Shown here: piece after piece, positions 1 to 64,000 of the stretch
Layout: every line of letters begins with the position of its first letter
Numbering within the stretch: position 1 is the first letter of the stretch
From: Sedimentisphaerales bacterium
Lineage (GTDB): Bacteria > Planctomycetota > Phycisphaerae > Sedimentisphaerales > SM23-30
Length of the DNA: 64,000 nt
Reading direction: 5' to 3' (one strand)
Assembly (NCBI GenBank): GCA_963666285.1
Contig: OY762711.1
The notes under the pieces: generated by a model
Seen by the model: only the letters and a program-made list of their open reading frames with translations
What the model was told of the DNA's origin: nothing
Database searches by the model: none
Translations under genes and position numbers: made by a program

Positions 1-702
1 CCCTTCACTGGTCTGGTCATCAATCATTATATTGTTGATTTTAGTATCATTGTGAGTAATTCTAACGGGTAGCTCCCCGGAATTTACCAGGTCAGAGATG
101 ACATCAAAAATCCATCTATTATCCTGTATATATTTTACTTCAGTGATTACAGAGGGCAATCTGCCGGCAATGTTTTTTTTGACAGCTTCCTCAAATTGTC
201 TGTATCTGGGTTTGCCATCGAGGAAGTTTGGTATGGTGTCGATTAAGGGTTCGCCGGGCAGGTCTGTAAGTTGAGAAATGAATTTGCTGACAGATTTTGA
301 AGCTTCATAAGCCTGTTTGGTGTTATGATATTCATTGTGAGCGGTTGCCCCGTCAATAAATTTGCATAATCTCCAATAGTTGCCGTTATTATCCTTGTGG
401 AAATATTCGCCATCATTACCACAGAAATAAAATCTCATTACCCTGCGATTAATATCCTCTATTCCCTGGTCTTCCAGCTTAATCCTGATATGTTCGGTAA
501 CCCGAATAATATTAGTCATAACATCTTCGGGCCTGGTGAAGACATTATGATTGATTCTTTGCATGAAGTATTTTTTATCTGAGCTGCCACCGGCATGAAT
601 AAGGTACGTGTCATTGATATTTCCATCACCGAATTCATTGCAGCTGATAAACTTTGATCCGGTGTCGAATTCACCGAAAATTGTATCTAAATTATGAAGC
701 AT
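1..702 (-). CDS. Aminoglycoside phosphotransferase-fold sugar kinase, N-acetylhexosamine 1-kinase-like (partial, runs off window start)
   Basis: Not in the ORF track. Manual translation from ATG at 702 gives MLHNLDTIFGEF...GDGNINDTY...MQRINHNVF...LPVRITHNDTKINNIM, open to position 1. GNINDTY and THNDTKxNN are typical APH/NahK motifs. Confidence 0.8.
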   Translation of the reverse strand, partial: MLHNLDTIFGEFDTGSKFISCNEFGDGNINDTYLIHAGGSSDKKYFMQRINHNVFTRPEDVMTNIIRVTEHIRIKLEDQGIEDINRRVMRFYFCGNDGEYFHKDNNGNYWRLCKFIDGATAHNEYHNTKQAYEASKSVSKFISQLTDLPGEPLIDTIPNFLDGKPRYRQFEEAVKKNIAGRLPSVITEVKYIQDNRWIFDVISDLVNSGELPVRITHNDTKINNIMIDDQTSEG

Positions 703-1071
703 GGCCTAATATTTTACTTTATTATTAATAATTTGCACGAATATTCTGGTAATAAACTTTTGATATAATAACAGGTATTGTATTTGTGCTTGACAATTGC
801 CGGTATCTAATATAGGATTGCCATAAGAGAAGGTTTTAAGTGTTAGGTATGAGTGTTTCCGGTTTGCTGGAAACAAAAAGTAATCTGTTAAATAGAAACG
901 CTTGTGCTATGCGCATGCCGGTATCTGTAATTTTATCCGGTATATTTGAAAATTCTATATGTCCCTCAGTATTTATGAATTCCCTATATAAGATATGTAT
1001 TCTAAGGTGTTGGTAATACTTTAGTTATTTAACATTGGTTTATTGTTTTTTTGATATTTAGGAGCTTTGCA

Positions 1072-1986
1072 ATGGATAGAAGAAGTTTTATAGCCGCAGG
1101 AACAATAGCAGGAGCTGCCCTTGGTGCAGCAGCGTCAAGCAGTTCAGCTCAGCAGTTAGAAAATGGCACCCCATTTAAGTTGAAATATGCTCCACATCAT
1201 GGATTCTTTAAGCATCATGCCGGGGAAGACTATCTTAGCCAGCTGCAGTTTTCGGCAGAGGCAGGTTTCAGGGCATGGGAAGATAATAGTATGATGGGCC
1301 GACCTGTTGAATTGCAGACAAAGGCCGGTGCTTTGATGGAAAAGCTTGGAGTTGAAATGGGTGTTTTTGTTGCCCTTGCGGATTTCGGCAATAATGATAT
1401 GGTTACCAAGACAGATAAGGAATACCAGGATCATTTACGCGGTATAATGAAGAATGCGGTAGAGTGCGCCAAGCGAGTAAATGCAAAATGGTGTACGGTT
1501 GTCCCAGGAAAGGTTAATAATAAACTTGAACACGACTATCAAATGGCAAATTGTATTGAGAATCTGAAGGTTATGGCAGAAGTATGTGAGCCATCAGGCT
1601 TGGTTATGGTTCTCGAGTCTTTGAATTGGTGGGCTAATCATGACGGTTTATTTTTAACAAAGATACCACAGGCGTATCTTGTCTGTAAAGCAGTTGGAAG
1701 TCCATCATGTAAAATACTGGATGATTTATATCACCAGCAGATTCAGGAAGGCAACCTGATCCCTAATATGGAAAAGGCCTGGAGTGAGATAGCCTATATC
1801 CAGGTTGGTGATAATCCAGGCAGAAAAGAGCCGACATCAGGTGAGATTAATTATAAGAATATATTCAAGTGGCTGCATAATAAGGGCTACCAGGGTATTG
1901 TAGGGATGGAGCACGGTATGAGCAAAGGCGGCAAGGAAGGTGAAGCAGCCTTGATAAATGCGTACAGGGAATGTGATAGTTTTTGA
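1072..1986 (+). CDS. Tat-exported hydroxypyruvate isomerase / xylose-isomerase-like TIM-barrel protein
   Basis: Twin-arginine signal MDRRSFIAAG after an AGGAG RBS; motifs LESLN, DLYHQQIQEGN, QVGDNPGRKEP, GMEH. Confidence 0.85.
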   Translation: MDRRSFIAAGTIAGAALGAAASSSSAQQLENGTPFKLKYAPHHGFFKHHAGEDYLSQLQFSAEAGFRAWEDNSMMGRPVELQTKAGALMEKLGVEMGVFVALADFGNNDMVTKTDKEYQDHLRGIMKNAVECAKRVNAKWCTVVPGKVNNKLEHDYQMANCIENLKVMAEVCEPSGLVMVLESLNWWANHDGLFLTKIPQAYLVCKAVGSPSCKILDDLYHQQIQEGNLIPNMEKAWSEIAYIQVGDNPGRKEPTSGEINYKNIFKWLHNKGYQGIVGMEHGMSKGGKEGEAALINAYRECDSF

Positions 1987-2184
1987 TAAGAGAGCGATAT
2001 TAAGGCAACCTCTGAAAATTGATTTTGAGCGACAAGTTTTTCTTTTGCCTGCTGACACGCATCGTATAAAACAGTGAATATAGCCCAATATGCACGATTT
2101 AATATTCCTTGTCAGCAACCAAAATCTTAAACTATTGCATCAAAAGCAATTTTCAGGGGTCACCTTAATCTTTAGTATAGAATT

Positions 2185-2985
2185 ATGAAATTGAGATATA
2201 TAATAATTATATTTCTGGCAAGCCTGTTGTTTTCCGGATGTCAGCTATTTAAGAAAAAAACTGTAGCAATGTATGATGACCGGATCATCGGCTGGTATAA
2301 ACTCAGCACTAAGACAATAGATGATGCTGTTGTAGAGGATGATGATACGCTTGTGCCGATACTAAAGCGCAATAAGCAATTTTATACAATTTGCCGTGGT
2401 TTTGAGATGCCATTGAATACATGTTCAGCCGGTCTGGAATGGGGTTTCACTCCATCCAGTATGGAAGGGACCATGTTTGTATTTTGCGGTCCGGGCTGGC
2501 CGTGTCATCTTAAGATATATGACAGGCAGAAGGCGGTTTTTGACTGGTATGAGCCAGGAAAGAAATACAAGCTGATAAAGGTTGCTGAGCCAGAAGGTCT
2601 GTCGTATACGGTTGAGTCAGCACCGGAAAATTCAGACGGTTTTATAGGAATATATCAGCCGGTATATTTCCCCTGGATGAGGGTGGAGATATCTAAGGAA
2701 GCTGACAAATATAATTATAAATATTCCGAGTTGAGGATAGTTCAGGAAGAGGCGAAATGGATAGCTATGGGAATGGCGGAAAGTGTATTGCCGCTGGATG
2801 AAGCCCAGGGTTTTCTGGTTATTTATCAGAAGGCAAAAAATTACTTGCTTTTCAGTAAGGAGCTTAGCAGATTTGAGGTGATAATTGGAAGTACGGGTTT
2901 GCGGATGCCAATGGTAAAGCTGACTTCTAGCGAAGAAACACCTCAAGTGCCAAAAGTTAATCTTGGCATACCAAGCTGGAATTAG
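2185..2985 (+). CDS. Hypothetical lipoprotein
   Basis: 266-aa ORF with basic N-terminus, hydrophobic stretch and lipobox LFSGC. Confidence 0.65.
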   Translation: MKLRYIIIIFLASLLFSGCQLFKKKTVAMYDDRIIGWYKLSTKTIDDAVVEDDDTLVPILKRNKQFYTICRGFEMPLNTCSAGLEWGFTPSSMEGTMFVFCGPGWPCHLKIYDRQKAVFDWYEPGKKYKLIKVAEPEGLSYTVESAPENSDGFIGIYQPVYFPWMRVEISKEADKYNYKYSELRIVQEEAKWIAMGMAESVLPLDEAQGFLVIYQKAKNYLLFSKELSRFEVIIGSTGLRMPMVKLTSSEETPQVPKVNLGIPSWN

Positions 2986-3205
2986 ATTGTTTGATATAAG
3001 ATTATAAAATATAGTGCTTTACAGAAGATGAGTTTGAATGTTTTGATAATATGTAAAGAGTTCATTTTGAAATGTAGACATTTTGGTTTCGGTTTGCTAG
3101 AATGATCTCCAAACTGCAGCATCTTGCCTGTGACTAGACTTTCAAATTCCGGCTCATATGTTTAAGAAAGAATCTTTATATTATCGATTAACAAAGGAAA
3201 AAAGT

Positions 3206-5647
3206 ATGAGATTTAAGTGTGTATTGTTATTTTTGGCATTTGTTTTTGCATCGAGTTCTATTTTAGATGCAGAGACGGTAAAGATGGTTCCATTTCAAAA
3301 GGTTAAAATGGATGATTCTGTCTGGCAGCCGAGAATAAAAATGCTGGTAAAAGATACTCTTCCCCATGCTTTTAAGAATACAGAAGTCGGTTTGAACCGG
3401 TTGCGTATGTGTGCAGAATACCAGGAGAAAAGCGGAGGTCCCAAGCCGGAGGCTCATCGTTTTAATACATCCGATCTGTATAAGGTAATGGAGGGCGGTG
3501 CGATGATGATCCAGGCTGAGCCTAATCCAGAGATAGAAGAGCTGATGGATAAGGCAGTGGATATTATCGCCCGGGCACAGCAGGAAGATGGATATCTTTA
3601 CGTTTCGCATATATGCGGTAATCCCATAGAGCATGAAATGGGGCCAAGGCCTTATTCTTACGTTGTCCACAGTCACGAGCTTTATAATATTGGTCATTTA
3701 TACGAAGCGGCGGTTGCTTATGCCCAGGCAACCGGCAAAACTAAACTGCTTGATGTAGCAGAGAAAAGTGCTCAGCATGTCAACAGGGTATTCTTTGAAG
3801 GCGATCCACGTTATAATGACGGCAAACCTGTTATGCAGGCACCCGGCCACGAGGAAATCGAATTGGGGCTGGTAAAGTTATATAATTATACCGGTAAGCA
3901 ATTGTATCTGGATATGGCCAGGAAATTTCTTGATATTCGTGGAGTTACATATGTTCCTAATGGTTCAAGAATAAATTCACCTGAATATGCGCAGCAGCAT
4001 GCGGCAGTTTCAAAGCAGACAGAAGCGGTTGGTCATGCCGTGCGTGCAACATATTTATATGCGGCAATGGCGGAAGTTGACAGCCTGTTGAATTCAGATA
4101 AATATTCAAATGCATTAAATTCTATCTGGCATAATATTGTTGATACCAAGATGCATATAAGCGGCGGTCTGGGAGCAGTTCATGGAATTGAAGGCTTTGG
4201 CCCAAGCTATGTGCTGCCGAATAGAAATACATACCTTGAGACATGTGCGGCAGTTGGTAATGTCTTTTTTAATATGAGAATGTTTCTGAAATATCACGAT
4301 GCCAAGTATGTGGATGTGGCAGAGGTGGCATTGTTGAATAATTGTTTGAGCGGCATAGGTCTTGATGGAAAGAGCTTTTTCTATCCAAACCCGTTGGAAG
4401 CAGATTTCGATCATAACCCGCGTTCGGGCTGGTTTGGTTGTGCGTGTTGTCCGTCAAATATTGCCAGATTGATACCACAGGTTTCTGGATATATGTATGC
4501 TACAGATGGCAAACAGCTGTGGTGTGCCTTGTATGGAAGTAACGAAACCAGTATCAATCTTAATGGAACAGATGTCAATATTAAGCAGAAGACAGAGTAT
4601 CCTTATGACGGCAGGATTATGTTTAATGTTGACCCTGTCGATTCAGTTCAATTTGATCTGAACCTGCGTATACCAACCTGGGTAGGCAACCAGTTTGTTC
4701 CAGGTGAGTTGTATAGCTATGCCGGCAGCCCGACATATTGGAGTTTGAAGGTTAACGGCAAAAAAGTTCGTTCGACAGTGAATAAGGGGTTTGTCTCTCT
4801 GGGCAGAACATGGAAAAAAGGAGATGTAGTTGAGCTTGTATTTGATATGCCAGTCAGGTTAAATACCTGTATTGACGAAGTGAAGGCAAATAATGATCGT
4901 GTTTCATTCACTCGCGGCCCTTTGCTGTATTGTGCAGAAGGAGTTGATAATGGCGGTGCGGTACAAAGGTTTTATATAGAACCAGAGAAGGTTTTAAATG
5001 GTGCAAAAATAAAAGAAATACAAAATGGTGTTTTAGTCGGTTTGCCTCAGATTATTATTCCGGCCAAGCAGAACCAGGGTAAATATTTTTCCGATACCAA
5101 GGTAAAGTTGATACCTTATTATGCATGGAGCAACCGTGACCGCAGTTCAATGATTACCTGGTTTGGCACAAAAGCTTCAATGACCCAACCTGATCCGAGG
5201 AGTCCCGGAGCAATGAAGTTTGCGGCGGTGAAAGCTTCGCATACATGGAGTGGTGATACGACAGATGCTATTCGTCTGCGAAATAATCCAGAGTCTTCAG
5301 CTGATACCTCAATCAGGCGGTGGACCAGCTGGCCGCAGAAAGGCAAAGCTCAGTGGGTGGAAATTTTGCTGGAGAAAGAAAGTACAATCACTGAAGTCGG
5401 TGTGTACTGGTATAACGATAATGGCGGAGTGCAGCTACCGGGTAAATGGCATATTGAAGTGCCGGCTAACGGAGGTTGGCAGAAGCTGGATATATATAAT
5501 ACAGATCAGTACAGCTACCTGGCGGACTGTTATAATATGGTTCATCCTGCCGAATTGCTAAAGACAGATAAGATTCGTTTAGTGATGGAACCGGTCCATG
5601 ATCAGACTTGTGTAGGTATATTATCCTTGAATATAGGAATTGAATAA
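3206..5647 (+). CDS. Glycoside hydrolase family 127 (beta-L-arabinofuranosidase-like) with C-terminal beta-sandwich/discoidin-like domain
   Basis: Signal peptide; motifs SHELYNIGH, GHEEIEL, GHAVRA, ETCAAVG and WFGCACCP (Zn/Cys catalytic site of GH127). Start placed at MRFK; ORF track starts at 3158. Confidence 0.9.
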   Translation: MRFKCVLLFLAFVFASSSILDAETVKMVPFQKVKMDDSVWQPRIKMLVKDTLPHAFKNTEVGLNRLRMCAEYQEKSGGPKPEAHRFNTSDLYKVMEGGAMMIQAEPNPEIEELMDKAVDIIARAQQEDGYLYVSHICGNPIEHEMGPRPYSYVVHSHELYNIGHLYEAAVAYAQATGKTKLLDVAEKSAQHVNRVFFEGDPRYNDGKPVMQAPGHEEIELGLVKLYNYTGKQLYLDMARKFLDIRGVTYVPNGSRINSPEYAQQHAAVSKQTEAVGHAVRATYLYAAMAEVDSLLNSDKYSNALNSIWHNIVDTKMHISGGLGAVHGIEGFGPSYVLPNRNTYLETCAAVGNVFFNMRMFLKYHDAKYVDVAEVALLNNCLSGIGLDGKSFFYPNPLEADFDHNPRSGWFGCACCPSNIARLIPQVSGYMYATDGKQLWCALYGSNETSINLNGTDVNIKQKTEYPYDGRIMFNVDPVDSVQFDLNLRIPTWVGNQFVPGELYSYAGSPTYWSLKVNGKKVRSTVNKGFVSLGRTWKKGDVVELVFDMPVRLNTCIDEVKANNDRVSFTRGPLLYCAEGVDNGGAVQRFYIEPEKVLNGAKIKEIQNGVLVGLPQIIIPAKQNQGKYFSDTKVKLIPYYAWSNRDRSSMITWFGTKASMTQPDPRSPGAMKFAAVKASHTWSGDTTDAIRLRNNPESSADTSIRRWTSWPQKGKAQWVEILLEKESTITEVGVYWYNDNGGVQLPGKWHIEVPANGGWQKLDIYNTDQYSYLADCYNMVHPAELLKTDKIRLVMEPVHDQTCVGILSLNIGIE

Positions 5648-5725
5648 AATGGAATTGGTTAGCATGTAGTTAGCTGATTAAATCGCGTAATTGTTTTATA
5701 TTGCTCAAAGAGATTGGAGTTTTAC

Positions 5726-6997
5726 ATGGAAAAAGGCGTTAATCGAAGAGATTTTGTAAAAAGTGCTGCAGCGGTGTCTCTTGGCAGTGTTTTAATTTCA
5801 GGCAGTAATTTATTTGCTGCCGGTTCTGATAGTATTCGTGTGGCTGTCGTAGGCTGCGGCGGTCGGGGTACAGGAGCCCTGGGTGATTTTCTTAACGCCG
5901 CCAAGCATATGAATATGCAGGTTGAGGTGGTAGGCCTGGCAGATTACTTCATGGGGCGTGCAAAGGGAGCAGCTCAGAAATACGGCATATCAGAAGATCT
6001 ATGTATCGAAGGGCCGCTGGCATATAAAGATATCATGAAGACAAATGCAGATATTGTAATCCTGGCAACACCGCCAATTTTCCGGCCAGTTCATTTTGAA
6101 GCAGCTGTTAATGCCGGAAAGCATGTGTTTATGGAAAAACCAGTAGCAGTTGACCTTCCCGGTATACGCCAGATAATAGCAGCCGGCAAGATTGCTTCTG
6201 AGAAAAAGCTAAGCGTTATAGCCGGAACTCAGCGTCGTCACCAGCAGCAATATGTTGAAACATACAATGCTATTCAGGCTGGAGCAATCGGCAAGATTCG
6301 TGCTGCTAATGTCTGGTGGTGCGGCGGTAAACTATGGTATCAAAAACGTAATCCGGGCGAAGATGATGCATCTTACCTGATTCGAAACTGGGTGAGTTTT
6401 GCAGAGATGTCCGGCGATCATATTGTTGAGCAGCATATTCATAATATTGATGTAGCGAACTGGTTTATCGGCAGGACACCAAAGGAAGCTAATGGTTTTG
6501 GCGGTCGTGCCCGCAGGCAGACAGGTAACCAGTTTGATTTCTTCAGTATCGATTTTGACTATGGAGATGATGTAAAGGTTCATAGCATGTGTCGTCAGAT
6601 TGATGGATGCTATACCCGAGTTTCAGAGAATTTTGTTGGTACTGATGGTTCAACATGGGGCAGTGGTCCTGACAGTCAGGGATATGCTAATAATGTTACC
6701 TATGCAAAGATGCAGGGGTATGTTGGTAATCCTTATGTACAGGAGCATGTTGATCTGTTAAAGAGCATTGTTGGTGGTAAAGCAGTGAATGTGTCGGAAG
6801 ATGTGGCAGCATCAAATGCGACAGCGATTATGGGTCGAATCAGTGCCTATACCGGTAACCTGGTGCGTTGGAAAGATATTATGGAAAACGAGAAATCTCC
6901 ATATTACAATATGGCAATGAGTCCCGGGCCGTTAGATTTCGAGACAGGCAGTGTAAAGGCACCGGCTGATGATGTTGCTCCTGTGCCAGGTAAATGA
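5726..6997 (+). CDS. Tat-exported Gfo/Idh/MocA family oxidoreductase
   Basis: NRRDFVK Tat motif, VGCGGRG Rossmann motif, HVFMEKPVA, EQHIHNID. Confidence 0.9.
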   Translation: MEKGVNRRDFVKSAAAVSLGSVLISGSNLFAAGSDSIRVAVVGCGGRGTGALGDFLNAAKHMNMQVEVVGLADYFMGRAKGAAQKYGISEDLCIEGPLAYKDIMKTNADIVILATPPIFRPVHFEAAVNAGKHVFMEKPVAVDLPGIRQIIAAGKIASEKKLSVIAGTQRRHQQQYVETYNAIQAGAIGKIRAANVWWCGGKLWYQKRNPGEDDASYLIRNWVSFAEMSGDHIVEQHIHNIDVANWFIGRTPKEANGFGGRARRQTGNQFDFFSIDFDYGDDVKVHSMCRQIDGCYTRVSENFVGTDGSTWGSGPDSQGYANNVTYAKMQGYVGNPYVQEHVDLLKSIVGGKAVNVSEDVAASNATAIMGRISAYTGNLVRWKDIMENEKSPYYNMAMSPGPLDFETGSVKAPADDVAPVPGK

Positions 6998-7044
6998 GTT
7001 CAGGTTTGACACTTTTTGAGTGTGTGAAGATATATACAAACTAG

Positions 7045-7084
7045 AAATATTCGGGCTGAAAATATATTTGGCCCGGATATTTTT
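7045..7084 (+). terminator. Probable intrinsic terminator after the oxidoreductase
   Basis: Stem AAATATTCGGGC...GCCCGGATATTT followed by T run. Confidence 0.55.
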
Positions 7085-7331
7085 GTATATTTAGTCCTAT
7101 AAGCGACAATCGAAGCCCGTTTTTTTGTTGGGGAAGCTCAATGTGTGTCCCATAACTAATTCCTTAAAATAATACGCTTATAATGCGTTTTATAGGCTGG
7201 TTTTAAGAAAAGGTAGGTGAATACACTTATTTCGTACTAAGTGTCATGGGTGGGTTTCAAGTTTAAGGTATTAGCTAATTGCCATTATGTGGCGAATATT
7301 AGAGATATTATTGGACATATGTGTATTGGTT

Positions 7332-7381
7332 AAAAAAACAGGGTACTCAAACCGATTCTGCGACGTGCAGTTTGAATACCC
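7332..7381 (-). terminator. Minus-strand intrinsic terminator with no adjacent minus-strand CDS
   Basis: GGGTACTCAAAC...GTTTGAATACCC stem preceded by A7 on the + strand (U7 tail on the - strand). Confidence 0.55.
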
Positions 7382-7568
7382 CTTATAAGAGAGAAGAAGT
7401 TGTTAAGTTAGTATTACAATCGGTGAGGAGGGTAGGGAACTTAATAAAAAATTATAAGTTTTCTTCAAAAAAAGTATCTTTTTGACAAGTTCTTTTATTT
7501 TGAAAGGTTAATCAATAGCCAAATTAGTATATCGGGGCCCTCAATTATAAATTTTGTTGAAATTCAAT

Positions 7569-7616
7569 TTGACAAAGCTTATACATAGCACTACAATGTA
7601 TAAGTGTGCTAGGTAT
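7569..7616 (+). promoter_or_regulatory. Sigma70 promoter of padR overlapped by inverted repeats (likely PadR operator)
   Basis: TTGACA (7569-7574), 17 nt, TACAAT (7592-7597). Inverted repeats TTATACAT/ATGTATAA and ATACATAGCAC/GTGCTAGGTAT. Confidence 0.7.
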
Positions 7617-7630
7617 TAAGGAGTATTAGT

Positions 7631-7972
7631 ATGAGTATATCAAAAGATTTAGTAGCAGCTTCTGCGACTCCGATGGTTCTGTCAATATTGTCAGAAGGGC
7701 CAAACTATGGCTATGCTATTATAAAAAGAGTTCATGATTTGTCCGGTGGGCAATTGCAGTGGACTGATGGGATGTTGTATCCTGTTCTGCATCGACTCGA
7801 GAAACAAGGATTGATTGAAGCTGAATGGGGTAAGTCTGAGGAAGGGCGAAAGCGAAAGTATTATCATATCAAAAAACAGGGAACCGAAAGGCTTGTTGGC
7901 CAGAAGGCTCAATGGGAAGCGGTTTATTCAACATTAAGACAACTATGGGAGGACAAACCATGTTTGACCTGA
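7631..7972 (+). CDS. PadR family transcriptional regulator
   Basis: YGYAII, GMLYPVLHRLE, RKRKYY winged-helix motifs. Confidence 0.92.
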   Translation: MSISKDLVAASATPMVLSILSEGPNYGYAIIKRVHDLSGGQLQWTDGMLYPVLHRLEKQGLIEAEWGKSEEGRKRKYYHIKKQGTERLVGQKAQWEAVYSTLRQLWEDKPCLT

Positions 7973-8655
7973 ATAAAGAAGTTGCAAAATGGAAAAAGAC
8001 TTTATGTGTAAATGATACATGCAGTGCGGCAGATGTTATTGAGCTGGAGAGCCATCTTTATGATTCGATGGCAGAGCTGAAAGCTAAAGGCCTAACAGAG
8101 CAGGAGGCATTTTATATAGCATTGCACAGGCTTGGGAGTCCGGATGTATTGGCTCATGAATACGGAAAAGTAAATGGCTCAAGAAGTTTATTGAATAAGC
8201 TAGTATATGCCGGGTTAGGTATTGTGGTATTAAATATAATATCTAATCTTAGTTCTATTTTGACAAATGGAATTCGAGTTTTATCATTTAGTATAGGCTT
8301 CAGGCCGAAAGATGTGGCATACCTGGGTATTGCAGCGCAGATAATTATTTTATTGTCTGTGCTGATATGCTGTTATTTTCTGTTAAAATATAAACGGTAT
8401 GGTATTGGAACTTTTTTGAGTAGTGTTTTTGGTAAAGTGTCTTTGGTGTTTCTTACTTTAGTACTGGTTGTTGGAAGTAGAGTATCGTCAATGTTAGAAT
8501 CGCTGTTATTGGTGCGTTCTATTGGAGCTTCTGAATTTGGCCAGATTTCACTTATTTCAAACTATTTCTACTTTGGTTATTCAATTGTATTTCCTATGGT
8601 GATAGTCATATTTGTTATGGTTTTTTGGCACAAAAACAGTGTTGTAAAAGGTTGA
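7960..8655 (+). CDS. Permease-prefix-domain membrane protein (PadR partner)
   Basis: ELESHLYD...GLTEQEAF..ALHRLG N-terminal motif plus about four hydrophobic segments; start overlaps padR end after GGAGG RBS. Confidence 0.75.
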   Translation: MFDLNKEVAKWKKTLCVNDTCSAADVIELESHLYDSMAELKAKGLTEQEAFYIALHRLGSPDVLAHEYGKVNGSRSLLNKLVYAGLGIVVLNIISNLSSILTNGIRVLSFSIGFRPKDVAYLGIAAQIIILLSVLICCYFLLKYKRYGIGTFLSSVFGKVSLVFLTLVLVVGSRVSSMLESLLLVRSIGASEFGQISLISNYFYFGYSIVFPMVIVIFVMVFWHKNSVVKG

Positions 8656-8672
8656 TGTTGGGTTAGATGGCA

Positions 8673-9806
8673 TTAGATTCTTGGTTTTCTAATAGTCTGG
8701 TCCTGATGCCTGGCGATATTGATAAGCAATCCCAGGGCAATAAAGTTGCAAACCAGACTGGTACCGCCGTAGCTGATAAACGGCAGAGTCATGCCGGTAA
8801 CAGGTGCCAGGCCGATAGTCATTGAGACGTTGACAAAGGTTTGAGCGGCGATAATCGCTGCGATACCAACGGCAACTAATTTACCGAATGGGTCTTTTTG
8901 TTCTGACGCTATTTCAGCGGCGCCAATGATAATAAGCAGATATAATCCCAGGATTGAGCTGCAGCCGACAATACCCCACTGGTGGCCAATCATAGCAAAG
9001 ATAAAGTCGTTATGTCTGTCGGGCAGGAAGTCGTATTTAACAAACAGGCCATCTTGACGCTGGCCGCTGATACCACCGGATCCGATACACATTTTTGACT
9101 TGTGCAGCTGGTAGCCTTTATCGTTGAGCCAGTCTACATCGGTAGTGTTTTGTTTGATGAGTCCTAAGATTCGCATTTTCTGATAATCTTTCATGAATAA
9201 GAGTCCCAGGGGAGATATCAGTAATGCAATCAATATTACCATGACAATATGCTTAATCTTTGTGCCTGCCATGAAGATCATGGCGAATAAGGTTGGGATG
9301 AAAAGCAATACTGTTCCCAGGTCAGGTTCCAGCAGAATCAGTACCATCGGGACGGCGCCCAGGATGAATGGGAATATGATGCCGTTTTTGAATAAAGAGC
9401 ATTCTCTATCCTTTAGGAACCAGGCCAGAGAGAGGATGTATGACAGTTTTGCCAATTCGGAAGGCTGTATTCTGAATCCGGCAAGGTTAATCCATCTGTA
9501 TGAGCCGCCGATCATGGGAACCAGGGAAGCGATACCAAGGTATTTACCAGCCAGTACAAGAGCCAGTAAAGCAATGGTTATCATATAGAGTAAGCTGCTC
9601 ATCCGGCCTAATTTTTTATAAGGTATATTAGCTGTGGTTAGTAATGCAAAGAAAGAGATACCGAGCCAGAAAATTTGTTTCATAAACTTGTTGGTATGGC
9701 CACTGGCATAAATACATGCCAGTCCGGTTCCAACAAGTCCGACAACAGCTAAGAGCATGATGAGTCTTAGCCCGCCAAGTTTTCCATTCCATATCAGGTT
9801 TAACAT
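8673..9806 (-). CDS. rodA: SEDS family peptidoglycan polymerase (RodA/FtsW)
   Basis: RWI, IQPSELAK, EPDLGT, GYQL, HNDFIFA, TGMTLPFISYGGTS motifs. RodA versus FtsW assignment is tentative. Confidence 0.85.
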   Translation of the reverse strand: MLNLIWNGKLGGLRLIMLLAVVGLVGTGLACIYASGHTNKFMKQIFWLGISFFALLTTANIPYKKLGRMSSLLYMITIALLALVLAGKYLGIASLVPMIGGSYRWINLAGFRIQPSELAKLSYILSLAWFLKDRECSLFKNGIIFPFILGAVPMVLILLEPDLGTVLLFIPTLFAMIFMAGTKIKHIVMVILIALLISPLGLLFMKDYQKMRILGLIKQNTTDVDWLNDKGYQLHKSKMCIGSGGISGQRQDGLFVKYDFLPDRHNDFIFAMIGHQWGIVGCSSILGLYLLIIIGAAEIASEQKDPFGKLVAVGIAAIIAAQTFVNVSMTIGLAPVTGMTLPFISYGGTSLVCNFIALGLLINIARHQDQTIRKPRI

Positions 9807-10341
9807 GCTTGTGTGATTTCTAGTTTGCTGCCTGGAGGTGAATATGTGTTTGTCGGAAAGAGCTATGGCTAATCTAGTCTCTTGCGAGTAAATTACAGGA
9901 GTGTAATCCGAATCAGGGCACTTGTTTTTCCAGGCAGTTTCTGTATATTTTTGTATTATTTCGTTAATTCGGGGCTAAAGAGCCGGTGTTTGTAAGTCGA
10001 TGATTTTATTGGTACTTATATAGCTTATAGCGATATTTGCAAATAAGTTTCAATGTTGGATTTATTATATAAGAATAGTAATTATTTGTCATAACAAAAT
10101 TTGTTTAGAGTGAATAATTATCGTCTTATAATATAGTCTTTACCAGTGGTAATTTTAGCGATAAATTACTAATTTGAGTTAAAATGAGTTGTAGGTGGGT
10201 TAGGTGACCTTAATTTTTGTTGTACTGTCTGGCATGATTTTGACTTTAGATTCGTTTATGTTCAAAATATTGCCGGTATGTGATGTGTTGGGCCCAATAA
10301 CTATTTTGCGGCAGGTTTGATTCGAATTAAAAAGGGGATAA

Positions 10342-12816
10342 ATGAAACTATCTTTCAAAAAAATTTATTTAATCACTTCAGGGGCTATTCTATTTGCCCT
10401 GTTTGTGTCTTTTTTGATAATATTTATATATTTCAATAATATGGATAATTTTGTTCAAAAAGAGCTGAAGAAATATAACAACGGTTTGGTTGCAAGTTCT
10501 GCTCTTGCGTATGAGATGTCTCTATTGTATAAAAATCTTGATGGTATTGAACGCAGGCAGGAAGATAATATTAAAGAGGCAATTGATGCTCTCGACAGGA
10601 TAAGAAATATTCTTTTAGGTCCTGCTATGAGTAACATGGATAATTCCGAGTTTGTAGAACATATGAGTAAGAATGAAAGTACATGCAGAAATACTATTTA
10701 TTCTTACAAGAATATGCTGCTCAATGATTTTGCTGATAGTGTTGCAGAAGATTCTTTCGCTTTAATGAGAAAGTCCTTGATTGATGCTAAAGCGGAAGCA
10801 ATGGCTTACAATATTCAATGTTGGGAGAATTTGAACAGTAGATCCGGGATGCTAATTGATCGTATCAGTTTCATTAAAATTATACTTATCTATTTTGGTG
10901 TGTTTATTTGTTTGTTTTTCTTTCTTGTTATGTGGAGCATGTATAGAATTCTCAGGTTCAGATTAAATTCCATTGTCCAGGTAGCTGAAAAAATCAGGCA
11001 TGGAAACTATTCCTGTCGAATAAATATGCAGGAAGATGATTTACTTGGTACAGTAGCTAAAAGTGTTGATTATATAGCTGACCATTTTGACAATAATGAG
11101 AAGGAAATGCATGAGGCAAAATCAGAGTTGGAGGAGTCATTGATTGCTGCTCGAAAAGCGGATGTGGCAAAAAGTGAGTTTCTGGCCAGTATGTCGCATG
11201 AGATACGCACTCCCATGAATGGAGTGGTTGGTATGACAGACCTTATGCTGACAACGGATTTGGACCAGGAGCAGTTTGAATATATGAGTGCAATTAAGGA
11301 GTCTGGCGAGACTCTTCTTGCTATAATTAATGATATACTTGATTATTCACGAATAGAGGCTGATAAACTTGAGTTGTGTAACGAGCCATTTAATCTATAT
11401 AAGTTAATATTGCATATAAAAACAGTAATGCAATTAGCTGCCGAAGAAAAGGAAATCCAACTTATAGTAGAATATGATAATCGGGATATTAAGGAATTTA
11501 AAGGAGATGTTGTTCGTATTGGTCAGGTATTAAATAATCTGGTCAGTAATGCAATCAAATTTACAGAGAATGGATATGTGAAAATTGCAGTTAGTATCGG
11601 GGAAGAGCAATTTGGCTGTAAATATCCGGTGAGTATTACTGTTTCCGATTCTGGTATTGGTATGGACAAAGAAACAATCGGAATAGTATTCAATAAGTTT
11701 ACGCAAGGAGATTCCTCTATAACCCGTAAACATGGTGGTTCAGGTTTGGGGCTATCTATTACAAAAGAACTTGTAAGTGCTATGGGGGGAGAAATTACAG
11801 TTGATAGCAATTTGGGTAATGGCTCCATCTTTAATGTGTTTATAATGTTGGAAAAAAGTGATGATGAAAATTACTTTAATGAAATTGAAGATCGTGCAGT
11901 ATCTGTTAATTCAACCGGGGTGAAATTACTTGTTGTTGATGATAGCAGGACTAATCGTAATCTTGCTTTGAAAATGCTGAAGAAACTAGGCTTTGATGCA
12001 GATTCTGCAGAAGAGGGTATCAAAGCGGTTAAAATGGCAGCAGAAGAAAGATATGATATAATATTTATGGATATTCAGATGCCTGGGATGGATGGTTTGG
12101 AGGCAGCGAGAAGAATAATGTCATTCAATAAAGAGAATCCGCCAGTTATAATTGCTCTTACGGCAAATGTTTTTGAAGAGAACAGGCAGGCATGTCTTGA
12201 TGCCGGCATGGTAGATATGATATGCAAGCCGGTAACTTTGAAAAAGTTTAGTGAGAAGTTATACAGTATGGTCGAGGTGGTGTTGCCGGATATTGATGAT
12301 ATGGGTTTGGAATCTGCGGGTCAGGATAATACTTTTTTGGGGGGTTCTGAATCAGGAAAGCTGCAAGAAGATGATGTTATGAAATTGTATCTTCCTGGTA
12401 ATGAAGAACTTAATGTTGAGCAGGCTATGAATTCCGTGGAAAGAGATGTCGAAAAAGTTAAAAATAGTTGTATAGATTATGAATCATTAATGGAAAATAT
12501 CGGTGGGGATAATAAGGTTGTTCTGGAATTATTCGAGAATTTCCTGGTAGAATCCCAGGAGTCTCTGGTGAAGATTATCAGGTGTTTTGAGCAGAAAGAT
12601 TCAGCCGGTATTGGAAGTCAGGCTCATGGTTTGAAGGGGATATCTTGGAGTATAAGTGCTGAAAGACTCAGCGAAATGTGTCTGCTGGTAGAAAAGGCCG
12701 GGAAATCAAATGATCTTTCTACTGTTAAAGAGTATCTGCCTAGGTTAAAAGATGAAATGCGAACCGTATTGAATGAAGTAAGGGAATACCTAACCAACAA
12801 TAGCAGCGATGATTAA
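10342..12816 (+). CDS. Membrane hybrid sensor histidine kinase (HAMP-HisKA-HATPase-REC-HPt)
   Basis: Two TM helices, [37 protein letters not shown], receiver IFMDIQMP, HPt AHGLKG. Confidence 0.93.
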
Positions 12817-12856
12817 GGTTGTGTAAGTTGTGTAATATAAGATGTTTGCGTAAAGC

Positions 12857-13540
12857 TTAGCAGGTAGAATGTCTATCGATGCTATGCCACCATTTGATAG
12901 CAAATTCTTTAAGAGAACCGGAGTCAACCAGGTTGAATTTGGTTTTAATATTGGCCCGGTGTGATTCTACGGTTTTAGTGCTGATATGAAGTTTTCCGGC
13001 TATGCTGCTGGTGCCCATACCTTCTCCAATTAGTTGTAAAATCTGGAGTTCGCGATCGGTGAGGCATTCTTCTGGGATAGAGCTGTTTTTATTTCTATTG
13101 CCAACAATTCCTGAAACCAGGTATTTGGAGATGTTTTTACTGAGGTAGATTTCGTTGTTTTTAACGGAATCGATAGCCTGTTTGATGTCTTCGAGTGGAG
13201 CGGATTTCATGATGTAACCCTTTGCGCCAGCACGAATTGAACGTTCAGCGAAGATTTTTTCATCTAGGAATGTTAGTACGAGAATGTGTGTGTGAGGTGA
13301 TATTGACCTAAGTTCTTTGATGAGGTCAATGCCGGCGAGAGAATCAGTGTGGGAAAGCTCTATAACAGCAAGGTTTACATTGTTGTTTGATGTAGTTTGT
13401 ATAGCATCCCTGACATCTCCGGTTTCCAGGATGATTTCGTGATTGCCGATCTGGTCTAAAAGAGTTATAAGTCCTTGTCTAAAAAGAGGATGACCGTCGA
13501 CGATAATGGTTTTGACTGTATTATTTACTGACGTAGACAT
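12857..13540 (-). CDS. NarL/LuxR family response regulator with atypical receiver
   Basis: VDGHPLFRQG, GAKGYIMK, LTDRELQIL...ISTKTVESHR HTH. Start at MSTS after GGAG RBS; ORF track starts at 13615. Confidence 0.88.
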   Translation of the reverse strand: MSTSVNNTVKTIIVDGHPLFRQGLITLLDQIGNHEIILETGDVRDAIQTTSNNNVNLAVIELSHTDSLAGIDLIKELRSISPHTHILVLTFLDEKIFAERSIRAGAKGYIMKSAPLEDIKQAIDSVKNNEIYLSKNISKYLVSGIVGNRNKNSSIPEECLTDRELQILQLIGEGMGTSSIAGKLHISTKTVESHRANIKTKFNLVDSGSLKEFAIKWWHSIDRHSTC

Positions 13541-13989
13541 AAGCGTCTCCCTTTGTAATTGGTACTGAACAACCAAATCTAATTTGAAAGAATTTTCACT
13601 TCTATAATCGCACAAAGTTTGAAAAAAGACAAGTGAAAAAAAGGTGTTAAAATAATTTTTTTGTATTATTTTTGTAAAATGTTTTTTAATAAGGATATAT
13701 ATCTTGTTGGTATTGTTCGCATTATAATAATAATTGCAGGTCTGGGTTTCGTATATGGAACAAAATTATAAGGGTTAAAAGGGAAAAATTTCCTATTTGA
13801 ACTTAAGCTCAAAAAAAACATATATATTATTGATGTTAAATTGATGTTTAGTGTCAAGAGTATATGTATTGATTGTAACTTTTTTTTTGGGAGCAATTTA
13901 TAGAGAATATAGCTAGTATTTATGTATAATAATTGTCTAAGAATTTCCCATTATTACAGGTAATTAATAGAAGGAAGAATTGATATTTG

Positions 13990-14976
13990 ATGTATCAAAT
14001 TAAGAAAAGAATATTAAAAATATTAGCCGAAAGTGAAGAACGGGTTTGCGACGAAGATGTGGCCGCAAAATGCGGCGTCAGCGTGGAGCAGGTGCGGAGT
14101 GTATGCGAAGCTGTCGCGGCGGCAAGAAGCGTTCAAATTGAAAACGGCGGCGAACGGAATGGCGGCGCCGGTAAGCGGAAAGCAACGTCGCTTATGCCGA
14201 CGGTTATCGAAGAGTGTGCGGAGGGTGTGTTGTTTCGTGAAGTTGTGCTGTTTCCAGAGACAGAAAGTACTAATGATGTGGCCTGGATGCATGCGGGCCG
14301 ACCAGATAGCACAGGTCTGGTAGTGCTTGCCGAGAGTCAGCGTAAAGGTCGTGGAAGATTTTCTGATCGAGTGTGGCAAGATGTGCCAGGTTGTTCGATT
14401 TTGATGTCTATGCTGCTTGATGGAGAGCAGGTAGATGGAGATATGCTGAGTGTTGTACTTGGTCTGGCGGCAGCGAAGTCGCTGGAGAAGGTTTGTGGTT
14501 TATCGGTTGGAATAAAGTGGCCAAATGATATCGTAGTGAGCGGAAAGAAGCTGTGCGGGATAATGGTGGAGTCCCGGTTTGTGGATGGCCGTCAGTGGTA
14601 TGTGCCGGGTATTGGAATTAATTGTAACCAGGGAGTAGATGATTTTTGTGACGAGCTGAAGGTTTCGGCGAGTTCGGTGTATATTGAGACAGGTAAACTT
14701 GTTGATCGAAATGTGTTGGCGGTATGGGTGTTGTGTGAGATAGATGAGCTGCTATCGGGAAGGGTAGCTCTAGATGAGGTTGTGCGGCAATGGCGTGAGA
14801 GAAATTGTGATGTTGGTCGTTTTGTGTGTTTGGAGTGTGATGGTGAGAGGTTTAGCGGTGAAGTTGTAGATGTTGAACCGCTGGTGGGGATAACATTGAA
14901 GCTGGGAGATGGCAGCGAGAGGGTGTTTGACAGTCGGACGACGACAATTGTGCCGCAGGACGGCAAGCTTTGCTAA
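13990..14976 (+). CDS. birA: Biotin--[acetyl-CoA-carboxylase] ligase
   Basis: STND, AESQRKGRGR, IKWPNDI, KKLCGIMVE, GIGIN; N-terminal HTH-like segment. Confidence 0.9.
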   Translation: MYQIKKRILKILAESEERVCDEDVAAKCGVSVEQVRSVCEAVAAARSVQIENGGERNGGAGKRKATSLMPTVIEECAEGVLFREVVLFPETESTNDVAWMHAGRPDSTGLVVLAESQRKGRGRFSDRVWQDVPGCSILMSMLLDGEQVDGDMLSVVLGLAAAKSLEKVCGLSVGIKWPNDIVVSGKKLCGIMVESRFVDGRQWYVPGIGINCNQGVDDFCDELKVSASSVYIETGKLVDRNVLAVWVLCEIDELLSGRVALDEVVRQWRERNCDVGRFVCLECDGERFSGEVVDVEPLVGITLKLGDGSERVFDSRTTTIVPQDGKLC

Positions 14977-15162
14977 GTGAAAAATGAATAATTAAAAGTG
15001 AAAAATTGAGGTGCTCGCTGGCGCGAGATTATTTTGAATCGCCTGCGGCGAGCCGGGGGAAAAAAGTAAAAGGTAAATTTAAAGTGTAAAGGGGTGCTAC
15101 GAATATAGGTAAGAAGTAAGAGGTAGGTGTTCTACGACGCAACGAAGACACGACATATTTAA

Positions 15163-15623
15163 AAACTTGCTAACTGGGGCATAGGTCTGCTGGAAAATCT
15201 CAAAGAAATGTTTAAGACTCTGCATAATGCAGATAAATATACAATAAAAGGCTATTCCGGTAAGATGGAGAGAATAAAAAACAGGTTTCTGAACAAAGTT
15301 AGCCGACCACCGGACCATAAACTTGCTAAAAAGCTTAGTCGGCGATTTTGGGATGATGCCTGGAAAACATACTTTTGCTTTTTGACCAAACCTGAAATCG
15401 AACCTACCAATAATGGTACAGAGCGAGAAATTCGCCATACCGTCATTGACCGCAGGATAACGCAAGGTACCCGCGGCACCATCGGCATGCACTGGTGCGA
15501 ACGCATCTGGACTACCATTGCCACCTGCAAAAAGCAAAATCGGAATGTGTTTGAATTTATTCATCAATCTATTCTGGCACATCAAAATAACTACAACCAA
15601 CCTAAACTTACGTGAACGGTTAC
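15163..15623 (+). mobile_element. IS66-family remnant: 3' part of transposase plus right end
   Basis: ORF 15208-15615 has EPTNNGTEREIR...TIATCKKQ, typical of the IS66 TnpC C-terminus, but lacks most of the gene; ends in GTGAACGGTTAC (IS66 ends read GTAA.../...TTAC). Confidence 0.8.
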
Positions 15624-15886
15624 TGTTTTCGATATTTCATCACGTAACAGGCAAATAAGTATTCGAATCTAAATATTGGTTGTCCTTTTATTCAAACCAG
15701 CCTGCGTGACAAAAAAGTGTCTCAACGGTGCCCCTTTGTTGTACGTTTTGGCTTCAGTTGGTCTTCGCTTGGTGTAATAAGTTTTTATTTGTCAGTCATT
15801 AAGTGTTTATTTGGAGCTACTTAGAAATTTCGAATCAAACTCTTATCCGTGGTTTTTAGGATCGAGTCCTAAATTGCGTATTTAAT

Positions 15887-15919
15887 AAAGCCTTGTAATT
15901 CAATGAGTTACAAGGCTTT
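15887..15919. repeat. Long inverted repeat
   Basis: AAAGCCTTGTAATTCA-A-TGAGTTACAAGGCTTT. Confidence 0.7.
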
Positions 15920-16042
15920 CTCTATTTTAAATATTCCCTGAATAATGGCTGAGTACACAAGTGAACGCAGTTTTGACTTGGAATAGAGGAAAATAGAGTG
16001 GGAAATGAGGTTGTCCACCTAAAGACAAGGAAAAGTCAAAAG

Positions 16043-16083
16043 CTGACTGTCGATCTAAGGTTGAGGGTTCGAGTCCTTCGGGT
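16043..16083 (+). pseudogene. tRNA 3'-half fragment (Arg-like), probable att-site relic
   Basis: CTGACTGTCGATCTAAGGTT then T-arm GAGGG-TTCGAGT-CCTTC; no D-arm or acceptor stem partner upstream. Confidence 0.55.
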
Positions 16084-16411
16084 TCAATATGCGCAGAGGA
16101 TTATTATCATTTATTGTCTTTTCAAGAATTTATTTATAGAGTGACACAAGATAATGATTAGGAGTTTTTTTAATATCATGATATTTATTGTGAATATAAA
16201 GTTATTTTTATGTTATCTTTCATAAGTGGTTATTGGTAATGTTGTTACGTAGCAGTTATCAATTATTGCTTGTTGTTGATATGATTTGGTGTTTTTGATA
16301 TAATTAAACAGATAATTGTATGTTGATTGCAGTATGTGTATCTGGGGGTATTGATCGGAATAATGTTTTCTTTTTTGGATAAGCGGTAGGATTTGAAGAA
16401 AGCTGATTACT

Positions 16412-18091
16412 GTGGAAAAATGTTTCTCCAATAAAATATTAAAACTTTATTTAGAAGGTACTTGTTCTGAGTTTGAATGTGATAAAATTGCTAAACATAT
16501 TTTAACTTGTGATAAGTGCAGAACTAAATTAAGTGAACTTGAGCAGTGTACACCTGATGGGCTGGATGGAGTATTGGTTTCAAGTGATGATGTTGATGAT
16601 GGTAGAATTCCTGTTTCTACATGTTGCGGCACCATGCCAGATGTAACCAAGACGTTGGAAACCATGTCAGATGGATATGAGTTTTTGGGAGAGATGCCGC
16701 GAGGTGGGCAGGCGGTGGTTTATAAGGCAGTACAAAAATCAACAAAGCGTGTGGTTGCTGTTAAAGTATTACTTCAAGGCACTGAAGCTCCTAAGATAGC
16801 AAGGTATAGATTTGAAAAAGAAATAGAACTTGCTGCCAGTTTAAAGCATTCGAATATTGTAACTATTTTTGATAGCGGCATTGCACAGGGACTATATTTT
16901 TATGCAATGGAGTTTATAGATGGTGTTCAACTTGATGATTATGTGCAAAGAAATGGTTTTTCTGTTCGGGAAATTATGGAATTGTTTTTACAGGTTGTTG
17001 CCGGAGTTTCATATGCCCATCAGAAAGGTGTTATTCACCGTGATTTGAAACCAGGTAATATCTTAGTAGATACCAGTGGAAAAGCTCACATTCTTGATTT
17101 TGGCTTAGCAAAGGTGGTAGATAATGATTCAACTACGTTTGAAGGTTCTATCATGACATCTATAACTGGACAAGTATTAGGTACATTAGCGTACATGGCG
17201 CCAGAGCAAGCGATTGGAAAGGTTGATGATATTGATGTGAGAACAGATATTTATGCACTTGGTGTAATCCTTTATAAATTGATCACAGGTAAATATCCTT
17301 ATGATATTTCCGGCTCGGTATTAGATATTGTTAGGAATATTCAGGAAAATGAACCCGAAAGGCCAACAAAAAATGTAAAACTTCATAGTGATGTTGAAAT
17401 AATAATCTTAAAGTCTTTACAGAAGTTGCCACAATATCGATATCAGAGTGCATATGATTTATATAAGGATATTGAAAGCTGGTTGAATGGATATCCAATT
17501 GCTGCAAAAGCAGATAATTTACTCTATATAATCATAAAGCTGATCGCCAGATATCGTTATAGAGTTTCAATAGTGGGTTTAGTTACAGTTATCGTGATTG
17601 CTTTTGGTGCAATTTCAATTCAGCAATACTTAGAACAGCGTTTTGCCTGGGTAGCATACGATCAATTGTCCCAGGAAGCCCAAATTCAAGAGCAATTTAA
17701 TGAATCATTAATAAAGAAAAGCATGTTAAATATGTTTTTAATCGCATGGGATAAAGGGGATATGCAGCATGCCGCTGAAGTGCAGTTGTCTTGTATGCCT
17801 ATATTTAATGGAGATAAATATATAAAAAAGCTGGTATTGTCGCTAATGGAGTATCAGCAATTGGAAGAAAGAAGTGTAAGAGATTTTTATGGTCAAGAGT
17901 ATTGTTGGATAGCAAGTTTTATATTTGCTGAGAAGGAGCAAAAGGAAGGGGATTCCGAATTAGCGATTGATTTATATGAGAAAAGTCTGGAAGAATATTC
18001 CAATTCAGAAGAGTTAGGTAAACATGGATATGAATGGTTAGTGGAAATAATAAGAAATCAAAAACATAGCCTAGAGGTGGAATGTCAATGA
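16412..18091 (+). CDS. Hanks-type Ser/Thr protein kinase with N-terminal HxxxCxxC zinc-finger and one TM helix
   Basis: HILTCDKC, GGQAVVYKA, VAVK, HRDLKPGN, DFGLAK, GTLAYMAPEQ, TM VSIVGLVTVIVIAFGAI. Confidence 0.92.
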   Translation: MEKCFSNKILKLYLEGTCSEFECDKIAKHILTCDKCRTKLSELEQCTPDGLDGVLVSSDDVDDGRIPVSTCCGTMPDVTKTLETMSDGYEFLGEMPRGGQAVVYKAVQKSTKRVVAVKVLLQGTEAPKIARYRFEKEIELAASLKHSNIVTIFDSGIAQGLYFYAMEFIDGVQLDDYVQRNGFSVREIMELFLQVVAGVSYAHQKGVIHRDLKPGNILVDTSGKAHILDFGLAKVVDNDSTTFEGSIMTSITGQVLGTLAYMAPEQAIGKVDDIDVRTDIYALGVILYKLITGKYPYDISGSVLDIVRNIQENEPERPTKNVKLHSDVEIIILKSLQKLPQYRYQSAYDLYKDIESWLNGYPIAAKADNLLYIIIKLIARYRYRVSIVGLVTVIVIAFGAISIQQYLEQRFAWVAYDQLSQEAQIQEQFNESLIKKSMLNMFLIAWDKGDMQHAAEVQLSCMPIFNGDKYIKKLVLSLMEYQQLEERSVRDFYGQEYCWIASFIFAEKEQKEGDSELAIDLYEKSLEEYSNSEELGKHGYEWLVEIIRNQKHSLEVECQ

Positions 18092-18801
18092 TGTTTTATA
18101 GGGATGGAATAAAAAAACATATTCATGGCTTTACTTTAATTGAGTTACTGGTGGTAGTTTCGGTCATTGGTCTGCTGGTGGCTATTATGATGCCTGCCTT
18201 AAGTAAGGCGAAAATCGCAGGCCGAAAAACCGTATGCTTAGTTAATCTAAAGCATATTGCGGCCGGCTGGATAATGTATCTGGATGATAATAATGAACAA
18301 TTCTTGCAGGGAGTAAATGTGCAGCGTACCTATGGCGGCTGTCGGGGAACTGAGTATCCGGATGCAGAGAGACCATTGAATAAATATCTGAATTATCAAC
18401 GGTTAGCTAAGGAAGCTGAGGTATTTCATTGTCCAGAGGATAATGGTAGAAATGCCAGAAACGGTAGGAATTATTATAAGGAGATAGGTTCGAGTTATTT
18501 AACTAATCAATGTCTGATCGGTAATACTTCGGTTTCTTTACCGGAGGCGGACATTAGAGCTAAGGTTAACAACGTTCTGCCAGGTTTGACTTTAGGGAAA
18601 GTTGTTAGGCCAGCAGAAGTGCTATTGCTGGGCGATACTGACTGGTGGACTCAGCTTATGTCAACTGGGCCTCAGGGACGATATTGGCATGGGAAAGAAG
18701 ATTGTTATAATATGGCCTATTTGGATGGCCGTGCGATGGATGTTAAGATAGAAAAGGGTAATTATATTACTTGTAATTATAGAGTTTTGCCTTTTAAATA
18801 A
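18082..18801 (+). CDS. Prepilin-type N-terminal cleavage/methylation protein (DUF1559-like)
   Basis: GFTLIELLVVVSVIGLLVAIMMPAL, FHCPED, and H...NMAYLDG C-terminal motif. Confidence 0.88.
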   Translation: MSMMFYRDGIKKHIHGFTLIELLVVVSVIGLLVAIMMPALSKAKIAGRKTVCLVNLKHIAAGWIMYLDDNNEQFLQGVNVQRTYGGCRGTEYPDAERPLNKYLNYQRLAKEAEVFHCPEDNGRNARNGRNYYKEIGSSYLTNQCLIGNTSVSLPEADIRAKVNNVLPGLTLGKVVRPAEVLLLGDTDWWTQLMSTGPQGRYWHGKEDCYNMAYLDGRAMDVKIEKGNYITCNYRVLPFK

Positions 18802-18818
18802 TAAAAAATACGGGAATA

Positions 18819-21800
18819 ATGATTATGACAAGTGGCTACCAAAAAAGAATAGTTATCAAATTAGTTATGTTGGTATTGTTGTTTACTTCCATAAATTCCA
18901 TGGCAGGATGGGTTGAAATTACGAAAGACTTATACGCATATGACATTAATTCATCTGGTAAATGGGAAAATGATTCATATGCAAAAGGAGATAATGATCA
19001 ATTTGCGAAAAATGATGCAGATACTGAATGGTTGAAAGTAGCATCTTTTGAAAATCTTGACATTAGCTCAACAACAATAATCAAAAGAGTAGCTATCAAT
19101 GTTAGTTGTAGATATGACAATGGAACTTCTGGCTATATTGTTGGAAAGCTGAGAGTCCCATTAGCAGGTTATGAAGGACCAGAATTATTGTCAAATAATT
19201 TTACAACTTCAAATTATGAATTTGCATTAAGAATGGGTGGAAATGCAGATGTTACTAATGCTGTTGCCTGGAATGAAGCAAGGTTAAGGGATATTCGCTA
19301 CTGGGTACGTAGAAAAGGGCTAAACAATAATAATACTCCATTAAGAATTAAATGTATACGTTTAAGAGTTGTTTGTGATATGCCTGATTGGGATAATGAT
19401 GGGATACCAGATGAAGATGACCCTGATGATGATAATGATGGTTTGCTTGATCAAAATGATGATTGTCCCAAAGAATATCATCCTGGAGATAATGATGGAG
19501 ACCATATCTGTGATTATCATGATACCGATGATGATAATGATGGAATACCTGACATTTCAGATAATTGTCCCTGGCATAAAAATTCTCGACAAAATGATTG
19601 GGATGGTGATGGACAGGGGGATGCCTGTGATGACGATGATGACAATGATGGAATAAAAGATAGTAAAGATATATATCCTTATGATTACGATAATGATGGC
19701 GTAAAAGATGATGTGGATAATTGTCCTTATAATAGTAATACAGAGCAAAAAGACTATGATGAAGATGGCCAGGGAAATGCTTGCGATGCAGATGATGACA
19801 ACGATGGTATTCCTGATGAAGATGATCCATATTTAAGAGATGAAGATAATGATGGATATAGTAAAAGCGAAGATAATTGTCGATGGATATATAATCCTGA
19901 CCAGAGTGATTTAGATAGAGATGGTCAGGGCGATGCTTGTGATGATGATATTGATGGCGATGGCATTCCAAATGGGAGTGATCCATTACCTTATGATTTT
20001 GATAATGATGGTGTTCCAGCTTCTTCAGATAATTGTCCGACTGTTTACAATCCAGATCAGTGGGATTTTGATGGTGATGGAAAGGGTTTTGCCTGTGATG
20101 ATGATATTGATGACTATTTTTATGCAGAGGCGATTTCTGCAGCTGGCGCATGGCAAAATAAAGATGCTGTTGTTGGTAAGCCCAAAACAGAAGTCTGTAA
20201 TGTTTCGCCGCCAACTTATGCTTATAATGAAGATGGTTCAGATGAGACGTATCTAATTGCAACAAGGTTTGAAGAGATTCCAGACCTTCCGGTCGGCTTG
20301 GCGATCAAAGCAATCAAAGTGAATGTTTTGTGTCGGTATGATAGCGGTACTGTTGGGCATGTAAAAGTTAGTGTACAAGTGCCGGGTGATAGGGTGTTGG
20401 TGTTTGACTCTCCTGCATTTACAAGTTCAGATGATTGTGACTGGGTAATGTCGCAAGTTAATATTACAGATTATGTTGCTTTTGATTTTGTGAGACTTAA
20501 CAGTTTGCAAATAGGTGTCAGGCGAAATGCAAATACAAACAATAGTACGCTTAGGGTTAAAGGAGTGCGTATTAAAGTTATCATTGAGCCAGACGCAGAC
20601 TTTGATGGAGTTGGTGATTCAGTTGATAATTGCATGTATACAGCCAATGTAGAGCAGTATGATTTAGACAATGATTCTGTGGGTGATGCATGTGATGATG
20701 ACATTGATGGCGATGGAATAGCAAATAATAGTGACACATTCCCATTTGACTTTGATAATGACGGTTTTAATGATTGGGTTGATAATTGTCCTAAAGAGTT
20801 TAATCCAGAGCAGATAGATCGGGATGGTGATGGTAAAGGCGATTTATGTGATAATACACCATTCGATATGAAGCCATTATATGCTACTTTAATCCATGCA
20901 AACCCAGGATGGGAATATGGAAATGAGGCGACAGGTGAGCCTGCAACAATGAAATGTGATAGCGAAAACGATACCCCTCATTATGCGATAAATTCAAATG
21001 ATGGTGATAATTATGACAATGCATTGACAGCAATAGATTTTGACGAGTTAGTTCTTCCTGAAGGTTCAGCGATAGATAATGTCTATGTGGATATTCTTTG
21101 TCGATATGATAAATATACAACAACGTCAGGACAGATAGAAGTAGAGTGTATTATTGAAGACTCAACTTGTGGGGAAAGTGATAAGAAGGTGACTGTAAGT
21201 ATTGGTAATCCTAATTCCGAAGGCGATTGTGAATGGTTCACAAGCAGAATAGAAATTAGCAGGCTAATCAATGGGGAGTCAGGCAGGGTAAATAAACTCA
21301 GGGTCAAGGTCAGGAAGCTAGAGGCTAATAATACACTGAGAGTAAAGGCTTTCAGAGTTGATGTGCAGGTGACGGAAGGGCTTGTATATAATGAAACAAA
21401 AGGTGCCTGGTATGCGAAAATACAGCAGGCAATCAACCATGCAGAGAATTATTCTGTGATAAAAGTTAAGAAAGGCACATATTATCAGTCGATTGATTTT
21501 AGTCCTTGCGAGGAAGGTGTGGGTAAGTCTTTGCATCTAGAAGCAATTGAAGAAGGTTGTATAATAGATGCCAGTGGTGAAGATAAGCCTGTGATATCGC
21601 TGAAAGATAATGGTTGTGCAGGCTCTGTGATCAAGGGTTTTGAACTTGTGAACGGGAATGCTGTGAGTGATGGCGGCGGCATATATTGTGCAGCAGGTGA
21701 TGTGTTGATTCAAGATTGTATTTTTGCAAGTTGTAAAGCAGGTCGAAATGGAGGAGCAATATATATACAAGGAAATGGTGTTATTGTTAAAAATTGTATT

Positions 21801-24800
21801 ATAGACAATTGTATTGCTAGTGACAATGGAGGAGGGGTGTGCAATCAAGGAACAAATTGTTTAGTGCTGGATTCATCTATTTATGGTGGGACTGCAACGA
21901 GTAATGGTGGTGGCATATATTCAAGTGGAAGCATATCGTGCTCTGGTACAAGCATAGATAATAATAAAGCTATTGATGGAGCAGGAATATGGTCTTCAGC
22001 GGTTTTAGAATTAAGTGAATATTGTTCAGTAACTTCTAATGTTTCTTCTAGAAATGGTGGAGCTTTGTATAATAGTGGAAATGCAACAATAATTTCTTGT
22101 GAAATTAAAAATAATAGTGCAATAAATCAAGGCGGTGCATTATATACAAATGGGGAGCTTGATCTTATTGAATGTAATCAAGGTTTGGCTTTAGATAGTC
22201 AAAGTTATAGTTTTGTTAATGATTCTGAGGTTTGCATTACCGGTTCTAATGTTGGAAATGTTGATGCAGATGGTGCAACGTTATTTCTATCAGGGATAGT
22301 TAATCTTGGAAATAATAGTAGCTTTGATGATACTATCGTAAGTTTTCAATCTTTATCGCAGCTGTATTCTGGCTCTATAAGTTTATACAATTGTGATTTT
22401 GTGGGTGTAACAAGCTCAAATAATGTCATATTCTTAAATCCATCATCCAAGTTGATATTAAGAAATGGGGATGATCCAATATGTAATTTTAATAATGTAG
22501 ATATAAGAGTTAAGGTGGGTACAATTGCAAATTGGCCAGACATTCGGGTTGAATTGGGAGCTCAATTAGCTTTAAATTCTTCAGTTATAAATTTGAGTGG
22601 TTATGGTGATGATGAATGTTATATTGGTGATGGGCGAACTGTTGGTAAAATTAATATTTATGGTGAGATATCTGTTGGTGATAATTCTAAAGTTCATGCT
22701 GCAGATATAAATGTTTATTCATTAGAGATGGATGGGAAACAAAAAAATAATAAATTGAATATCTTGGAAAGTAGTACTGGTTATGGCGGTCAATTTTATG
22801 TGCGGAATAATAGTGAAATTACTTGTAATTATATTGTTTCAGAAGGTGACAGATATTTAGACTTTAATCCAGACCCAAGTGATCAAGTTTTGCCGATAAT
22901 TGAAGATAATGTTATTGATATAATATTTAAAGAGAGACAATTATCTGAGTATGGTACTATTCTTGAATTAAGGGCAGGTGATTATACCGATGAAGGCATT
23001 AGAAATGGATTTGAAAATCTATCTGGGGCACACAGATTATCGGAGTTTCCTGTATTTGAAAGTTGCTATGCAGACAATTGGGTTATTAACCAGATGGTTT
23101 TGAAAAGTGGGTTTGATAATAATAGGTTTATGGCAGCTAAAGTTAATTTAACAAATCGCCAAGGTTTTGATTTTCACCATGAAAAGATTAATGACATTGA
23201 TCCGGCAAATCGTCTGGATACAATTTATGTTAATGACTTAATCATGTATCCTGATACAGTGCTTAATACAGGGTTGCAGACTCTTTATTATAAAAACCTC
23301 ACATTGGTTGATGAATATGGGTGTGAAGTTGAAACTAATCCTTCGTTTTCAGTAGGTGAAGAGATGCAAAATGGTAGTAAAATTGAAGATGTACCGATGC
23401 TTGGTTTCTCGCTTGCAGTAATAGAAATGGATGATCAAGAAGAATTTGAAGCAAGAGTTCGTACCGGAGTTAGTGTTGATGGAGATGGGGAAGCAATAAG
23501 AGATTCTGAAAATGATGTAGCTTCTGGAGTAATGTTGATGAGTGCAAGTAAAGGTGAACTTTATGCAAAAGGAGCATTTGCTAGGGCAGGTGAAGAAGAT
23601 ATTCTTGTGCAGTTTGATTACAAGTTTGGTGTTGGCTGTAATAAAGATACTGAGCTTCTAGTTTACATGAGTGATGAACCAAAGGTGATATTAAATGGTC
23701 GAGAAGAAGGAAATTGGATCAAGCACCATAAGATTCTTGCAAAAATAATTCCGGCTAAAGATGGACGGCCAGGGTCTGTGAAAGGTGAAGAATATGGAGT
23801 CTTTTCTGGAGTATTCAAAAAGGGCCAGTTGAATTTCAGGTCTGGTACATTTATAGAGCTAGTTTTGAAAAATGGAGGAAAGGTTCGGATTGATAATTGG
23901 GATCCCAAGGTAGAATGCTTCAGTGGTACTTGTGGTGATTATGCTGGCTGGTATGCTGGAACTGAAAATGCAACTGAAATGACCGACTATTTATTGCTTT
24001 TGTCTGAAATAGGATTATTAGATCCATCATCTCATGATAAGGGTTGTCTTGACTTATTTCACGATGGTGTTGTTTCAGTTAATGATGCGATGTATTGGGG
24101 TACTCCAAATATGAAATGTGAACAACAGGAGTTGCAAAATATTTTATACTCATTTTCTCCATTGGAAACTACATTTGAGAATCAGGATGAACCAAATTAT
24201 TATGATCCCAATAATAATTATCCTGTATTAATTAGTGGTATTCCTGCAAATCCTGATATTAGTAATAGCCAAAGTGTCAAGGGTGAAATTTATGGCACAT
24301 TTTCCGGCGGAGATTTATTTTATCAAAAGAAATCTATAGCTGCAGGTCAATTTGTTTCCAATTCTTTAGGAGAGGTTTACCAGGTGGGTGCCGAAGGGAT
24401 TGTAAATTGTGCAAATGGTAAATATCTTGTTAAAGCTAATTCTTTTGATGGCGATATAATTGCCGATGATATTTTGACCGTTGATGTTGGTTTAATTTCA
24501 AATGGTGGTAGTGTTTTGTGTGACGCTGAATTTGCAGAAAATAGAATTGATGAGTTATATGTTGTACCTGTTGTGGTTAATACCAACACCGGAAGTTATA
24601 AAGCTGCAGCACGCTTGGTATTCAACAGTGAAGAAGACTACTATGTGGACGCTGTTTATGGGGTTAATCAATGTTATGATCCAAATGCCTATATGACAGA
24701 TCCTAATCAGCCTAGTATTAATCAAGAGCAAACAGTGTTTCTTTATGAACCACTAAATTCGGCAAATGTTGTTTTTGAGCCTGATTATCAAAGGGTGCGT

Positions 24801-25592
24801 GAGGTCGAAATTGATTCTATGGGTAATATATATTTGCTGACTAGTCATTATCTTAATAATAATAACTGGATATTGAAGTTTGCTAATGATGGTGCATTGA
24901 TTGAGAGAAAAGACTTAACAGTATGTGGTGTTACTTCTCCAAATGCTATGACAATTTGTAAAACAAAAACAGGCGAAGAAAGGATGTTTCTCTCAAGTTC
25001 TGTTGGGTATACAAGTATAGATCCTTGTAGTTTAGAAGTTGAATTGTATAGCTTCGGACTTGAACGGTTTGGGGAAGCTTTGCCCGTTGTCTCTAATATA
25101 TCATGCCCGGCTCCTGATGTTAGCGGTATAGATTATATTGATCATTATTCTGCGTTTGTTACTTCTATTGCTCAAGAGGAAAGTTCCTTAAATATTTATG
25201 TTGTTGGGTATACGGCACCGAAATTTAAGGAAGATATTGAATGGAGTGATATTTCCTTAAAAGAGGTATTTACAAGTGCTTTTCTTGCCGAGATTTCTTC
25301 TATTGATGGTGTAACCGATGCAGGTGGTTTAATTTATGAAGTAATGAGTATTGATCGAAGTAAGATACGTTTTCCATTGTCAATCAGATGTGTATCTCAG
25401 ATTGATGTTGAAGAATGCTCTTATAGCGACCTAAACCATGATGGTTACATTAATATGCTTGATTTTGCAGAGTTTTCTAAATACTGGCTTGATAATAACA
25501 CTCTGGCAGATATTTTGCCATATCCGTATAGTGATAATATTGTTGATGTATTGGACCTTAAAGAGCTGATAAGGTGTTGGCTTAAAGAATAG
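18819..25592 (+). CDS. Giant secreted Ca-binding protein: thrombospondin type-3 repeats, three copies of an unrecognised domain, parallel beta-helix, C-terminal dockerin-like domain
   Basis: Signal peptide; many DNCP..N..Q.D.D.DG.GDACD repeats; GGAIY/GGGIY beta-helix repeats; DLNHDGYINMLDF..F...WL end. Confidence 0.85.
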   Translation: MIMTSGYQKRIVIKLVMLVLLFTSINSMAGWVEITKDLYAYDINSSGKWENDSYAKGDNDQFAKNDADTEWLKVASFENLDISSTTIIKRVAINVSCRYDNGTSGYIVGKLRVPLAGYEGPELLSNNFTTSNYEFALRMGGNADVTNAVAWNEARLRDIRYWVRRKGLNNNNTPLRIKCIRLRVVCDMPDWDNDGIPDEDDPDDDNDGLLDQNDDCPKEYHPGDNDGDHICDYHDTDDDNDGIPDISDNCPWHKNSRQNDWDGDGQGDACDDDDDNDGIKDSKDIYPYDYDNDGVKDDVDNCPYNSNTEQKDYDEDGQGNACDADDDNDGIPDEDDPYLRDEDNDGYSKSEDNCRWIYNPDQSDLDRDGQGDACDDDIDGDGIPNGSDPLPYDFDNDGVPASSDNCPTVYNPDQWDFDGDGKGFACDDDIDDYFYAEAISAAGAWQNKDAVVGKPKTEVCNVSPPTYAYNEDGSDETYLIATRFEEIPDLPVGLAIKAIKVNVLCRYDSGTVGHVKVSVQVPGDRVLVFDSPAFTSSDDCDWVMSQVNITDYVAFDFVRLNSLQIGVRRNANTNNSTLRVKGVRIKVIIEPDADFDGVGDSVDNCMYTANVEQYDLDNDSVGDACDDDIDGDGIANNSDTFPFDFDNDGFNDWVDNCPKEFNPEQIDRDGDGKGDLCDNTPFDMKPLYATLIHANPGWEYGNEATGEPATMKCDSENDTPHYAINSNDGDNYDNALTAIDFDELVLPEGSAIDNVYVDILCRYDKYTTTSGQIEVECIIEDSTCGESDKKVTVSIGNPNSEGDCEWFTSRIEISRLINGESGRVNKLRVKVRKLEANNTLRVKAFRVDVQVTEGLVYNETKGAWYAKIQQAINHAENYSVIKVKKGTYYQSIDFSPCEEGVGKSLHLEAIEEGCIIDASGEDKPVISLKDNGCAGSVIKGFELVNGNAVSDGGGIYCAAGDVLIQDCIFASCKAGRNGGAIYIQGNGVIVKNCIIDNCIASDNGGGVCNQGTNCLVLDSSIYGGTATSNGGGIYSSGSISCSGTSIDNNKAIDGAGIWSSAVLELSEYCSVTSNVSSRNGGALYNSGNATIISCEIKNNSAINQGGALYTNGELDLIECNQGLALDSQSYSFVNDSEVCITGSNVGNVDADGATLFLSGIVNLGNNSSFDDTIVSFQSLSQLYSGSISLYNCDFVGVTSSNNVIFLNPSSKLILRNGDDPICNFNNVDIRVKVGTIANWPDIRVELGAQLALNSSVINLSGYGDDECYIGDGRTVGKINIYGEISVGDNSKVHAADINVYSLEMDGKQKNNKLNILESSTGYGGQFYVRNNSEITCNYIVSEGDRYLDFNPDPSDQVLPIIEDNVIDIIFKERQLSEYGTILELRAGDYTDEGIRNGFENLSGAHRLSEFPVFESCYADNWVINQMVLKSGFDNNRFMAAKVNLTNRQGFDFHHEKINDIDPANRLDTIYVNDLIMYPDTVLNTGLQTLYYKNLTLVDEYGCEVETNPSFSVGEEMQNGSKIEDVPMLGFSLAVIEMDDQEEFEARVRTGVSVDGDGEAIRDSENDVASGVMLMSASKGELYAKGAFARAGEEDILVQFDYKFGVGCNKDTELLVYMSDEPKVILNGREEGNWIKHHKILAKIIPAKDGRPGSVKGEEYGVFSGVFKKGQLNFRSGTFIELVLKNGGKVRIDNWDPKVECFSGTCGDYAGWYAGTENATEMTDYLLLLSEIGLLDPSSHDKGCLDLFHDGVVSVNDAMYWGTPNMKCEQQELQNILYSFSPLETTFENQDEPNYYDPNNNYPVLISGIPANPDISNSQSVKGEIYGTFSGGDLFYQKKSIAAGQFVSNSLGEVYQVGAEGIVNCANGKYLVKANSFDGDIIADDILTVDVGLISNGGSVLCDAEFAENRIDELYVVPVVVNTNTGSYKAAARLVFNSEEDYYVDAVYGVNQCYDPNAYMTDPNQPSINQEQTVFLYEPLNSANVVFEPDYQRVREVEIDSMGNIYLLTSHYLNNNNWILKFANDGALIERKDLTVCGVTSPNAMTICKTKTGEERMFLSSSVGYTSIDPCSLEVELYSFGLERFGEALPVVSNISCPAPDVSGIDYIDHYSAFVTSIAQEESSLNIYVVGYTAPKFKEDIEWSDISLKEVFTSAFLAEISSIDGVTDAGGLIYEVMSIDRSKIRFPLSIRCVSQIDVEECSYSDLNHDGYINMLDFAEFSKYWLDNNTLADILPYPYSDNIVDVLDLKELIRCWLKE

Positions 25593-25792
25593 CGTGTCCA
25601 CTTTACAAACTCACAACGGGTACTTTACCGAACGGAAACGAATAATTCGCTGTCGCTCACAACTTATTCTAAAGCTGAAACATATGTTCGTTTAGTTTGA
25701 AACTGCTGTAATATTTAGATTTGCAATTACTTATGAATGGCATCTGTAAAACGATACATAAAAAACAAGAATACGATGGATAGTAGTGCTGA

Positions 25793-25844
25793 TAAGAATT
25801 GATATGATATTTTGACGACTGTGAAAAGGGCGAAAAACACGAAA
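25793..25844 (+). repeat. Direct repeat copy 1 (copy 2 at 28141-28193)
   Basis: TAAGAATTGATATGATATTTTGACGACTGTGAAAAGGGCGAAAAACACGAAA; 47 of 53 aligned positions match copy 2 by manual alignment. Confidence 0.8.
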
Positions 25845-25856
25845 TATGAGGTAAGA

Positions 25857-26552
25857 GTGAAGATACTAAGTTTTGATATTGAGATATCTGATATTTTTGA
25901 TCTGAAGCCGGGCGAGGATATTGAGAAGTATGCTCCGTTTCATATATCGGTGGCATCGACGGCGATACCGGGCGGTGAAGAGAAGGTATGGTATTCGGAA
26001 GGTGATGATGGTGTGCCGTTGAAGACTGTTAGCAAAGAACTGGCTAATGATTTACTGGTGTACCTGGAAAAGATGCAAAATGAAGGGTATATGGTGTGTG
26101 CGTGGAATGGTTTGAAGTTTGATCTGCAATGGATAGGTTATAATGCCGGGAATTTTGAGCTGGCGCAAAAGGTGGCGTTGCGATCATACGACCCTATGTT
26201 TCAGTTTTTTAATGCGAGAGGGTTTCCGGTTGGGCTGGGGGCGGTGGCAAAAGCGTTGAGGATTAACCAGGAAAAGCTGATGACAGGTGATAATGCCCCG
26301 ATAGAATGGGAGAGGGGGAATTATCAGCTGGTGATGGATTATGTTTTAGGTGATAGCCAGATTACTAATAAGATAGTTAGTGAGATTATCAATAGAAAAT
26401 CGATATCGTGGGTTACTAAGGCAGGGAAGGTCAGCAGTGAGTGGATTGGAAAGCTAAAGACAGTTGAGCAGGTGATAAAAGAGCCGGGACCGGATCAGTC
26501 GTGGATGAGTACGCCGATGAAGAAGGAAAGTTTTTATAGCTGGTTTCGGTAA
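25857..26552 (+). CDS. Stand-alone RNase H-like (DEDD) 3'-5' exonuclease-domain protein
   Basis: ExoI SFDIE, ExoII WNGLKFD, ExoIII YVLGD. GTG start after GAGGT RBS; ORF track starts at 25812. Confidence 0.7.
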   Translation: MKILSFDIEISDIFDLKPGEDIEKYAPFHISVASTAIPGGEEKVWYSEGDDGVPLKTVSKELANDLLVYLEKMQNEGYMVCAWNGLKFDLQWIGYNAGNFELAQKVALRSYDPMFQFFNARGFPVGLGAVAKALRINQEKLMTGDNAPIEWERGNYQLVMDYVLGDSQITNKIVSEIINRKSISWVTKAGKVSSEWIGKLKTVEQVIKEPGPDQSWMSTPMKKESFYSWFR

Positions 26553-26697
26553 AGAAAAATGTTTTTTAGTAGAACCACTGATAAGCTATGGTAACCGGAG
26601 CCTCCCGGTTAATTCAGGATCGAGTATAATATAATACGACGTCCTATTTTAAACGTGCTCGAAGCACAAACAATAAACCTTATTGGAGGCCCCAGTT

Positions 26698-27741
26698 ATG
26701 ATTAAGTATATCGGATTAGATATGGATAGCAAGAAAACAGTTTCAATGGTATATGAAAATGGTACAGAGAAGTACGCGACATTACCTCCTGACATTGGCA
26801 GTTTGCAAGATTTTTTGATAAAGCATAAGTCTAAGAAGAATAAGGTATTTGTGGCGTTTGAGGTTAGCGGTTTGGCCGGTTGGATATATGATCAGATAGT
26901 TGACCTGGTGGATGAAGTGAAGGTAGTGAATCCCACCAAAGCTACCTGGATATATCGTACCAATAAGAAAAACGATCGAATAGATGCGCGTAAGATGGCA
27001 ATTTTGTACAGTATTGATGAATTGCCAAGTGTTTATATGCCAGATAAGGCGGTAAGGCAATGGCGTCAGATGATATTGCATCGCCAGAAGACGGTACGTA
27101 AAGTTGGTCAGACCAAGAATCAGATAAGAGCGTTGATAAAGAGCAATGGCTATTTAGTGCCAGAGCATAAAGGCACCTGGTGGAGCAAGAAGAATCGAGT
27201 CTGGATGGAGAGCTTAACAAAGTCAAAAGAAGATGTACTGTGGAGTCTTCAGTTGGAAGATTTACTTGAACAGTTAAAATTACTGGAGAATCAAAGAGAT
27301 AAGATAACAGCCAGACTGGATGAGAAGATAAAAGATAATCCTGGAGCTGAATTATTGATGAGTATTCCCGGGGTTGGTCCAAGGACAGCTGAGGCGATGC
27401 TTGCTTATACAGATGATATAGACAGGTTTAGTAACTATAAGCAATACAGTGCCTACTTTGGCTTAACGCCAAAGCTGGATGAGAGCGGTTCGACTCGCAG
27501 ATTGGGACATATCAGCAAGCATGGTCCGCAGGTAGTGCGATGGGCATTATGTGAGTCAAGCTGGCGTGTTGTGAGGTTTTGCCCGGCGATAAGGCAGTTT
27601 TATGAGCGGGTCATGGCCGGTCAGGACGGCAGGAAAAAGATAGCGATAGTTGCGGTAGCACGTAAGTTAACATCGATAATGAGAGCCATGTTGAAGACAG
27701 GCGAGATGTTTAACGCAGAAATGATAAATCAGGCTGCATAG
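26698..27741 (+). CDS. IS110 family recombinase/transposase
   Basis: DEDD residues in YIGLDMD, AFEVSG, KNDRIDA; SIPGVG, GLTPKLDESG (catalytic Ser), AIVAVARKL. Confidence 0.95.
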   Translation: MIKYIGLDMDSKKTVSMVYENGTEKYATLPPDIGSLQDFLIKHKSKKNKVFVAFEVSGLAGWIYDQIVDLVDEVKVVNPTKATWIYRTNKKNDRIDARKMAILYSIDELPSVYMPDKAVRQWRQMILHRQKTVRKVGQTKNQIRALIKSNGYLVPEHKGTWWSKKNRVWMESLTKSKEDVLWSLQLEDLLEQLKLLENQRDKITARLDEKIKDNPGAELLMSIPGVGPRTAEAMLAYTDDIDRFSNYKQYSAYFGLTPKLDESGSTRRLGHISKHGPQVVRWALCESSWRVVRFCPAIRQFYERVMAGQDGRKKIAIVAVARKLTSIMRAMLKTGEMFNAEMINQAA

Positions 27742-28105
27742 AAGACAATATAATAAAGGCTGAGCGACTATGCCGTAAGATCCCGGTGAATGTCAATTGA
27801 AGTTTAAGTTTACTTAAAACCTCGTCACGAAGAATGGGAGTTATGGTCTGTATAAAGTTTAATGTGCCGCCGAATAAGGTGAGTACGAATAGGAGGTTAG
27901 GTCGTTGAATGCCTGCCAAAAGCAGCTCAGTTAATAAAATATGAGGCCTCTGCCTCAGCTCAAAAGCTAACAGGGTTAGCCCCTGTAACTTCTTACGCCA
28001 TCGGCATCAGCCCATGTTTGGGTGAGAGCTGACGCCGAGGCGACGAAGCTACAGGGGCAAAAACCCAGGAAATTTGATAAAAATGTAAAAAAGAAGAAAA
28101 ACAAC
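27742..28105 (+). ncRNA. Candidate bridge/seek RNA region of the IS1111-type element
   Basis: Long non-coding right end as expected for IS1111; includes long hairpin 27979-28058 (GCCCCTGTA...TCGGCATCAGC...GCTGACGCCGA...TACAGGGGC). Boundaries not determinable by eye. Confidence 0.55.
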
Positions 28106-28140
28106 TTGAAATGCTCCGGTTCATAGGATGGATACGGATT

Positions 28141-28193
28141 TAAGAATTGATATGATAGTTTTACGACCACGAAAAGGGCGAAAAGACACGAAA
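28141..28193 (+). repeat. Direct repeat copy 2 (copy 1 at 25793-25844)
   Basis: TAAGAATTGATATGATAGTTTTACGACCACGAAAAGGGCGAAAAGACACGAAA. Confidence 0.8.
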
Positions 28194-28340
28194 AAACTGT
28201 TTTTGGGATTTTTGCTGGATTATTGTGAGTTTGGTGTTAAAATCGAGTGTGTGTAGTAGTTAATGGCAGGGAAGAATGTCTGTGCCGATAGCTATGATAT
28301 ATTGGGTAATTGTGGTAATTTGAAAAAGAAAGGTAAGGTT

Positions 28341-29168
28341 ATGGCTAAGATTGCAAAGAAAGTAAATGAAAGATTTTTAAAGTCGGTAAGTAAATTTCAG
28401 AAAGTCTTACAAATTGCAAATGATCGGGATGTCAATGAGTCTGATACAGTTTCTATTTTGACAGATATTTTTAGTGAAGTATTTGGTTATGATAAGTATC
28501 TTGAAATTACAAGAGAGTTTGCGATCAGGAATACTTATTGCGATCTAGCGTTGGTAGTAGACGAAAAAGTTCAATATCTAATTGAGGTTAAAGCCATTGG
28601 AATTCAATTAAAAGATGACCACATGCGGCAGGCTTTAGATTATGGTGCTAATCATGGTATTGAATGGATTATCCTGACAAATGGTATTGAATGGAAAATC
28701 TATAAAATTAGATTTGAGAAGCCAATAAACTATGATGTTGTCTGTTCGTTTAATTTTATGGATTTGAGTGCCAGATCTGATAAAGATCAGGAACTGTTAT
28801 TTATTATTGCCAAAGAAGGTTTAGTTAAAAATACTCGTAAAGAATATCTAGAAAAAACTCAAACCTTGAATCGATTTATTATTGGCGGGCTGATTTTTAG
28901 TGAACCTGTTCTTAATTCTATTAGAAAAGAACTTCGGAAGTTGTCAGATGGTATGAATGTTAATGTGCAGGATATTGAGAATATCATTAAAAATGAAGTT
29001 CTTAAACGGGAGATAGTTGAAGGTGATGATGCCAAGACCGCTATGTCCAGGATAAATCGATTCTATAAAAAAATGAATAAGGAAGCTCAAAAGAAGAAGG
29101 TTAAAGAGGTGAGTGAAGTGAAGGAAGGTGATACTGTTACTGAGGGTGAGGGGAAGGTGTTAGAGTAA
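28341..29168 (+). CDS. Type I restriction enzyme HsdR N-terminal domain protein (stand-alone PD-(D/E)XK nuclease)
   Basis: NESDT, YCDLAL, LIEVKA, QALDY, ILTNGIEWKIY; no helicase motifs. Confidence 0.82.
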   Translation: MAKIAKKVNERFLKSVSKFQKVLQIANDRDVNESDTVSILTDIFSEVFGYDKYLEITREFAIRNTYCDLALVVDEKVQYLIEVKAIGIQLKDDHMRQALDYGANHGIEWIILTNGIEWKIYKIRFEKPINYDVVCSFNFMDLSARSDKDQELLFIIAKEGLVKNTRKEYLEKTQTLNRFIIGGLIFSEPVLNSIRKELRKLSDGMNVNVQDIENIIKNEVLKREIVEGDDAKTAMSRINRFYKKMNKEAQKKKVKEVSEVKEGDTVTEGEGKVLE

Positions 29169-29316
29169 TTGTGTGTAATATCTAGTGCATAAGAAAATGG
29201 TATTTATAGGGCATTTAGAATGAAGGATTGTCAATCCCGGAATTTTCACCATGGATTGGTAAATATTATATTTAAGTCTGGTAAATAATTTGAGTTATAT
29301 TAAAGGAGATTCTGGT

Positions 29317-31050
29317 ATGATGTTTTACTGCGGACCATACGAAGAAACATACACTTCAACAGGAAAACTGTCTGGTTATAGGGTAAGAGTTAAACATACC
29401 GGATTGAATGAATATAAATATCTATCTGCAAGGGACAAAGATGTTCTTGAAGGTAAAATTGATAATCAGAAGAAAAACTGGGAGAACAAATGGCAAAGAC
29501 ATCTTGAAAGATTAGAAAAAGAAAAAGAGTTGCAGGCTAAGTTAGAGTGTGAGCAGTTAGCTGGCGAAAAAACTAAACAGGCAAAAGAATCAATTCAGCA
29601 AATTGAAAACATATTACTTTATACATTAGACATTGATGATGCAGTTGATTGGGATTCAATAAAGAACACAACACCGTTTAAGATTGAGAATCTAAAACAT
29701 GAATTTCTCATTTTTAGGGAATATGATGGATATCCACTTGGTGCAACTAAATTAGACATTCCTTTCATGCCAGAAAAAATTGATTACATTAAATCAATAC
29801 CATTCTTTAAAATGATTATTGGACAAAGGGGAAAAATCAGGGCGGAACAAGAAACTCAATTTTATAAGGCGACAAAAGCATGGGAAAAAGAAAAAAGTGC
29901 TATTGAAGAAGAAAATGCGAAAAGAGATAAAGCTGTTATTGTGGTTCAGGATAGGTGGGAAGCAGAAAAAAAGAAATATGAGGATAAACAAGCTGCTTTC
30001 AATCAAAAAGTTGAATTTTTAAAAAAATCATATGAAGATAAAAACGCTGATGCCATAAAAGAATATTGTGAGATCGTATTAAATAACTCAGAATATCCAG
30101 ATTCGTTTCCGAAAGATTTTGACCTTCAGTATAACCCAGAAAACAAAATGCTGCTGGTTGACTATCAATTACCTTGCTTGAATGACATACCTAAACTTAA
30201 CGTGGTAAAATATGTTAAGTCGAGGGATGATTATGAAATTAAATATTTAAGTGAATCCGCACACTGTAAACTATTTGATTCAGCAATATATCAGATAGCA
30301 TTAAGAACGATCCACGAGCTTTTTGAGGCAGACGTTATTAATGAGATATCTGCGGTTAATTTCAACGGAATAGTAACTGATGTTAATCCCGCAACAGGAC
30401 ATGAAGAGTCAAAATGTATTATATCGGTTCAAGCCCAAAAAGAACCATTTTTGCAAATCAATCTGGCACAAGTTGACCCAAAACAATGTTTCAAATCATT
30501 AAAAGGTGTTGGTAGTTCCAAGTTAAGCTCCATGACGGCAGTAAGTCCAATTATGGAGATAGATAAAAGAGATAGACGTTTTGTTGAACATTATGCTGTT
30601 GCTTCAGAAATAGATGACACATGCAATTTAGCTGCTATGGGCTGGGAAGACTTTGAACATTTGGTCAGGGAGATTTTCGAAAAAGAATTTGTTGAGCAAG
30701 GTGGTGAGGTAAAAGTGACGCGAGCGTCTTCAGATGGAGGAGTGGATGCGATTGCATTTGATCCAGATCCTATTCGAGGAGGTAAAATTGTTATCCAGGC
30801 CAAACGATATACAAATACTGTCGGAGTATCAGCTGTTAGAGATTTGTATGGAACGGTAATGAGTGAGGGGGCGACAAAAGGAATACTTGTTACCACAGCG
30901 GATTATGGTCCCGATTCATATGAGTTTGCCAAAGGGAAACCTCTAACATTGCTTAATGGATCTAATTTGTTATTTCTTTTAGAAAAACATGGCCATAAAG
31001 CAAAGATAGATATTAAAGAAGCAAAGAAAATATTGAAGGATAAAGTATAA
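29317..31050 (+). CDS. Mrr-like restriction endonuclease with long coiled-coil N-terminus
   Basis: C-terminal FEHLVREIF, SSDGGVDAIA, IQAKRY, AVRDLYG, KGILVTT; AAGGAG RBS. Confidence 0.88.
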   Translation: MMFYCGPYEETYTSTGKLSGYRVRVKHTGLNEYKYLSARDKDVLEGKIDNQKKNWENKWQRHLERLEKEKELQAKLECEQLAGEKTKQAKESIQQIENILLYTLDIDDAVDWDSIKNTTPFKIENLKHEFLIFREYDGYPLGATKLDIPFMPEKIDYIKSIPFFKMIIGQRGKIRAEQETQFYKATKAWEKEKSAIEEENAKRDKAVIVVQDRWEAEKKKYEDKQAAFNQKVEFLKKSYEDKNADAIKEYCEIVLNNSEYPDSFPKDFDLQYNPENKMLLVDYQLPCLNDIPKLNVVKYVKSRDDYEIKYLSESAHCKLFDSAIYQIALRTIHELFEADVINEISAVNFNGIVTDVNPATGHEESKCIISVQAQKEPFLQINLAQVDPKQCFKSLKGVGSSKLSSMTAVSPIMEIDKRDRRFVEHYAVASEIDDTCNLAAMGWEDFEHLVREIFEKEFVEQGGEVKVTRASSDGGVDAIAFDPDPIRGGKIVIQAKRYTNTVGVSAVRDLYGTVMSEGATKGILVTTADYGPDSYEFAKGKPLTLLNGSNLLFLLEKHGHKAKIDIKEAKKILKDKV

Positions 31051-31154
31051 TCAACATATAGTTGATTTTTTCCGTTACTTAATGAAATCTGACTGTATCT
31101 CAATAAGACTTATAAATAATTATTTAACAGTTTATATGACATATAAGGCGTTTT

Positions 31155-31258
31155 ATGAAAATTGGAATAAGAAAACCTTCGGTAAAAAAATAATCAAAGC
31201 TAGAACAACAGGAAAATTAAAAAGGAAAGTTAAAAAAAGTATTAATCCACTGCTGTGA
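31155..31258 (+). pseudogene. Frameshifted, truncated remnant of a small basic prophage-type protein
   Basis: MKIGIRKPSVKK then stop; one-base shift at the A7 run continues IKARTTGKLKRKVKKSINPL, resembling from memory the MKxGxRKPSxKKSxKARTTGK family of phage hypothetical proteins. Confidence 0.6.
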
Positions 31259-31454
31259 TGATGTAGGGTTGCGGATAATAATGGGACATATAGGACGTAT
31301 AAGACGTATAGGAAAATAGTAAGGAAGAATGGTGGGAAAGTCTGTAGGGCGGTTAGGACGATTGGGACAGTCAGGGCGGATGGTTGCAGGTAATGCATGG
31401 TTATGGTAGTAGCAGTTAGTGGAGAAGGTTGCTGATCGTGCTTGATATATATAT

Positions 31455-31492
31455 GCCGAGCTCCGCCTGAGGCGGATTTCATTCAGCTCGGC
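31455..31492. repeat. Nested REP-like palindrome
   Basis: Outer GCCGAGCT/AGCTCGGC enclosing TCCGCC-TGA-GGCGGA. Confidence 0.6.
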
Positions 31493-31558
31493 GTTCCCAG
31501 GTTTACCAGCCGATGTACATGGCAGGTGGAATTAGGTCGAAAGTGATGGTATAAGTAA

Positions 31559-32287
31559 ATGGAACAAAAAGAAGATGTAAAGAAGCGGGTAATTATCTGG
31601 CAGATATTGCTGCTGCTGTTGTCGGTGTATGTGATAATCGAGATGGCGGTAGAGTTGTTTGTTAAGGTACCTGATGATACAGCAGAGCTGTTGTCTTATA
31701 TTGATACATTTATATGTATTTTGTTTTTGATAGATTTTGGGAATAATGCGGTCAGGGATAAGCTGAAATATTTGAAATGGGGCTGGGTTGACCTGATCTC
31801 GAGTATACCGCTGGTGGGTCCGCTTCGTTTTGGCCGGATATTCAGGATTGTGAGAGTATTGCGATTATTAAAGGCGTTTAAGAATACCAAGTCGGCGGTT
31901 TCGGCGATATTTTCAGATAAGGCTACGGGAGCGTTTGGTACGGTTGCTACGATCTCAATATTTATGATGATATTTTCGTCGGTAGCGATTTTGCATGTAG
32001 AAAAAGCGTCAAATTCCAATATATCAACACCTGGCGATGCGTTGTGGTGGAGCTTTGTGACAATAACAACGGTAGGCTATGGAGATTTTTACCCGGTTAC
32101 AGATGAGGGGCGAGCGATAGCTGCGTTGCTTATGCTGACAGGAGTGGGGCTGTTTGGTACGTTTACCGGATTTGTCGCTACGTGGTTTATCGAAGACGAG
32201 GAAAAGGAACAGACAGAGGAAATGGAAGAAATACGGCAGGAACTGGCAGAGATAAGGAAGATATTGGAGCGTAAAGAAAATGCATAA
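31559..32287 (+). CDS. Voltage-gated-type potassium channel (ion transporter)
   Basis: Six TM segments, Arg-rich S4 RFGRIFRIVRVLRLLK, selectivity filter TTVGYGD. Confidence 0.92.
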   Translation: MEQKEDVKKRVIIWQILLLLLSVYVIIEMAVELFVKVPDDTAELLSYIDTFICILFLIDFGNNAVRDKLKYLKWGWVDLISSIPLVGPLRFGRIFRIVRVLRLLKAFKNTKSAVSAIFSDKATGAFGTVATISIFMMIFSSVAILHVEKASNSNISTPGDALWWSFVTITTVGYGDFYPVTDEGRAIAALLMLTGVGLFGTFTGFVATWFIEDEEKEQTEEMEEIRQELAEIRKILERKENA

Positions 32288-32530
32288 GAAATATGGGGGG
32301 AATGGGAACATATAAGATGGATGGGGAAAGCAGGTAAGAGGTAAGGATTAAGCATCGCAGATGTTTTGGAAGGATGGTTACAAGAGTTAGCGATGGGGAT
32401 AGCGGGGCGATGGAGGATTTTTGAGTGGTTATGTCGTTGTTTCAGGTTTGTCGAGTTTGGTGGTTGAGTGTGTTAATGGTCAAAATAATGCAGTTATATG
32501 CCGGGTAACAGCCTGTTAGACGAATAAAAC

Positions 32531-32567
32531 TTACATATGTCCATCATGTCGTAACGATAGTCCATTT
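32531..32567 (+). promoter_or_regulatory. Conserved 37-bp upstream motif, copy A (copy B at 35569-35605)
   Basis: TTACATATGTCCATCATGTCGTAACGATAGTCCATTT; 32/37 identical to copy B. Confidence 0.6.
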
Positions 32568-32803
32568 ATTTTAAATCTATCGATGTGCTACAATTGCCGA
32601 TGGTATTTACGGACAGTTAAGTATTGTAAAGTTCAATTATATTTGTATAAAGATATTTGATGTATGCTTTAAGTTTTGCTTCTTGTTTAAGGCATAATTT
32701 TAGAGTATGATATAATTTGTTTAGAGTCGGTAACAGGCCGATATATCTGAAAACAAATTGTGAAAGTTAATAATTAAGGTGTTTGAATATCGTCTAGAGC
32801 ATT

Positions 32804-32908
32804 TATACACATTGGGAGAGTATGATTTTGCCCGATTCTCGTAAGGTAGATAATGATAATGTGGATCATTTATGCCAGGTTCGAGTGGGTAATTTCAGCT
32901 GTTATGGG
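32804..32908 (+). repeat. About 100-bp diverged intergenic repeat, copy A (copy B at 36764-36865)
   Basis: Shared collinear blocks TATACAC, GGAG-GTATGATTTTG, AAGGTA-ATAATG-TAATGT, ATTTAT, GGGTA-TTTCA, TGTTATGGG. Confidence 0.65.
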
Positions 32909-33068
32909 GATATATGCAAGAGGGGGGCCTTTATGGACGATATGTCGGTGCCACAATGGAGCGTTGTGCTCGTTGGATTTTTGATATTAAGATAAGCATG
33001 TGTTGTAGGCATGTAATCTGTTTTAAGGCCTCTATCGGCAGGACAATTTTTAAAAGGAGATTTTAGGG

Positions 33069-35123
33069 ATGAAGCAAAAATTTGCATGCCTAATAGCGTT
33101 AACGCTAATTTTCTCAAACTATCAATTCGCAAAGGGTAGTCTCGTAGCTGAATACAGTTTTGAAGAAGGTACCTATTCTGGAACAGAAGGTGCTTTAACG
33201 ATAAGCGATAGTTCAGGTAATGGCAATGACGGCACAATTAAAAAAACAGGAACAACTGTTGTAGTTGATGAAGATCGCGGCAGTGTTCTGAATATTTCAA
33301 GTGAGTCCAGTGGCGGAATGCATGTAGATATTGATCTGCCGGAAGGCGATAAGTCAGTAGCGTTCTGGTGTAAGACAGCAGACCGGGATGGATATGTATT
33401 TGATAACCAGAGCCCTCGCAGTACCCTGTCTATGGGAGGCTCTACCAGCGGCATGTATGGTTACAGTTATAATGGCAGCGGCTGGTGTGCCGGTACAATT
33501 GAATGTCTATCCGACGATCAGTGGCATCATTATGCCTTTACCTTGAATCATGCTGAGACTGTTATGACGGTATACCTGGACGGGTCCGAACTAGAGACTA
33601 TCAGTATTCCTACCGGAGCCGGTGCTATGGTGCCAGCCAGTACGACAGTATTCTTTTCGCGATATTCAGATAATATGGGTGTAAAAGTTGGAAGTTTTGA
33701 TGATCTGTCAGTTTACGATCATGTATTGTCAGCAGTAGAAGTAAGCGGCATGTATTTAGGCGGGTCAGCGGTTGCTCCGACTCCTGAAGATGGCGAAACA
33801 GGCGTCGATGTGGAGATTTCAGCATTGAGCTGGGGTGCACCAGGAGCCTATGAAAACGGGACATATGATGTATATTTTGGAACAGTTGAGCCAAATGAGC
33901 TTTTGGCTGATTATGGATTGACAAAATTGACAGCATCGCCGATAAGCGAAACAAGTATCGATCCAATGCCGGCAGGAGACCTGGAGTATAATACAAAATA
34001 TTACTGGATTGTGGATTCGTTTGAGCCGGGTAATTCCGAGGCATATCAAGGCAAAACATGGTCGTTTGTGACAGCGTTGGAAGACAGATTTCCAGTAGTA
34101 ACACCCGGCAGCAGCTATATAACCTGGCCTGATATTCTGCCTCAGACAGTATCAGCGACGGTAGATGATAATGCCGAAGGCGATATTGCGGATGTTACCT
34201 GGACGATTTCCGGTTATCCCGATCAGTCTGAACCTGCGGCTATGCAGCTGCTGGACCGCGGTATGACATCGGAAGCGGCAATAGCTCAGAAGGCAGCCGG
34301 TTTTGATCCTAATATGCTGTGTGATTTTATCGGGACAGATTCGCGTTCAAGCGACCCAATGACATTGACGCTGACAGGTCTGCCGGCGGGCAGCTATACC
34401 TGGACATCAGTTCACCACGACCTTGGAGACCAGACTGGTAAGTTTGATGTATATGTTGACGGTGTGCTGGTAGATGAGGCAGTAGATATTTCGGCATCAA
34501 CCGAGGAAGTTACAGTATATACAACAACTCTGACGTCAGACGGTACTAATCCGATTGCACTGACATTTGACACTCTGCCGGGCAGTAATGTAAGGGAGAT
34601 GTGGTTTGTGATGAATTGTTTTGAATTGACAAACGGTGTCGATACCATGAAGGTGGACTTTACCGCAACAGCAGACCCACAGGAAAAGATAGCTCCGGGT
34701 TACCAGGGTTACCTGGCAACACATGAAGCTGCCGATAGCTTTACCGCACAAGATTTCAGTTTTGGCTCTGCAACAGTGACAATAGCACCAGCGTGGGATC
34801 CGATGAATGCCGGATGGATAACAGCAAGCATTGAAAGCGTATCTGGCGATGTGCTGGCACTGGCGGCAACCTTTACAACAAACTATGCTGGTGATTATGA
34901 GTTGACGTGTACGGTAACAGATGCAAGTGGTCAGTCAGATTCAGCAACAGTGACAGTACAAGTTGTTGAAGATGCGTGCGTGGCAGCAAGTATGTCCAGT
35001 GACTGGAAAGGTTACAATTCATATGACATAGATGAAAATTGTGTTGTTGACCTTTCAGATTTTGCCTTGTTTGCGGCTGAATGGCTGGAAGATATGGCAA
35101 AGACAGAAGCAGTTGCCTACTAG
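33069..35123 (+). CDS. Secreted LamG-like jellyroll protein with Ig/PKD-like segments and C-terminal dockerin-like motif
   Basis: Signal peptide, DSSGNGNDG, DDQWHHYAFT, VYLDG, FDDLSVYDHVLS, YDVYFGT, YYWIVD, DIDENCVVDLSDFALFAAEWL. Confidence 0.85.
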   Translation: MKQKFACLIALTLIFSNYQFAKGSLVAEYSFEEGTYSGTEGALTISDSSGNGNDGTIKKTGTTVVVDEDRGSVLNISSESSGGMHVDIDLPEGDKSVAFWCKTADRDGYVFDNQSPRSTLSMGGSTSGMYGYSYNGSGWCAGTIECLSDDQWHHYAFTLNHAETVMTVYLDGSELETISIPTGAGAMVPASTTVFFSRYSDNMGVKVGSFDDLSVYDHVLSAVEVSGMYLGGSAVAPTPEDGETGVDVEISALSWGAPGAYENGTYDVYFGTVEPNELLADYGLTKLTASPISETSIDPMPAGDLEYNTKYYWIVDSFEPGNSEAYQGKTWSFVTALEDRFPVVTPGSSYITWPDILPQTVSATVDDNAEGDIADVTWTISGYPDQSEPAAMQLLDRGMTSEAAIAQKAAGFDPNMLCDFIGTDSRSSDPMTLTLTGLPAGSYTWTSVHHDLGDQTGKFDVYVDGVLVDEAVDISASTEEVTVYTTTLTSDGTNPIALTFDTLPGSNVREMWFVMNCFELTNGVDTMKVDFTATADPQEKIAPGYQGYLATHEAADSFTAQDFSFGSATVTIAPAWDPMNAGWITASIESVSGDVLALAATFTTNYAGDYELTCTVTDASGQSDSATVTVQVVEDACVAASMSSDWKGYNSYDIDENCVVDLSDFALFAAEWLEDMAKTEAVAY

Positions 35124-35568
35124 GTTTAGCATTATCTTTAGATAACTAATTTCGTAACCGTTCACACGGTTACAGTAATAAGATATAAGTAAAAAGAAAT
35201 AAGCTAAGGTGTCGCTTATCGCGAACTATTAAAAAGCTTCGCAAACTCAGAATCTGACACAAATGACGCACCTGTGAATGCTTACCTAATTTCTATAATA
35301 TTTGATGAGCGTTTGGTAGAGTTAATCATACTCAATCATCGCTCATCATTTTTTTGCAATTTGCTTGAAAGAATTGATAATGCGTTTTTGGCAGGTGGCA
35401 ATTATGAGAGATGTGCTTTTGGATGTTCGACATTATCAGTCAAGGTCGGAAAAAGTTCGATAAAGAGAAAAGCCAATAATGAAAAGAATGGTTTTGGTGT
35501 TATCGATTTTCGCATTGTAATTGTTTAAGCAGTTAACCTGTTAAATTAGTGAGTTAGAAAACAAAAAG

Positions 35569-35605
35569 TTACATATGTCCATTATGTAATAACGTTAATC
35601 CATTT
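35569..35605 (+). promoter_or_regulatory. Conserved 37-bp upstream motif, copy B
   Basis: TTACATATGTCCATTATGTAATAACGTTAATCCATTT, about 150 bp before the prepilin gene. Confidence 0.6.
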
Positions 35606-35756
35606 TACAAAACGATAATATTATTATACTAATTATTAGTGTAGTGTAAAAGCACAGCTTTGCGCTTTCGGTAATATATAGCTGAATTTTGCCTGTTGAT
35701 AAGATTGCAGGCAACATCTGAAAAGTGCAATAATACCTAATATCCAATAAACAGGA

Positions 35757-36641
35757 ATGAAGATGAGCCAGAGAAAAATTAAAACATTGAACCGGGCATT
35801 TACTTTGATAGAACTTCTTGTTGTTATTTCAATAATAGCATTACTGGTTAGTATTTTGATGCCGGCGTTGAATAAGGCGAAGATGCAGGCTACCAGTGCG
35901 GTATGCCTGACCAATATGAAACAATTGTCCACAGGCTGGTTTATGTATGCAATGGATAATGATGACAGTATTATCAGGGCAACAATGGGCGAGTCGTCTG
36001 AGATTAAAGGCAGTTGGATAGGCTGTCCCCGTGATGAAAATGGGAATTATATGACGCATGAGCAGGTTACTCCGCCAGTAGAAGATGAAGATGAGATACG
36101 AGGGATAGAAGAAGGAGCACTATATAAGTATGTCGATGTTCCTGAAACATATCATTGTCCCGGCGAGAGGTTGAGTAAGCGTAAAAGCAAATATGACGGG
36201 ACGACGGTTTTTGTTTCTTATGCAGTACCTGAATGTTTGAATGGAGTAAATAACCAATTTAAGCAAGTAATAAAATTAAATAAGATTAAGACGCCGTCTG
36301 AAAAATATAATTTTGTCGAATCGGCTGAGGAGCGGAATTATAACTATCGAGCTCATTTTGTGATTGGAACACCAGAGCTTTCCAGTGCAGGAGGAGTCTG
36401 GCATTGGTGGGGTCCGATGGCTATTAACCATGGGCGAAGCGGTAATCTTGGATATTGCGACGGTCATGCAGAGAATAAAGTGTGGGAGAATCAATTTACT
36501 ATTGATCGAGTAAAGAAGCTTAGTGCCCAGTCGGTTGCTCTCTATAATCTGGAACTTCCGGAAGGTGGAACCGAAGATCTTGAATTTATGGCACGAGGTT
36601 GGCCGGCAAGTCAGACATCATTTGTGTTTAAGAACAAATAA
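35757..36641 (+). CDS. Prepilin-type N-terminal cleavage/methylation protein with H-X9-DG motif (DUF1559-like)
   Basis: AFTLIELLVVISIIALLVSILMPAL, YHCPG, HGRSGNLGYCDGH. Confidence 0.9.
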   Translation: MKMSQRKIKTLNRAFTLIELLVVISIIALLVSILMPALNKAKMQATSAVCLTNMKQLSTGWFMYAMDNDDSIIRATMGESSEIKGSWIGCPRDENGNYMTHEQVTPPVEDEDEIRGIEEGALYKYVDVPETYHCPGERLSKRKSKYDGTTVFVSYAVPECLNGVNNQFKQVIKLNKIKTPSEKYNFVESAEERNYNYRAHFVIGTPELSSAGGVWHWWGPMAINHGRSGNLGYCDGHAENKVWENQFTIDRVKKLSAQSVALYNLELPEGGTEDLEFMARGWPASQTSFVFKNK

Positions 36642-36763
36642 CTCAAACCGGTCTGAGGCCATTGAAAGAGATAAGGGATTGGGAAATAGGGGCAGGTAAG
36701 ACAGAGTAGCGGTTGTGTGAGTTCGGGGCATAGGGTGAGTCAGGACATGGGTATCGGTTTGTC

Positions 36764-36865
36764 TATACACAGGAGTGTATGATTTTGACTGGTTGTTTGG
36801 AAGGTAAATAATGGTAATGTAATTATTTATATTACGCTTGGACGGGTATTTTCAATTGTTATGGG
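36764..36865 (+). repeat. About 100-bp diverged intergenic repeat, copy B
   Basis: Collinear similarity to 32804-32908. Confidence 0.65.
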
Positions 36866-37178
36866 TACATCCTGGCTATATCTCAGCGTTCTGGAAAAGC
36901 AGAAAGTATTATATTGTGTTTTTGGAGGAGGGGTGTAAAAAAAATAGGGGTTATCCGTTATGAGTAAAGCAGGCTTTTTACTTATAAACTCTTTGCCGGG
37001 TAATATTTATGTAACATTTTACCGGTCGGGTGGTTTTTGTTTGTTTTTCATGTATTGTTATGATAAAATTATCAATTGTAGAGTGAATTTTTGAGTAATA
37101 TTGAGTACTAACTGTCCTGGAAAATTTGACGTGTAAGGTCATGTTTCCCGGATAGGATAACTGAGTGGAGAAACTTAA

Positions 37179-37766
37179 ATGAAGAAGAAGTTGTTTGTGC
37201 TTGCGGTTTTGGTATGTTTAATTTCACCTGCAGTAAATGCGGCGATAGATTCGGTTACATTTGATGTTTCAGATCCATTATCATTTTCGATGAATGCCGA
37301 GCAGTATTTTATCAGCTGTGATATTGATATAAGGGTAAGTGAAAATGATACAGCGTTAATAGCTGATATTTTTGACTGGGACAGTTTCGCATCGACCGAG
37401 ACATTTACCGGTTATATGTTTGGTGAAAGAGAGATCGAATGGCTGGTGCCGGCAGCAATCATTAATACATTAACACTGGATTCCGACAGTTATGCAAATG
37501 TAACTTGTACCGCAACATCGCCACAGTCAAGTGTGTATAAAAGTTCAGAGATGTTTAGTGTATCATTTGCGGAAGGCTGGGGCTATGCAGGTTTGGATGA
37601 GCCGGCGATAGCGACAATAGAGATTTATGCTAAAAGTATAGACTCATTCCAGACAGCGGGCGATTACTCAGATGTAGTAATTGGCAGTTTTACCGTCGTG
37701 CCTGAACCGTTTACTCTTGGCCTGTTGTCTGTCGGCGGGCTTGCGGTATTGCGAAGAAGAGGATAA
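37179..37766 (+). CDS. PEP-CTERM sorting domain protein
   Basis: Signal peptide; C-terminus VPEPFTLGLLSVGGLAVLRRRG. Confidence 0.9.
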   Translation: MKKKLFVLAVLVCLISPAVNAAIDSVTFDVSDPLSFSMNAEQYFISCDIDIRVSENDTALIADIFDWDSFASTETFTGYMFGEREIEWLVPAAIINTLTLDSDSYANVTCTATSPQSSVYKSSEMFSVSFAEGWGYAGLDEPAIATIEIYAKSIDSFQTAGDYSDVVIGSFTVVPEPFTLGLLSVGGLAVLRRRG

Positions 37767-37939
37767 TACAGGCTGTTGGAAATCGGCAAGTGAGAATAGC
37801 GGCAGGAAAAGCTGGTTTGAAATTTACAATCGGATAAGATGCAGACTGCCTAGGGCAGTTACGCTGATGTGATAGTAGTTTAATGCCAGCGTGTAATGAG
37901 GTTTATTTATATAGGCCGGTTAAGTTGTATTGAGATAAT

Positions 37940-37975
37940 AAAAAAAGGGCTGGAAGTAATATTCCAAGCCCTTTT
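37940..37975. terminator. Bidirectional intrinsic terminator
   Basis: AAAAAAAGGGCTGGAA-GTAATA-TTCCAAGCCCTTTT between convergent genes. Confidence 0.75.
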
Positions 37976-38005
37976 CATTTTATATAATAATAACCTGCGG
38001 TAAGA

Positions 38006-39808
38006 CTAAAGTTTGAGTCCTAGCGGGTTGTCGCTGCCATCATGGCCGCCGATGCCGCCTTTGAGGTTCTTCTTGCGTTTTGGTTTGGCAGGAGCAGCGG
38101 TAGTATCTTCTGCGGTTTCCTGCGCGGTTTCGTCGGCAGGAGTTTCCATGAGAGCCTTGATGGAAAGAGCGATTCGCTTGCGTCTAGGATCAACTTCCAG
38201 TACCCTGACTTTAACCTCTTCGCCTTCAGAGACCGCGTCTCCGGCACGTTTGATGTGTTTGTCAGAAAGTTCTGAAATGTGAATAAGTCCGTCAACGCCA
38301 GGTTCGAGTTCGACAAAAGCGCCGAAGTCGCTGAGACGAACCACCTTGCCGGTGTAATCGTTTTCCGGAGCGTATTTCTCTTCGATATTTTCCCAAGGGT
38401 TGCCCTGAACGGCCTTGATACTCATGGATATCTGTTTGTCTTCCTTTGAGCATTTTAGAATCTCAACATCGACAACATCGCCTTCTGAGACCACTTCTTT
38501 TGGATGGTTAACTCTGCCAAGCCAGCTCATTTCGCTGACCGGTATAAGACCTTCTATGCCAGGTTCTAGTTGAGCGAAGGCCCCGAAGTTCATTAGTCGA
38601 ACGATTTTAGCCTGGCAATGCATGCCGACCGGGAATTTCTGGTCAACAGTTGCCCATGGGTCGCCTGAAACCAGCTTCATGCTGAGAGCGAGTCTTTTCT
38701 TTTCCCGGTTGACTTCTTTAATGAAAACATCTACCTGCTGGCCGACAACGAGGAATTCCGAAGGTTTATCGATGTGAGCCCAGCTGATTTCGCTGACATG
38801 AACAAGGCCGTCTATGCCACCGAGGTCGATAAACGCACCGTAGTCCATAATGCTGCGAACAGTACCTTTGCGAATCTGTCCCTGTTCGAGCTGGTCCCAG
38901 AGCTGTGCAGCGTTTGCCTTATGTTCTGCTTCGATAATTTTGCGGCGGCTGATAACGATATTACGGTCGTTACGGTCAGCCTGGGTAACAGCACAGATAA
39001 ATTTCTGGCCGACAAGTTTATCTTTATCTTCGTCTTCGATTCGATGAATGTCAATTTGAGAAATCGGCATGAAAGCCTTGATGCCGCCCTTGATCTTCAT
39101 ATCCAGTCCGCCCTTATTGGAACCGGTAACAGTTGCTTCGACATGGTCGCCGACCTTTAGGTTTTTGAGCATGATCTGCTGGGTAGCGGCGTTGCGGGAG
39201 AGAATGACGATGCCGTCTTTCGGGTCGCGTCCGACAATACATACATCAATCGGATCGCCTTCCTTTAAGACTTCGTCCGGCTCAAATTCGTCTTTTGGCA
39301 GAAAACCTTCCGATTTGCCGCCCAGCCCGGTAATAAAAGCACCGTCAGCTTCGACTTTATATATTGTGCCTCGCAGAATTCCCGGAATTGGTTTATCGTC
39401 GGTAATATCGGCAGCAGAATCAGCAGGTTGGTCTTTTGAAGGAGCCGGTCTGCTGAGATCAATATCCATAAGTGACACATCTCCAAGAGCTTGCGCGACT
39501 TCCGCTTCGATATCATCATCTTGCTCCGGCCCAGGAATAGCGACCTGGCCATAACTCTGAGCAGCAGGCGAGTCAGGCTGAGGCTGGAATGCCGGATGCT
39601 GGTCTTTTGGTAAAACGACCACGTGGTCAGGAGTTTTAATATCTTCTGAACCAGCGACAGGCTGCTGTTCTGTCTGATCAGCGTTTTCAGTGATATTAGC
39701 ATCAGCTTCTGAACTTTGAGTTTCAGGAGCAGGATTCTGGTTCTGGTTTTCAGCATTTTCAGCTGGAATTTCTACATTATCGTTGTTTTTTTCTGGGGTT
39801 TCATTCAT
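38006..39808 (-). CDS. Ribosomal protein S1-like multi-S1-domain RNA-binding protein with acidic low-complexity N-terminus
   Basis: Repeated S1 motifs [56 protein letters not shown]. Confidence 0.9.
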
Positions 39809-40213
39809 TTTACTAAAGACCTTAGTTAATACAAAAGTATAAATATATATATGGCAAGTACTTATATTTTAATGGTGATAAGTGGAGCCAGTTTCTCATT
39901 TTTCTAACAGCAATAATCATATTGTAAGAAATTAGATCGACAAAAAACTACCATTGGATTATCAAAAAATCGAAAAGGAGGCTTAATGATGGCTAATTAT
40001 CTCATCTTAACTTGTAATTAGGCTTAACCCAAAGAGCAAAGCATTATAGCTGTCTTTTGGTGGTTTGTCCATAACTAATTGTCAGAATATAATCGTGTTT
40101 CGTCGTATTTTGGCAGTAAAATGTCAGCTGTGGGAAAAGATATAGTTCGGGGAGTTAAAAATATGATTATATGGCTTGATAAAGGCAGTATAAGTGGTTA
40201 ATATGTAAAATGT

Positions 40214-41611
40214 ATGGATACAAAAACAATTAATTACGTAGCGCTTGGATGCGCCAAAAATCAAATTGATGCCGAGAAAATGCTTGGCTCACTCACCTCA
40301 GCCGGATATGTCTTAGTAGGCCCGGATGATCATGCAGACGCAACGATAATCAACACCTGTGGATTTATAGAAGATGCTCGCACTGAAGCAGTCGCTCATA
40401 TCGAATGGGCATTGGAACAGAAGAGCAAGGGAAATGTAGGTTTTGTTATTGTTACCGGATGCCTGGCCCAGTTATGGGGTGAGGAATGTTTTGAAAAGAT
40501 CAGCAGTGATATTGATGCCATTGTTCGCCTTGATAAGCGAGACAAGCTGGTAGAGATCCTGGGAAGCCTGCTGAAAGGGGATAGTAAAGTCGGTCAGGTT
40601 CATGGAGTTGAGAAATGGAGCGGGGTGTCGAGCGATCACGAACGAATGAGGCTTACAGATCGGAGTTGGGCATATCTAAGGATAAGTGAAGGGTGTAACC
40701 GCTGGTGCAGTTATTGTACAATCCCATCGATCCGGGGCGAGTTTCGCAGTAAGAGTATGTCCGAGATAGTCTCAGAGGCAAAAGAGCTGATAGCGGATGG
40801 TGCGATTGAGATTAACCTGATCGGCCAGGAGACGAGTTTGTGGGGAAGCGACATTGAGGGCAGCGGCGGGCTGGCCGCTTTGTTGAGAGAGCTGAATAAA
40901 TTGGAAGGTTTGCTCTGGCTGAGGGTAATGTATACCCATCCGGCCAGTTTGAGTGATGAGATAATAGAAGCGATGGCGGAATGCGAGAGAGTGGTACCTT
41001 ATGTCGATTTACCACTGCAGCATATCAATGACAGGATTCTCAAATTAATGAATCGCCGTGTAGACCGCGATTATGTTGAAGATTTGATCCAGAAGCTGCG
41101 TGAGCGGATCCCCGGAGTGGTTGTCAGGACAACAATGATAGTAGGGTTTCCATCGGAGAGCGAAGCAGAGTTTCGCGAGATGGTTGATTTCGTAAAGGAA
41201 ACCGAGTTCGATATGCTCGGAGCGTTTGCGTATTCGGCGGAGCCGGGAACGGCAGCGGCGGAGATAGAAGGTCATATTGATGATGAGTTAAAAGAGAAAA
41301 GGCTTGAGGAACTTATGCTGGCACAACAGGATATAGCCTTTGAGAAAGCCGCTTCGCAGATTGGCAGTGAATATGATTGTTTGCTGGTGAACTATATATA
41401 TGAGGAAGACCTGGAAGAACTGGGGCTGGATAAAGAGCTGCAGTGGTTTGAGGGCCGGTCGGCAATGCAGGGGCCCGAAGTTGACAGTGCAACCTGGGTT
41501 GGGATAGATGACGCAGATGAGATAGTACCGGGAATGATAATCGAAGTTAAGGTAGTGGATGCCGTGGATTATGACCTGGTAGCGGTACCAACAGGAAGAT
41601 CCTTGTGTTAA
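40214..41611 (+). CDS. rimO: Ribosomal protein S12 methylthiotransferase
   Basis: LGCAKNQIDAE, INTCGFIE, YLRISEGCNRWCSYC, YVDLPLQH, GRS..QGPEVD TRAM region. Confidence 0.92.
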   Translation: MDTKTINYVALGCAKNQIDAEKMLGSLTSAGYVLVGPDDHADATIINTCGFIEDARTEAVAHIEWALEQKSKGNVGFVIVTGCLAQLWGEECFEKISSDIDAIVRLDKRDKLVEILGSLLKGDSKVGQVHGVEKWSGVSSDHERMRLTDRSWAYLRISEGCNRWCSYCTIPSIRGEFRSKSMSEIVSEAKELIADGAIEINLIGQETSLWGSDIEGSGGLAALLRELNKLEGLLWLRVMYTHPASLSDEIIEAMAECERVVPYVDLPLQHINDRILKLMNRRVDRDYVEDLIQKLRERIPGVVVRTTMIVGFPSESEAEFREMVDFVKETEFDMLGAFAYSAEPGTAAAEIEGHIDDELKEKRLEELMLAQQDIAFEKAASQIGSEYDCLLVNYIYEEDLEELGLDKELQWFEGRSAMQGPEVDSATWVGIDDADEIVPGMIIEVKVVDAVDYDLVAVPTGRSLC

Positions 41612-41704
41612 TGTAGTCTTGAAGTGTTTCAACTTGCAGGCTTTAATCAAAATGATAGACTTAAGCAGTCCGATAGGCAGTAAAAGTGTAAAGTCGTATA
41701 AATA

Positions 41705-42781
41705 ATGACAAAAGATAAATATAATATTGACAGTCATAAGCTGATGTATCATCCCGATATACTGGGAAGGTGGTTGGCAGGAGAAAATATTTATCCTCTA
41801 TATATTGAGGTAAGCCCGGCCGGAGCATGTAATCACAGGTGCGTGTATTGTGCACTTGATTTCATGGGTTATCAGAATCGCAGGTTAGATACAACTAAAT
41901 TTAGGCAGCGTCTTGAGGAAATGGGCAATATGGGTGTAAAAAGCATAATGTATGCCGGGGAAGGTGAGCCGTTTTTGCATCCTGATATGGCTGAGATAAC
42001 AGAGGCGACCAAATCGGCGGGGATAGATGCGGCTTTTACGACAAATGCAGTATTATTCAAACCGGAGATTCACGATCGAGTCCTGGCTAATACAGAATGG
42101 CTAAAGGTAAGTATTAATGCCGGTACGGCGGAGACGTATGCCAGGATTCATCAGACAAAAGCGTCTGACTATGAGAAAGTGATGGCGAATCTGAGTAGTG
42201 CTAATGAACTACGTAAGTCCAAGGGGTATAGATGCATACTGGGTATGCAGATTCTGTTGTTGCCTGACAATGCCGGTGAAGTTGCGGGACTGGCAGAGCA
42301 GGCAAGATCGATTGGGATGGACTACCTGGTGGTAAAGCCGTATTCTCAGCATCCGCAGAGCGAAACCAAGATTTACGAAGATATCAAGTATAGTGATTTT
42401 ATGTACCTGGCAGATGAGCTGGAGCAGTATAATACAGACGAATTCAGCGTAATATTCCGGGCGAATGCCATGGAGAAATATGATGCAGCGGAAAAGGATT
42501 ATTGCCGATGTATGGCATTGCCATTCTGGAGTTATATAGATTCTGGTGGTAATGTCTGGGGTTGCAGTATGTATTTAGAACAGGACAGATTCAATCTGGG
42601 TAATATAAACGATACCAGTTTTGAAAATATCTGGACAGGTGAGAAAAGAAAAGATCTGATGCAATGGATTGCTCAAGGCGATTTTGATGTCAGCAGTTGC
42701 AGGTTGAACTGTCGAATGGATGAGGTTAACCGGTATCTATGGCAATTGAAAAATCCTCCCAGTCATGTGAATTTTATTTAG
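41705..42781 (+). CDS. Radical SAM protein with SPASM/twitch-like C-terminus (#1)
   Basis: CNHRCVYC, AGEGEPF, C-terminal CMALPF..WGC..CRLNC. Confidence 0.9.
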   Translation: MTKDKYNIDSHKLMYHPDILGRWLAGENIYPLYIEVSPAGACNHRCVYCALDFMGYQNRRLDTTKFRQRLEEMGNMGVKSIMYAGEGEPFLHPDMAEITEATKSAGIDAAFTTNAVLFKPEIHDRVLANTEWLKVSINAGTAETYARIHQTKASDYEKVMANLSSANELRKSKGYRCILGMQILLLPDNAGEVAGLAEQARSIGMDYLVVKPYSQHPQSETKIYEDIKYSDFMYLADELEQYNTDEFSVIFRANAMEKYDAAEKDYCRCMALPFWSYIDSGGNVWGCSMYLEQDRFNLGNINDTSFENIWTGEKRKDLMQWIAQGDFDVSSCRLNCRMDEVNRYLWQLKNPPSHVNFI

Positions 42782-42803
42782 TATTATTTCTATTATAATA
42801 AAA

Positions 42804-43607
42804 ATGGATTTGAAAAAAGAAATAGAAAAAAGAGCCTTGTCGATAAGGCGTAATATAATCGAGATTGCGGCGAAGAGTCGAACAGCTCATGTAGGATCAT
42901 CATTGTCCTGTACTGATATCCTGGCGACATGTTATTTTGGTTTGCTGGAGATAGAGAAAGACCAGTGGAAGAGCAGGGATATTTTTATATTAAGTAAAGG
43001 CCATGCCGCATTATGTCTGTATTGCAGTTTGTATGAGAAGGGGATGCTGAGCTATGAGAAGCTGGCAGGGTATATGCAGAATGATGGAACTTTGCCGGCT
43101 CACCTGGACAGGTTCAGTGCAGATGGAATAGAGGTTTCTGCAGGTTCACTGGGCCATGGATTCAATGTCGGCCTTGGAATGGCATATAATTACAAGCTTC
43201 AGGGTGACAGCCGCAAAGTAGTAGCAGTAATTGGCGACGGTGAAAGCCAGGAGGGCAGTATCTGGGAAGGTGCTATGTTTTCGTCGAGCTACGGGATAGA
43301 TAATTTTACGGTATTCATAGATCATAATAATTTGCAGGGCTATGGCAGGCCGCTGGAGATCTGCGGATATGAGCCGATTGTTGAAAAGTGGCAGAGCTTT
43401 GGTTGGGATACTGTTGCGGTGAACGGTCATGATGTTGGTGAGATGCTGGAAGCGTTTAACCGCAGGCGTGAAGGTCGACCGAGAGCTATAGTCTGTAATA
43501 CGGTAAAAGGCAAAGGAGTGTCATTTATGGAGGATGAGTTGAAATGGCATTATTATATCGTAACCGATGAGTTAAAGGAGCAGGCATTACAGGAGTTGTC
43601 TCTGTAA
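42804..43607 (+). CDS. Transketolase, N-terminal TPP-binding subunit
   Basis: HVGSSLS, ILSKGHA, GSLGHG, GDGESQEG..WE, TVKGKG. Confidence 0.92.
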   Translation: MDLKKEIEKRALSIRRNIIEIAAKSRTAHVGSSLSCTDILATCYFGLLEIEKDQWKSRDIFILSKGHAALCLYCSLYEKGMLSYEKLAGYMQNDGTLPAHLDRFSADGIEVSAGSLGHGFNVGLGMAYNYKLQGDSRKVVAVIGDGESQEGSIWEGAMFSSSYGIDNFTVFIDHNNLQGYGRPLEICGYEPIVEKWQSFGWDTVAVNGHDVGEMLEAFNRRREGRPRAIVCNTVKGKGVSFMEDELKWHYYIVTDELKEQALQELSL

Positions 43608-43628
43608 GAGATAAGCAGAAAACGTACT

Positions 43629-44528
43629 ATGAGAAACAGCACGATAAACCATTTAACAGAATATGCAGCGGCAGATGATAATATCTTTGTAATTGCCGGC
43701 GATGGAGGCTATGGTGTATTAGATAAATATCAGCAGGAGATGCCAAAGCAGTATTTGAATATGGGAGTCGCAGAGCAGAATGCGATAGGTTTTGCTGCCG
43801 GGCTTGCAATGACAGGTCGTAAGGTATTTGTCTATAATATAACCCCGTTTGTTTTGTATAGATGTTACGAGCAGGTTCGCAACGATATCTGCTATCAGAA
43901 GGTGCCGGTTGTACTGATAGGTATTGGCAGCGGACTGGCGTATGCGCCGGGCGGAATGACGCATTATTCGGTAGAAGATATAGCGTTGGCGAGGACTATG
44001 CCGGGTTTGGAGATAATATCACCGGCAGACCCGGTTGAGGCATGTGCGTCGGTAGATTATGTTATGCGAAGTGATAAGCCGGCATTTATACGGATAGCGC
44101 GTGGTGGTGAGCCTAAAATTCATAATGAAAGAATAGAAGATATAAGTAAGCCGATTCTGATGAATAAAGGTTCGCGGACTGCGGTATTGTTTCATGGCGC
44201 TGTGTCGGTTGAGGTGATGGAAATGTTGAAAATGGCCGTGGAGAAGCCGACAGTGATATCAATTCCAATGGTTTCGCCGCTGGATTTTGACTGCCTGGAA
44301 GATATGCTCGAAGGTGTAGATCGGATAGTGACTGTTGAAGAACATTATGTAGTAGGCGGTTTGGGGTCTATAGTTGGTGAGTGGATTCTGGATAATGATA
44401 AGCCGTATAAGCTAAAAAAACTTGGCGTGGATTATGAGTTTATCCATCAGGTAAAGAATAATAAAGGGATGCGTGAGTTGTTTGGTATAAGTAGTGATAA
44501 GATATTGAAGAGTATATATGGCAAATAA
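43629..44528 (+). CDS. Transketolase, C-terminal subunit
   Basis: NMGVAEQN, RCYEQVRND, GMTHYSVED, TVEEHYVVGGLG. Confidence 0.92.
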   Translation: MRNSTINHLTEYAAADDNIFVIAGDGGYGVLDKYQQEMPKQYLNMGVAEQNAIGFAAGLAMTGRKVFVYNITPFVLYRCYEQVRNDICYQKVPVVLIGIGSGLAYAPGGMTHYSVEDIALARTMPGLEIISPADPVEACASVDYVMRSDKPAFIRIARGGEPKIHNERIEDISKPILMNKGSRTAVLFHGAVSVEVMEMLKMAVEKPTVISIPMVSPLDFDCLEDMLEGVDRIVTVEEHYVVGGLGSIVGEWILDNDKPYKLKKLGVDYEFIHQVKNNKGMRELFGISSDKILKSIYGK

Positions 44529-45546
44529 GACAGTTGACAACAGGACATGGCTTGAACGTGATGAGCGTTTGCTGAGAAAGGGTCTGGCAGGAGAGGCAGG
44601 CCCTGTGTCAGTAGAGGTGGGCCCGGTTAACGGGTGTAATCATGAATGCCTGCATTGCGGCTATACGCAGCTGTTTGATGAAAGTCGTGCGAATCAGATT
44701 ATACCTCGTACAGAAGTTTTTTACCGGTTTCTGGATGATTTTAAGCAGCTGGGTGGAAAGGAAGTTTTTTTTGCCGGAAGCGGAGAGCCGACTTTGCATC
44801 CTGATTTGTTTGACTGGTCAGATTACGGTCATAAGCTCGGGTTGCTGATGCAGCTGAGTACAAATGGTATCGCGTTTACGGATAAGAAAAAAGAAATTGC
44901 CGTAAAAAGCATGCAGTGGATACGTTTTTCGGTTAATGGCGGTGATGCTGATACCTATGCCAGGGTTCATGTGACAGATATAAAAGATTTCGACCGGCTG
45001 AAGTCAAATCTGAAGGATATGGTTTCGATTCGAAACAGTACAGGTGCAGAGTGCAGGCTGATAATGCAGATAGCGTTGTTTGAAGCAAATTATAAATCTT
45101 TTGATGCACTGGTAGATTTATTTAATGAGAGCGGGGCCGACCAACTGGTAGTAAGAAGGGCCAGGTTCCAGGATAATGCTGATGAATGGATTCCGGATAG
45201 TAAGTTTGCGAGAAAATTGCGAGAATATGATACAGTTGAAAATATCCAGGTTCGCTGGGACTGTTTTAGCGAGAACGAGAGTATCAAGAAATGGGAAAGA
45301 TGCCTGGCGCCGAACTTTAAGACGCATATGGACTACAATGGGAAATTGATGGCCTGTGTCAACCCGGATTCATATAGCTATATCTACGGTAATATTTGTG
45401 AAGATCGTTTTAAGGATATCTGGTTTTCAGAGAGGAAGAAGGAGATATTTAAGGCAGTTGAAAGCCTGGGCGCAAAGTTAAATTGTTATAATCTTTGCGG
45501 AATAGCGAGGGATAACAGGTATATTAATAACACAATAAGCATGTGA
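44518..45546 (+). CDS. Radical SAM protein with SPASM/twitch-like C-terminus (#2)
   Basis: CNHECLHC, AGSGEPTLHP, CLAPNF..MAC..CYNLC. Confidence 0.9.
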   Translation: MANKTVDNRTWLERDERLLRKGLAGEAGPVSVEVGPVNGCNHECLHCGYTQLFDESRANQIIPRTEVFYRFLDDFKQLGGKEVFFAGSGEPTLHPDLFDWSDYGHKLGLLMQLSTNGIAFTDKKKEIAVKSMQWIRFSVNGGDADTYARVHVTDIKDFDRLKSNLKDMVSIRNSTGAECRLIMQIALFEANYKSFDALVDLFNESGADQLVVRRARFQDNADEWIPDSKFARKLREYDTVENIQVRWDCFSENESIKKWERCLAPNFKTHMDYNGKLMACVNPDSYSYIYGNICEDRFKDIWFSERKKEIFKAVESLGAKLNCYNLCGIARDNRYINNTISM

Positions 45547-45598
45547 TTTATGCTTCGCATTATATGCCAAGTATAACACTTAAAAAAACAAGAAGTTA

Positions 45599-46711
45599 AT
45601 GGATAAAAGTATGGAAGATAAAATACACTGGTGGAACATCAATCTTTCAATTGAAGAGGTTGGTTCGGTTACATCGGCCATTAATGACCGGTGTGTCAGT
45701 ATGGGGCGGTTGACAAAGGAGTTTGAATCGCGGCTGGCTGACAGGCTTGGAGTGCAATATGCCGTATGTGTTCCAAATGGTACTATGGCGCTTATGGTGG
45801 CGTACCTGGCATGTGGTGTAGGACCTGGCACAGAGGTTATTGTGCCGGACAGGACGGCAATAGCAACAGCGCATGCGGCGATGCTGTTAGGTGCGGAAGT
45901 TGTATTTGTGGATGTGCAGAAAGATTTGCCGGTAGTAGACTGCGGTCAGATAGCAGAGAAGATATCAGATAGAACAAGGGTGATCGCCCCGGTTCATTTG
46001 AGCGGATTTCCGTGCGATATTTCGAGAATCCTTGATATTGGAAAGCAAAATAATATTGATATCGTAGAAGATACCTGCCAGGCGGTGTTTTCATCGGTAG
46101 ACGGCAAGAGCCTTGGCAGCTTTGGCCGGTTTGGCTGTTTTTCGCTGGGTATGGTGAAAATGATGACCACCGGTCAGGGAGGATTTTTGTGCTGTAACAG
46201 TACATCGGATTATGAACTGCTAGTGAGTATAAGAGATCAGTATATGATAGCGGATTATCCGGCAAGTTATGCGAGGCAGGTTTCGGGTAATTTTAAGTTT
46301 AATGATATCCTGGCGTCAATCGGTCTGGCCCAGTTTGACAAGGTAGATAGAAAGATAGAGTCTCAAAAGGCAATCCATAAGGCGTATAGTGAAGGTTTGT
46401 CAGAAGCAGGCTCAGTGAGGTTTCTGGAGGGAGATTTAGATAGCGGTATGCTGCCTTTGAATGCCCTGGCTGTAGTGACAGAGCGTGAGAAGTTTGTCAG
46501 GATGCTGGAAGCAGACGGAATCGGCTGTAAGCCGCATGTACGCAGCATGAGTGAGATTGCTCACCTTAAGGCATGTGGAGCGTTTCCCAATTCTATGTTT
46601 TTCAGCGAGCATGAGGTGTGCCTGCCTTGCGGGCCGGATCAGCCAATAGAGAATATAGCTAAAACAATAGAAGTAATAAAGAAAATAGATGTTGAACTTA
46701 GACCCTGGTAA
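45599..46711 (+). CDS. DegT/DnrJ/EryC1/StrS NDP-sugar aminotransferase (#1)
   Basis: NGTMAL, PVHLSG, VEDTCQA, FSLGMVKMMTTGQGG (PLP lysine). Confidence 0.9.
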   Translation: MDKSMEDKIHWWNINLSIEEVGSVTSAINDRCVSMGRLTKEFESRLADRLGVQYAVCVPNGTMALMVAYLACGVGPGTEVIVPDRTAIATAHAAMLLGAEVVFVDVQKDLPVVDCGQIAEKISDRTRVIAPVHLSGFPCDISRILDIGKQNNIDIVEDTCQAVFSSVDGKSLGSFGRFGCFSLGMVKMMTTGQGGFLCCNSTSDYELLVSIRDQYMIADYPASYARQVSGNFKFNDILASIGLAQFDKVDRKIESQKAIHKAYSEGLSEAGSVRFLEGDLDSGMLPLNALAVVTEREKFVRMLEADGIGCKPHVRSMSEIAHLKACGAFPNSMFFSEHEVCLPCGPDQPIENIAKTIEVIKKIDVELRPW

Positions 46712-46714
46712 GCA

Positions 46715-47443
46715 ATGGAACTGATACCTGACAATATAGAAGTCAAGCCAAACTCTGTGGCAATAGTCGGCTGGGAAGAGGGCGGTGCCGGTCAGATACA
46801 TGAATGGCTGCATAAGACAGGTGATTATGAAGTATGCTGTTTTGTGAATCCGTCTGATGATGTGCCGGATATTGATATAGCCTATGAGCGAAGCAGACGA
46901 GATTGTCAGTTGTTTTCATATCCAGAGAAGAACAAGTTTAAGGGGCTGCCGCTGATAACATCGTTAAGGTGGGATAATATCTTGTCAGAACTTGGGATAT
47001 CGATGGTAATAATAACCACCAGCGACAATCGGGTGAAGCTGGGGCATATTGAGCAGGCCCGTAAAGCTGGTTTTGAATTGATTAATGCGATACATCCAAC
47101 AGCGAATCTGCTGGAGAAGTCGGTTTTGGGCAAAAATGTAATAGTATTTGCCAGGGCGATAATCGGGTATAAAGCAGAACTTTGTGATGGAGTGCAGGTT
47201 GGTATTAATGCCCAGCTGGACCATCATTGTATTGCCCGGGAATGTTCAGTAATCGGTCCGGGGGTAGTTGCCGCCGGTAATGTGACAATAGGAAAATGTG
47301 CGACAGTATGGACCAATGCTACAATAATCAACCGTATACGTATAGGTGATGATGCGGTTGTCGGTGCTGGTTCGGTGGTACTAAAAGATATTGATGCCGG
47401 TGATGTAGCAGCAGGAGTTCCGGCACGAAGTATAAGGAAATAA
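46715..47443 (+). CDS. Hexapeptide-repeat sugar acyltransferase, PglD/PerB/NeuD-like (#1)
   Basis: NAIHPTA, LDHHC, left-handed beta-helix repeats, VGAGSVV, GVPAR. Confidence 0.88.
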   Translation: MELIPDNIEVKPNSVAIVGWEEGGAGQIHEWLHKTGDYEVCCFVNPSDDVPDIDIAYERSRRDCQLFSYPEKNKFKGLPLITSLRWDNILSELGISMVIITTSDNRVKLGHIEQARKAGFELINAIHPTANLLEKSVLGKNVIVFARAIIGYKAELCDGVQVGINAQLDHHCIARECSVIGPGVVAAGNVTIGKCATVWTNATIINRIRIGDDAVVGAGSVVLKDIDAGDVAAGVPARSIRK

Positions 47444-47444
47444 A

Positions 47445-48107
47445 ATGGGCGAGTTATTAAATATAGTTAATCCCTTACATAAAAGAACCAAGCGTGATTA
47501 CGTGGCACGCATGGTGGATGAGAAGGTTCATTGTATGGGGGTTGCGAAGCAGTATGAAATGGACTATTGGGATGGCGACCGTCGATTTGGCTATGGCGGG
47601 TATAGTTATGATGGCAGATGGTCGGTCGTGGCAGAAGCGTTGATTGAGAGATACGGGCTGCAGGATGGATGCAGGATACTGGACTTTGGCTGTGGTAAAG
47701 GATTTTTGCTGTATGAGTTTGCCAGGCTGCTGCCGGACGCCGAGATTACCGGTTTTGATATTTCCCGTCATGCTATTGAGAATGCCAAGCCTGAGATCAA
47801 AGATAAGTTATATCTTGCAGATGGCCGGGAGAAGCTGAGCTTTGATGATGACAGTTTTGATCTTGTTGTTTCGCTGGGAGTCCTGCATAATTTTAAGAAT
47901 TACGAGCTGGCATCGGCTTTGAAGGAAATCGAGCGAGTCGGCAGGAACAAATATATGATGACCGAAAGCTTTCGCAGTGATCAGGAACTGTTTAATCTGC
48001 AGTGCTGGGCTTTGACCTGTGCGGCATTTATGATGCCAGAAGAATGGGAATGGTTTTTTCAGCAGTGCGGATATACCGGAGATTATGAGTTTATTTATTT
48101 TGAATAG
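47445..48107 (+). CDS. Class I SAM-dependent methyltransferase
   Basis: YWDGDRRFGYGGY, ILDFGCGKGF, FDDDSFDLVVS. Confidence 0.88.
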   Translation: MGELLNIVNPLHKRTKRDYVARMVDEKVHCMGVAKQYEMDYWDGDRRFGYGGYSYDGRWSVVAEALIERYGLQDGCRILDFGCGKGFLLYEFARLLPDAEITGFDISRHAIENAKPEIKDKLYLADGREKLSFDDDSFDLVVSLGVLHNFKNYELASALKEIERVGRNKYMMTESFRSDQELFNLQCWALTCAAFMMPEEWEWFFQQCGYTGDYEFIYFE

Positions 48108-48118
48108 CGAGCAATATT

Positions 48119-49192
48119 TTGAGCCAGAAATTATATACCAGGTATAAGATTTTTCATTATAAGGACAAGCTTGATTCGCTTCCAAGAGAAGCTGAAAATA
48201 TCAAGCCGCCGCTGCATATACGGATAAAACCTACTAATGTTTGTAATCATAGCTGCAGCTATTGTGCGTATCGGGTAGATCAGCTGCAGCTGGGATGTGA
48301 TATGGATGTTCGAGACAGTATCCCGCGTGAGAAGATGTCTGAGATAATCGATGATATAATTGATATGGGCGTAAAAGCGGTGACATTCAGCGGCGGGGGC
48401 GAGCCTTTTTGCTATCCGTATTTACTGGAGACTGTGAAGAAACTGGCAGACAGCCCGGTTAAATTTGCGTCCCTGACAAATGGGGGGCTGCTGAAGGGAG
48501 AGGCAGCGGAGGTATTTGCCCATAAAGGCACCTGGCTGAGGATCTCTATTGACGGTTATGACGGTCCGAGTTATGCCAGGTATCGCGGGGTTTCCGAAGA
48601 TGAATTTGCGAAAGTAATCACAAATCTGCGGAATTTCAGGGCTTTGGGTGGAAGCTGTTATACGGGTGCAAGTGTTATAATTGATGAGAATAATGCCGAG
48701 CATTTGTATAATCTCGTCAGCTTATTGAAGGATACCGGAATTAACAGTGTGAAGTTGTCTGGGTGTGTGATAGATAATGATGGAGCGAAGAATAATCAAT
48801 ATCATCAGAAGTTCTGGAATGTTGCTCGTAGCCAGATAGATATGATAATGAATATGCTGCCGGAAGAAGGGTTCGAGATATATGATACGTATCATCTGCT
48901 GTCTGATAAGTTTGTCAAGACATACAGATGGTGCCCTTATTTGCAGATATTGACGGTGATCGGGGCGGATCTAAATGTATACACATGTCAGGATAAGGCA
49001 TATAACCTGACTGACGGAGTTGTCGGCAGTATCAAAGATAAGAGATTCAGAGATTTCTGGATGGATGGTAAGGATAAGTTTTTCAGGGTTAATCCGCTGG
49101 TTAACTGTAATCATCATTGTGTCTCGAATGACAAAAACAGGATGGTTCTGGACTATCTTGAGGCAGATAAAGAGCATTTGGCGTTTGTGTAA
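48119..49192 (+). CDS. Radical SAM protein with SPASM/twitch-like C-terminus (#3)
   Basis: CNHSCSYC, SGGGEPF, CPYLQI..YTC..CNHHC. Confidence 0.9.
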   Translation: MSQKLYTRYKIFHYKDKLDSLPREAENIKPPLHIRIKPTNVCNHSCSYCAYRVDQLQLGCDMDVRDSIPREKMSEIIDDIIDMGVKAVTFSGGGEPFCYPYLLETVKKLADSPVKFASLTNGGLLKGEAAEVFAHKGTWLRISIDGYDGPSYARYRGVSEDEFAKVITNLRNFRALGGSCYTGASVIIDENNAEHLYNLVSLLKDTGINSVKLSGCVIDNDGAKNNQYHQKFWNVARSQIDMIMNMLPEEGFEIYDTYHLLSDKFVKTYRWCPYLQILTVIGADLNVYTCQDKAYNLTDGVVGSIKDKRFRDFWMDGKDKFFRVNPLVNCNHHCVSNDKNRMVLDYLEADKEHLAFV

Positions 49193-49212
49193 TTTGACGC
49201 TGACACAAAAAC

Positions 49213-51402
49213 ATGAAAAAAAGAAAAAGGATTTATGTTTTGAGTTCTGAATTATTAGAAGAGCAAAATTTGAAAATAATGCTGGCTCTGCTTTGCGAAG
49301 ATAAATATGATATGCTGGCAGAAGCAGCTGAGTTAATGGCAGCAAAGGCTGTGACGGATTTAGAGAACCGGCTGGCAGAGATATTTTCTGCATGGTCTGT
49401 CAAAGATAATTTGAAGGCTGTAGAACTGTTCTATTTACTAAGCCAGAATCAGTATTTATTTGAAGATAATGATTGCCGAAATTTACTTTTGCCGTTTTGG
49501 ATCAGGTCTCAGCTATTGATACCGCACCGTTCAAATCCGTCATATAAGCAGATATTTAAAAATTACAGGGCGAATCTTCGAGTTTTGAAGAAAATCGATC
49601 CGGACCTGACAAAAGAAATCGAAAGTTCAAAGATGCCGGAGAACCTGGTAATTATTTATACCTGGAATGGCCTGACCGCTTATGATTACAGAAAGAATGC
49701 CTTACTTGATTGTTCGGAAGCAGAGTTTTCGCAATTAGATGTGGTCTGCAACCAGATACAGAATATTGGTTTTGCCGGGGTTCAGAAGTGCAAGCATATA
49801 GCATATTGTCTGTCAAAACAATATAAAGGATTGTATGGCATGACCAGGCTCCATTATGTTTTTGAAGAGGATATTTCCCAGTTGAGGCTGTTTTTAAGTC
49901 TATATGATTTTTCTAGTTATTTGACAACGAATGAATTAAAAATATTTGGGGGCGCAGAATGGTATAACCATTTATATGAATTTGTGCGGGATGGATATTA
50001 TTTACTGCCCAATTCATTGGTGGCCGATGTAGACGGTAAATACGATTCGAAGGTAGGAGATATTCACGATAAGATATTTAATGAGTGTGAGTCAGTAAAA
50101 GAAGAGGTTTACTCGTATTATAAGTCAGAGGAATTTAAGTCTCGTCAGCAAAAAATAGCAAAAGGTGAGCTAATGCCGAGAATTCTGGTTATCACCTGCC
50201 GCTGGACAACATTTCTTAAATATGCGGCCAAAGATTTTCAGCTAGCGTTTGAAGATGTCGGCTGTGAGACAAAGTATCTGATAGAAAAAGATGATGTTCA
50301 GTCATTGTCCTTAATGGCTAATTTTAATGAGATATCCGGTTTTAAGCCTGATGTTTGTTTTTCAGTCAGCCATGCCAGGCCGTCATATTCATTTTTTCCG
50401 AAAGAGTTGCCGATAATTTCCAATATACAGGATAAATGCGGTAAGTTAAGTGAGATTATGGATATCTCAGAATATTACAGCGAGAAAGATCTTTATGTCT
50501 GTATTTCACCGGCCCATTCAGAATATGTTGCCCAGAAAAATGTGCCGTCCGCCCAGATCATAATCTGGCCTATGCCGGCAAATGAGAGGTTATTCTTTCC
50601 GTTAGGTGAAGAAGTCTCGGTTCCAGCCAGATATATTTCAGATATAAGTTTCGTTAAGCATTGTAACGGCTGGCATGAAGATGTAATGTCAGAATTTATC
50701 CAGAGTATCCAGAATGACATAAAAATTTCAGAAGATGGCCGCAATTATCTGAGCCGTTTTTTTAATGATGTTCATGAGATAGGTAAAAAGAACGGGACCA
50801 AACGGATATACGAAGATGAGATAATTAGACAGGCATGTCATGTTTTTGATGTAAATGTTGAAAAAGATAAAGAGAAACTTCACATTATCAACCAGTTTTG
50901 TCATCATTATTACGTTGGTCCATTTTCTGATTTATGGCGAGGATTATTTATCGAGGCTCTGGCAGAAAATGACTTTGACCTGGCTTTATATGGTAACGGC
51001 TGGGATAAATATCCAGCTGTAGCAAAGTATGCAAGGGGTGGTGCGAATAGAGATACAGAGCTGAATTATGTTTATAACAATACAAAGGTTAATCTGCTTA
51101 TCAGCCAGGCGGGGACGCTGCATGTAAGAATTGCCGAGTGTGGTATGGCTAATGCTTTTATTATGATAAGTGACCATGACCAGTCAAAAGACTGGGGCCC
51201 GGCGAGAGAATATTACGAAGAGGGCAAAGAAGTAGTCTTTTTTGATGATAGAAAAGATCTGATAGAAAAGACTAGATACTACCTGGAGCACGAAAACGAA
51301 CGAATCGAGATAGCGACAAACCTTCATAAAAAAGTAATGGCGACAATGTCATGCAAGTCGGTTGCAAAAATGATACTGGAAAAATGGCGGACGCTGTTAT
51401 AA
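49213..51402 (+). CDS. Large glycosyltransferase with C-terminal CgeB/Glyco_trans_1_2-like domain
   Basis: LYGNGW, VYNNTKVNL, HVRIAEC, YEEGKEVVFFD...YYLEHENERIEIA; long N-terminus not confidently assigned. Confidence 0.75.
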   Translation: MKKRKRIYVLSSELLEEQNLKIMLALLCEDKYDMLAEAAELMAAKAVTDLENRLAEIFSAWSVKDNLKAVELFYLLSQNQYLFEDNDCRNLLLPFWIRSQLLIPHRSNPSYKQIFKNYRANLRVLKKIDPDLTKEIESSKMPENLVIIYTWNGLTAYDYRKNALLDCSEAEFSQLDVVCNQIQNIGFAGVQKCKHIAYCLSKQYKGLYGMTRLHYVFEEDISQLRLFLSLYDFSSYLTTNELKIFGGAEWYNHLYEFVRDGYYLLPNSLVADVDGKYDSKVGDIHDKIFNECESVKEEVYSYYKSEEFKSRQQKIAKGELMPRILVITCRWTTFLKYAAKDFQLAFEDVGCETKYLIEKDDVQSLSLMANFNEISGFKPDVCFSVSHARPSYSFFPKELPIISNIQDKCGKLSEIMDISEYYSEKDLYVCISPAHSEYVAQKNVPSAQIIIWPMPANERLFFPLGEEVSVPARYISDISFVKHCNGWHEDVMSEFIQSIQNDIKISEDGRNYLSRFFNDVHEIGKKNGTKRIYEDEIIRQACHVFDVNVEKDKEKLHIINQFCHHYYVGPFSDLWRGLFIEALAENDFDLALYGNGWDKYPAVAKYARGGANRDTELNYVYNNTKVNLLISQAGTLHVRIAECGMANAFIMISDHDQSKDWGPAREYYEEGKEVVFFDDRKDLIEKTRYYLEHENERIEIATNLHKKVMATMSCKSVAKMILEKWRTLL

Positions 51403-51414
51403 GGAGAATAGTGT

Positions 51415-52305
51415 ATGAATCAGGCAGAATTTCCGCCTTATATACAAATAGAAACATCATTTGCATGCAATGCCCGCTGTAATATGTGTGTTGTACACAA
51501 AGCAGAGAGGGCTGCATTTATGTCGGATGAGCTATACGATAAGATATTGGCTGAGCTGTCCGGTAAAGCTGCCGAGATCAGGAGAGTGACGATACAGTTT
51601 TGTGGAGAGCCTTTGTTGGATAAGAAGCTCGCGTATCGGATAAGAAGTCTTAAGGAGGCAGGTATACCAGCTGTATATTTCGGTACAAACGGTTCTTTAC
51701 TGGCACCAGAGAGGTGTGGAGCGATTTTAGAGTCCGGTGTTGACCAGATAGATATTTCAGTTGACGGAGCGACCGCCGAAGTATTTGAAAAGATCAGACT
51801 GGGCTTGAACTACGGTGAGGTTAGCGAGAATATAAAGACATTGATAAAAATGCGAGATGAAGGTCAATATCGAACAGCTATCAGGTTGAGGTATACAATT
51901 CAGAAGGAGAATGTACACGAGGTCGATGATTTTCTGGGTTACTGGGAGCCGTTACTGAAATCTGGAGACCGGGCGTATGCGAAATATATCCATACTTTTG
52001 GAGGAGATAAACAGCTGGAAGAACTTTTTCCGGATAAAAGGCCATCGGATGTTAATCTGGATGACAGACCATGCATTTCTCCCTGGCAATCTTTTGTAAT
52101 TTTAACTGACGGCAGAGTAGTACTTTGCTGCAATGACTATTCCGGTCAATATATAATGGGTGATTTGAATAGGGAAAGTATTGCGCAGGTCTGGAATGGC
52201 GAAGAGTTTAATAATATTCGCAGTAAGCATGCAGAGTCAGGTAGGAAGAGTATTGCTATATGTCGGGGATGTACAGTTTGGGACGATGTCTCGCAACTGC
52301 AGTAA
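51415..52305 (+). CDS. Radical SAM/SPASM protein (#4)
   Basis: CNARCNMC, GEPLLD, CISPW..DGRVVLCCND..CRGC. Confidence 0.9.
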   Translation: MNQAEFPPYIQIETSFACNARCNMCVVHKAERAAFMSDELYDKILAELSGKAAEIRRVTIQFCGEPLLDKKLAYRIRSLKEAGIPAVYFGTNGSLLAPERCGAILESGVDQIDISVDGATAEVFEKIRLGLNYGEVSENIKTLIKMRDEGQYRTAIRLRYTIQKENVHEVDDFLGYWEPLLKSGDRAYAKYIHTFGGDKQLEELFPDKRPSDVNLDDRPCISPWQSFVILTDGRVVLCCNDYSGQYIMGDLNRESIAQVWNGEEFNNIRSKHAESGRKSIAICRGCTVWDDVSQLQ

Positions 52306-52419
52306 GTTTCGGCAGGCAAGATCAAATATGAAATGACGTTGATTTTTGCTTTATAAAAGGATAATATGCTGTAGTTGAAGGCGTTAGTAGATGAAAGTTT
52401 ACGTTACGAAAGGTAATAT

Positions 52420-53148
52420 ATGGAATTAATACCACCGGATATTTCAGTTAAGCCGAATTCTGTTGCGATTGTAGGCTGGGAAGCGGCTGTAGCCGGTCAG
52501 GTTCATGATTGGCTTGAATCAACAGGCGATCACAGTATATGCTGTTTTGTTAATCCTGCGTTAGAGCCTCCTGATGTTGATATAGAGCTGGAAAAGACAA
52601 GACGCGATTGTCAGACATTTTCGTATCCGCATAAAGACAGTTTCAAGGGTTTGCCTTTGATTACGTCGCTAGACTGGTATAATGTGCTGGTTAAGTTAGG
52701 GATAAAAAAAGTGCTGGTAAGTACCAGTCAGCTGCATGATAAGGTTAAGCATATCCGGCAGGCAAGGGATGCCGGTTTGAAATTTGTCAATGCGATTCAT
52801 CCAACAGCAACCCTGCTGGAAAAAAGTGTCATTCATGAAAATGTGATTATATTTGCCAGGGCTGTTGTTGGTTATAAGGCTGAGATATGTACCGGAGCGG
52901 AATTGGGTGTGAATTCGCTGCTGGATCATCATAATATAGCCAGAGAATGCTGTTATATTGGTCCCGGTGTGACAGCGGCGGGTAATGTTACTGTTGGTGA
53001 ATGTGCATATGTATTTACTAATGCGACTTTGGCCCATAAGGTAAAAGTAGGGAAAAATGCAGTTGTAGGGGCTGGTGCAGTTGTAACTGAGAACGTTCCA
53101 GAGAACGATACAGTTGTTGGGGTTCCGGCTCGCAGTATAAGGAAATAG
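52420..53148 (+). CDS. Hexapeptide-repeat sugar acyltransferase (#2), paralog of 46715-47443
   Basis: Same length (242 aa) and collinear sequence (MELIP..I.VKPNSVAIVGWE ... GVPARSIRK). Confidence 0.88.
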   Translation: MELIPPDISVKPNSVAIVGWEAAVAGQVHDWLESTGDHSICCFVNPALEPPDVDIELEKTRRDCQTFSYPHKDSFKGLPLITSLDWYNVLVKLGIKKVLVSTSQLHDKVKHIRQARDAGLKFVNAIHPTATLLEKSVIHENVIIFARAVVGYKAEICTGAELGVNSLLDHHNIARECCYIGPGVTAAGNVTVGECAYVFTNATLAHKVKVGKNAVVGAGAVVTENVPENDTVVGVPARSIRK

Positions 53149-53188
53149 CGGATATTATCATTTATAATTGTCTGCATAATATTTTGAT

Positions 53189-54298
53189 TTGGCAGGAAGA
53201 AGCTTGAAAGTACCATTTTTAGATTTAAGAGTGACAGATAGCGAGGAGCGGGAGCGACTGCTCGCTTCGGTTGAGCGGGTGTTGGACCATGGTATCCTGA
53301 TTAATGGACCGCAGGTAGATGAGTTTGAGCAATTAGTAGCAAACAGCTGTAATCGTCAGTACGGGGTAGGTGTCAGTTCTGGTACAGATGCTTTGTACCT
53401 GGCTTTGCGGGCCCTGGATATTGGTCCGGGGGATGAAGTGATATGTCCATGCTGGAGTTGGATTGCGACGGCAAATGCAATAGCTCAGACGGGTGCATCG
53501 CCGGTTTTTGCTGATGTTGATGATCGGTTATGTATTGATCCTGTCAGTGTCGAGCGTTTGATTACTGAAAAGACAACAGCAATTATTCCCGTACATTTTG
53601 CCGGAAGTATCTGTCAGATAGATAATATCGTTGATATTGCCAGGGAGCGTGGGATATTTGTTATTGAAGATTGTGCGCAGGCATATTCTGCAACATATAG
53701 GGAGAGGCCAGCCGGTTCATTTGGTGATATAGGCTGTTTCAGTATGAATACGATGAAGGTATTTGCTTCACTGGGAGAGGCCGGAGCAATTGTAACTGAC
53801 AGTAGTGAAATATCAGAGAGAATAAAGATATTGCGTTATAATGGCATGATAGACCGCCATACGTGCAATCATTCCAGCCATAATGGTCGTCTAGATACTA
53901 TCCAGGCCTCGATTCTGCTGGAGCGTCATAAGACATTGCCGACTCTTATTTCTGCCCGTCGAAAAGCTGCTGATTTATATGATCGGCTGCTGACAGGGAT
54001 AGTGCTGACTCCGTACAGGTGCAGTTCGCGTTGCGATTCGTACTATACCTATACTATCCAGGCAGACTATCGCAATGAATTAAAAGCATACCTGGCGGAG
54101 CGTGAGATCGAGACTCAGATACAGCATCCTTTGCTGATGTCACAGCAGCCTGCATATCGGAATTGCAGAAAAGATTCTCTATCTAATGCGCTGCGGCTTC
54201 TGGATAGAGTTTTATGCTTGCCGGCAAATGAAAAGACAACAGATCGGCAGGTTGAGTTTGTAGCAAACAGGATTCGAGATTTTTATAAGGTGAAATAA
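53189..54298 (+). CDS. DegT/DnrJ/EryC1/StrS NDP-sugar aminotransferase (#2)
   Basis: SSGTDAL, PVHFAG, IEDCAQA, FSMNTMKVFASLGEAG, NGRLDTIQA. Confidence 0.9.
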   Translation: MAGRSLKVPFLDLRVTDSEERERLLASVERVLDHGILINGPQVDEFEQLVANSCNRQYGVGVSSGTDALYLALRALDIGPGDEVICPCWSWIATANAIAQTGASPVFADVDDRLCIDPVSVERLITEKTTAIIPVHFAGSICQIDNIVDIARERGIFVIEDCAQAYSATYRERPAGSFGDIGCFSMNTMKVFASLGEAGAIVTDSSEISERIKILRYNGMIDRHTCNHSSHNGRLDTIQASILLERHKTLPTLISARRKAADLYDRLLTGIVLTPYRCSSRCDSYYTYTIQADYRNELKAYLAEREIETQIQHPLLMSQQPAYRNCRKDSLSNALRLLDRVLCLPANEKTTDRQVEFVANRIRDFYKVK

Positions 54299-54787
54299 AT
54301 GGCTTCAGTACTAAAAATTGAAAATCCCGATGTGATATCGCTATGTCATAATGACATGGAAGAACTGAAAAAGAATGCGAAGAATGAACCGTTGCGACGC
54401 AGCAGGTATTGTTTGCATACAGATAATACCCAGTTGGTTCACGAGATGATCATAGCACAATGTTACGATACATATAATCCTCCACATCGGCATGTAGGTA
54501 AACCGAAATCATTTCATATGATTGAGGGTAGGATGAAGGTTGTACTTTTTGACGATGGTGGCAATGTTACAAATTCATTTGTTATGGCACCGCCCGGCAG
54601 TCGCGGTGTTACTATATTTCGACTGAATAAGCCTTGTTATTTTACCGTTGTACCGCTAGATGATATTGTGATAGTTCACGAAACGGTACAGGGGCCGTTT
54701 GATCCATCAAAAAAGGATAATGCGCCTTGGGCACCGCCCCAGGAAGATATAGCGGCTGGTTTGGAATATCTCAGCCGATTGCCTTAG
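54299..54787 (+). CDS. WbuC-like cupin-fold metalloprotein
   Basis: RRSRYCLH, HEMII, PPHRH, HETVQGPF, APWAP. Confidence 0.82.
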   Translation: MASVLKIENPDVISLCHNDMEELKKNAKNEPLRRSRYCLHTDNTQLVHEMIIAQCYDTYNPPHRHVGKPKSFHMIEGRMKVVLFDDGGNVTNSFVMAPPGSRGVTIFRLNKPCYFTVVPLDDIVIVHETVQGPFDPSKKDNAPWAPPQEDIAAGLEYLSRLP

Positions 54788-54814
54788 AACCTCGAAAGTG
54801 TGATCTGATAGCAT

Positions 54815-54847
54815 AAAAAAAGACCGCCTGTTTGTTGCAGGCGGTCC
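54815..54847 (-). terminator. Intrinsic terminator for nrdJ (possibly bidirectional)
   Basis: AAAAAAA-GACCGCCTG-TTTGTTG-CAGGCGGTC. Confidence 0.75.
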
Positions 54848-54898
54848 AACTGGGAGAATCAAGCCCGTGAGGGCCTGGAATTTGGGAGCATTCATATA

Positions 54899-57892
54899 TT
54901 AACTGCAGCCAAGTGAATTGCCGCAATTGAAGCACTTATAGCAGTTACCATTTCTAACGGTAATCGATCCGCAATTGTCGCATACCGGAGCGTCTGACTG
55001 GAAGTGTGAGAACTGCTTGTTGAATTTTTTCATCTGAGCTTCACCATCAGTGCCGACTGTAACTTTTTCGGAGGTTTTGTCAGCCATTTGCAGAATTTCG
55101 TCGATACGATTGCCTATCTGGGAAAGTTTTTCTTCCTGGCTGCGATTGCTAACATCACGATTTCCAGTTCCGGCCGGCCAGATTGGCTTATGCTCTTTGT
55201 CAGAGTCGCCTCTGTCAGGGGTGTTGGCTTTGCGATAACCATCAATGAAGGTTATGCCAAGCCATCTTGCTATATAATCGATGAGGCTTTTCGCCATTGG
55301 GATGTCCCGGTTGTTTGTCATGCCGGCCGGTTCGAAGCGGGCATGGCTGAATTTTGCAACCAAGGTACTTAGCGGCACACCATACTGGAGACTCATAGAG
55401 ATACATGTACCAAAAGCATCCATAAGACCTCCGACGGTGCTGCCCTCCTTGGCCATGGTGATAAATAGCTCACCGGGCGATCCGTCTTCATAAAGTCCCA
55501 CCGTCAGATATCCTTCGTGGCCGGCTACATCAAATTTGTGGGTTATGCTACGTCGAGTCTGAGGCAGACGCCATCTTTGCGGACGGCGTTCCATGATCTC
55601 TGCGGCATCGTTTTCTTTAGCCGACTGCTTTTTAATATCTTTAGTAGCTTCTTTGCTTTTACTTTCTTCAGAAGATGTATTAAGCGGTTGGGTGCGTTTT
55701 GACCCGTCCCGGTAAATTGCCAGTGCTTTAATGCCGAGCTTCCAGCCTTCCATGTAAGCATTTTCGATGTCTTCGATTGTGCTTTCGTTTGGCATATTAA
55801 CTGTTTTACTGATTGCACCACTGATGAACGGCTGGGCAGCAGCCATCATCCTGATATGACCCATGTAATTGATCGAGCGTTTGCCTTTTACAGCTTTGAA
55901 TGCACAGTCAAATACAGGAAGATGTTCCGGCTTGATAATTTCAGAAGTTTCGATAGTATCATCTTGTTCGATAGTCTTTTTGATGCTTTCGATTTCTTCG
56001 ATAGTGTATCCAAGCTGTTCCAATGCCATGTTAACTGTCTGGTTGACAATTTTGAGCATGCCGCCGCCTGCGAGCTGTTTGTATTTAACAAGAGCAATAT
56101 CAGGTTCGATACCGGTAGTATCACAATCCATCATAAAGCCGATAGTTCCGGTAGGGGCGAGGACGGTGGTTTGAGCGTTGCGGAAACCATTTTTTCTACC
56201 TTTGGCGATAGCATCGTCCCAGGCTTTGCGAGCTGCTTGTAAGAGGTTGTCAGGACAGTTGTTATCGATATTTTCTACTTCAGCGCGGTGCATTTCGATA
56301 ACGTGAAGCATTTCTTTGTGGTTTTCTTCAAAAAACTTGAAGCTTCCTCGTATACCGGCAAGTTCAGCACTAGTAGCATAAGCGGTACCAGTGAGGATAG
56401 CGGTAACGGCACCGGCAATACCACGTCCCTTGTTACTGTCATATGGCATGCCCAGGCTCATGAGCAGTGCACCCAGATTGGCATATCCGAGTCCGAGCGG
56501 ACGGAAGTCATGACTGTTTTGTGCGATTTCTCTGGTAGGATAGCTGCCGTGGTCAACGAGAACTTCCTGGGCAATAATCAATATACGAATAGCTTTCTGA
56601 TAGCTTTCGACATCAAAAGAGCCATCCGGCAGTCTGAATTTCATCAGGTTAAGACTTGCCAGGTTGCATGCAGAGTTGTCAACAAACATATACTCGCTGC
56701 AAGGGTTACTGGCATTGATTCTGCCACTGTTAGGGCATGTGTGCCAGCGGTTGATAGTAGTATCGTATTGTACGCCGGGGTCGCCACAAACATGTGTACC
56801 TTCAGCCATATCGTGCAGAATTTCCTTGGCGTCCAGCATTTCAACCTGCTCGCCGGTAGTAACCGCGATAGTATTGAAGCTAGTACCCTGCTCGGCAGCT
56901 TCCATAAACTCGTCAGTCACTCGTACAGACAGGTTTGCGTTCTGGAACATGACACTATTGTAAGCTTCACCGTTGAATTCGCCGCTGTAACCCTGTTCGA
57001 TAAGAGCCCATGCCTTCTTTTCTTCTTCGGTTTTACATCTAACGAATTCCCTGATATCAGGATGGTGAACTTTTAGAGACTGCATCTTGGCGGCACGCCT
57101 GGTCTTACCACCGCTTTTAACGACAGCCGCAATCTGGTCATAAACCCGCATAAAGCTTAGAGGTCCGGAAGGTTTGCCGCCGCCGCTGAGTTTTTCACGG
57201 CTGGACCGCAAAGTGGATAGGTCGGTACCAGTTCCGCTGCCATGTTTGAACAGCATAGCTTCGCTGACAGCGAGATCCATGATATCTTCCATGGTATCAT
57301 CCACGCTCTGGATGAAACATGCGGAAGCCTGTGGATACTGGTAAGTGTTTGGGCAGTCCTCAATGGAATCAGTTTCCGGGTTCCAGAAATAATTATGTTT
57401 ACTGCCTTCAACGCCTTTGACATCGTAAAGTCCAACGTTGAACCATACCGGTGAGTTAAATGACGCATACTGGTTTAAGCATAGCCAAGTAAGTTCGTCA
57501 TAATAAAGTTCAGTCTGTTTTTTATCTTTTAAGATGCCATCCTGGTGAGCCCAGTCGGCGATAGTTCTAGTAACTCTGTGAATAAGTTCCTGTAGTGATT
57601 TTTCTCTTTCATTAGTGCCATTTTCGCCGTAGAAATACTTGCTGACTACCACCTTGGTAGCGAGCTGAGTATAAAATTCCGGCATTTTGACATCTTTTTG
57701 TTCGAATACAACATTACCTTTTTCATCTGCTATTTTCGCGATTCTATTAACCCATTTAACCTGCTCAAATGGAGAGATTTTTTCATCGCTGAAATACCTT
57801 TCGACATTCAATTGCTTTTTCATTCCTTTTGAAATATTCCTTCCGTTCGTGTTTTTTGTAATGGTCTGCCTGTCCTTGGCCGGCTCTGTCAT
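54899..57892 (-). CDS. nrdJ: Class II (adenosylcobalamin-dependent) ribonucleotide reductase
   Basis: FNSPVWFN, QASACFI, ASNPCSEY, ACNLASLN, APTGTI, AISKTVN, YRDGSK, C-terminal CDNC..CFNCG..GCS. Confidence 0.95.
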   Translation of the reverse strand: MTEPAKDRQTITKNTNGRNISKGMKKQLNVERYFSDEKISPFEQVKWVNRIAKIADEKGNVVFEQKDVKMPEFYTQLATKVVVSKYFYGENGTNEREKSLQELIHRVTRTIADWAHQDGILKDKKQTELYYDELTWLCLNQYASFNSPVWFNVGLYDVKGVEGSKHNYFWNPETDSIEDCPNTYQYPQASACFIQSVDDTMEDIMDLAVSEAMLFKHGSGTGTDLSTLRSSREKLSGGGKPSGPLSFMRVYDQIAAVVKSGGKTRRAAKMQSLKVHHPDIREFVRCKTEEEKKAWALIEQGYSGEFNGEAYNSVMFQNANLSVRVTDEFMEAAEQGTSFNTIAVTTGEQVEMLDAKEILHDMAEGTHVCGDPGVQYDTTINRWHTCPNSGRINASNPCSEYMFVDNSACNLASLNLMKFRLPDGSFDVESYQKAIRILIIAQEVLVDHGSYPTREIAQNSHDFRPLGLGYANLGALLMSLGMPYDSNKGRGIAGAVTAILTGTAYATSAELAGIRGSFKFFEENHKEMLHVIEMHRAEVENIDNNCPDNLLQAARKAWDDAIAKGRKNGFRNAQTTVLAPTGTIGFMMDCDTTGIEPDIALVKYKQLAGGGMLKIVNQTVNMALEQLGYTIEEIESIKKTIEQDDTIETSEIIKPEHLPVFDCAFKAVKGKRSINYMGHIRMMAAAQPFISGAISKTVNMPNESTIEDIENAYMEGWKLGIKALAIYRDGSKRTQPLNTSSEESKSKEATKDIKKQSAKENDAAEIMERRPQRWRLPQTRRSITHKFDVAGHEGYLTVGLYEDGSPGELFITMAKEGSTVGGLMDAFGTCISMSLQYGVPLSTLVAKFSHARFEPAGMTNNRDIPMAKSLIDYIARWLGITFIDGYRKANTPDRGDSDKEHKPIWPAGTGNRDVSNRSQEEKLSQIGNRIDEILQMADKTSEKVTVGTDGEAQMKKFNKQFSHFQSDAPVCDNCGSITVRNGNCYKCFNCGNSLGCS

Positions 57893-58166
57893 GGTAACAC
57901 TCCTTTATACGTATCCAGTTGTCAAGTAAAGGTACCGGTAGCACCTGTGTTTTTATTAAAACCAGCAAAATTTAGACTTAAAAATGAAGTCGCTGATTTG
58001 AAACCTATACCCGCAATGCAAAAGCATAAACCGGTATACCAAAGTATTTCTCTTTGATAGTCCCTTGCGTGCGAATTCAGCTATGGCGAGCGCCATACTT
58101 CGCTGTTTCTCCTTACGCAACAAGTCGCTAACTGTATTAACAAGTAACTCTTGTGACGATGAGCTT

Positions 58167-58194
58167 ATCCTACCACAAGATATTGTATTGTCAA
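58167..58194 (-). promoter_or_regulatory. nrdJ promoter with NrdR box between -35 and -10
   Basis: Minus strand TTGACA (58194-58189), 16 nt, TAGGAT (58172-58167); the spacer CCACAAGATATTGTAT fits the NrdR box acaCwAtATaTwGtg. Confidence 0.75.
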
Positions 58195-58553
58195 CGTGTT
58201 TTCATCTGGTTTTTTTTCTGCAATTCAATAACTCATTGAAAAATAAGCAGTTTGATTTTTATATTTTTTTTACTTTTAAAACTGGTACTGTAATTTTCTG
58301 ATGTTAGCAAAAGGTTAAAGTAAAATAATGACATAAATTCTTTTATACTAAAGTATATTATTAATACTGATAATAGGTATATTTGAAAAAAATAATTAAC
58401 AAATTGCCCGTTAGTAATATGTGTACAGAATGAATTTAGGCTAAAGATGAGAGGTATAAAGTACGAAAATGTAATATGTGGAACTATTTATCACTATAGA
58501 TCAATTAAAAGCGATTAAAGTAAACGCCGAATCAAGATAGAAAGAAGTTCAAA

Positions 58554-59789
58554 ATGAATAATTGGAGATGCCTGCTGATAACAAAAGAGGAAATTTGCGG
58601 AATAAGCAATACCATAGCAGCGGGTGAGATAATTGGAATTGAGCTTCAAGTGTCTACGCCGGATGAGGCGATGCAGTATTTGAAGGGTCGTGATCTAAAT
58701 GGTCGTGATGTTCGTTATGGGCTGGTGATGCTGGTAGGCGACTTGTCAAAGTGGTCGGATAAGGTTGAACATGAAATAGTACAATTATGTGAGAAGCAGC
58801 GAAGTAACATAATTGTAGTATCTGAATCCGAGCAGGATTTTATCCGGGTGAATGCCAAGATTACCTCGTCCGAGCCTCGGTTGTGTGTAGTGTATGCCAA
58901 TATAAAAGAGCAGGGCGAGATGTTAGCCGGTCGAATAAGTACTATGCTGGAGATGAACCACTGGCATATTCAGAACCGGATCGAGATTGAGCGTTTAAAA
59001 ATGGTAGGCCAACCGTTGAGTGACCATTTTAACGAGGTTACAGAAGAGATGCATCTTGCTAGTCGATTGCAGCGAGATTTTTTGCCGAGAGAGCTGCCGA
59101 AATTGCCGGGAATCAAGTTTGGAACAGTGTATCGTCCTGCGACCTGGGTGAGCGGCGATATCTACGACGTAATGAGGCTGGATGAGAACCATTTTGCGTT
59201 TTATCTGGCAGATGCAGTTGGACATGGTATGCCCGCCGCGTTGCTAACGATGTTCATCAAGAGGGCGATTGTGCCTAAGCGGATTAAGGGTAAGAGCTAT
59301 GAATTGGTACCACCAGGAGAGATCCTGGCATCTCTGAATGTGGATATGTGTCAGCAGGGTCTGAGCGATCAGCAGTTTGCGACCTGTTGTTATGGCATAA
59401 TGAATTTCCAGAATTATACGATTCAGTTGGCAAATGCCGGTCATCCTTACCCGCTGCTGATGAAGTCAGACAAGCAAACTATTGAGGAATATAGAGTTAA
59501 GGGCGCCTTGCTGGGAGTAATAGAAGATGCAGATTATGAAACGAAAGAGTTTCAGATGGAGCCTGGCGATAAGCTGCTGGTTTATAGTGATGGGGTAGAG
59601 GCAGCGTTTGATATGACAAGTGTTGATTTGGATGGCCCACCGAAGTTCCGTAACGAGTTTGAAGGGCTGGTTGATCTGCCGATAAGCGACCTGGTAGAGA
59701 AGCTGCTTTATCAGATTGATGCCGAGATCGGTTCGCTGCATCCTCGAGATGATGTGACAGTGGTGGGTATAGAAGCGGTAGCTGAGTGA
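58554..59789 (+). CDS. PP2C/SpoIIE (RsbU-like) Ser/Thr phosphatase
   Basis: ASRLQRDFLP, VSGDIYD, ADAVGHGMPAAL, ANAGHP, YSDGV, DDVTVV. Confidence 0.92.
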   Translation: MNNWRCLLITKEEICGISNTIAAGEIIGIELQVSTPDEAMQYLKGRDLNGRDVRYGLVMLVGDLSKWSDKVEHEIVQLCEKQRSNIIVVSESEQDFIRVNAKITSSEPRLCVVYANIKEQGEMLAGRISTMLEMNHWHIQNRIEIERLKMVGQPLSDHFNEVTEEMHLASRLQRDFLPRELPKLPGIKFGTVYRPATWVSGDIYDVMRLDENHFAFYLADAVGHGMPAALLTMFIKRAIVPKRIKGKSYELVPPGEILASLNVDMCQQGLSDQQFATCCYGIMNFQNYTIQLANAGHPYPLLMKSDKQTIEEYRVKGALLGVIEDADYETKEFQMEPGDKLLVYSDGVEAAFDMTSVDLDGPPKFRNEFEGLVDLPISDLVEKLLYQIDAEIGSLHPRDDVTVVGIEAVAE

Positions 59790-60370
59790 AGAATTGAGGA
59801 TTTTTCCGATGTTTCTCGATGAATCTGGATTTTGCTAGACTAAGTATTTTGTTTCACAATATATTATGAGTTAGGGATTTATAAAAAGTTTAAGGGTTTA
59901 AGCCGTTGCTTTATACTTTGCACAATGGGCTATGGAGGATATATTGTGACGGTAAAGTTTGATGCGGCTCGATATTGATCGGGCTATTTTTTTTTGCTGA
60001 AATATGGCAGGGGCGACGGGTCGATTATTATATTGTTTTTTGAGGTTCGGTTACATTGCCTGGAAGTTTGGGTTAAAATAACTTTAGAGATTATAATTCA
60101 GGGGAGATGATGTATAGAAAATGGAGTGGAAAGAAACGGGCGAGCGGCGTGGTATGTTGGAAGGTGTACGGATGGAAACGGGGGTAGCGCGGGGGAGCAG
60201 CGGCGAAAGGTCGGGCAGCTTCGGGGAATGTCGGCGAACGGCGGGGAATTGAGCCCTTACGGCGGGCGATAAACGAGAACGGCGGCGAACGGAGGGGGCG
60301 CGGCGGGCAGGGGATTGGACTGAAATTTGGTGAAATCGGGAGATTTTGGCGTTGGGCGGACCAGATAATA

Positions 60371-60396
60371 AGTGATGAGTGATGAGTGATGAGTGA
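60371..60396 (+). repeat. Heptamer tandem repeat (AGTGATG)x3.7
   Basis: AGTGATGAGTGATGAGTGATGAGTGA. Confidence 0.8.
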
Positions 60397-60775
60397 AGAA
60401 TTGAGGTGTTCGCCTAACGGCTCATGACTTGTTTTAAAGCTGACGCCGAACGACCGAAGGTCGTTAGAGATTAGAGCAGGTGAACAGTAGAACAGGCAAT
60501 CAGCTACGAGCGGCCAGCGGTCAGTGAAGAAGAAATACGTGCTTCGCACTCTAGGAATTAGAATCTCGATGTGCATCTGGATTTCGCTATGCTCAACAAT
60601 CGGTACGGCTAAGTTGTCTGCTTGCGGCGATGTTGGTTTGGTTGGAAATATGAAAGTTGAAGCGATTTTGAAATGATTTATCTCTGGCAAAGACCGCAAA
60701 GATCGCAAAGGAATTGAGTAACGAATAGGAATTGGTATTACCGTCTGGCTAAAACGGATGTAATTGGTACTAAGG

Positions 60776-60812
60776 AAAAAAGCCGCAAGGGAGGTATTAC
60801 CGATGCGGCTTT
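60776..60812. terminator. Probable intrinsic terminator of the minus-strand surface protein gene
   Basis: AAAAAAGCCGCA...TGCGGCTTT. Confidence 0.6.
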
Positions 60813-60848
60813 GTTATGTTTAATGTATATTAACAGCAAATTTTAGGA

Positions 60849-63800
60849 TTATTCCGGAATGGTGGCGAGGTCTGTGATTTCTGATGCCGATAAGGCAGAG
60901 TTATAAATTTTGACTTCGTCAATGAGTCCGTCAAAAGGAAATGTGTATGAAGGGTGAATTCCAATTGTCATTACACCCTGTTCGCCGTTATAAATTGTTC
61001 CAGCATGTTGAACCTGCCCAGACAGTTGTCCGTTAATGTAAATGTTCAAATACTGACCGTCATAGGTTTCAGCGATATGGGTCCACTGGCCGACTGTTAC
61101 CGACTCTGTAGAATATGCCGAAACGCTTTGGTCAGGATCATTGTCAAACCTAAGCTGTGCCCGCCATTTATTGGTTACATAATCTGCAGTTAATGTCCAG
61201 GTGCCAGGCTGGTCACCTATTTGGCGATTGATTATAAACATTTTTTCGGAAAAAGATTCAGGTTTGACCCAGGCAGTTATAGTTATTTGCTTCTGAATAT
61301 TTAATGAACTGTTAGGCTCCTCAACTATAAGATAATTGCCATTATCCAATTCAAAATCCAGGCAACTACCGAAATAACTGTCATTTGTGTTCCATTGAGG
61401 AAGATCAGCTCCAGGTGCAGCAGTTCCCATAATGCAATTATTACCAAATCCGGTGGAGTCGGGTGCAACAGTACCAGAGGATTCATTCATTGGCCAGCAA
61501 CCAACAAGCGGCATGCCGGCAAGGGCCTGAATTTTACCGTCGGATAAAGCATAATTGCAGATTCTGACATCATCGATAGAGCCATTGAAGAAGCCTGTAG
61601 CACTATAATCTTCCGAATCAATTTTTGGATAATAGGCACCAATCAGAACATTTCCTATCAATTCGGTATTGATAACAGCATCCAGTTCGGAACTGTTGGT
61701 GGATACCTCAACGCCATCGACATAAAATATTACCTGGTTGATATTGTCAGCATCCTCCGGCAGTACAACTGCAACATGATGCCAGAGACCGTCTTCGAGG
61801 TCAGGACCACCGATTAGACGAGCCCCCCAGATGGCCAGGGCAAGCTGACCTGTAGTTTCGTTGATCATAACAACCCACTTTTTGCAAAGGTCATTTTCGT
61901 CTCCTTTTCCCCATGATGTAATGATATAAGTATTCTGGTCAGAATTTGTAAGATCTTCATCCAGCTTAATCCAGGCAGCAACAGAGCGAGAATAACTGCC
62001 GGGGATGCCCTGATAGCCTTCGATTTCGACATAGTCATCAATGCCGTCGAAATTGAGACAATTATTGATTATGCCAGGGACCCAATTGGGCTCGCCGTGG
62101 ATAGTGCCATTGATCTGGTATTCAGAAGAATCGTATGCTATTGAGCCAGAGTCTTCATCGAAAGGCCAGTAAAGCTCATCAATATCTGAAGGCGGTATAT
62201 AGCCGCCCAGCCACTGATCGACGAAAATCAACATATCTGAGATGTCTATACTGCCAGAGCCATCAAAATCAGCAAATGTTGAATAAGATGAATCATTTTT
62301 ACCTGAAAGCCAGGCAGGAGCAAACATAGAGAAGTCAGTCAGGTTAACAATAGAGTCACTGTTCATATCGGGTACGCCAGACTGCCAGGCGAGTATTGGA
62401 TAGCTATTAGCAGACATTTGCCAGATGTCATCAGTGCCGTTGGCGGTTTCGCCGACGAAGTCCCATCCTGCATCGAGGAAGGTGTTGATGTCGAATGTGC
62501 CGTCAATGATAGCAGGTAAGCTAAAGAGTTCATGAGAAATAATTCTATCATTATAATGGCTAAAACCATCATTTGAAATAAAATAAGAATTTATCAACGT
62601 ACCATAATAAAAGTTAGCAGTACAAGCAGATCTACGACCTACTTTCGAAATAGGGACAGGGCAGGAAGTGTAGCAATTTATAATAGTGGCCTTAGGTTCA
62701 GGATCCAAATTGAAATTATACCCCAGGTAGCCACAAATGCCGCCACCGGTGACATTACCAGTTACATAACATTGGCTGATGGTGCAGATGTTATTTGCAT
62801 TATCGGCAGAACCGCAAATACCGCCAGTATATACAGAATCTGATGAAGAAATAGAAGCATTTTCCAACCCAATTTTCATAACGATCGCATCCGGCCCTAA
62901 CCTGCCAAATAAGCCGCAATGAGAAATACCATTAATAGTTAAATTATATATAATATGTTCGTTGCCATCAAAAATACCGTTGTATACAGGGCCATCAAAA
63001 ATATTTGAAAGATTTGTATCATCCGTATCAGGTGCTATTGGCGCTCCGGAGTATTGAATGCCAGTGAGGTCTATATTGCACATTAGTTTGGTATGGATAC
63101 CTTCGGCCCAATAATCAACATCGTGATAATTGGGATCAGAGAAGGTAAGAAAGTTAGCCATATTCTGAATCAGGAATGGGTCGGATTCTGTGCCAGTTCC
63201 TTCGAGTGGTACTATCACCCCCAAAGAAACGATAAAGTTAACTTGAGTGCCTGAAGCAACAGCAGAATCTGCCTCCGGTATCTGTGAGATGATAAAGTTT
63301 TTTGTTATAATCGTATCGCAGGCATAAGATATGTTACCGACAGTCAGTCCTGCGTTTGTGATAGCTATCTGGGCTTCAGCTTGAGTAAGTCCGGACAAAT
63401 CAGGAACTGTTAGCCAAGGACCGAGTGAAACGACCAAATCAACAGATGTGTCGGCAGCTACTTTGGAAAGAGCAGTTGGAGATTGGTTTACAACGTGGCC
63501 AACAGCTATAGTATCACTATTTATATAAGAAATGCCACCGACAGTCAAATCAGTATCAATAATCATTTGACTGGCATTTTCAATGGTTAAGTCAACAACG
63601 TCAGGAACAATCGACCATGGGCCAAGTGAAATAACCAGGTTAACAGCGGATAATGGCGGAGCTAACTTTTCAGCAGCAGGAAAAGAGCCGCTAATAAAGC
63701 CTTCCGGTATGACATCATCAGATTGATAAGATATAACACCTACACTAAAACCAGAACCGGTAATCAACGCCTCTGCCTGTATTAGAGATAAACCCGTGAT

Positions 63801-64000
63801 ATCAGGTACTGTCACCCAGTTAGATTTGTCCTGCCATGATAAAGCTGGATAACCGTTCATGAACCATATTTGCTCGGTTCCATTGGCGGTTTCGCCGAAG
63901 AAGTCCCATCCTGCAGAGAGGAATGTGTTTGTATCTTGCATATCGGATGTGGTAAGACCCTGAACGTTGGTAATTGTTCCACTATTTAGATTGTATCCAA
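60849..64000 (-). CDS. Large multidomain surface protein (GLUG-like repeat region, three PASTA domains, dockerin-like, two LamG domains); 5' end outside window
   Basis: Frame is open from 63941 to the window end; VPDITGLS/VPDVVDLT/VPDLSGLT PASTA repeats, AGWDF.GETANGT..IW twice, DMNSDSIVNLTDF..F...WL, WHHVAVV and WTHIAETYDG LamG motifs. Confidence 0.85.
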   Translation of the reverse strand, partial: GYNLNSGTITNVQGLTTSDMQDTNTFLSAGWDFFGETANGTEQIWFMNGYPALSWQDKSNWVTVPDITGLSLIQAEALITGSGFSVGVISYQSDDVIPEGFISGSFPAAEKLAPPLSAVNLVISLGPWSIVPDVVDLTIENASQMIIDTDLTVGGISYINSDTIAVGHVVNQSPTALSKVAADTSVDLVVSLGPWLTVPDLSGLTQAEAQIAITNAGLTVGNISYACDTIITKNFIISQIPEADSAVASGTQVNFIVSLGVIVPLEGTGTESDPFLIQNMANFLTFSDPNYHDVDYWAEGIHTKLMCNIDLTGIQYSGAPIAPDTDDTNLSNIFDGPVYNGIFDGNEHIIYNLTINGISHCGLFGRLGPDAIVMKIGLENASISSSDSVYTGGICGSADNANNICTISQCYVTGNVTGGGICGYLGYNFNLDPEPKATIINCYTSCPVPISKVGRRSACTANFYYGTLINSYFISNDGFSHYNDRIISHELFSLPAIIDGTFDINTFLDAGWDFVGETANGTDDIWQMSANSYPILAWQSGVPDMNSDSIVNLTDFSMFAPAWLSGKNDSSYSTFADFDGSGSIDISDMLIFVDQWLGGYIPPSDIDELYWPFDEDSGSIAYDSSEYQINGTIHGEPNWVPGIINNCLNFDGIDDYVEIEGYQGIPGSYSRSVAAWIKLDEDLTNSDQNTYIITSWGKGDENDLCKKWVVMINETTGQLALAIWGARLIGGPDLEDGLWHHVAVVLPEDADNINQVIFYVDGVEVSTNSSELDAVINTELIGNVLIGAYYPKIDSEDYSATGFFNGSIDDVRICNYALSDGKIQALAGMPLVGCWPMNESSGTVAPDSTGFGNNCIMGTAAPGADLPQWNTNDSYFGSCLDFELDNGNYLIVEEPNSSLNIQKQITITAWVKPESFSEKMFIINRQIGDQPGTWTLTADYVTNKWRAQLRFDNDPDQSVSAYSTESVTVGQWTHIAETYDGQYLNIYINGQLSGQVQHAGTIYNGEQGVMTIGIHPSYTFPFDGLIDEVKIYNSALSASEITDLATIPE

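Follow-up and report, generated by a model that had tools for sequence, protein, structure and literature searches.

Sugar-modifying radical SAM enzymes of the BtrN, DesII and BlsE type belong to antibiotic pathways. For carbon branching of sugars, the available part of a 2025 review (PMC12247030) describes the reaction of a keto sugar with a ThDP-activated two-carbon unit to give a tertiary-alcohol branch, and reports that three ThDP superfamilies accept ketones: YerE/ErwE/MMAR_2332, alpha-KADH2 pairs, and the split transketolases of miharamycin and amipurimycin. Branching by transketolases is given there as unproven in vitro, with 13 candidates, all from Streptomycetes. In the available part of PMC10680097, Cj1427 of C. 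jejuni passes its product on to epimerases and reductases rather than to a ThDP enzyme. The cbu0674-cbu0678 locus of Coxiella burnetii, which encodes GmhA, a reversed HldE and SDRs, is required to make LPS of full length, and this LPS contains branched sugars (PMC5843353 and PMC13552124, in the parts available). On the transfer side, FlmG and the Maf flagellin glycosyltransferases occur in flagellated hosts and use Pse/Leg donors (for FlmG, the available part of bioRxiv 2023.12.03.569772).

The window analyzed here is a 64,000-nucleotide stretch of a Sedimentisphaerales bacterium (contig OY762711.1, assembly GCA_963666285.1). At positions 41705-54787, directly after rimO, it carries 13 ORFs, all on the plus strand and separated by gaps of -11 to 114 bp (Table 1). 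According to Pfam and NCBIfam, these encode four radical SAM proteins, the N- and C-terminal halves of a transketolase, two DegT proteins, two hexapeptide acyltransferases, a class I methyltransferase, a WbuC cupin, and a PF13524 glycosyltransferase. The ORFs, gaps, and domain matches bear out the original prediction of 13 co-oriented, tightly spaced genes, and domain annotation likewise agrees that Wzx/Wzy, an ABC transporter or exporter, a nucleotidyltransferase, and an SDR are absent from among the 13 genes. With no flippase, polymerase, or exporter and a single glycosyltransferase, they do not make up a Wzx/Wzy- or ABC-dependent polysaccharide locus. The gene rimO anchors the locus in the host's genus and adjoins a gene of the glycosyltransferase family in genomes G001 and G003 too. 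In other genomes the rS1 slot recurs, shared with an SDR (SDRc4); no relative examined carries the full set of 13. The cluster is built as a mosaic, its modules grouped around a glycosyltransferase found across the family, and more than one sugar may be its product. We conclude that the 13 genes likely build an unusual amino sugar with a carbon branch, the starting material probably being a seven-carbon sugar that the cell itself makes; a literature search found no description of this pathway.

Table 1. Genes of the cluster and the flanking rimO, with assigned or predicted roles
Gene	Position	Strand	Assignment
rimO	40214..41611	+	flanking, outside pathway; TIGR01125 above cut-off
rS1	41705..42781	+	radical SAM, twitch-like; predicted to oxidise NDP-heptose to a keto sugar, in place of SDRc4
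tktN	42804..43607	+	ThDP-binding half of split transketolase; PF00456; predicted C2 branching of keto sugar
tktC	43629..44528	+	C-terminal half of split transketolase; alignment to 6yaj
rS2	44518..45546	+	radical SAM, rS1 paralog (28%); predicted oxidase feeding degT1
degT1	45599..46711	+	PLP sugar aminotransferase; PF01041
ac1	46715..47443	+	NeuD/PglB/VioB-like N-acyltransferase; TIGR03570 129.6 bits, under cut-off 160.8
mt	47445..48107	+	class I SAM methyltransferase; partner of rS3
rS3	48119..49192	+	radical SAM; predicted late tailoring step
glycosyltransferase, 729 aa	49213..51402	+	predicted cytoplasmic protein (flagellin) glycosyltransferase
rS4	51415..52305	+	radical SAM; predicted oxidase feeding degT2
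ac2	52420..53148	+	duplicate of ac1 (62% identity)
degT2	53189..54298	+	PLP sugar aminotransferase near WbpE/QdtB
WbuC-family cupin	54299..54787	+	TIGR04366 above cut-off; possible isomerase or epimerase, degT2 partner

Tailoring of an activated sugar and its transfer by the cluster's glycosyltransferase are very probably the function of the locus. The predicted structure of this protein (pLDDT 92) combines a helical N-terminus, an alpha/beta Maf-N-like region, and a C-terminal GT-B part; it has no sequence relative in the PDB, and residues 316-729 superpose on GT-B enzymes (Z 17.1, rmsd 3.6, 308 aligned). Its family comprises 1,046 representatives at E<1e-30 and is present in 19 of the 25 genomes of the host's family. 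The layout resembles that of FlmG, a soluble protein in which a helical/TPR-like N-terminus that binds flagellin is followed by GT-B (bioRxiv 2023.12.03.569772, available part). TPR repeats were found in 8 of 36 scanned homologs and not in the window protein, and Maf_flag10_N in 3/36, one of them over the Pfam cut-off. The window protein itself resembles Maf-N weakly (Atlas score 0.78; hhalign E 0.007, probability 5.7), and the MAF_flag10/DUF115 (PF01973) catalytic domain is absent from it, the catalytic part being GT-B. The cassette also departs from FlmG and Maf in its donor genes: no NeuB-type synthase or CMP transferase is found among the 13 genes.

For flagellin as the acceptor, we judge the chances to be even. 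All 15 genomes with a family member among 301 sampled in the phylum have flagellin, against a baseline of 108/201, and genome G570 has the glycosyltransferase and rS1-like genes on an island that ends in maf-fliC-fliD-fliS and has its own Maf. The same chemistry could instead serve another cytoplasmic or surface protein, the LPS core, or a lipid carrier, which we consider a substantial possibility, if a tentative one. Within the host's family, the glycosyltransferase lies near flagellin in 0 of 19 positive genomes, and flagellin was found inside 0 of 19 distant loci fetched; in other genomes, the neighbors of rS1 cassettes include GT9/GT4 or polysaccharide genes, and the C-terminal fold is GT4-like. 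Weighing against such an acceptor are the lack of export or polymerase genes among the 13, the parallel of a TPR/Maf-N-like N-terminus plus GT-B with FlmG, and the finding that 17/17 genomes with family members from the distant search are flagellated.

The donor is fairly likely to be a heptose. HldE* or GmhA is encoded within 2.5 kb upstream of rS1 in 38/61 cases. We infer the heptose, since the reversed HldE is without an assigned function even where it has been mutated (PMC5843353, available part). The Coxiella locus, likened here from the papers' descriptions, differs in that CBU0678 has no assigned function and no radical SAM gene is mentioned in the available parts (PMC5843353, PMC13552124). 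The host genome (G000) carries homologs of hldE, gmhB, gmhA, and hldD elsewhere than in the cluster, of which hldD and the adenylyltransferase domain of hldE score above cut-off, while the best matches to gmhA, gmhB, and whole hldE fall under it. A hexose nucleotide (UDP-GlcNAc, GDP-Man, or dTDP-Glc) as donor in the host's family, with the heptose genes lost as the substrate changed, appears unlikely. It would agree with the occurrence of HldE* or GmhA in 0/11 family loci, with the resemblance of both aminotransferases to hexose enzymes, and with the LPS use of ADP-heptose in the host, which has three canonical GT9 genes. However, rS1 is 53-66% identical to homologs directly behind HldE*-GmhA, and heptose genes may have been lost from the family's cassettes because housekeeping hldE is near-universal there (23 of 25 genomes).

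Comparison of loci showed that rS1 and the NAD-dependent SDRc4 fill the same gene slot; both were present in 0/130 loci, which were chosen by one anchor gene and of which many are short. Outside the host's family, the slot has heptose-type activation genes on one side and the gene of a thiamine enzyme on the other, the order being HldE*-F6-GmhA-rS1-HAD-APH-tktN-tktC-mt-rS3 in one version (L150; similar in L002, L058, and L059) and GmhA-SDRc4-HAD-APH-tktN-tktC-mt-rS3 in the other (L156; similar in L152 and L154). Among the 25 genomes of the host's family, rS1 occurs in 10 and SDRc4 in 6 with an overlap of 0, all 16 being among the 19 glycosyltransferase-positive genomes (naive P 0.003-0.03, for kin that are not independent). 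Counts in 351 genomes of the phylum of G041 (16 vs 21, overlap 0) are uninformative alone, as chance would give roughly one overlap, and scoring covered no more than 5-6 candidates per genome.

The best PDB matches of SDRc4 are 6vo6 and 6vo8 (E 5e-42; next 1e-27), still distant relatives. We take 6vo6 to be Cj1427, a GDP-heptose C4-dehydrogenase. SDRc4 shares with them the motif SPRxRxD, and both SDRc4 and Cj1427 stand in heptose-type pathways (PMC10680097, available part); the window uses a radical SAM enzyme instead. SDRc4 carries YxxxK and, in 22/22 rows, no acidic dehydratase residue in S-S-x-S-V-Y-G. The SDR of the host's family shares 65% identity with one encoded on a plasmid of Azospirillum, where it stands between SIS and E1-alpha. 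In only 9/17 cases is there a ThDP gene no more than 3.5 kb from SDRc4. Because both proteins occupy the same slot, rS1, an iron-sulfur radical enzyme, is predicted from sequence to share the oxidation of SDRc4 by different chemistry. It probably forms the ketone on which the ThDP enzyme acts; for C4 dehydrogenation specifically, the balance is only slightly favorable.

The core CxxxCxxC of rS1 (C42/C46/C49) is conserved in 74/74 homologs and has equivalents in rS2-rS4. Its auxiliary cysteines, C269 and C287 (74/74) and C332 and C336 (73/74), are spaced 18/45/4; rS3 conserves C272/C290/C330/C334 and extra C180 and C216 in 12/12 homologs. With only four conserved C-terminal cysteines, rS1 and rS3 would hold one auxiliary cluster, and the pattern also fits rS2 and rS4, for which only the cysteines of the window proteins themselves were considered. 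All four proteins look twitch-like, with the single auxiliary cluster of the BtrN-like type. The original radical SAM/SPASM assignment is thus retained for radical SAM and rejected for two-cluster SPASM, which has seven or more C-terminal cysteines. BtrN, DesII, BlsE, and 7wzv, likewise with a single auxiliary cluster, are the top PDB relatives of rS1, but at profile E values of only 1e-17 to 1e-8: DesII is best (E 5e-17), BlsE follows (8e-13), and positions 213-334 match the BtrN twitch region (E 9e-11). No NCBIfam cut-off is passed by rS1-rS4, the DesII model (TIGR04426) reaching 40-44 bits vs a cut-off of 450.

As DesII is a lyase, rS1 could be a radical dehydratase or lyase (AprD4/DesII/BlsE-like) that yields a deoxy-keto sugar, rS1 and SDRc4 loci then making different sugars; the acceptors of YerE-type enzymes are 3,6-dideoxy-4-keto sugars (PMC12247030, available part). 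We find this improbable, as the swap with an SDR lacking the dehydratase acid, with downstream genes unchanged, fits the same product. In addition, the four auxiliary cysteines of rS1 resemble the fully ligated cluster of the BtrN dehydrogenase, the spacing of which we take to be similar.

A ThDP gene lies no more than 3.5 kb downstream of rS1 in 46/54 loci (transketolase 27, E1-alpha 10, ALS/YerE-like 9), so all three ketone-accepting types occur in this slot. The best PDB match of tktN is the split transketolase 6yak (E 8e-60), and tktN/tktC carry the ThDP-binding N domain and the pyrimidine-binding/C domains of canonical transketolase. In tktC, aligned to 6yaj, Gly100 and Gly108 replace the canonical His and Asp of H-x-G-x(3)-G-E-D-G, presumably acceptor residues; His is replaced by Gly in 33/35 rows, and the housekeeping transketolase retains both residues, as do two tkt genes that are not in this slot. 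That the transketolase instead acts upstream, supplying sedoheptulose or octulose phosphate for GmhA, with rS1 and SDRc4 as epimerases and a straight-chain heptose or octose as product, is very unlikely: its closest structure is a true split transketolase and the best NCBIfam match of SDRc4 is GalE, under cut-off, but the acceptor His/Asp are lost from the slot enzymes, E1-type and YerE-type enzymes, which would give 1-deoxy products unusable by GmhA, substitute for it there, and the gene persists in family clusters without GmhA and HldE. Addition of a hydroxyacetyl branch to the rS1 product is probable, and would give a C9 skeleton if the donor is a heptose. By layout, a split gene downstream of a putative keto-forming oxidoreductase, the enzyme resembles the miharamycin and amipurimycin transketolases; it differs from those of PMC12247030 (available part) in belonging to a surface-glycan cassette and in that a radical SAM enzyme would supply its ketone.

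The remaining genes fall into modules. In the loci examined, rS2, degT1, and ac1 occur together in 3/3 family genomes with rS2, and degT2 is present in 7/9 with rS4; the WbuC cupin accompanies degT2 in 7/9 family genomes. The best PDB matches of degT1 are perosamine synthetases (E 5e-41), and WbpE/QdtB, nearest to degT2, are in our understanding C3-type aminotransferases. A formyltransferase-like gene takes the position of ac2 in relatives. It is a toss-up whether rS2/degT1/ac1 and rS4/degT2/cupin/ac2 are oxidise-aminate-acylate units. The methyltransferase gene, the product of which has no informative match in the PDB, lies within 1.5 kb of rS3 in 25/30 rS3 occurrences, and rS3 is present in 10/41 relatives.

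In the proposed route, ADP-heptose would be supplied by housekeeping genes elsewhere in the genome, rS1 would oxidise the NDP-heptose to a ketone by radical chemistry, and the split transketolase would attach two carbons as a branch. The sugar would then be oxidised further, aminated, acylated, and methylated before its cytoplasmic transfer to protein, most probably flagellin, for which the evidence is weaker. We hold radical SAM/ThDP branching of a heptose, decoration, and transfer to protein to be the best overall explanation, with a confidence somewhat above even. Of the originally predicted branched, di-amino, N-acylated, methylated sugar, the rS1 ketone and the ThDP branching gain support by comparison, the latter at sequence level from three interchangeable superfamilies and lost canonical transketolase residues. 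Replacement of NAD-dependent enzymes by radical SAM enzymes in keto-sugar supply fits rS1, by slot equivalence and the lack of SDR co-occurrence; for rS2 and rS4, aminotransferase co-occurrence is the only sign of it, and nothing found points to a dehydrogenase role of rS3. That earlier reading omitted the heptose donor made elsewhere, the architecture like that of flagellin glycosyltransferases, and the mosaic nature of the cluster. The fullest version of our model is improbable as a whole: rS1 would represent a widespread family of NDP-heptose C4-dehydrogenases of the radical SAM type that serve anaerobes instead of an NAD enzyme, the transketolase would be a ketone-accepting carboligase, rS3 and mt would close the branch into a C9 carbocycle, similar to what we take to be the structures of caryose and bradyrhizose, and the TPR/Maf-N/GT-B protein would form a third class of flagellin glycosyltransferases, using branched heptose nucleotides, not sialic-acid-like donors.

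An uncharacterised glycosyltransferase family may glycosylate flagellin with a new sugar class. The split transketolases offer soluble, non-Streptomyces candidates for the question whether ketones can receive hydroxyacetyl groups from such enzymes, a reaction listed as unproven in the available part of the 2025 review (PMC12247030). By non-orthologous displacement, a testable reaction is assigned to a large unannotated radical SAM family, of which one metagenome scan confirmed at least 524 relatives.

The cluster comprises 13 co-oriented ORFs in the order rS1, tktN, tktC, rS2, degT1, ac1, mt, rS3, GT, rS4, ac2, degT2, and cupin (rS, radical SAM; tktN/tktC, split transketolase halves; ac, acyltransferase; mt, methyltransferase; GT, 729-aa glycosyltransferase), separated by intergenic gaps of -11 to 114 bp. 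Domain scans bore out every gene label of the original prediction, as well as its claim that exporters, nucleotidyltransferases, and SDRs are absent from the 13 genes. A PDB search with mt gave no informative match. We rejected rimO as a pathway member and regard it as a housekeeping anchor; a recent foreign island was also rejected on composition, the GC content being 0.38-0.47 in the cluster versus 0.41 in the genome.

Coordinates of the cluster and of features discussed in the text (G000, genome carrying the window; L numbers, fetched loci; C1, G000 contig)
Feature	Sequence	Coordinates	Position in G000	Remark
Mrr-type restriction endonuclease gene	window	29290-31050		upstream of cluster
rimO-adjacent GT	window	40214-51402, from rimO through GT		
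13-gene cluster	window	41705-54787		immediately 3' of rimO
Class II B12 ribonucleotide reductase gene	window	54899-57892		converges on cluster's end
Spiro-SPASM-like radical SAM gene (below cut-off) and PseF/NeuA-like cytidylyltransferase	L131	7029-10402	C1 about 2.457-2.460 Mb	about 35 kb beyond cluster
Satellite trio	L125	9545-13527	C1 about 4.0075-4.0115 Mb	GT9-like gene, radical SAM gene, distant GT paralog
degT1 and ac1 of G017	L020	6792-8644		appear broken across frames; frameshift or assembly error

Comparison of loci indicates that rS1 and SDRc4, an NAD-dependent SDR of relatives, occupy one and the same slot. The string HldE*-F6-GmhA-rS1-HAD-APH-tktN-tktC-mt-rS3 (L150; HldE*, reversed HldE) has the counterpart GmhA-SDRc4-HAD-APH-tktN-tktC-mt-rS3 (L156), and GmhA-SDR5-rS1-mt-E1a-E1b (L143; E1a/E1b, E1-type ThDP pair) has the counterpart GmhA-SDR5-SDRc4-E1a-E1b (L162). 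The SDR of the family shares 65% identity with an Azospirillum plasmid SDR located between SIS and E1-alpha genes. In a check for a bradyrhizose link, which covered the BTAi1 plasmid, SDRc4 was absent from that plasmid. Among the 25 genomes of the family, rS1 orthologs (E<1e-100) were found in 10 and SDRc4 in six, with no overlap; all 16 of these genomes are GT-positive, and the six GT-negative genomes have neither gene. The naive probabilities of this pattern, 0.03 and 0.003, are overstated because kin are not independent. Across 351 genomes of the phylum of G041, another genome, rS1-like matches (16 genomes) and SDRc4-like matches (21 genomes) did not overlap either, which says little alone because chance by itself predicts roughly one overlap. 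The locus view is stronger than these genome counts: six-frame tblastn, used since ORF calling is unreliable on GC-rich loci, found the two genes together in 0/130 loci (80 from metagenomes, the best 80 of at least 524 confirmed; 36 from the phylum search; 11 from the family; and three others). The 36 phylum-search loci cover all 16 rS1 genomes, with G042 counted in place of G041, and 20/22 SDR places. The constant company of rS3 with rS1 or SDRc4 (30/30) was discarded as evidence because the loci had been selected on these two anchors.

The chemistry of this slot can be predicted from both occupants and their neighbors. The best solved relative of SDRc4 is 6vo6/6vo8 (E 5e-42; next, 1e-27), which we take to be Cj1427. 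SDRc4 keeps the YxxxK motif and lacks the acidic residue that marks 4,6-dehydratases in 22/22 rows. According to PMC10680097, Cj1427 oxidizes GDP-heptose at C4. In 38/61 loci with room, the 2.5 kb upstream of rS1 contain HldE* (nucleotidyltransferase-PfkB) or GmhA, and in 46/54 a ThDP gene follows within 3.5 kb downstream (split transketolase in 27, E1-alpha in 10, and ALS/YerE-like in nine); the equivalent counts for SDRc4 are 7/14 and 9/17. According to PMC12247030, use of ketone acceptors has been reported only for ThDP enzymes of these three superfamilies; branching by split transketolases is proposed there but unproven. The tktC of the window has Gly and Gly where the solved split transketolase and the G000 housekeeping enzyme have His and Asp; this His is lost in 33/35 rows (31 distinct genes, forms with <200 aligned residues being left out), and both exceptions lie outside the slot. 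The simplest reading is that the slot occupant would form a ketone, on which the ThDP enzyme would then perform carboligation.

All four radical SAM proteins scored below every curated family cut-off. The C-terminal part of rS1 has exactly four conserved cysteines (73-74 of 74 homologs) in addition to those of the CxxxCxxC motif, and the profile of the rS1 family matches BtrN in its twitch region. The radical SAM part of the earlier radical SAM/SPASM label stands; the proteins look twitch-like rather than two-cluster SPASM. That the substrate of rS1 is a sugar is supported by its nearest solved relatives, the sugar enzymes DesII, BlsE, BtrN, and 7wzv; judged by the same relatives, rS1 may alternatively catalyze a dehydration. 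A distant rS1 relative (26%) on a Streptomyces vietnamensis plasmid (L041) is accompanied by another radical SAM/SPASM gene and by genes for UDP-galactopyranose mutase, DegT, and an NTP transferase, possibly a small sugar or nucleoside cluster.

No sugar activation genes were found within the window. Homologs of hldE, gmhB, gmhA, and hldD are encoded elsewhere in G000, and hldE is present in 23/25 family genomes, which would explain why the cassette has lost HldE*/GmhA, provided that ADP-heptose is borrowed. We infer that the donor is ADP-heptose from this genome-encoded pathway. Against this stand the LPS use of heptose in G000 and the reversed HldE, which has no demonstrated product (PMC5843353). 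One distant member of the GT family, P0115, carries a fused SIS (GmhA-like) domain, which links the GT family to heptose-type metabolism.

The predicted model of GT (pLDDT 92) is helical at residues 17-138 and alpha/beta to about 270, followed by a GT-B domain (316-729) that, searched by itself, matched the fold of PimB' (Z 17.1). GT had no sequence match in the PDB, and nothing was found on plasmids or, with a narrow profile, in the 351 genomes of G041's phylum. Its homologs contain TPRs in 8/36 and weak Maf_flag10_N matches in 3/36; the Maf-N lead from the Atlas scored below 0.9. This layout, a helical N terminus (TPRs in homologs) plus GT-B, parallels that of FlmG. In other members of the host phylum, GT directly adjoins HldE*-SDRc4-tktN (L187) or tktN-rS1-tktC (L186), which ties it to the sugar of the cassette.

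We consider the chances that flagellin is the acceptor to be about even. Flagellin occurs in 15/15 GT-family genomes (nine families) among 301 sampled in the host phylum, versus a baseline of 108/201, and in 2/2 from another phylum; the G570 island carries rS1-like genes and GT about 14 kb before maf-fliC-fliD-fliS. Against this acceptor, G570 has a Maf of its own, and GT lies near flagellin in 0/19 GT-positive family genomes. Flagellin was also found inside none of 19 fetched distant GT loci, which were inspected on called ORFs, where genes may be missed, with coordinate data as a supplement. Matches to PF00669 number seven in G000, scattered over the chromosome, and one to seven in each of the 25 family genomes; part of these could represent hook-associated FlgL.

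The cluster is a mosaic whose modules come and go around GT. A long GT ortholog is present in 19/25 family genomes (two partial, cut by contig ends), and all 13 genes together were found in no relative examined. The modules are [rS1 or an SDR]-tktN-tktC, mt-rS3, rS2-degT1-ac1, rS4/degT2, and degT2/cupin. In the fetched family loci, several being truncated by a contig edge, rS2-degT1-ac1 stay together in 3/3 genomes with rS2, degT2 accompanies rS4 in 7/9, and cupin accompanies degT2 in 7/9; formyltransferase-like genes take the ac2 position in G003, G011, and G017. A second type of family cassette (L027, L029, L032, L201, and L202) has rS1, tktN, a short tktC (about 160-185 aa), and often an extra rS1 paralog (rS1b), the mt-rS3 pair being absent from the fetched loci. 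FkbH-like, ACP-sized, and MaoC genes in the cassettes of G019 and G010 (L014, L018, and L025) suggest acyl decoration of the sugar. The rimO-adjacent GT of G000 is 61% identical to the G003 cassette GT, itself located elsewhere, and only 30-35% identical to its rimO-adjacent counterparts in G003 and G001 (L027; L036), which suggests that cassettes have been exchanged at the rimO anchor. Because the first two genes of the satellite trio are of families found next to rS1 in other genomes, the trio, whose GT paralog shares 22% identity with the window GT over 651 aa, could represent a detached portion of this system.

We found no published description of the cassette, and the pathway is apparently undescribed in the literature searched; coverage was incomplete, most subscription papers lying outside the search, including the survey by Krug et al. 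(cited in PMC12247030), which possibly covers related loci. In its proposed chemistry the cassette resembles both YerE-type pathways to branched sugars and heptose tailoring of the Cj1427 type, yet belongs to neither. In the likely route, rS1 would oxidize ADP-heptose to a 4-keto-heptose with SAM, its auxiliary cluster acting as the electron sink, and tktN/C would then probably add a 4-C-hydroxyacetyl branch with ThDP. Further oxidation, amination, and N-acylation of the branched sugar may fall to rS4/degT2/cupin/ac2 and rS2/degT1/ac1, and methylation and a late radical step to mt and rS3, possibly in this order. The finished sugar, or several sugars, would likely pass to GT.
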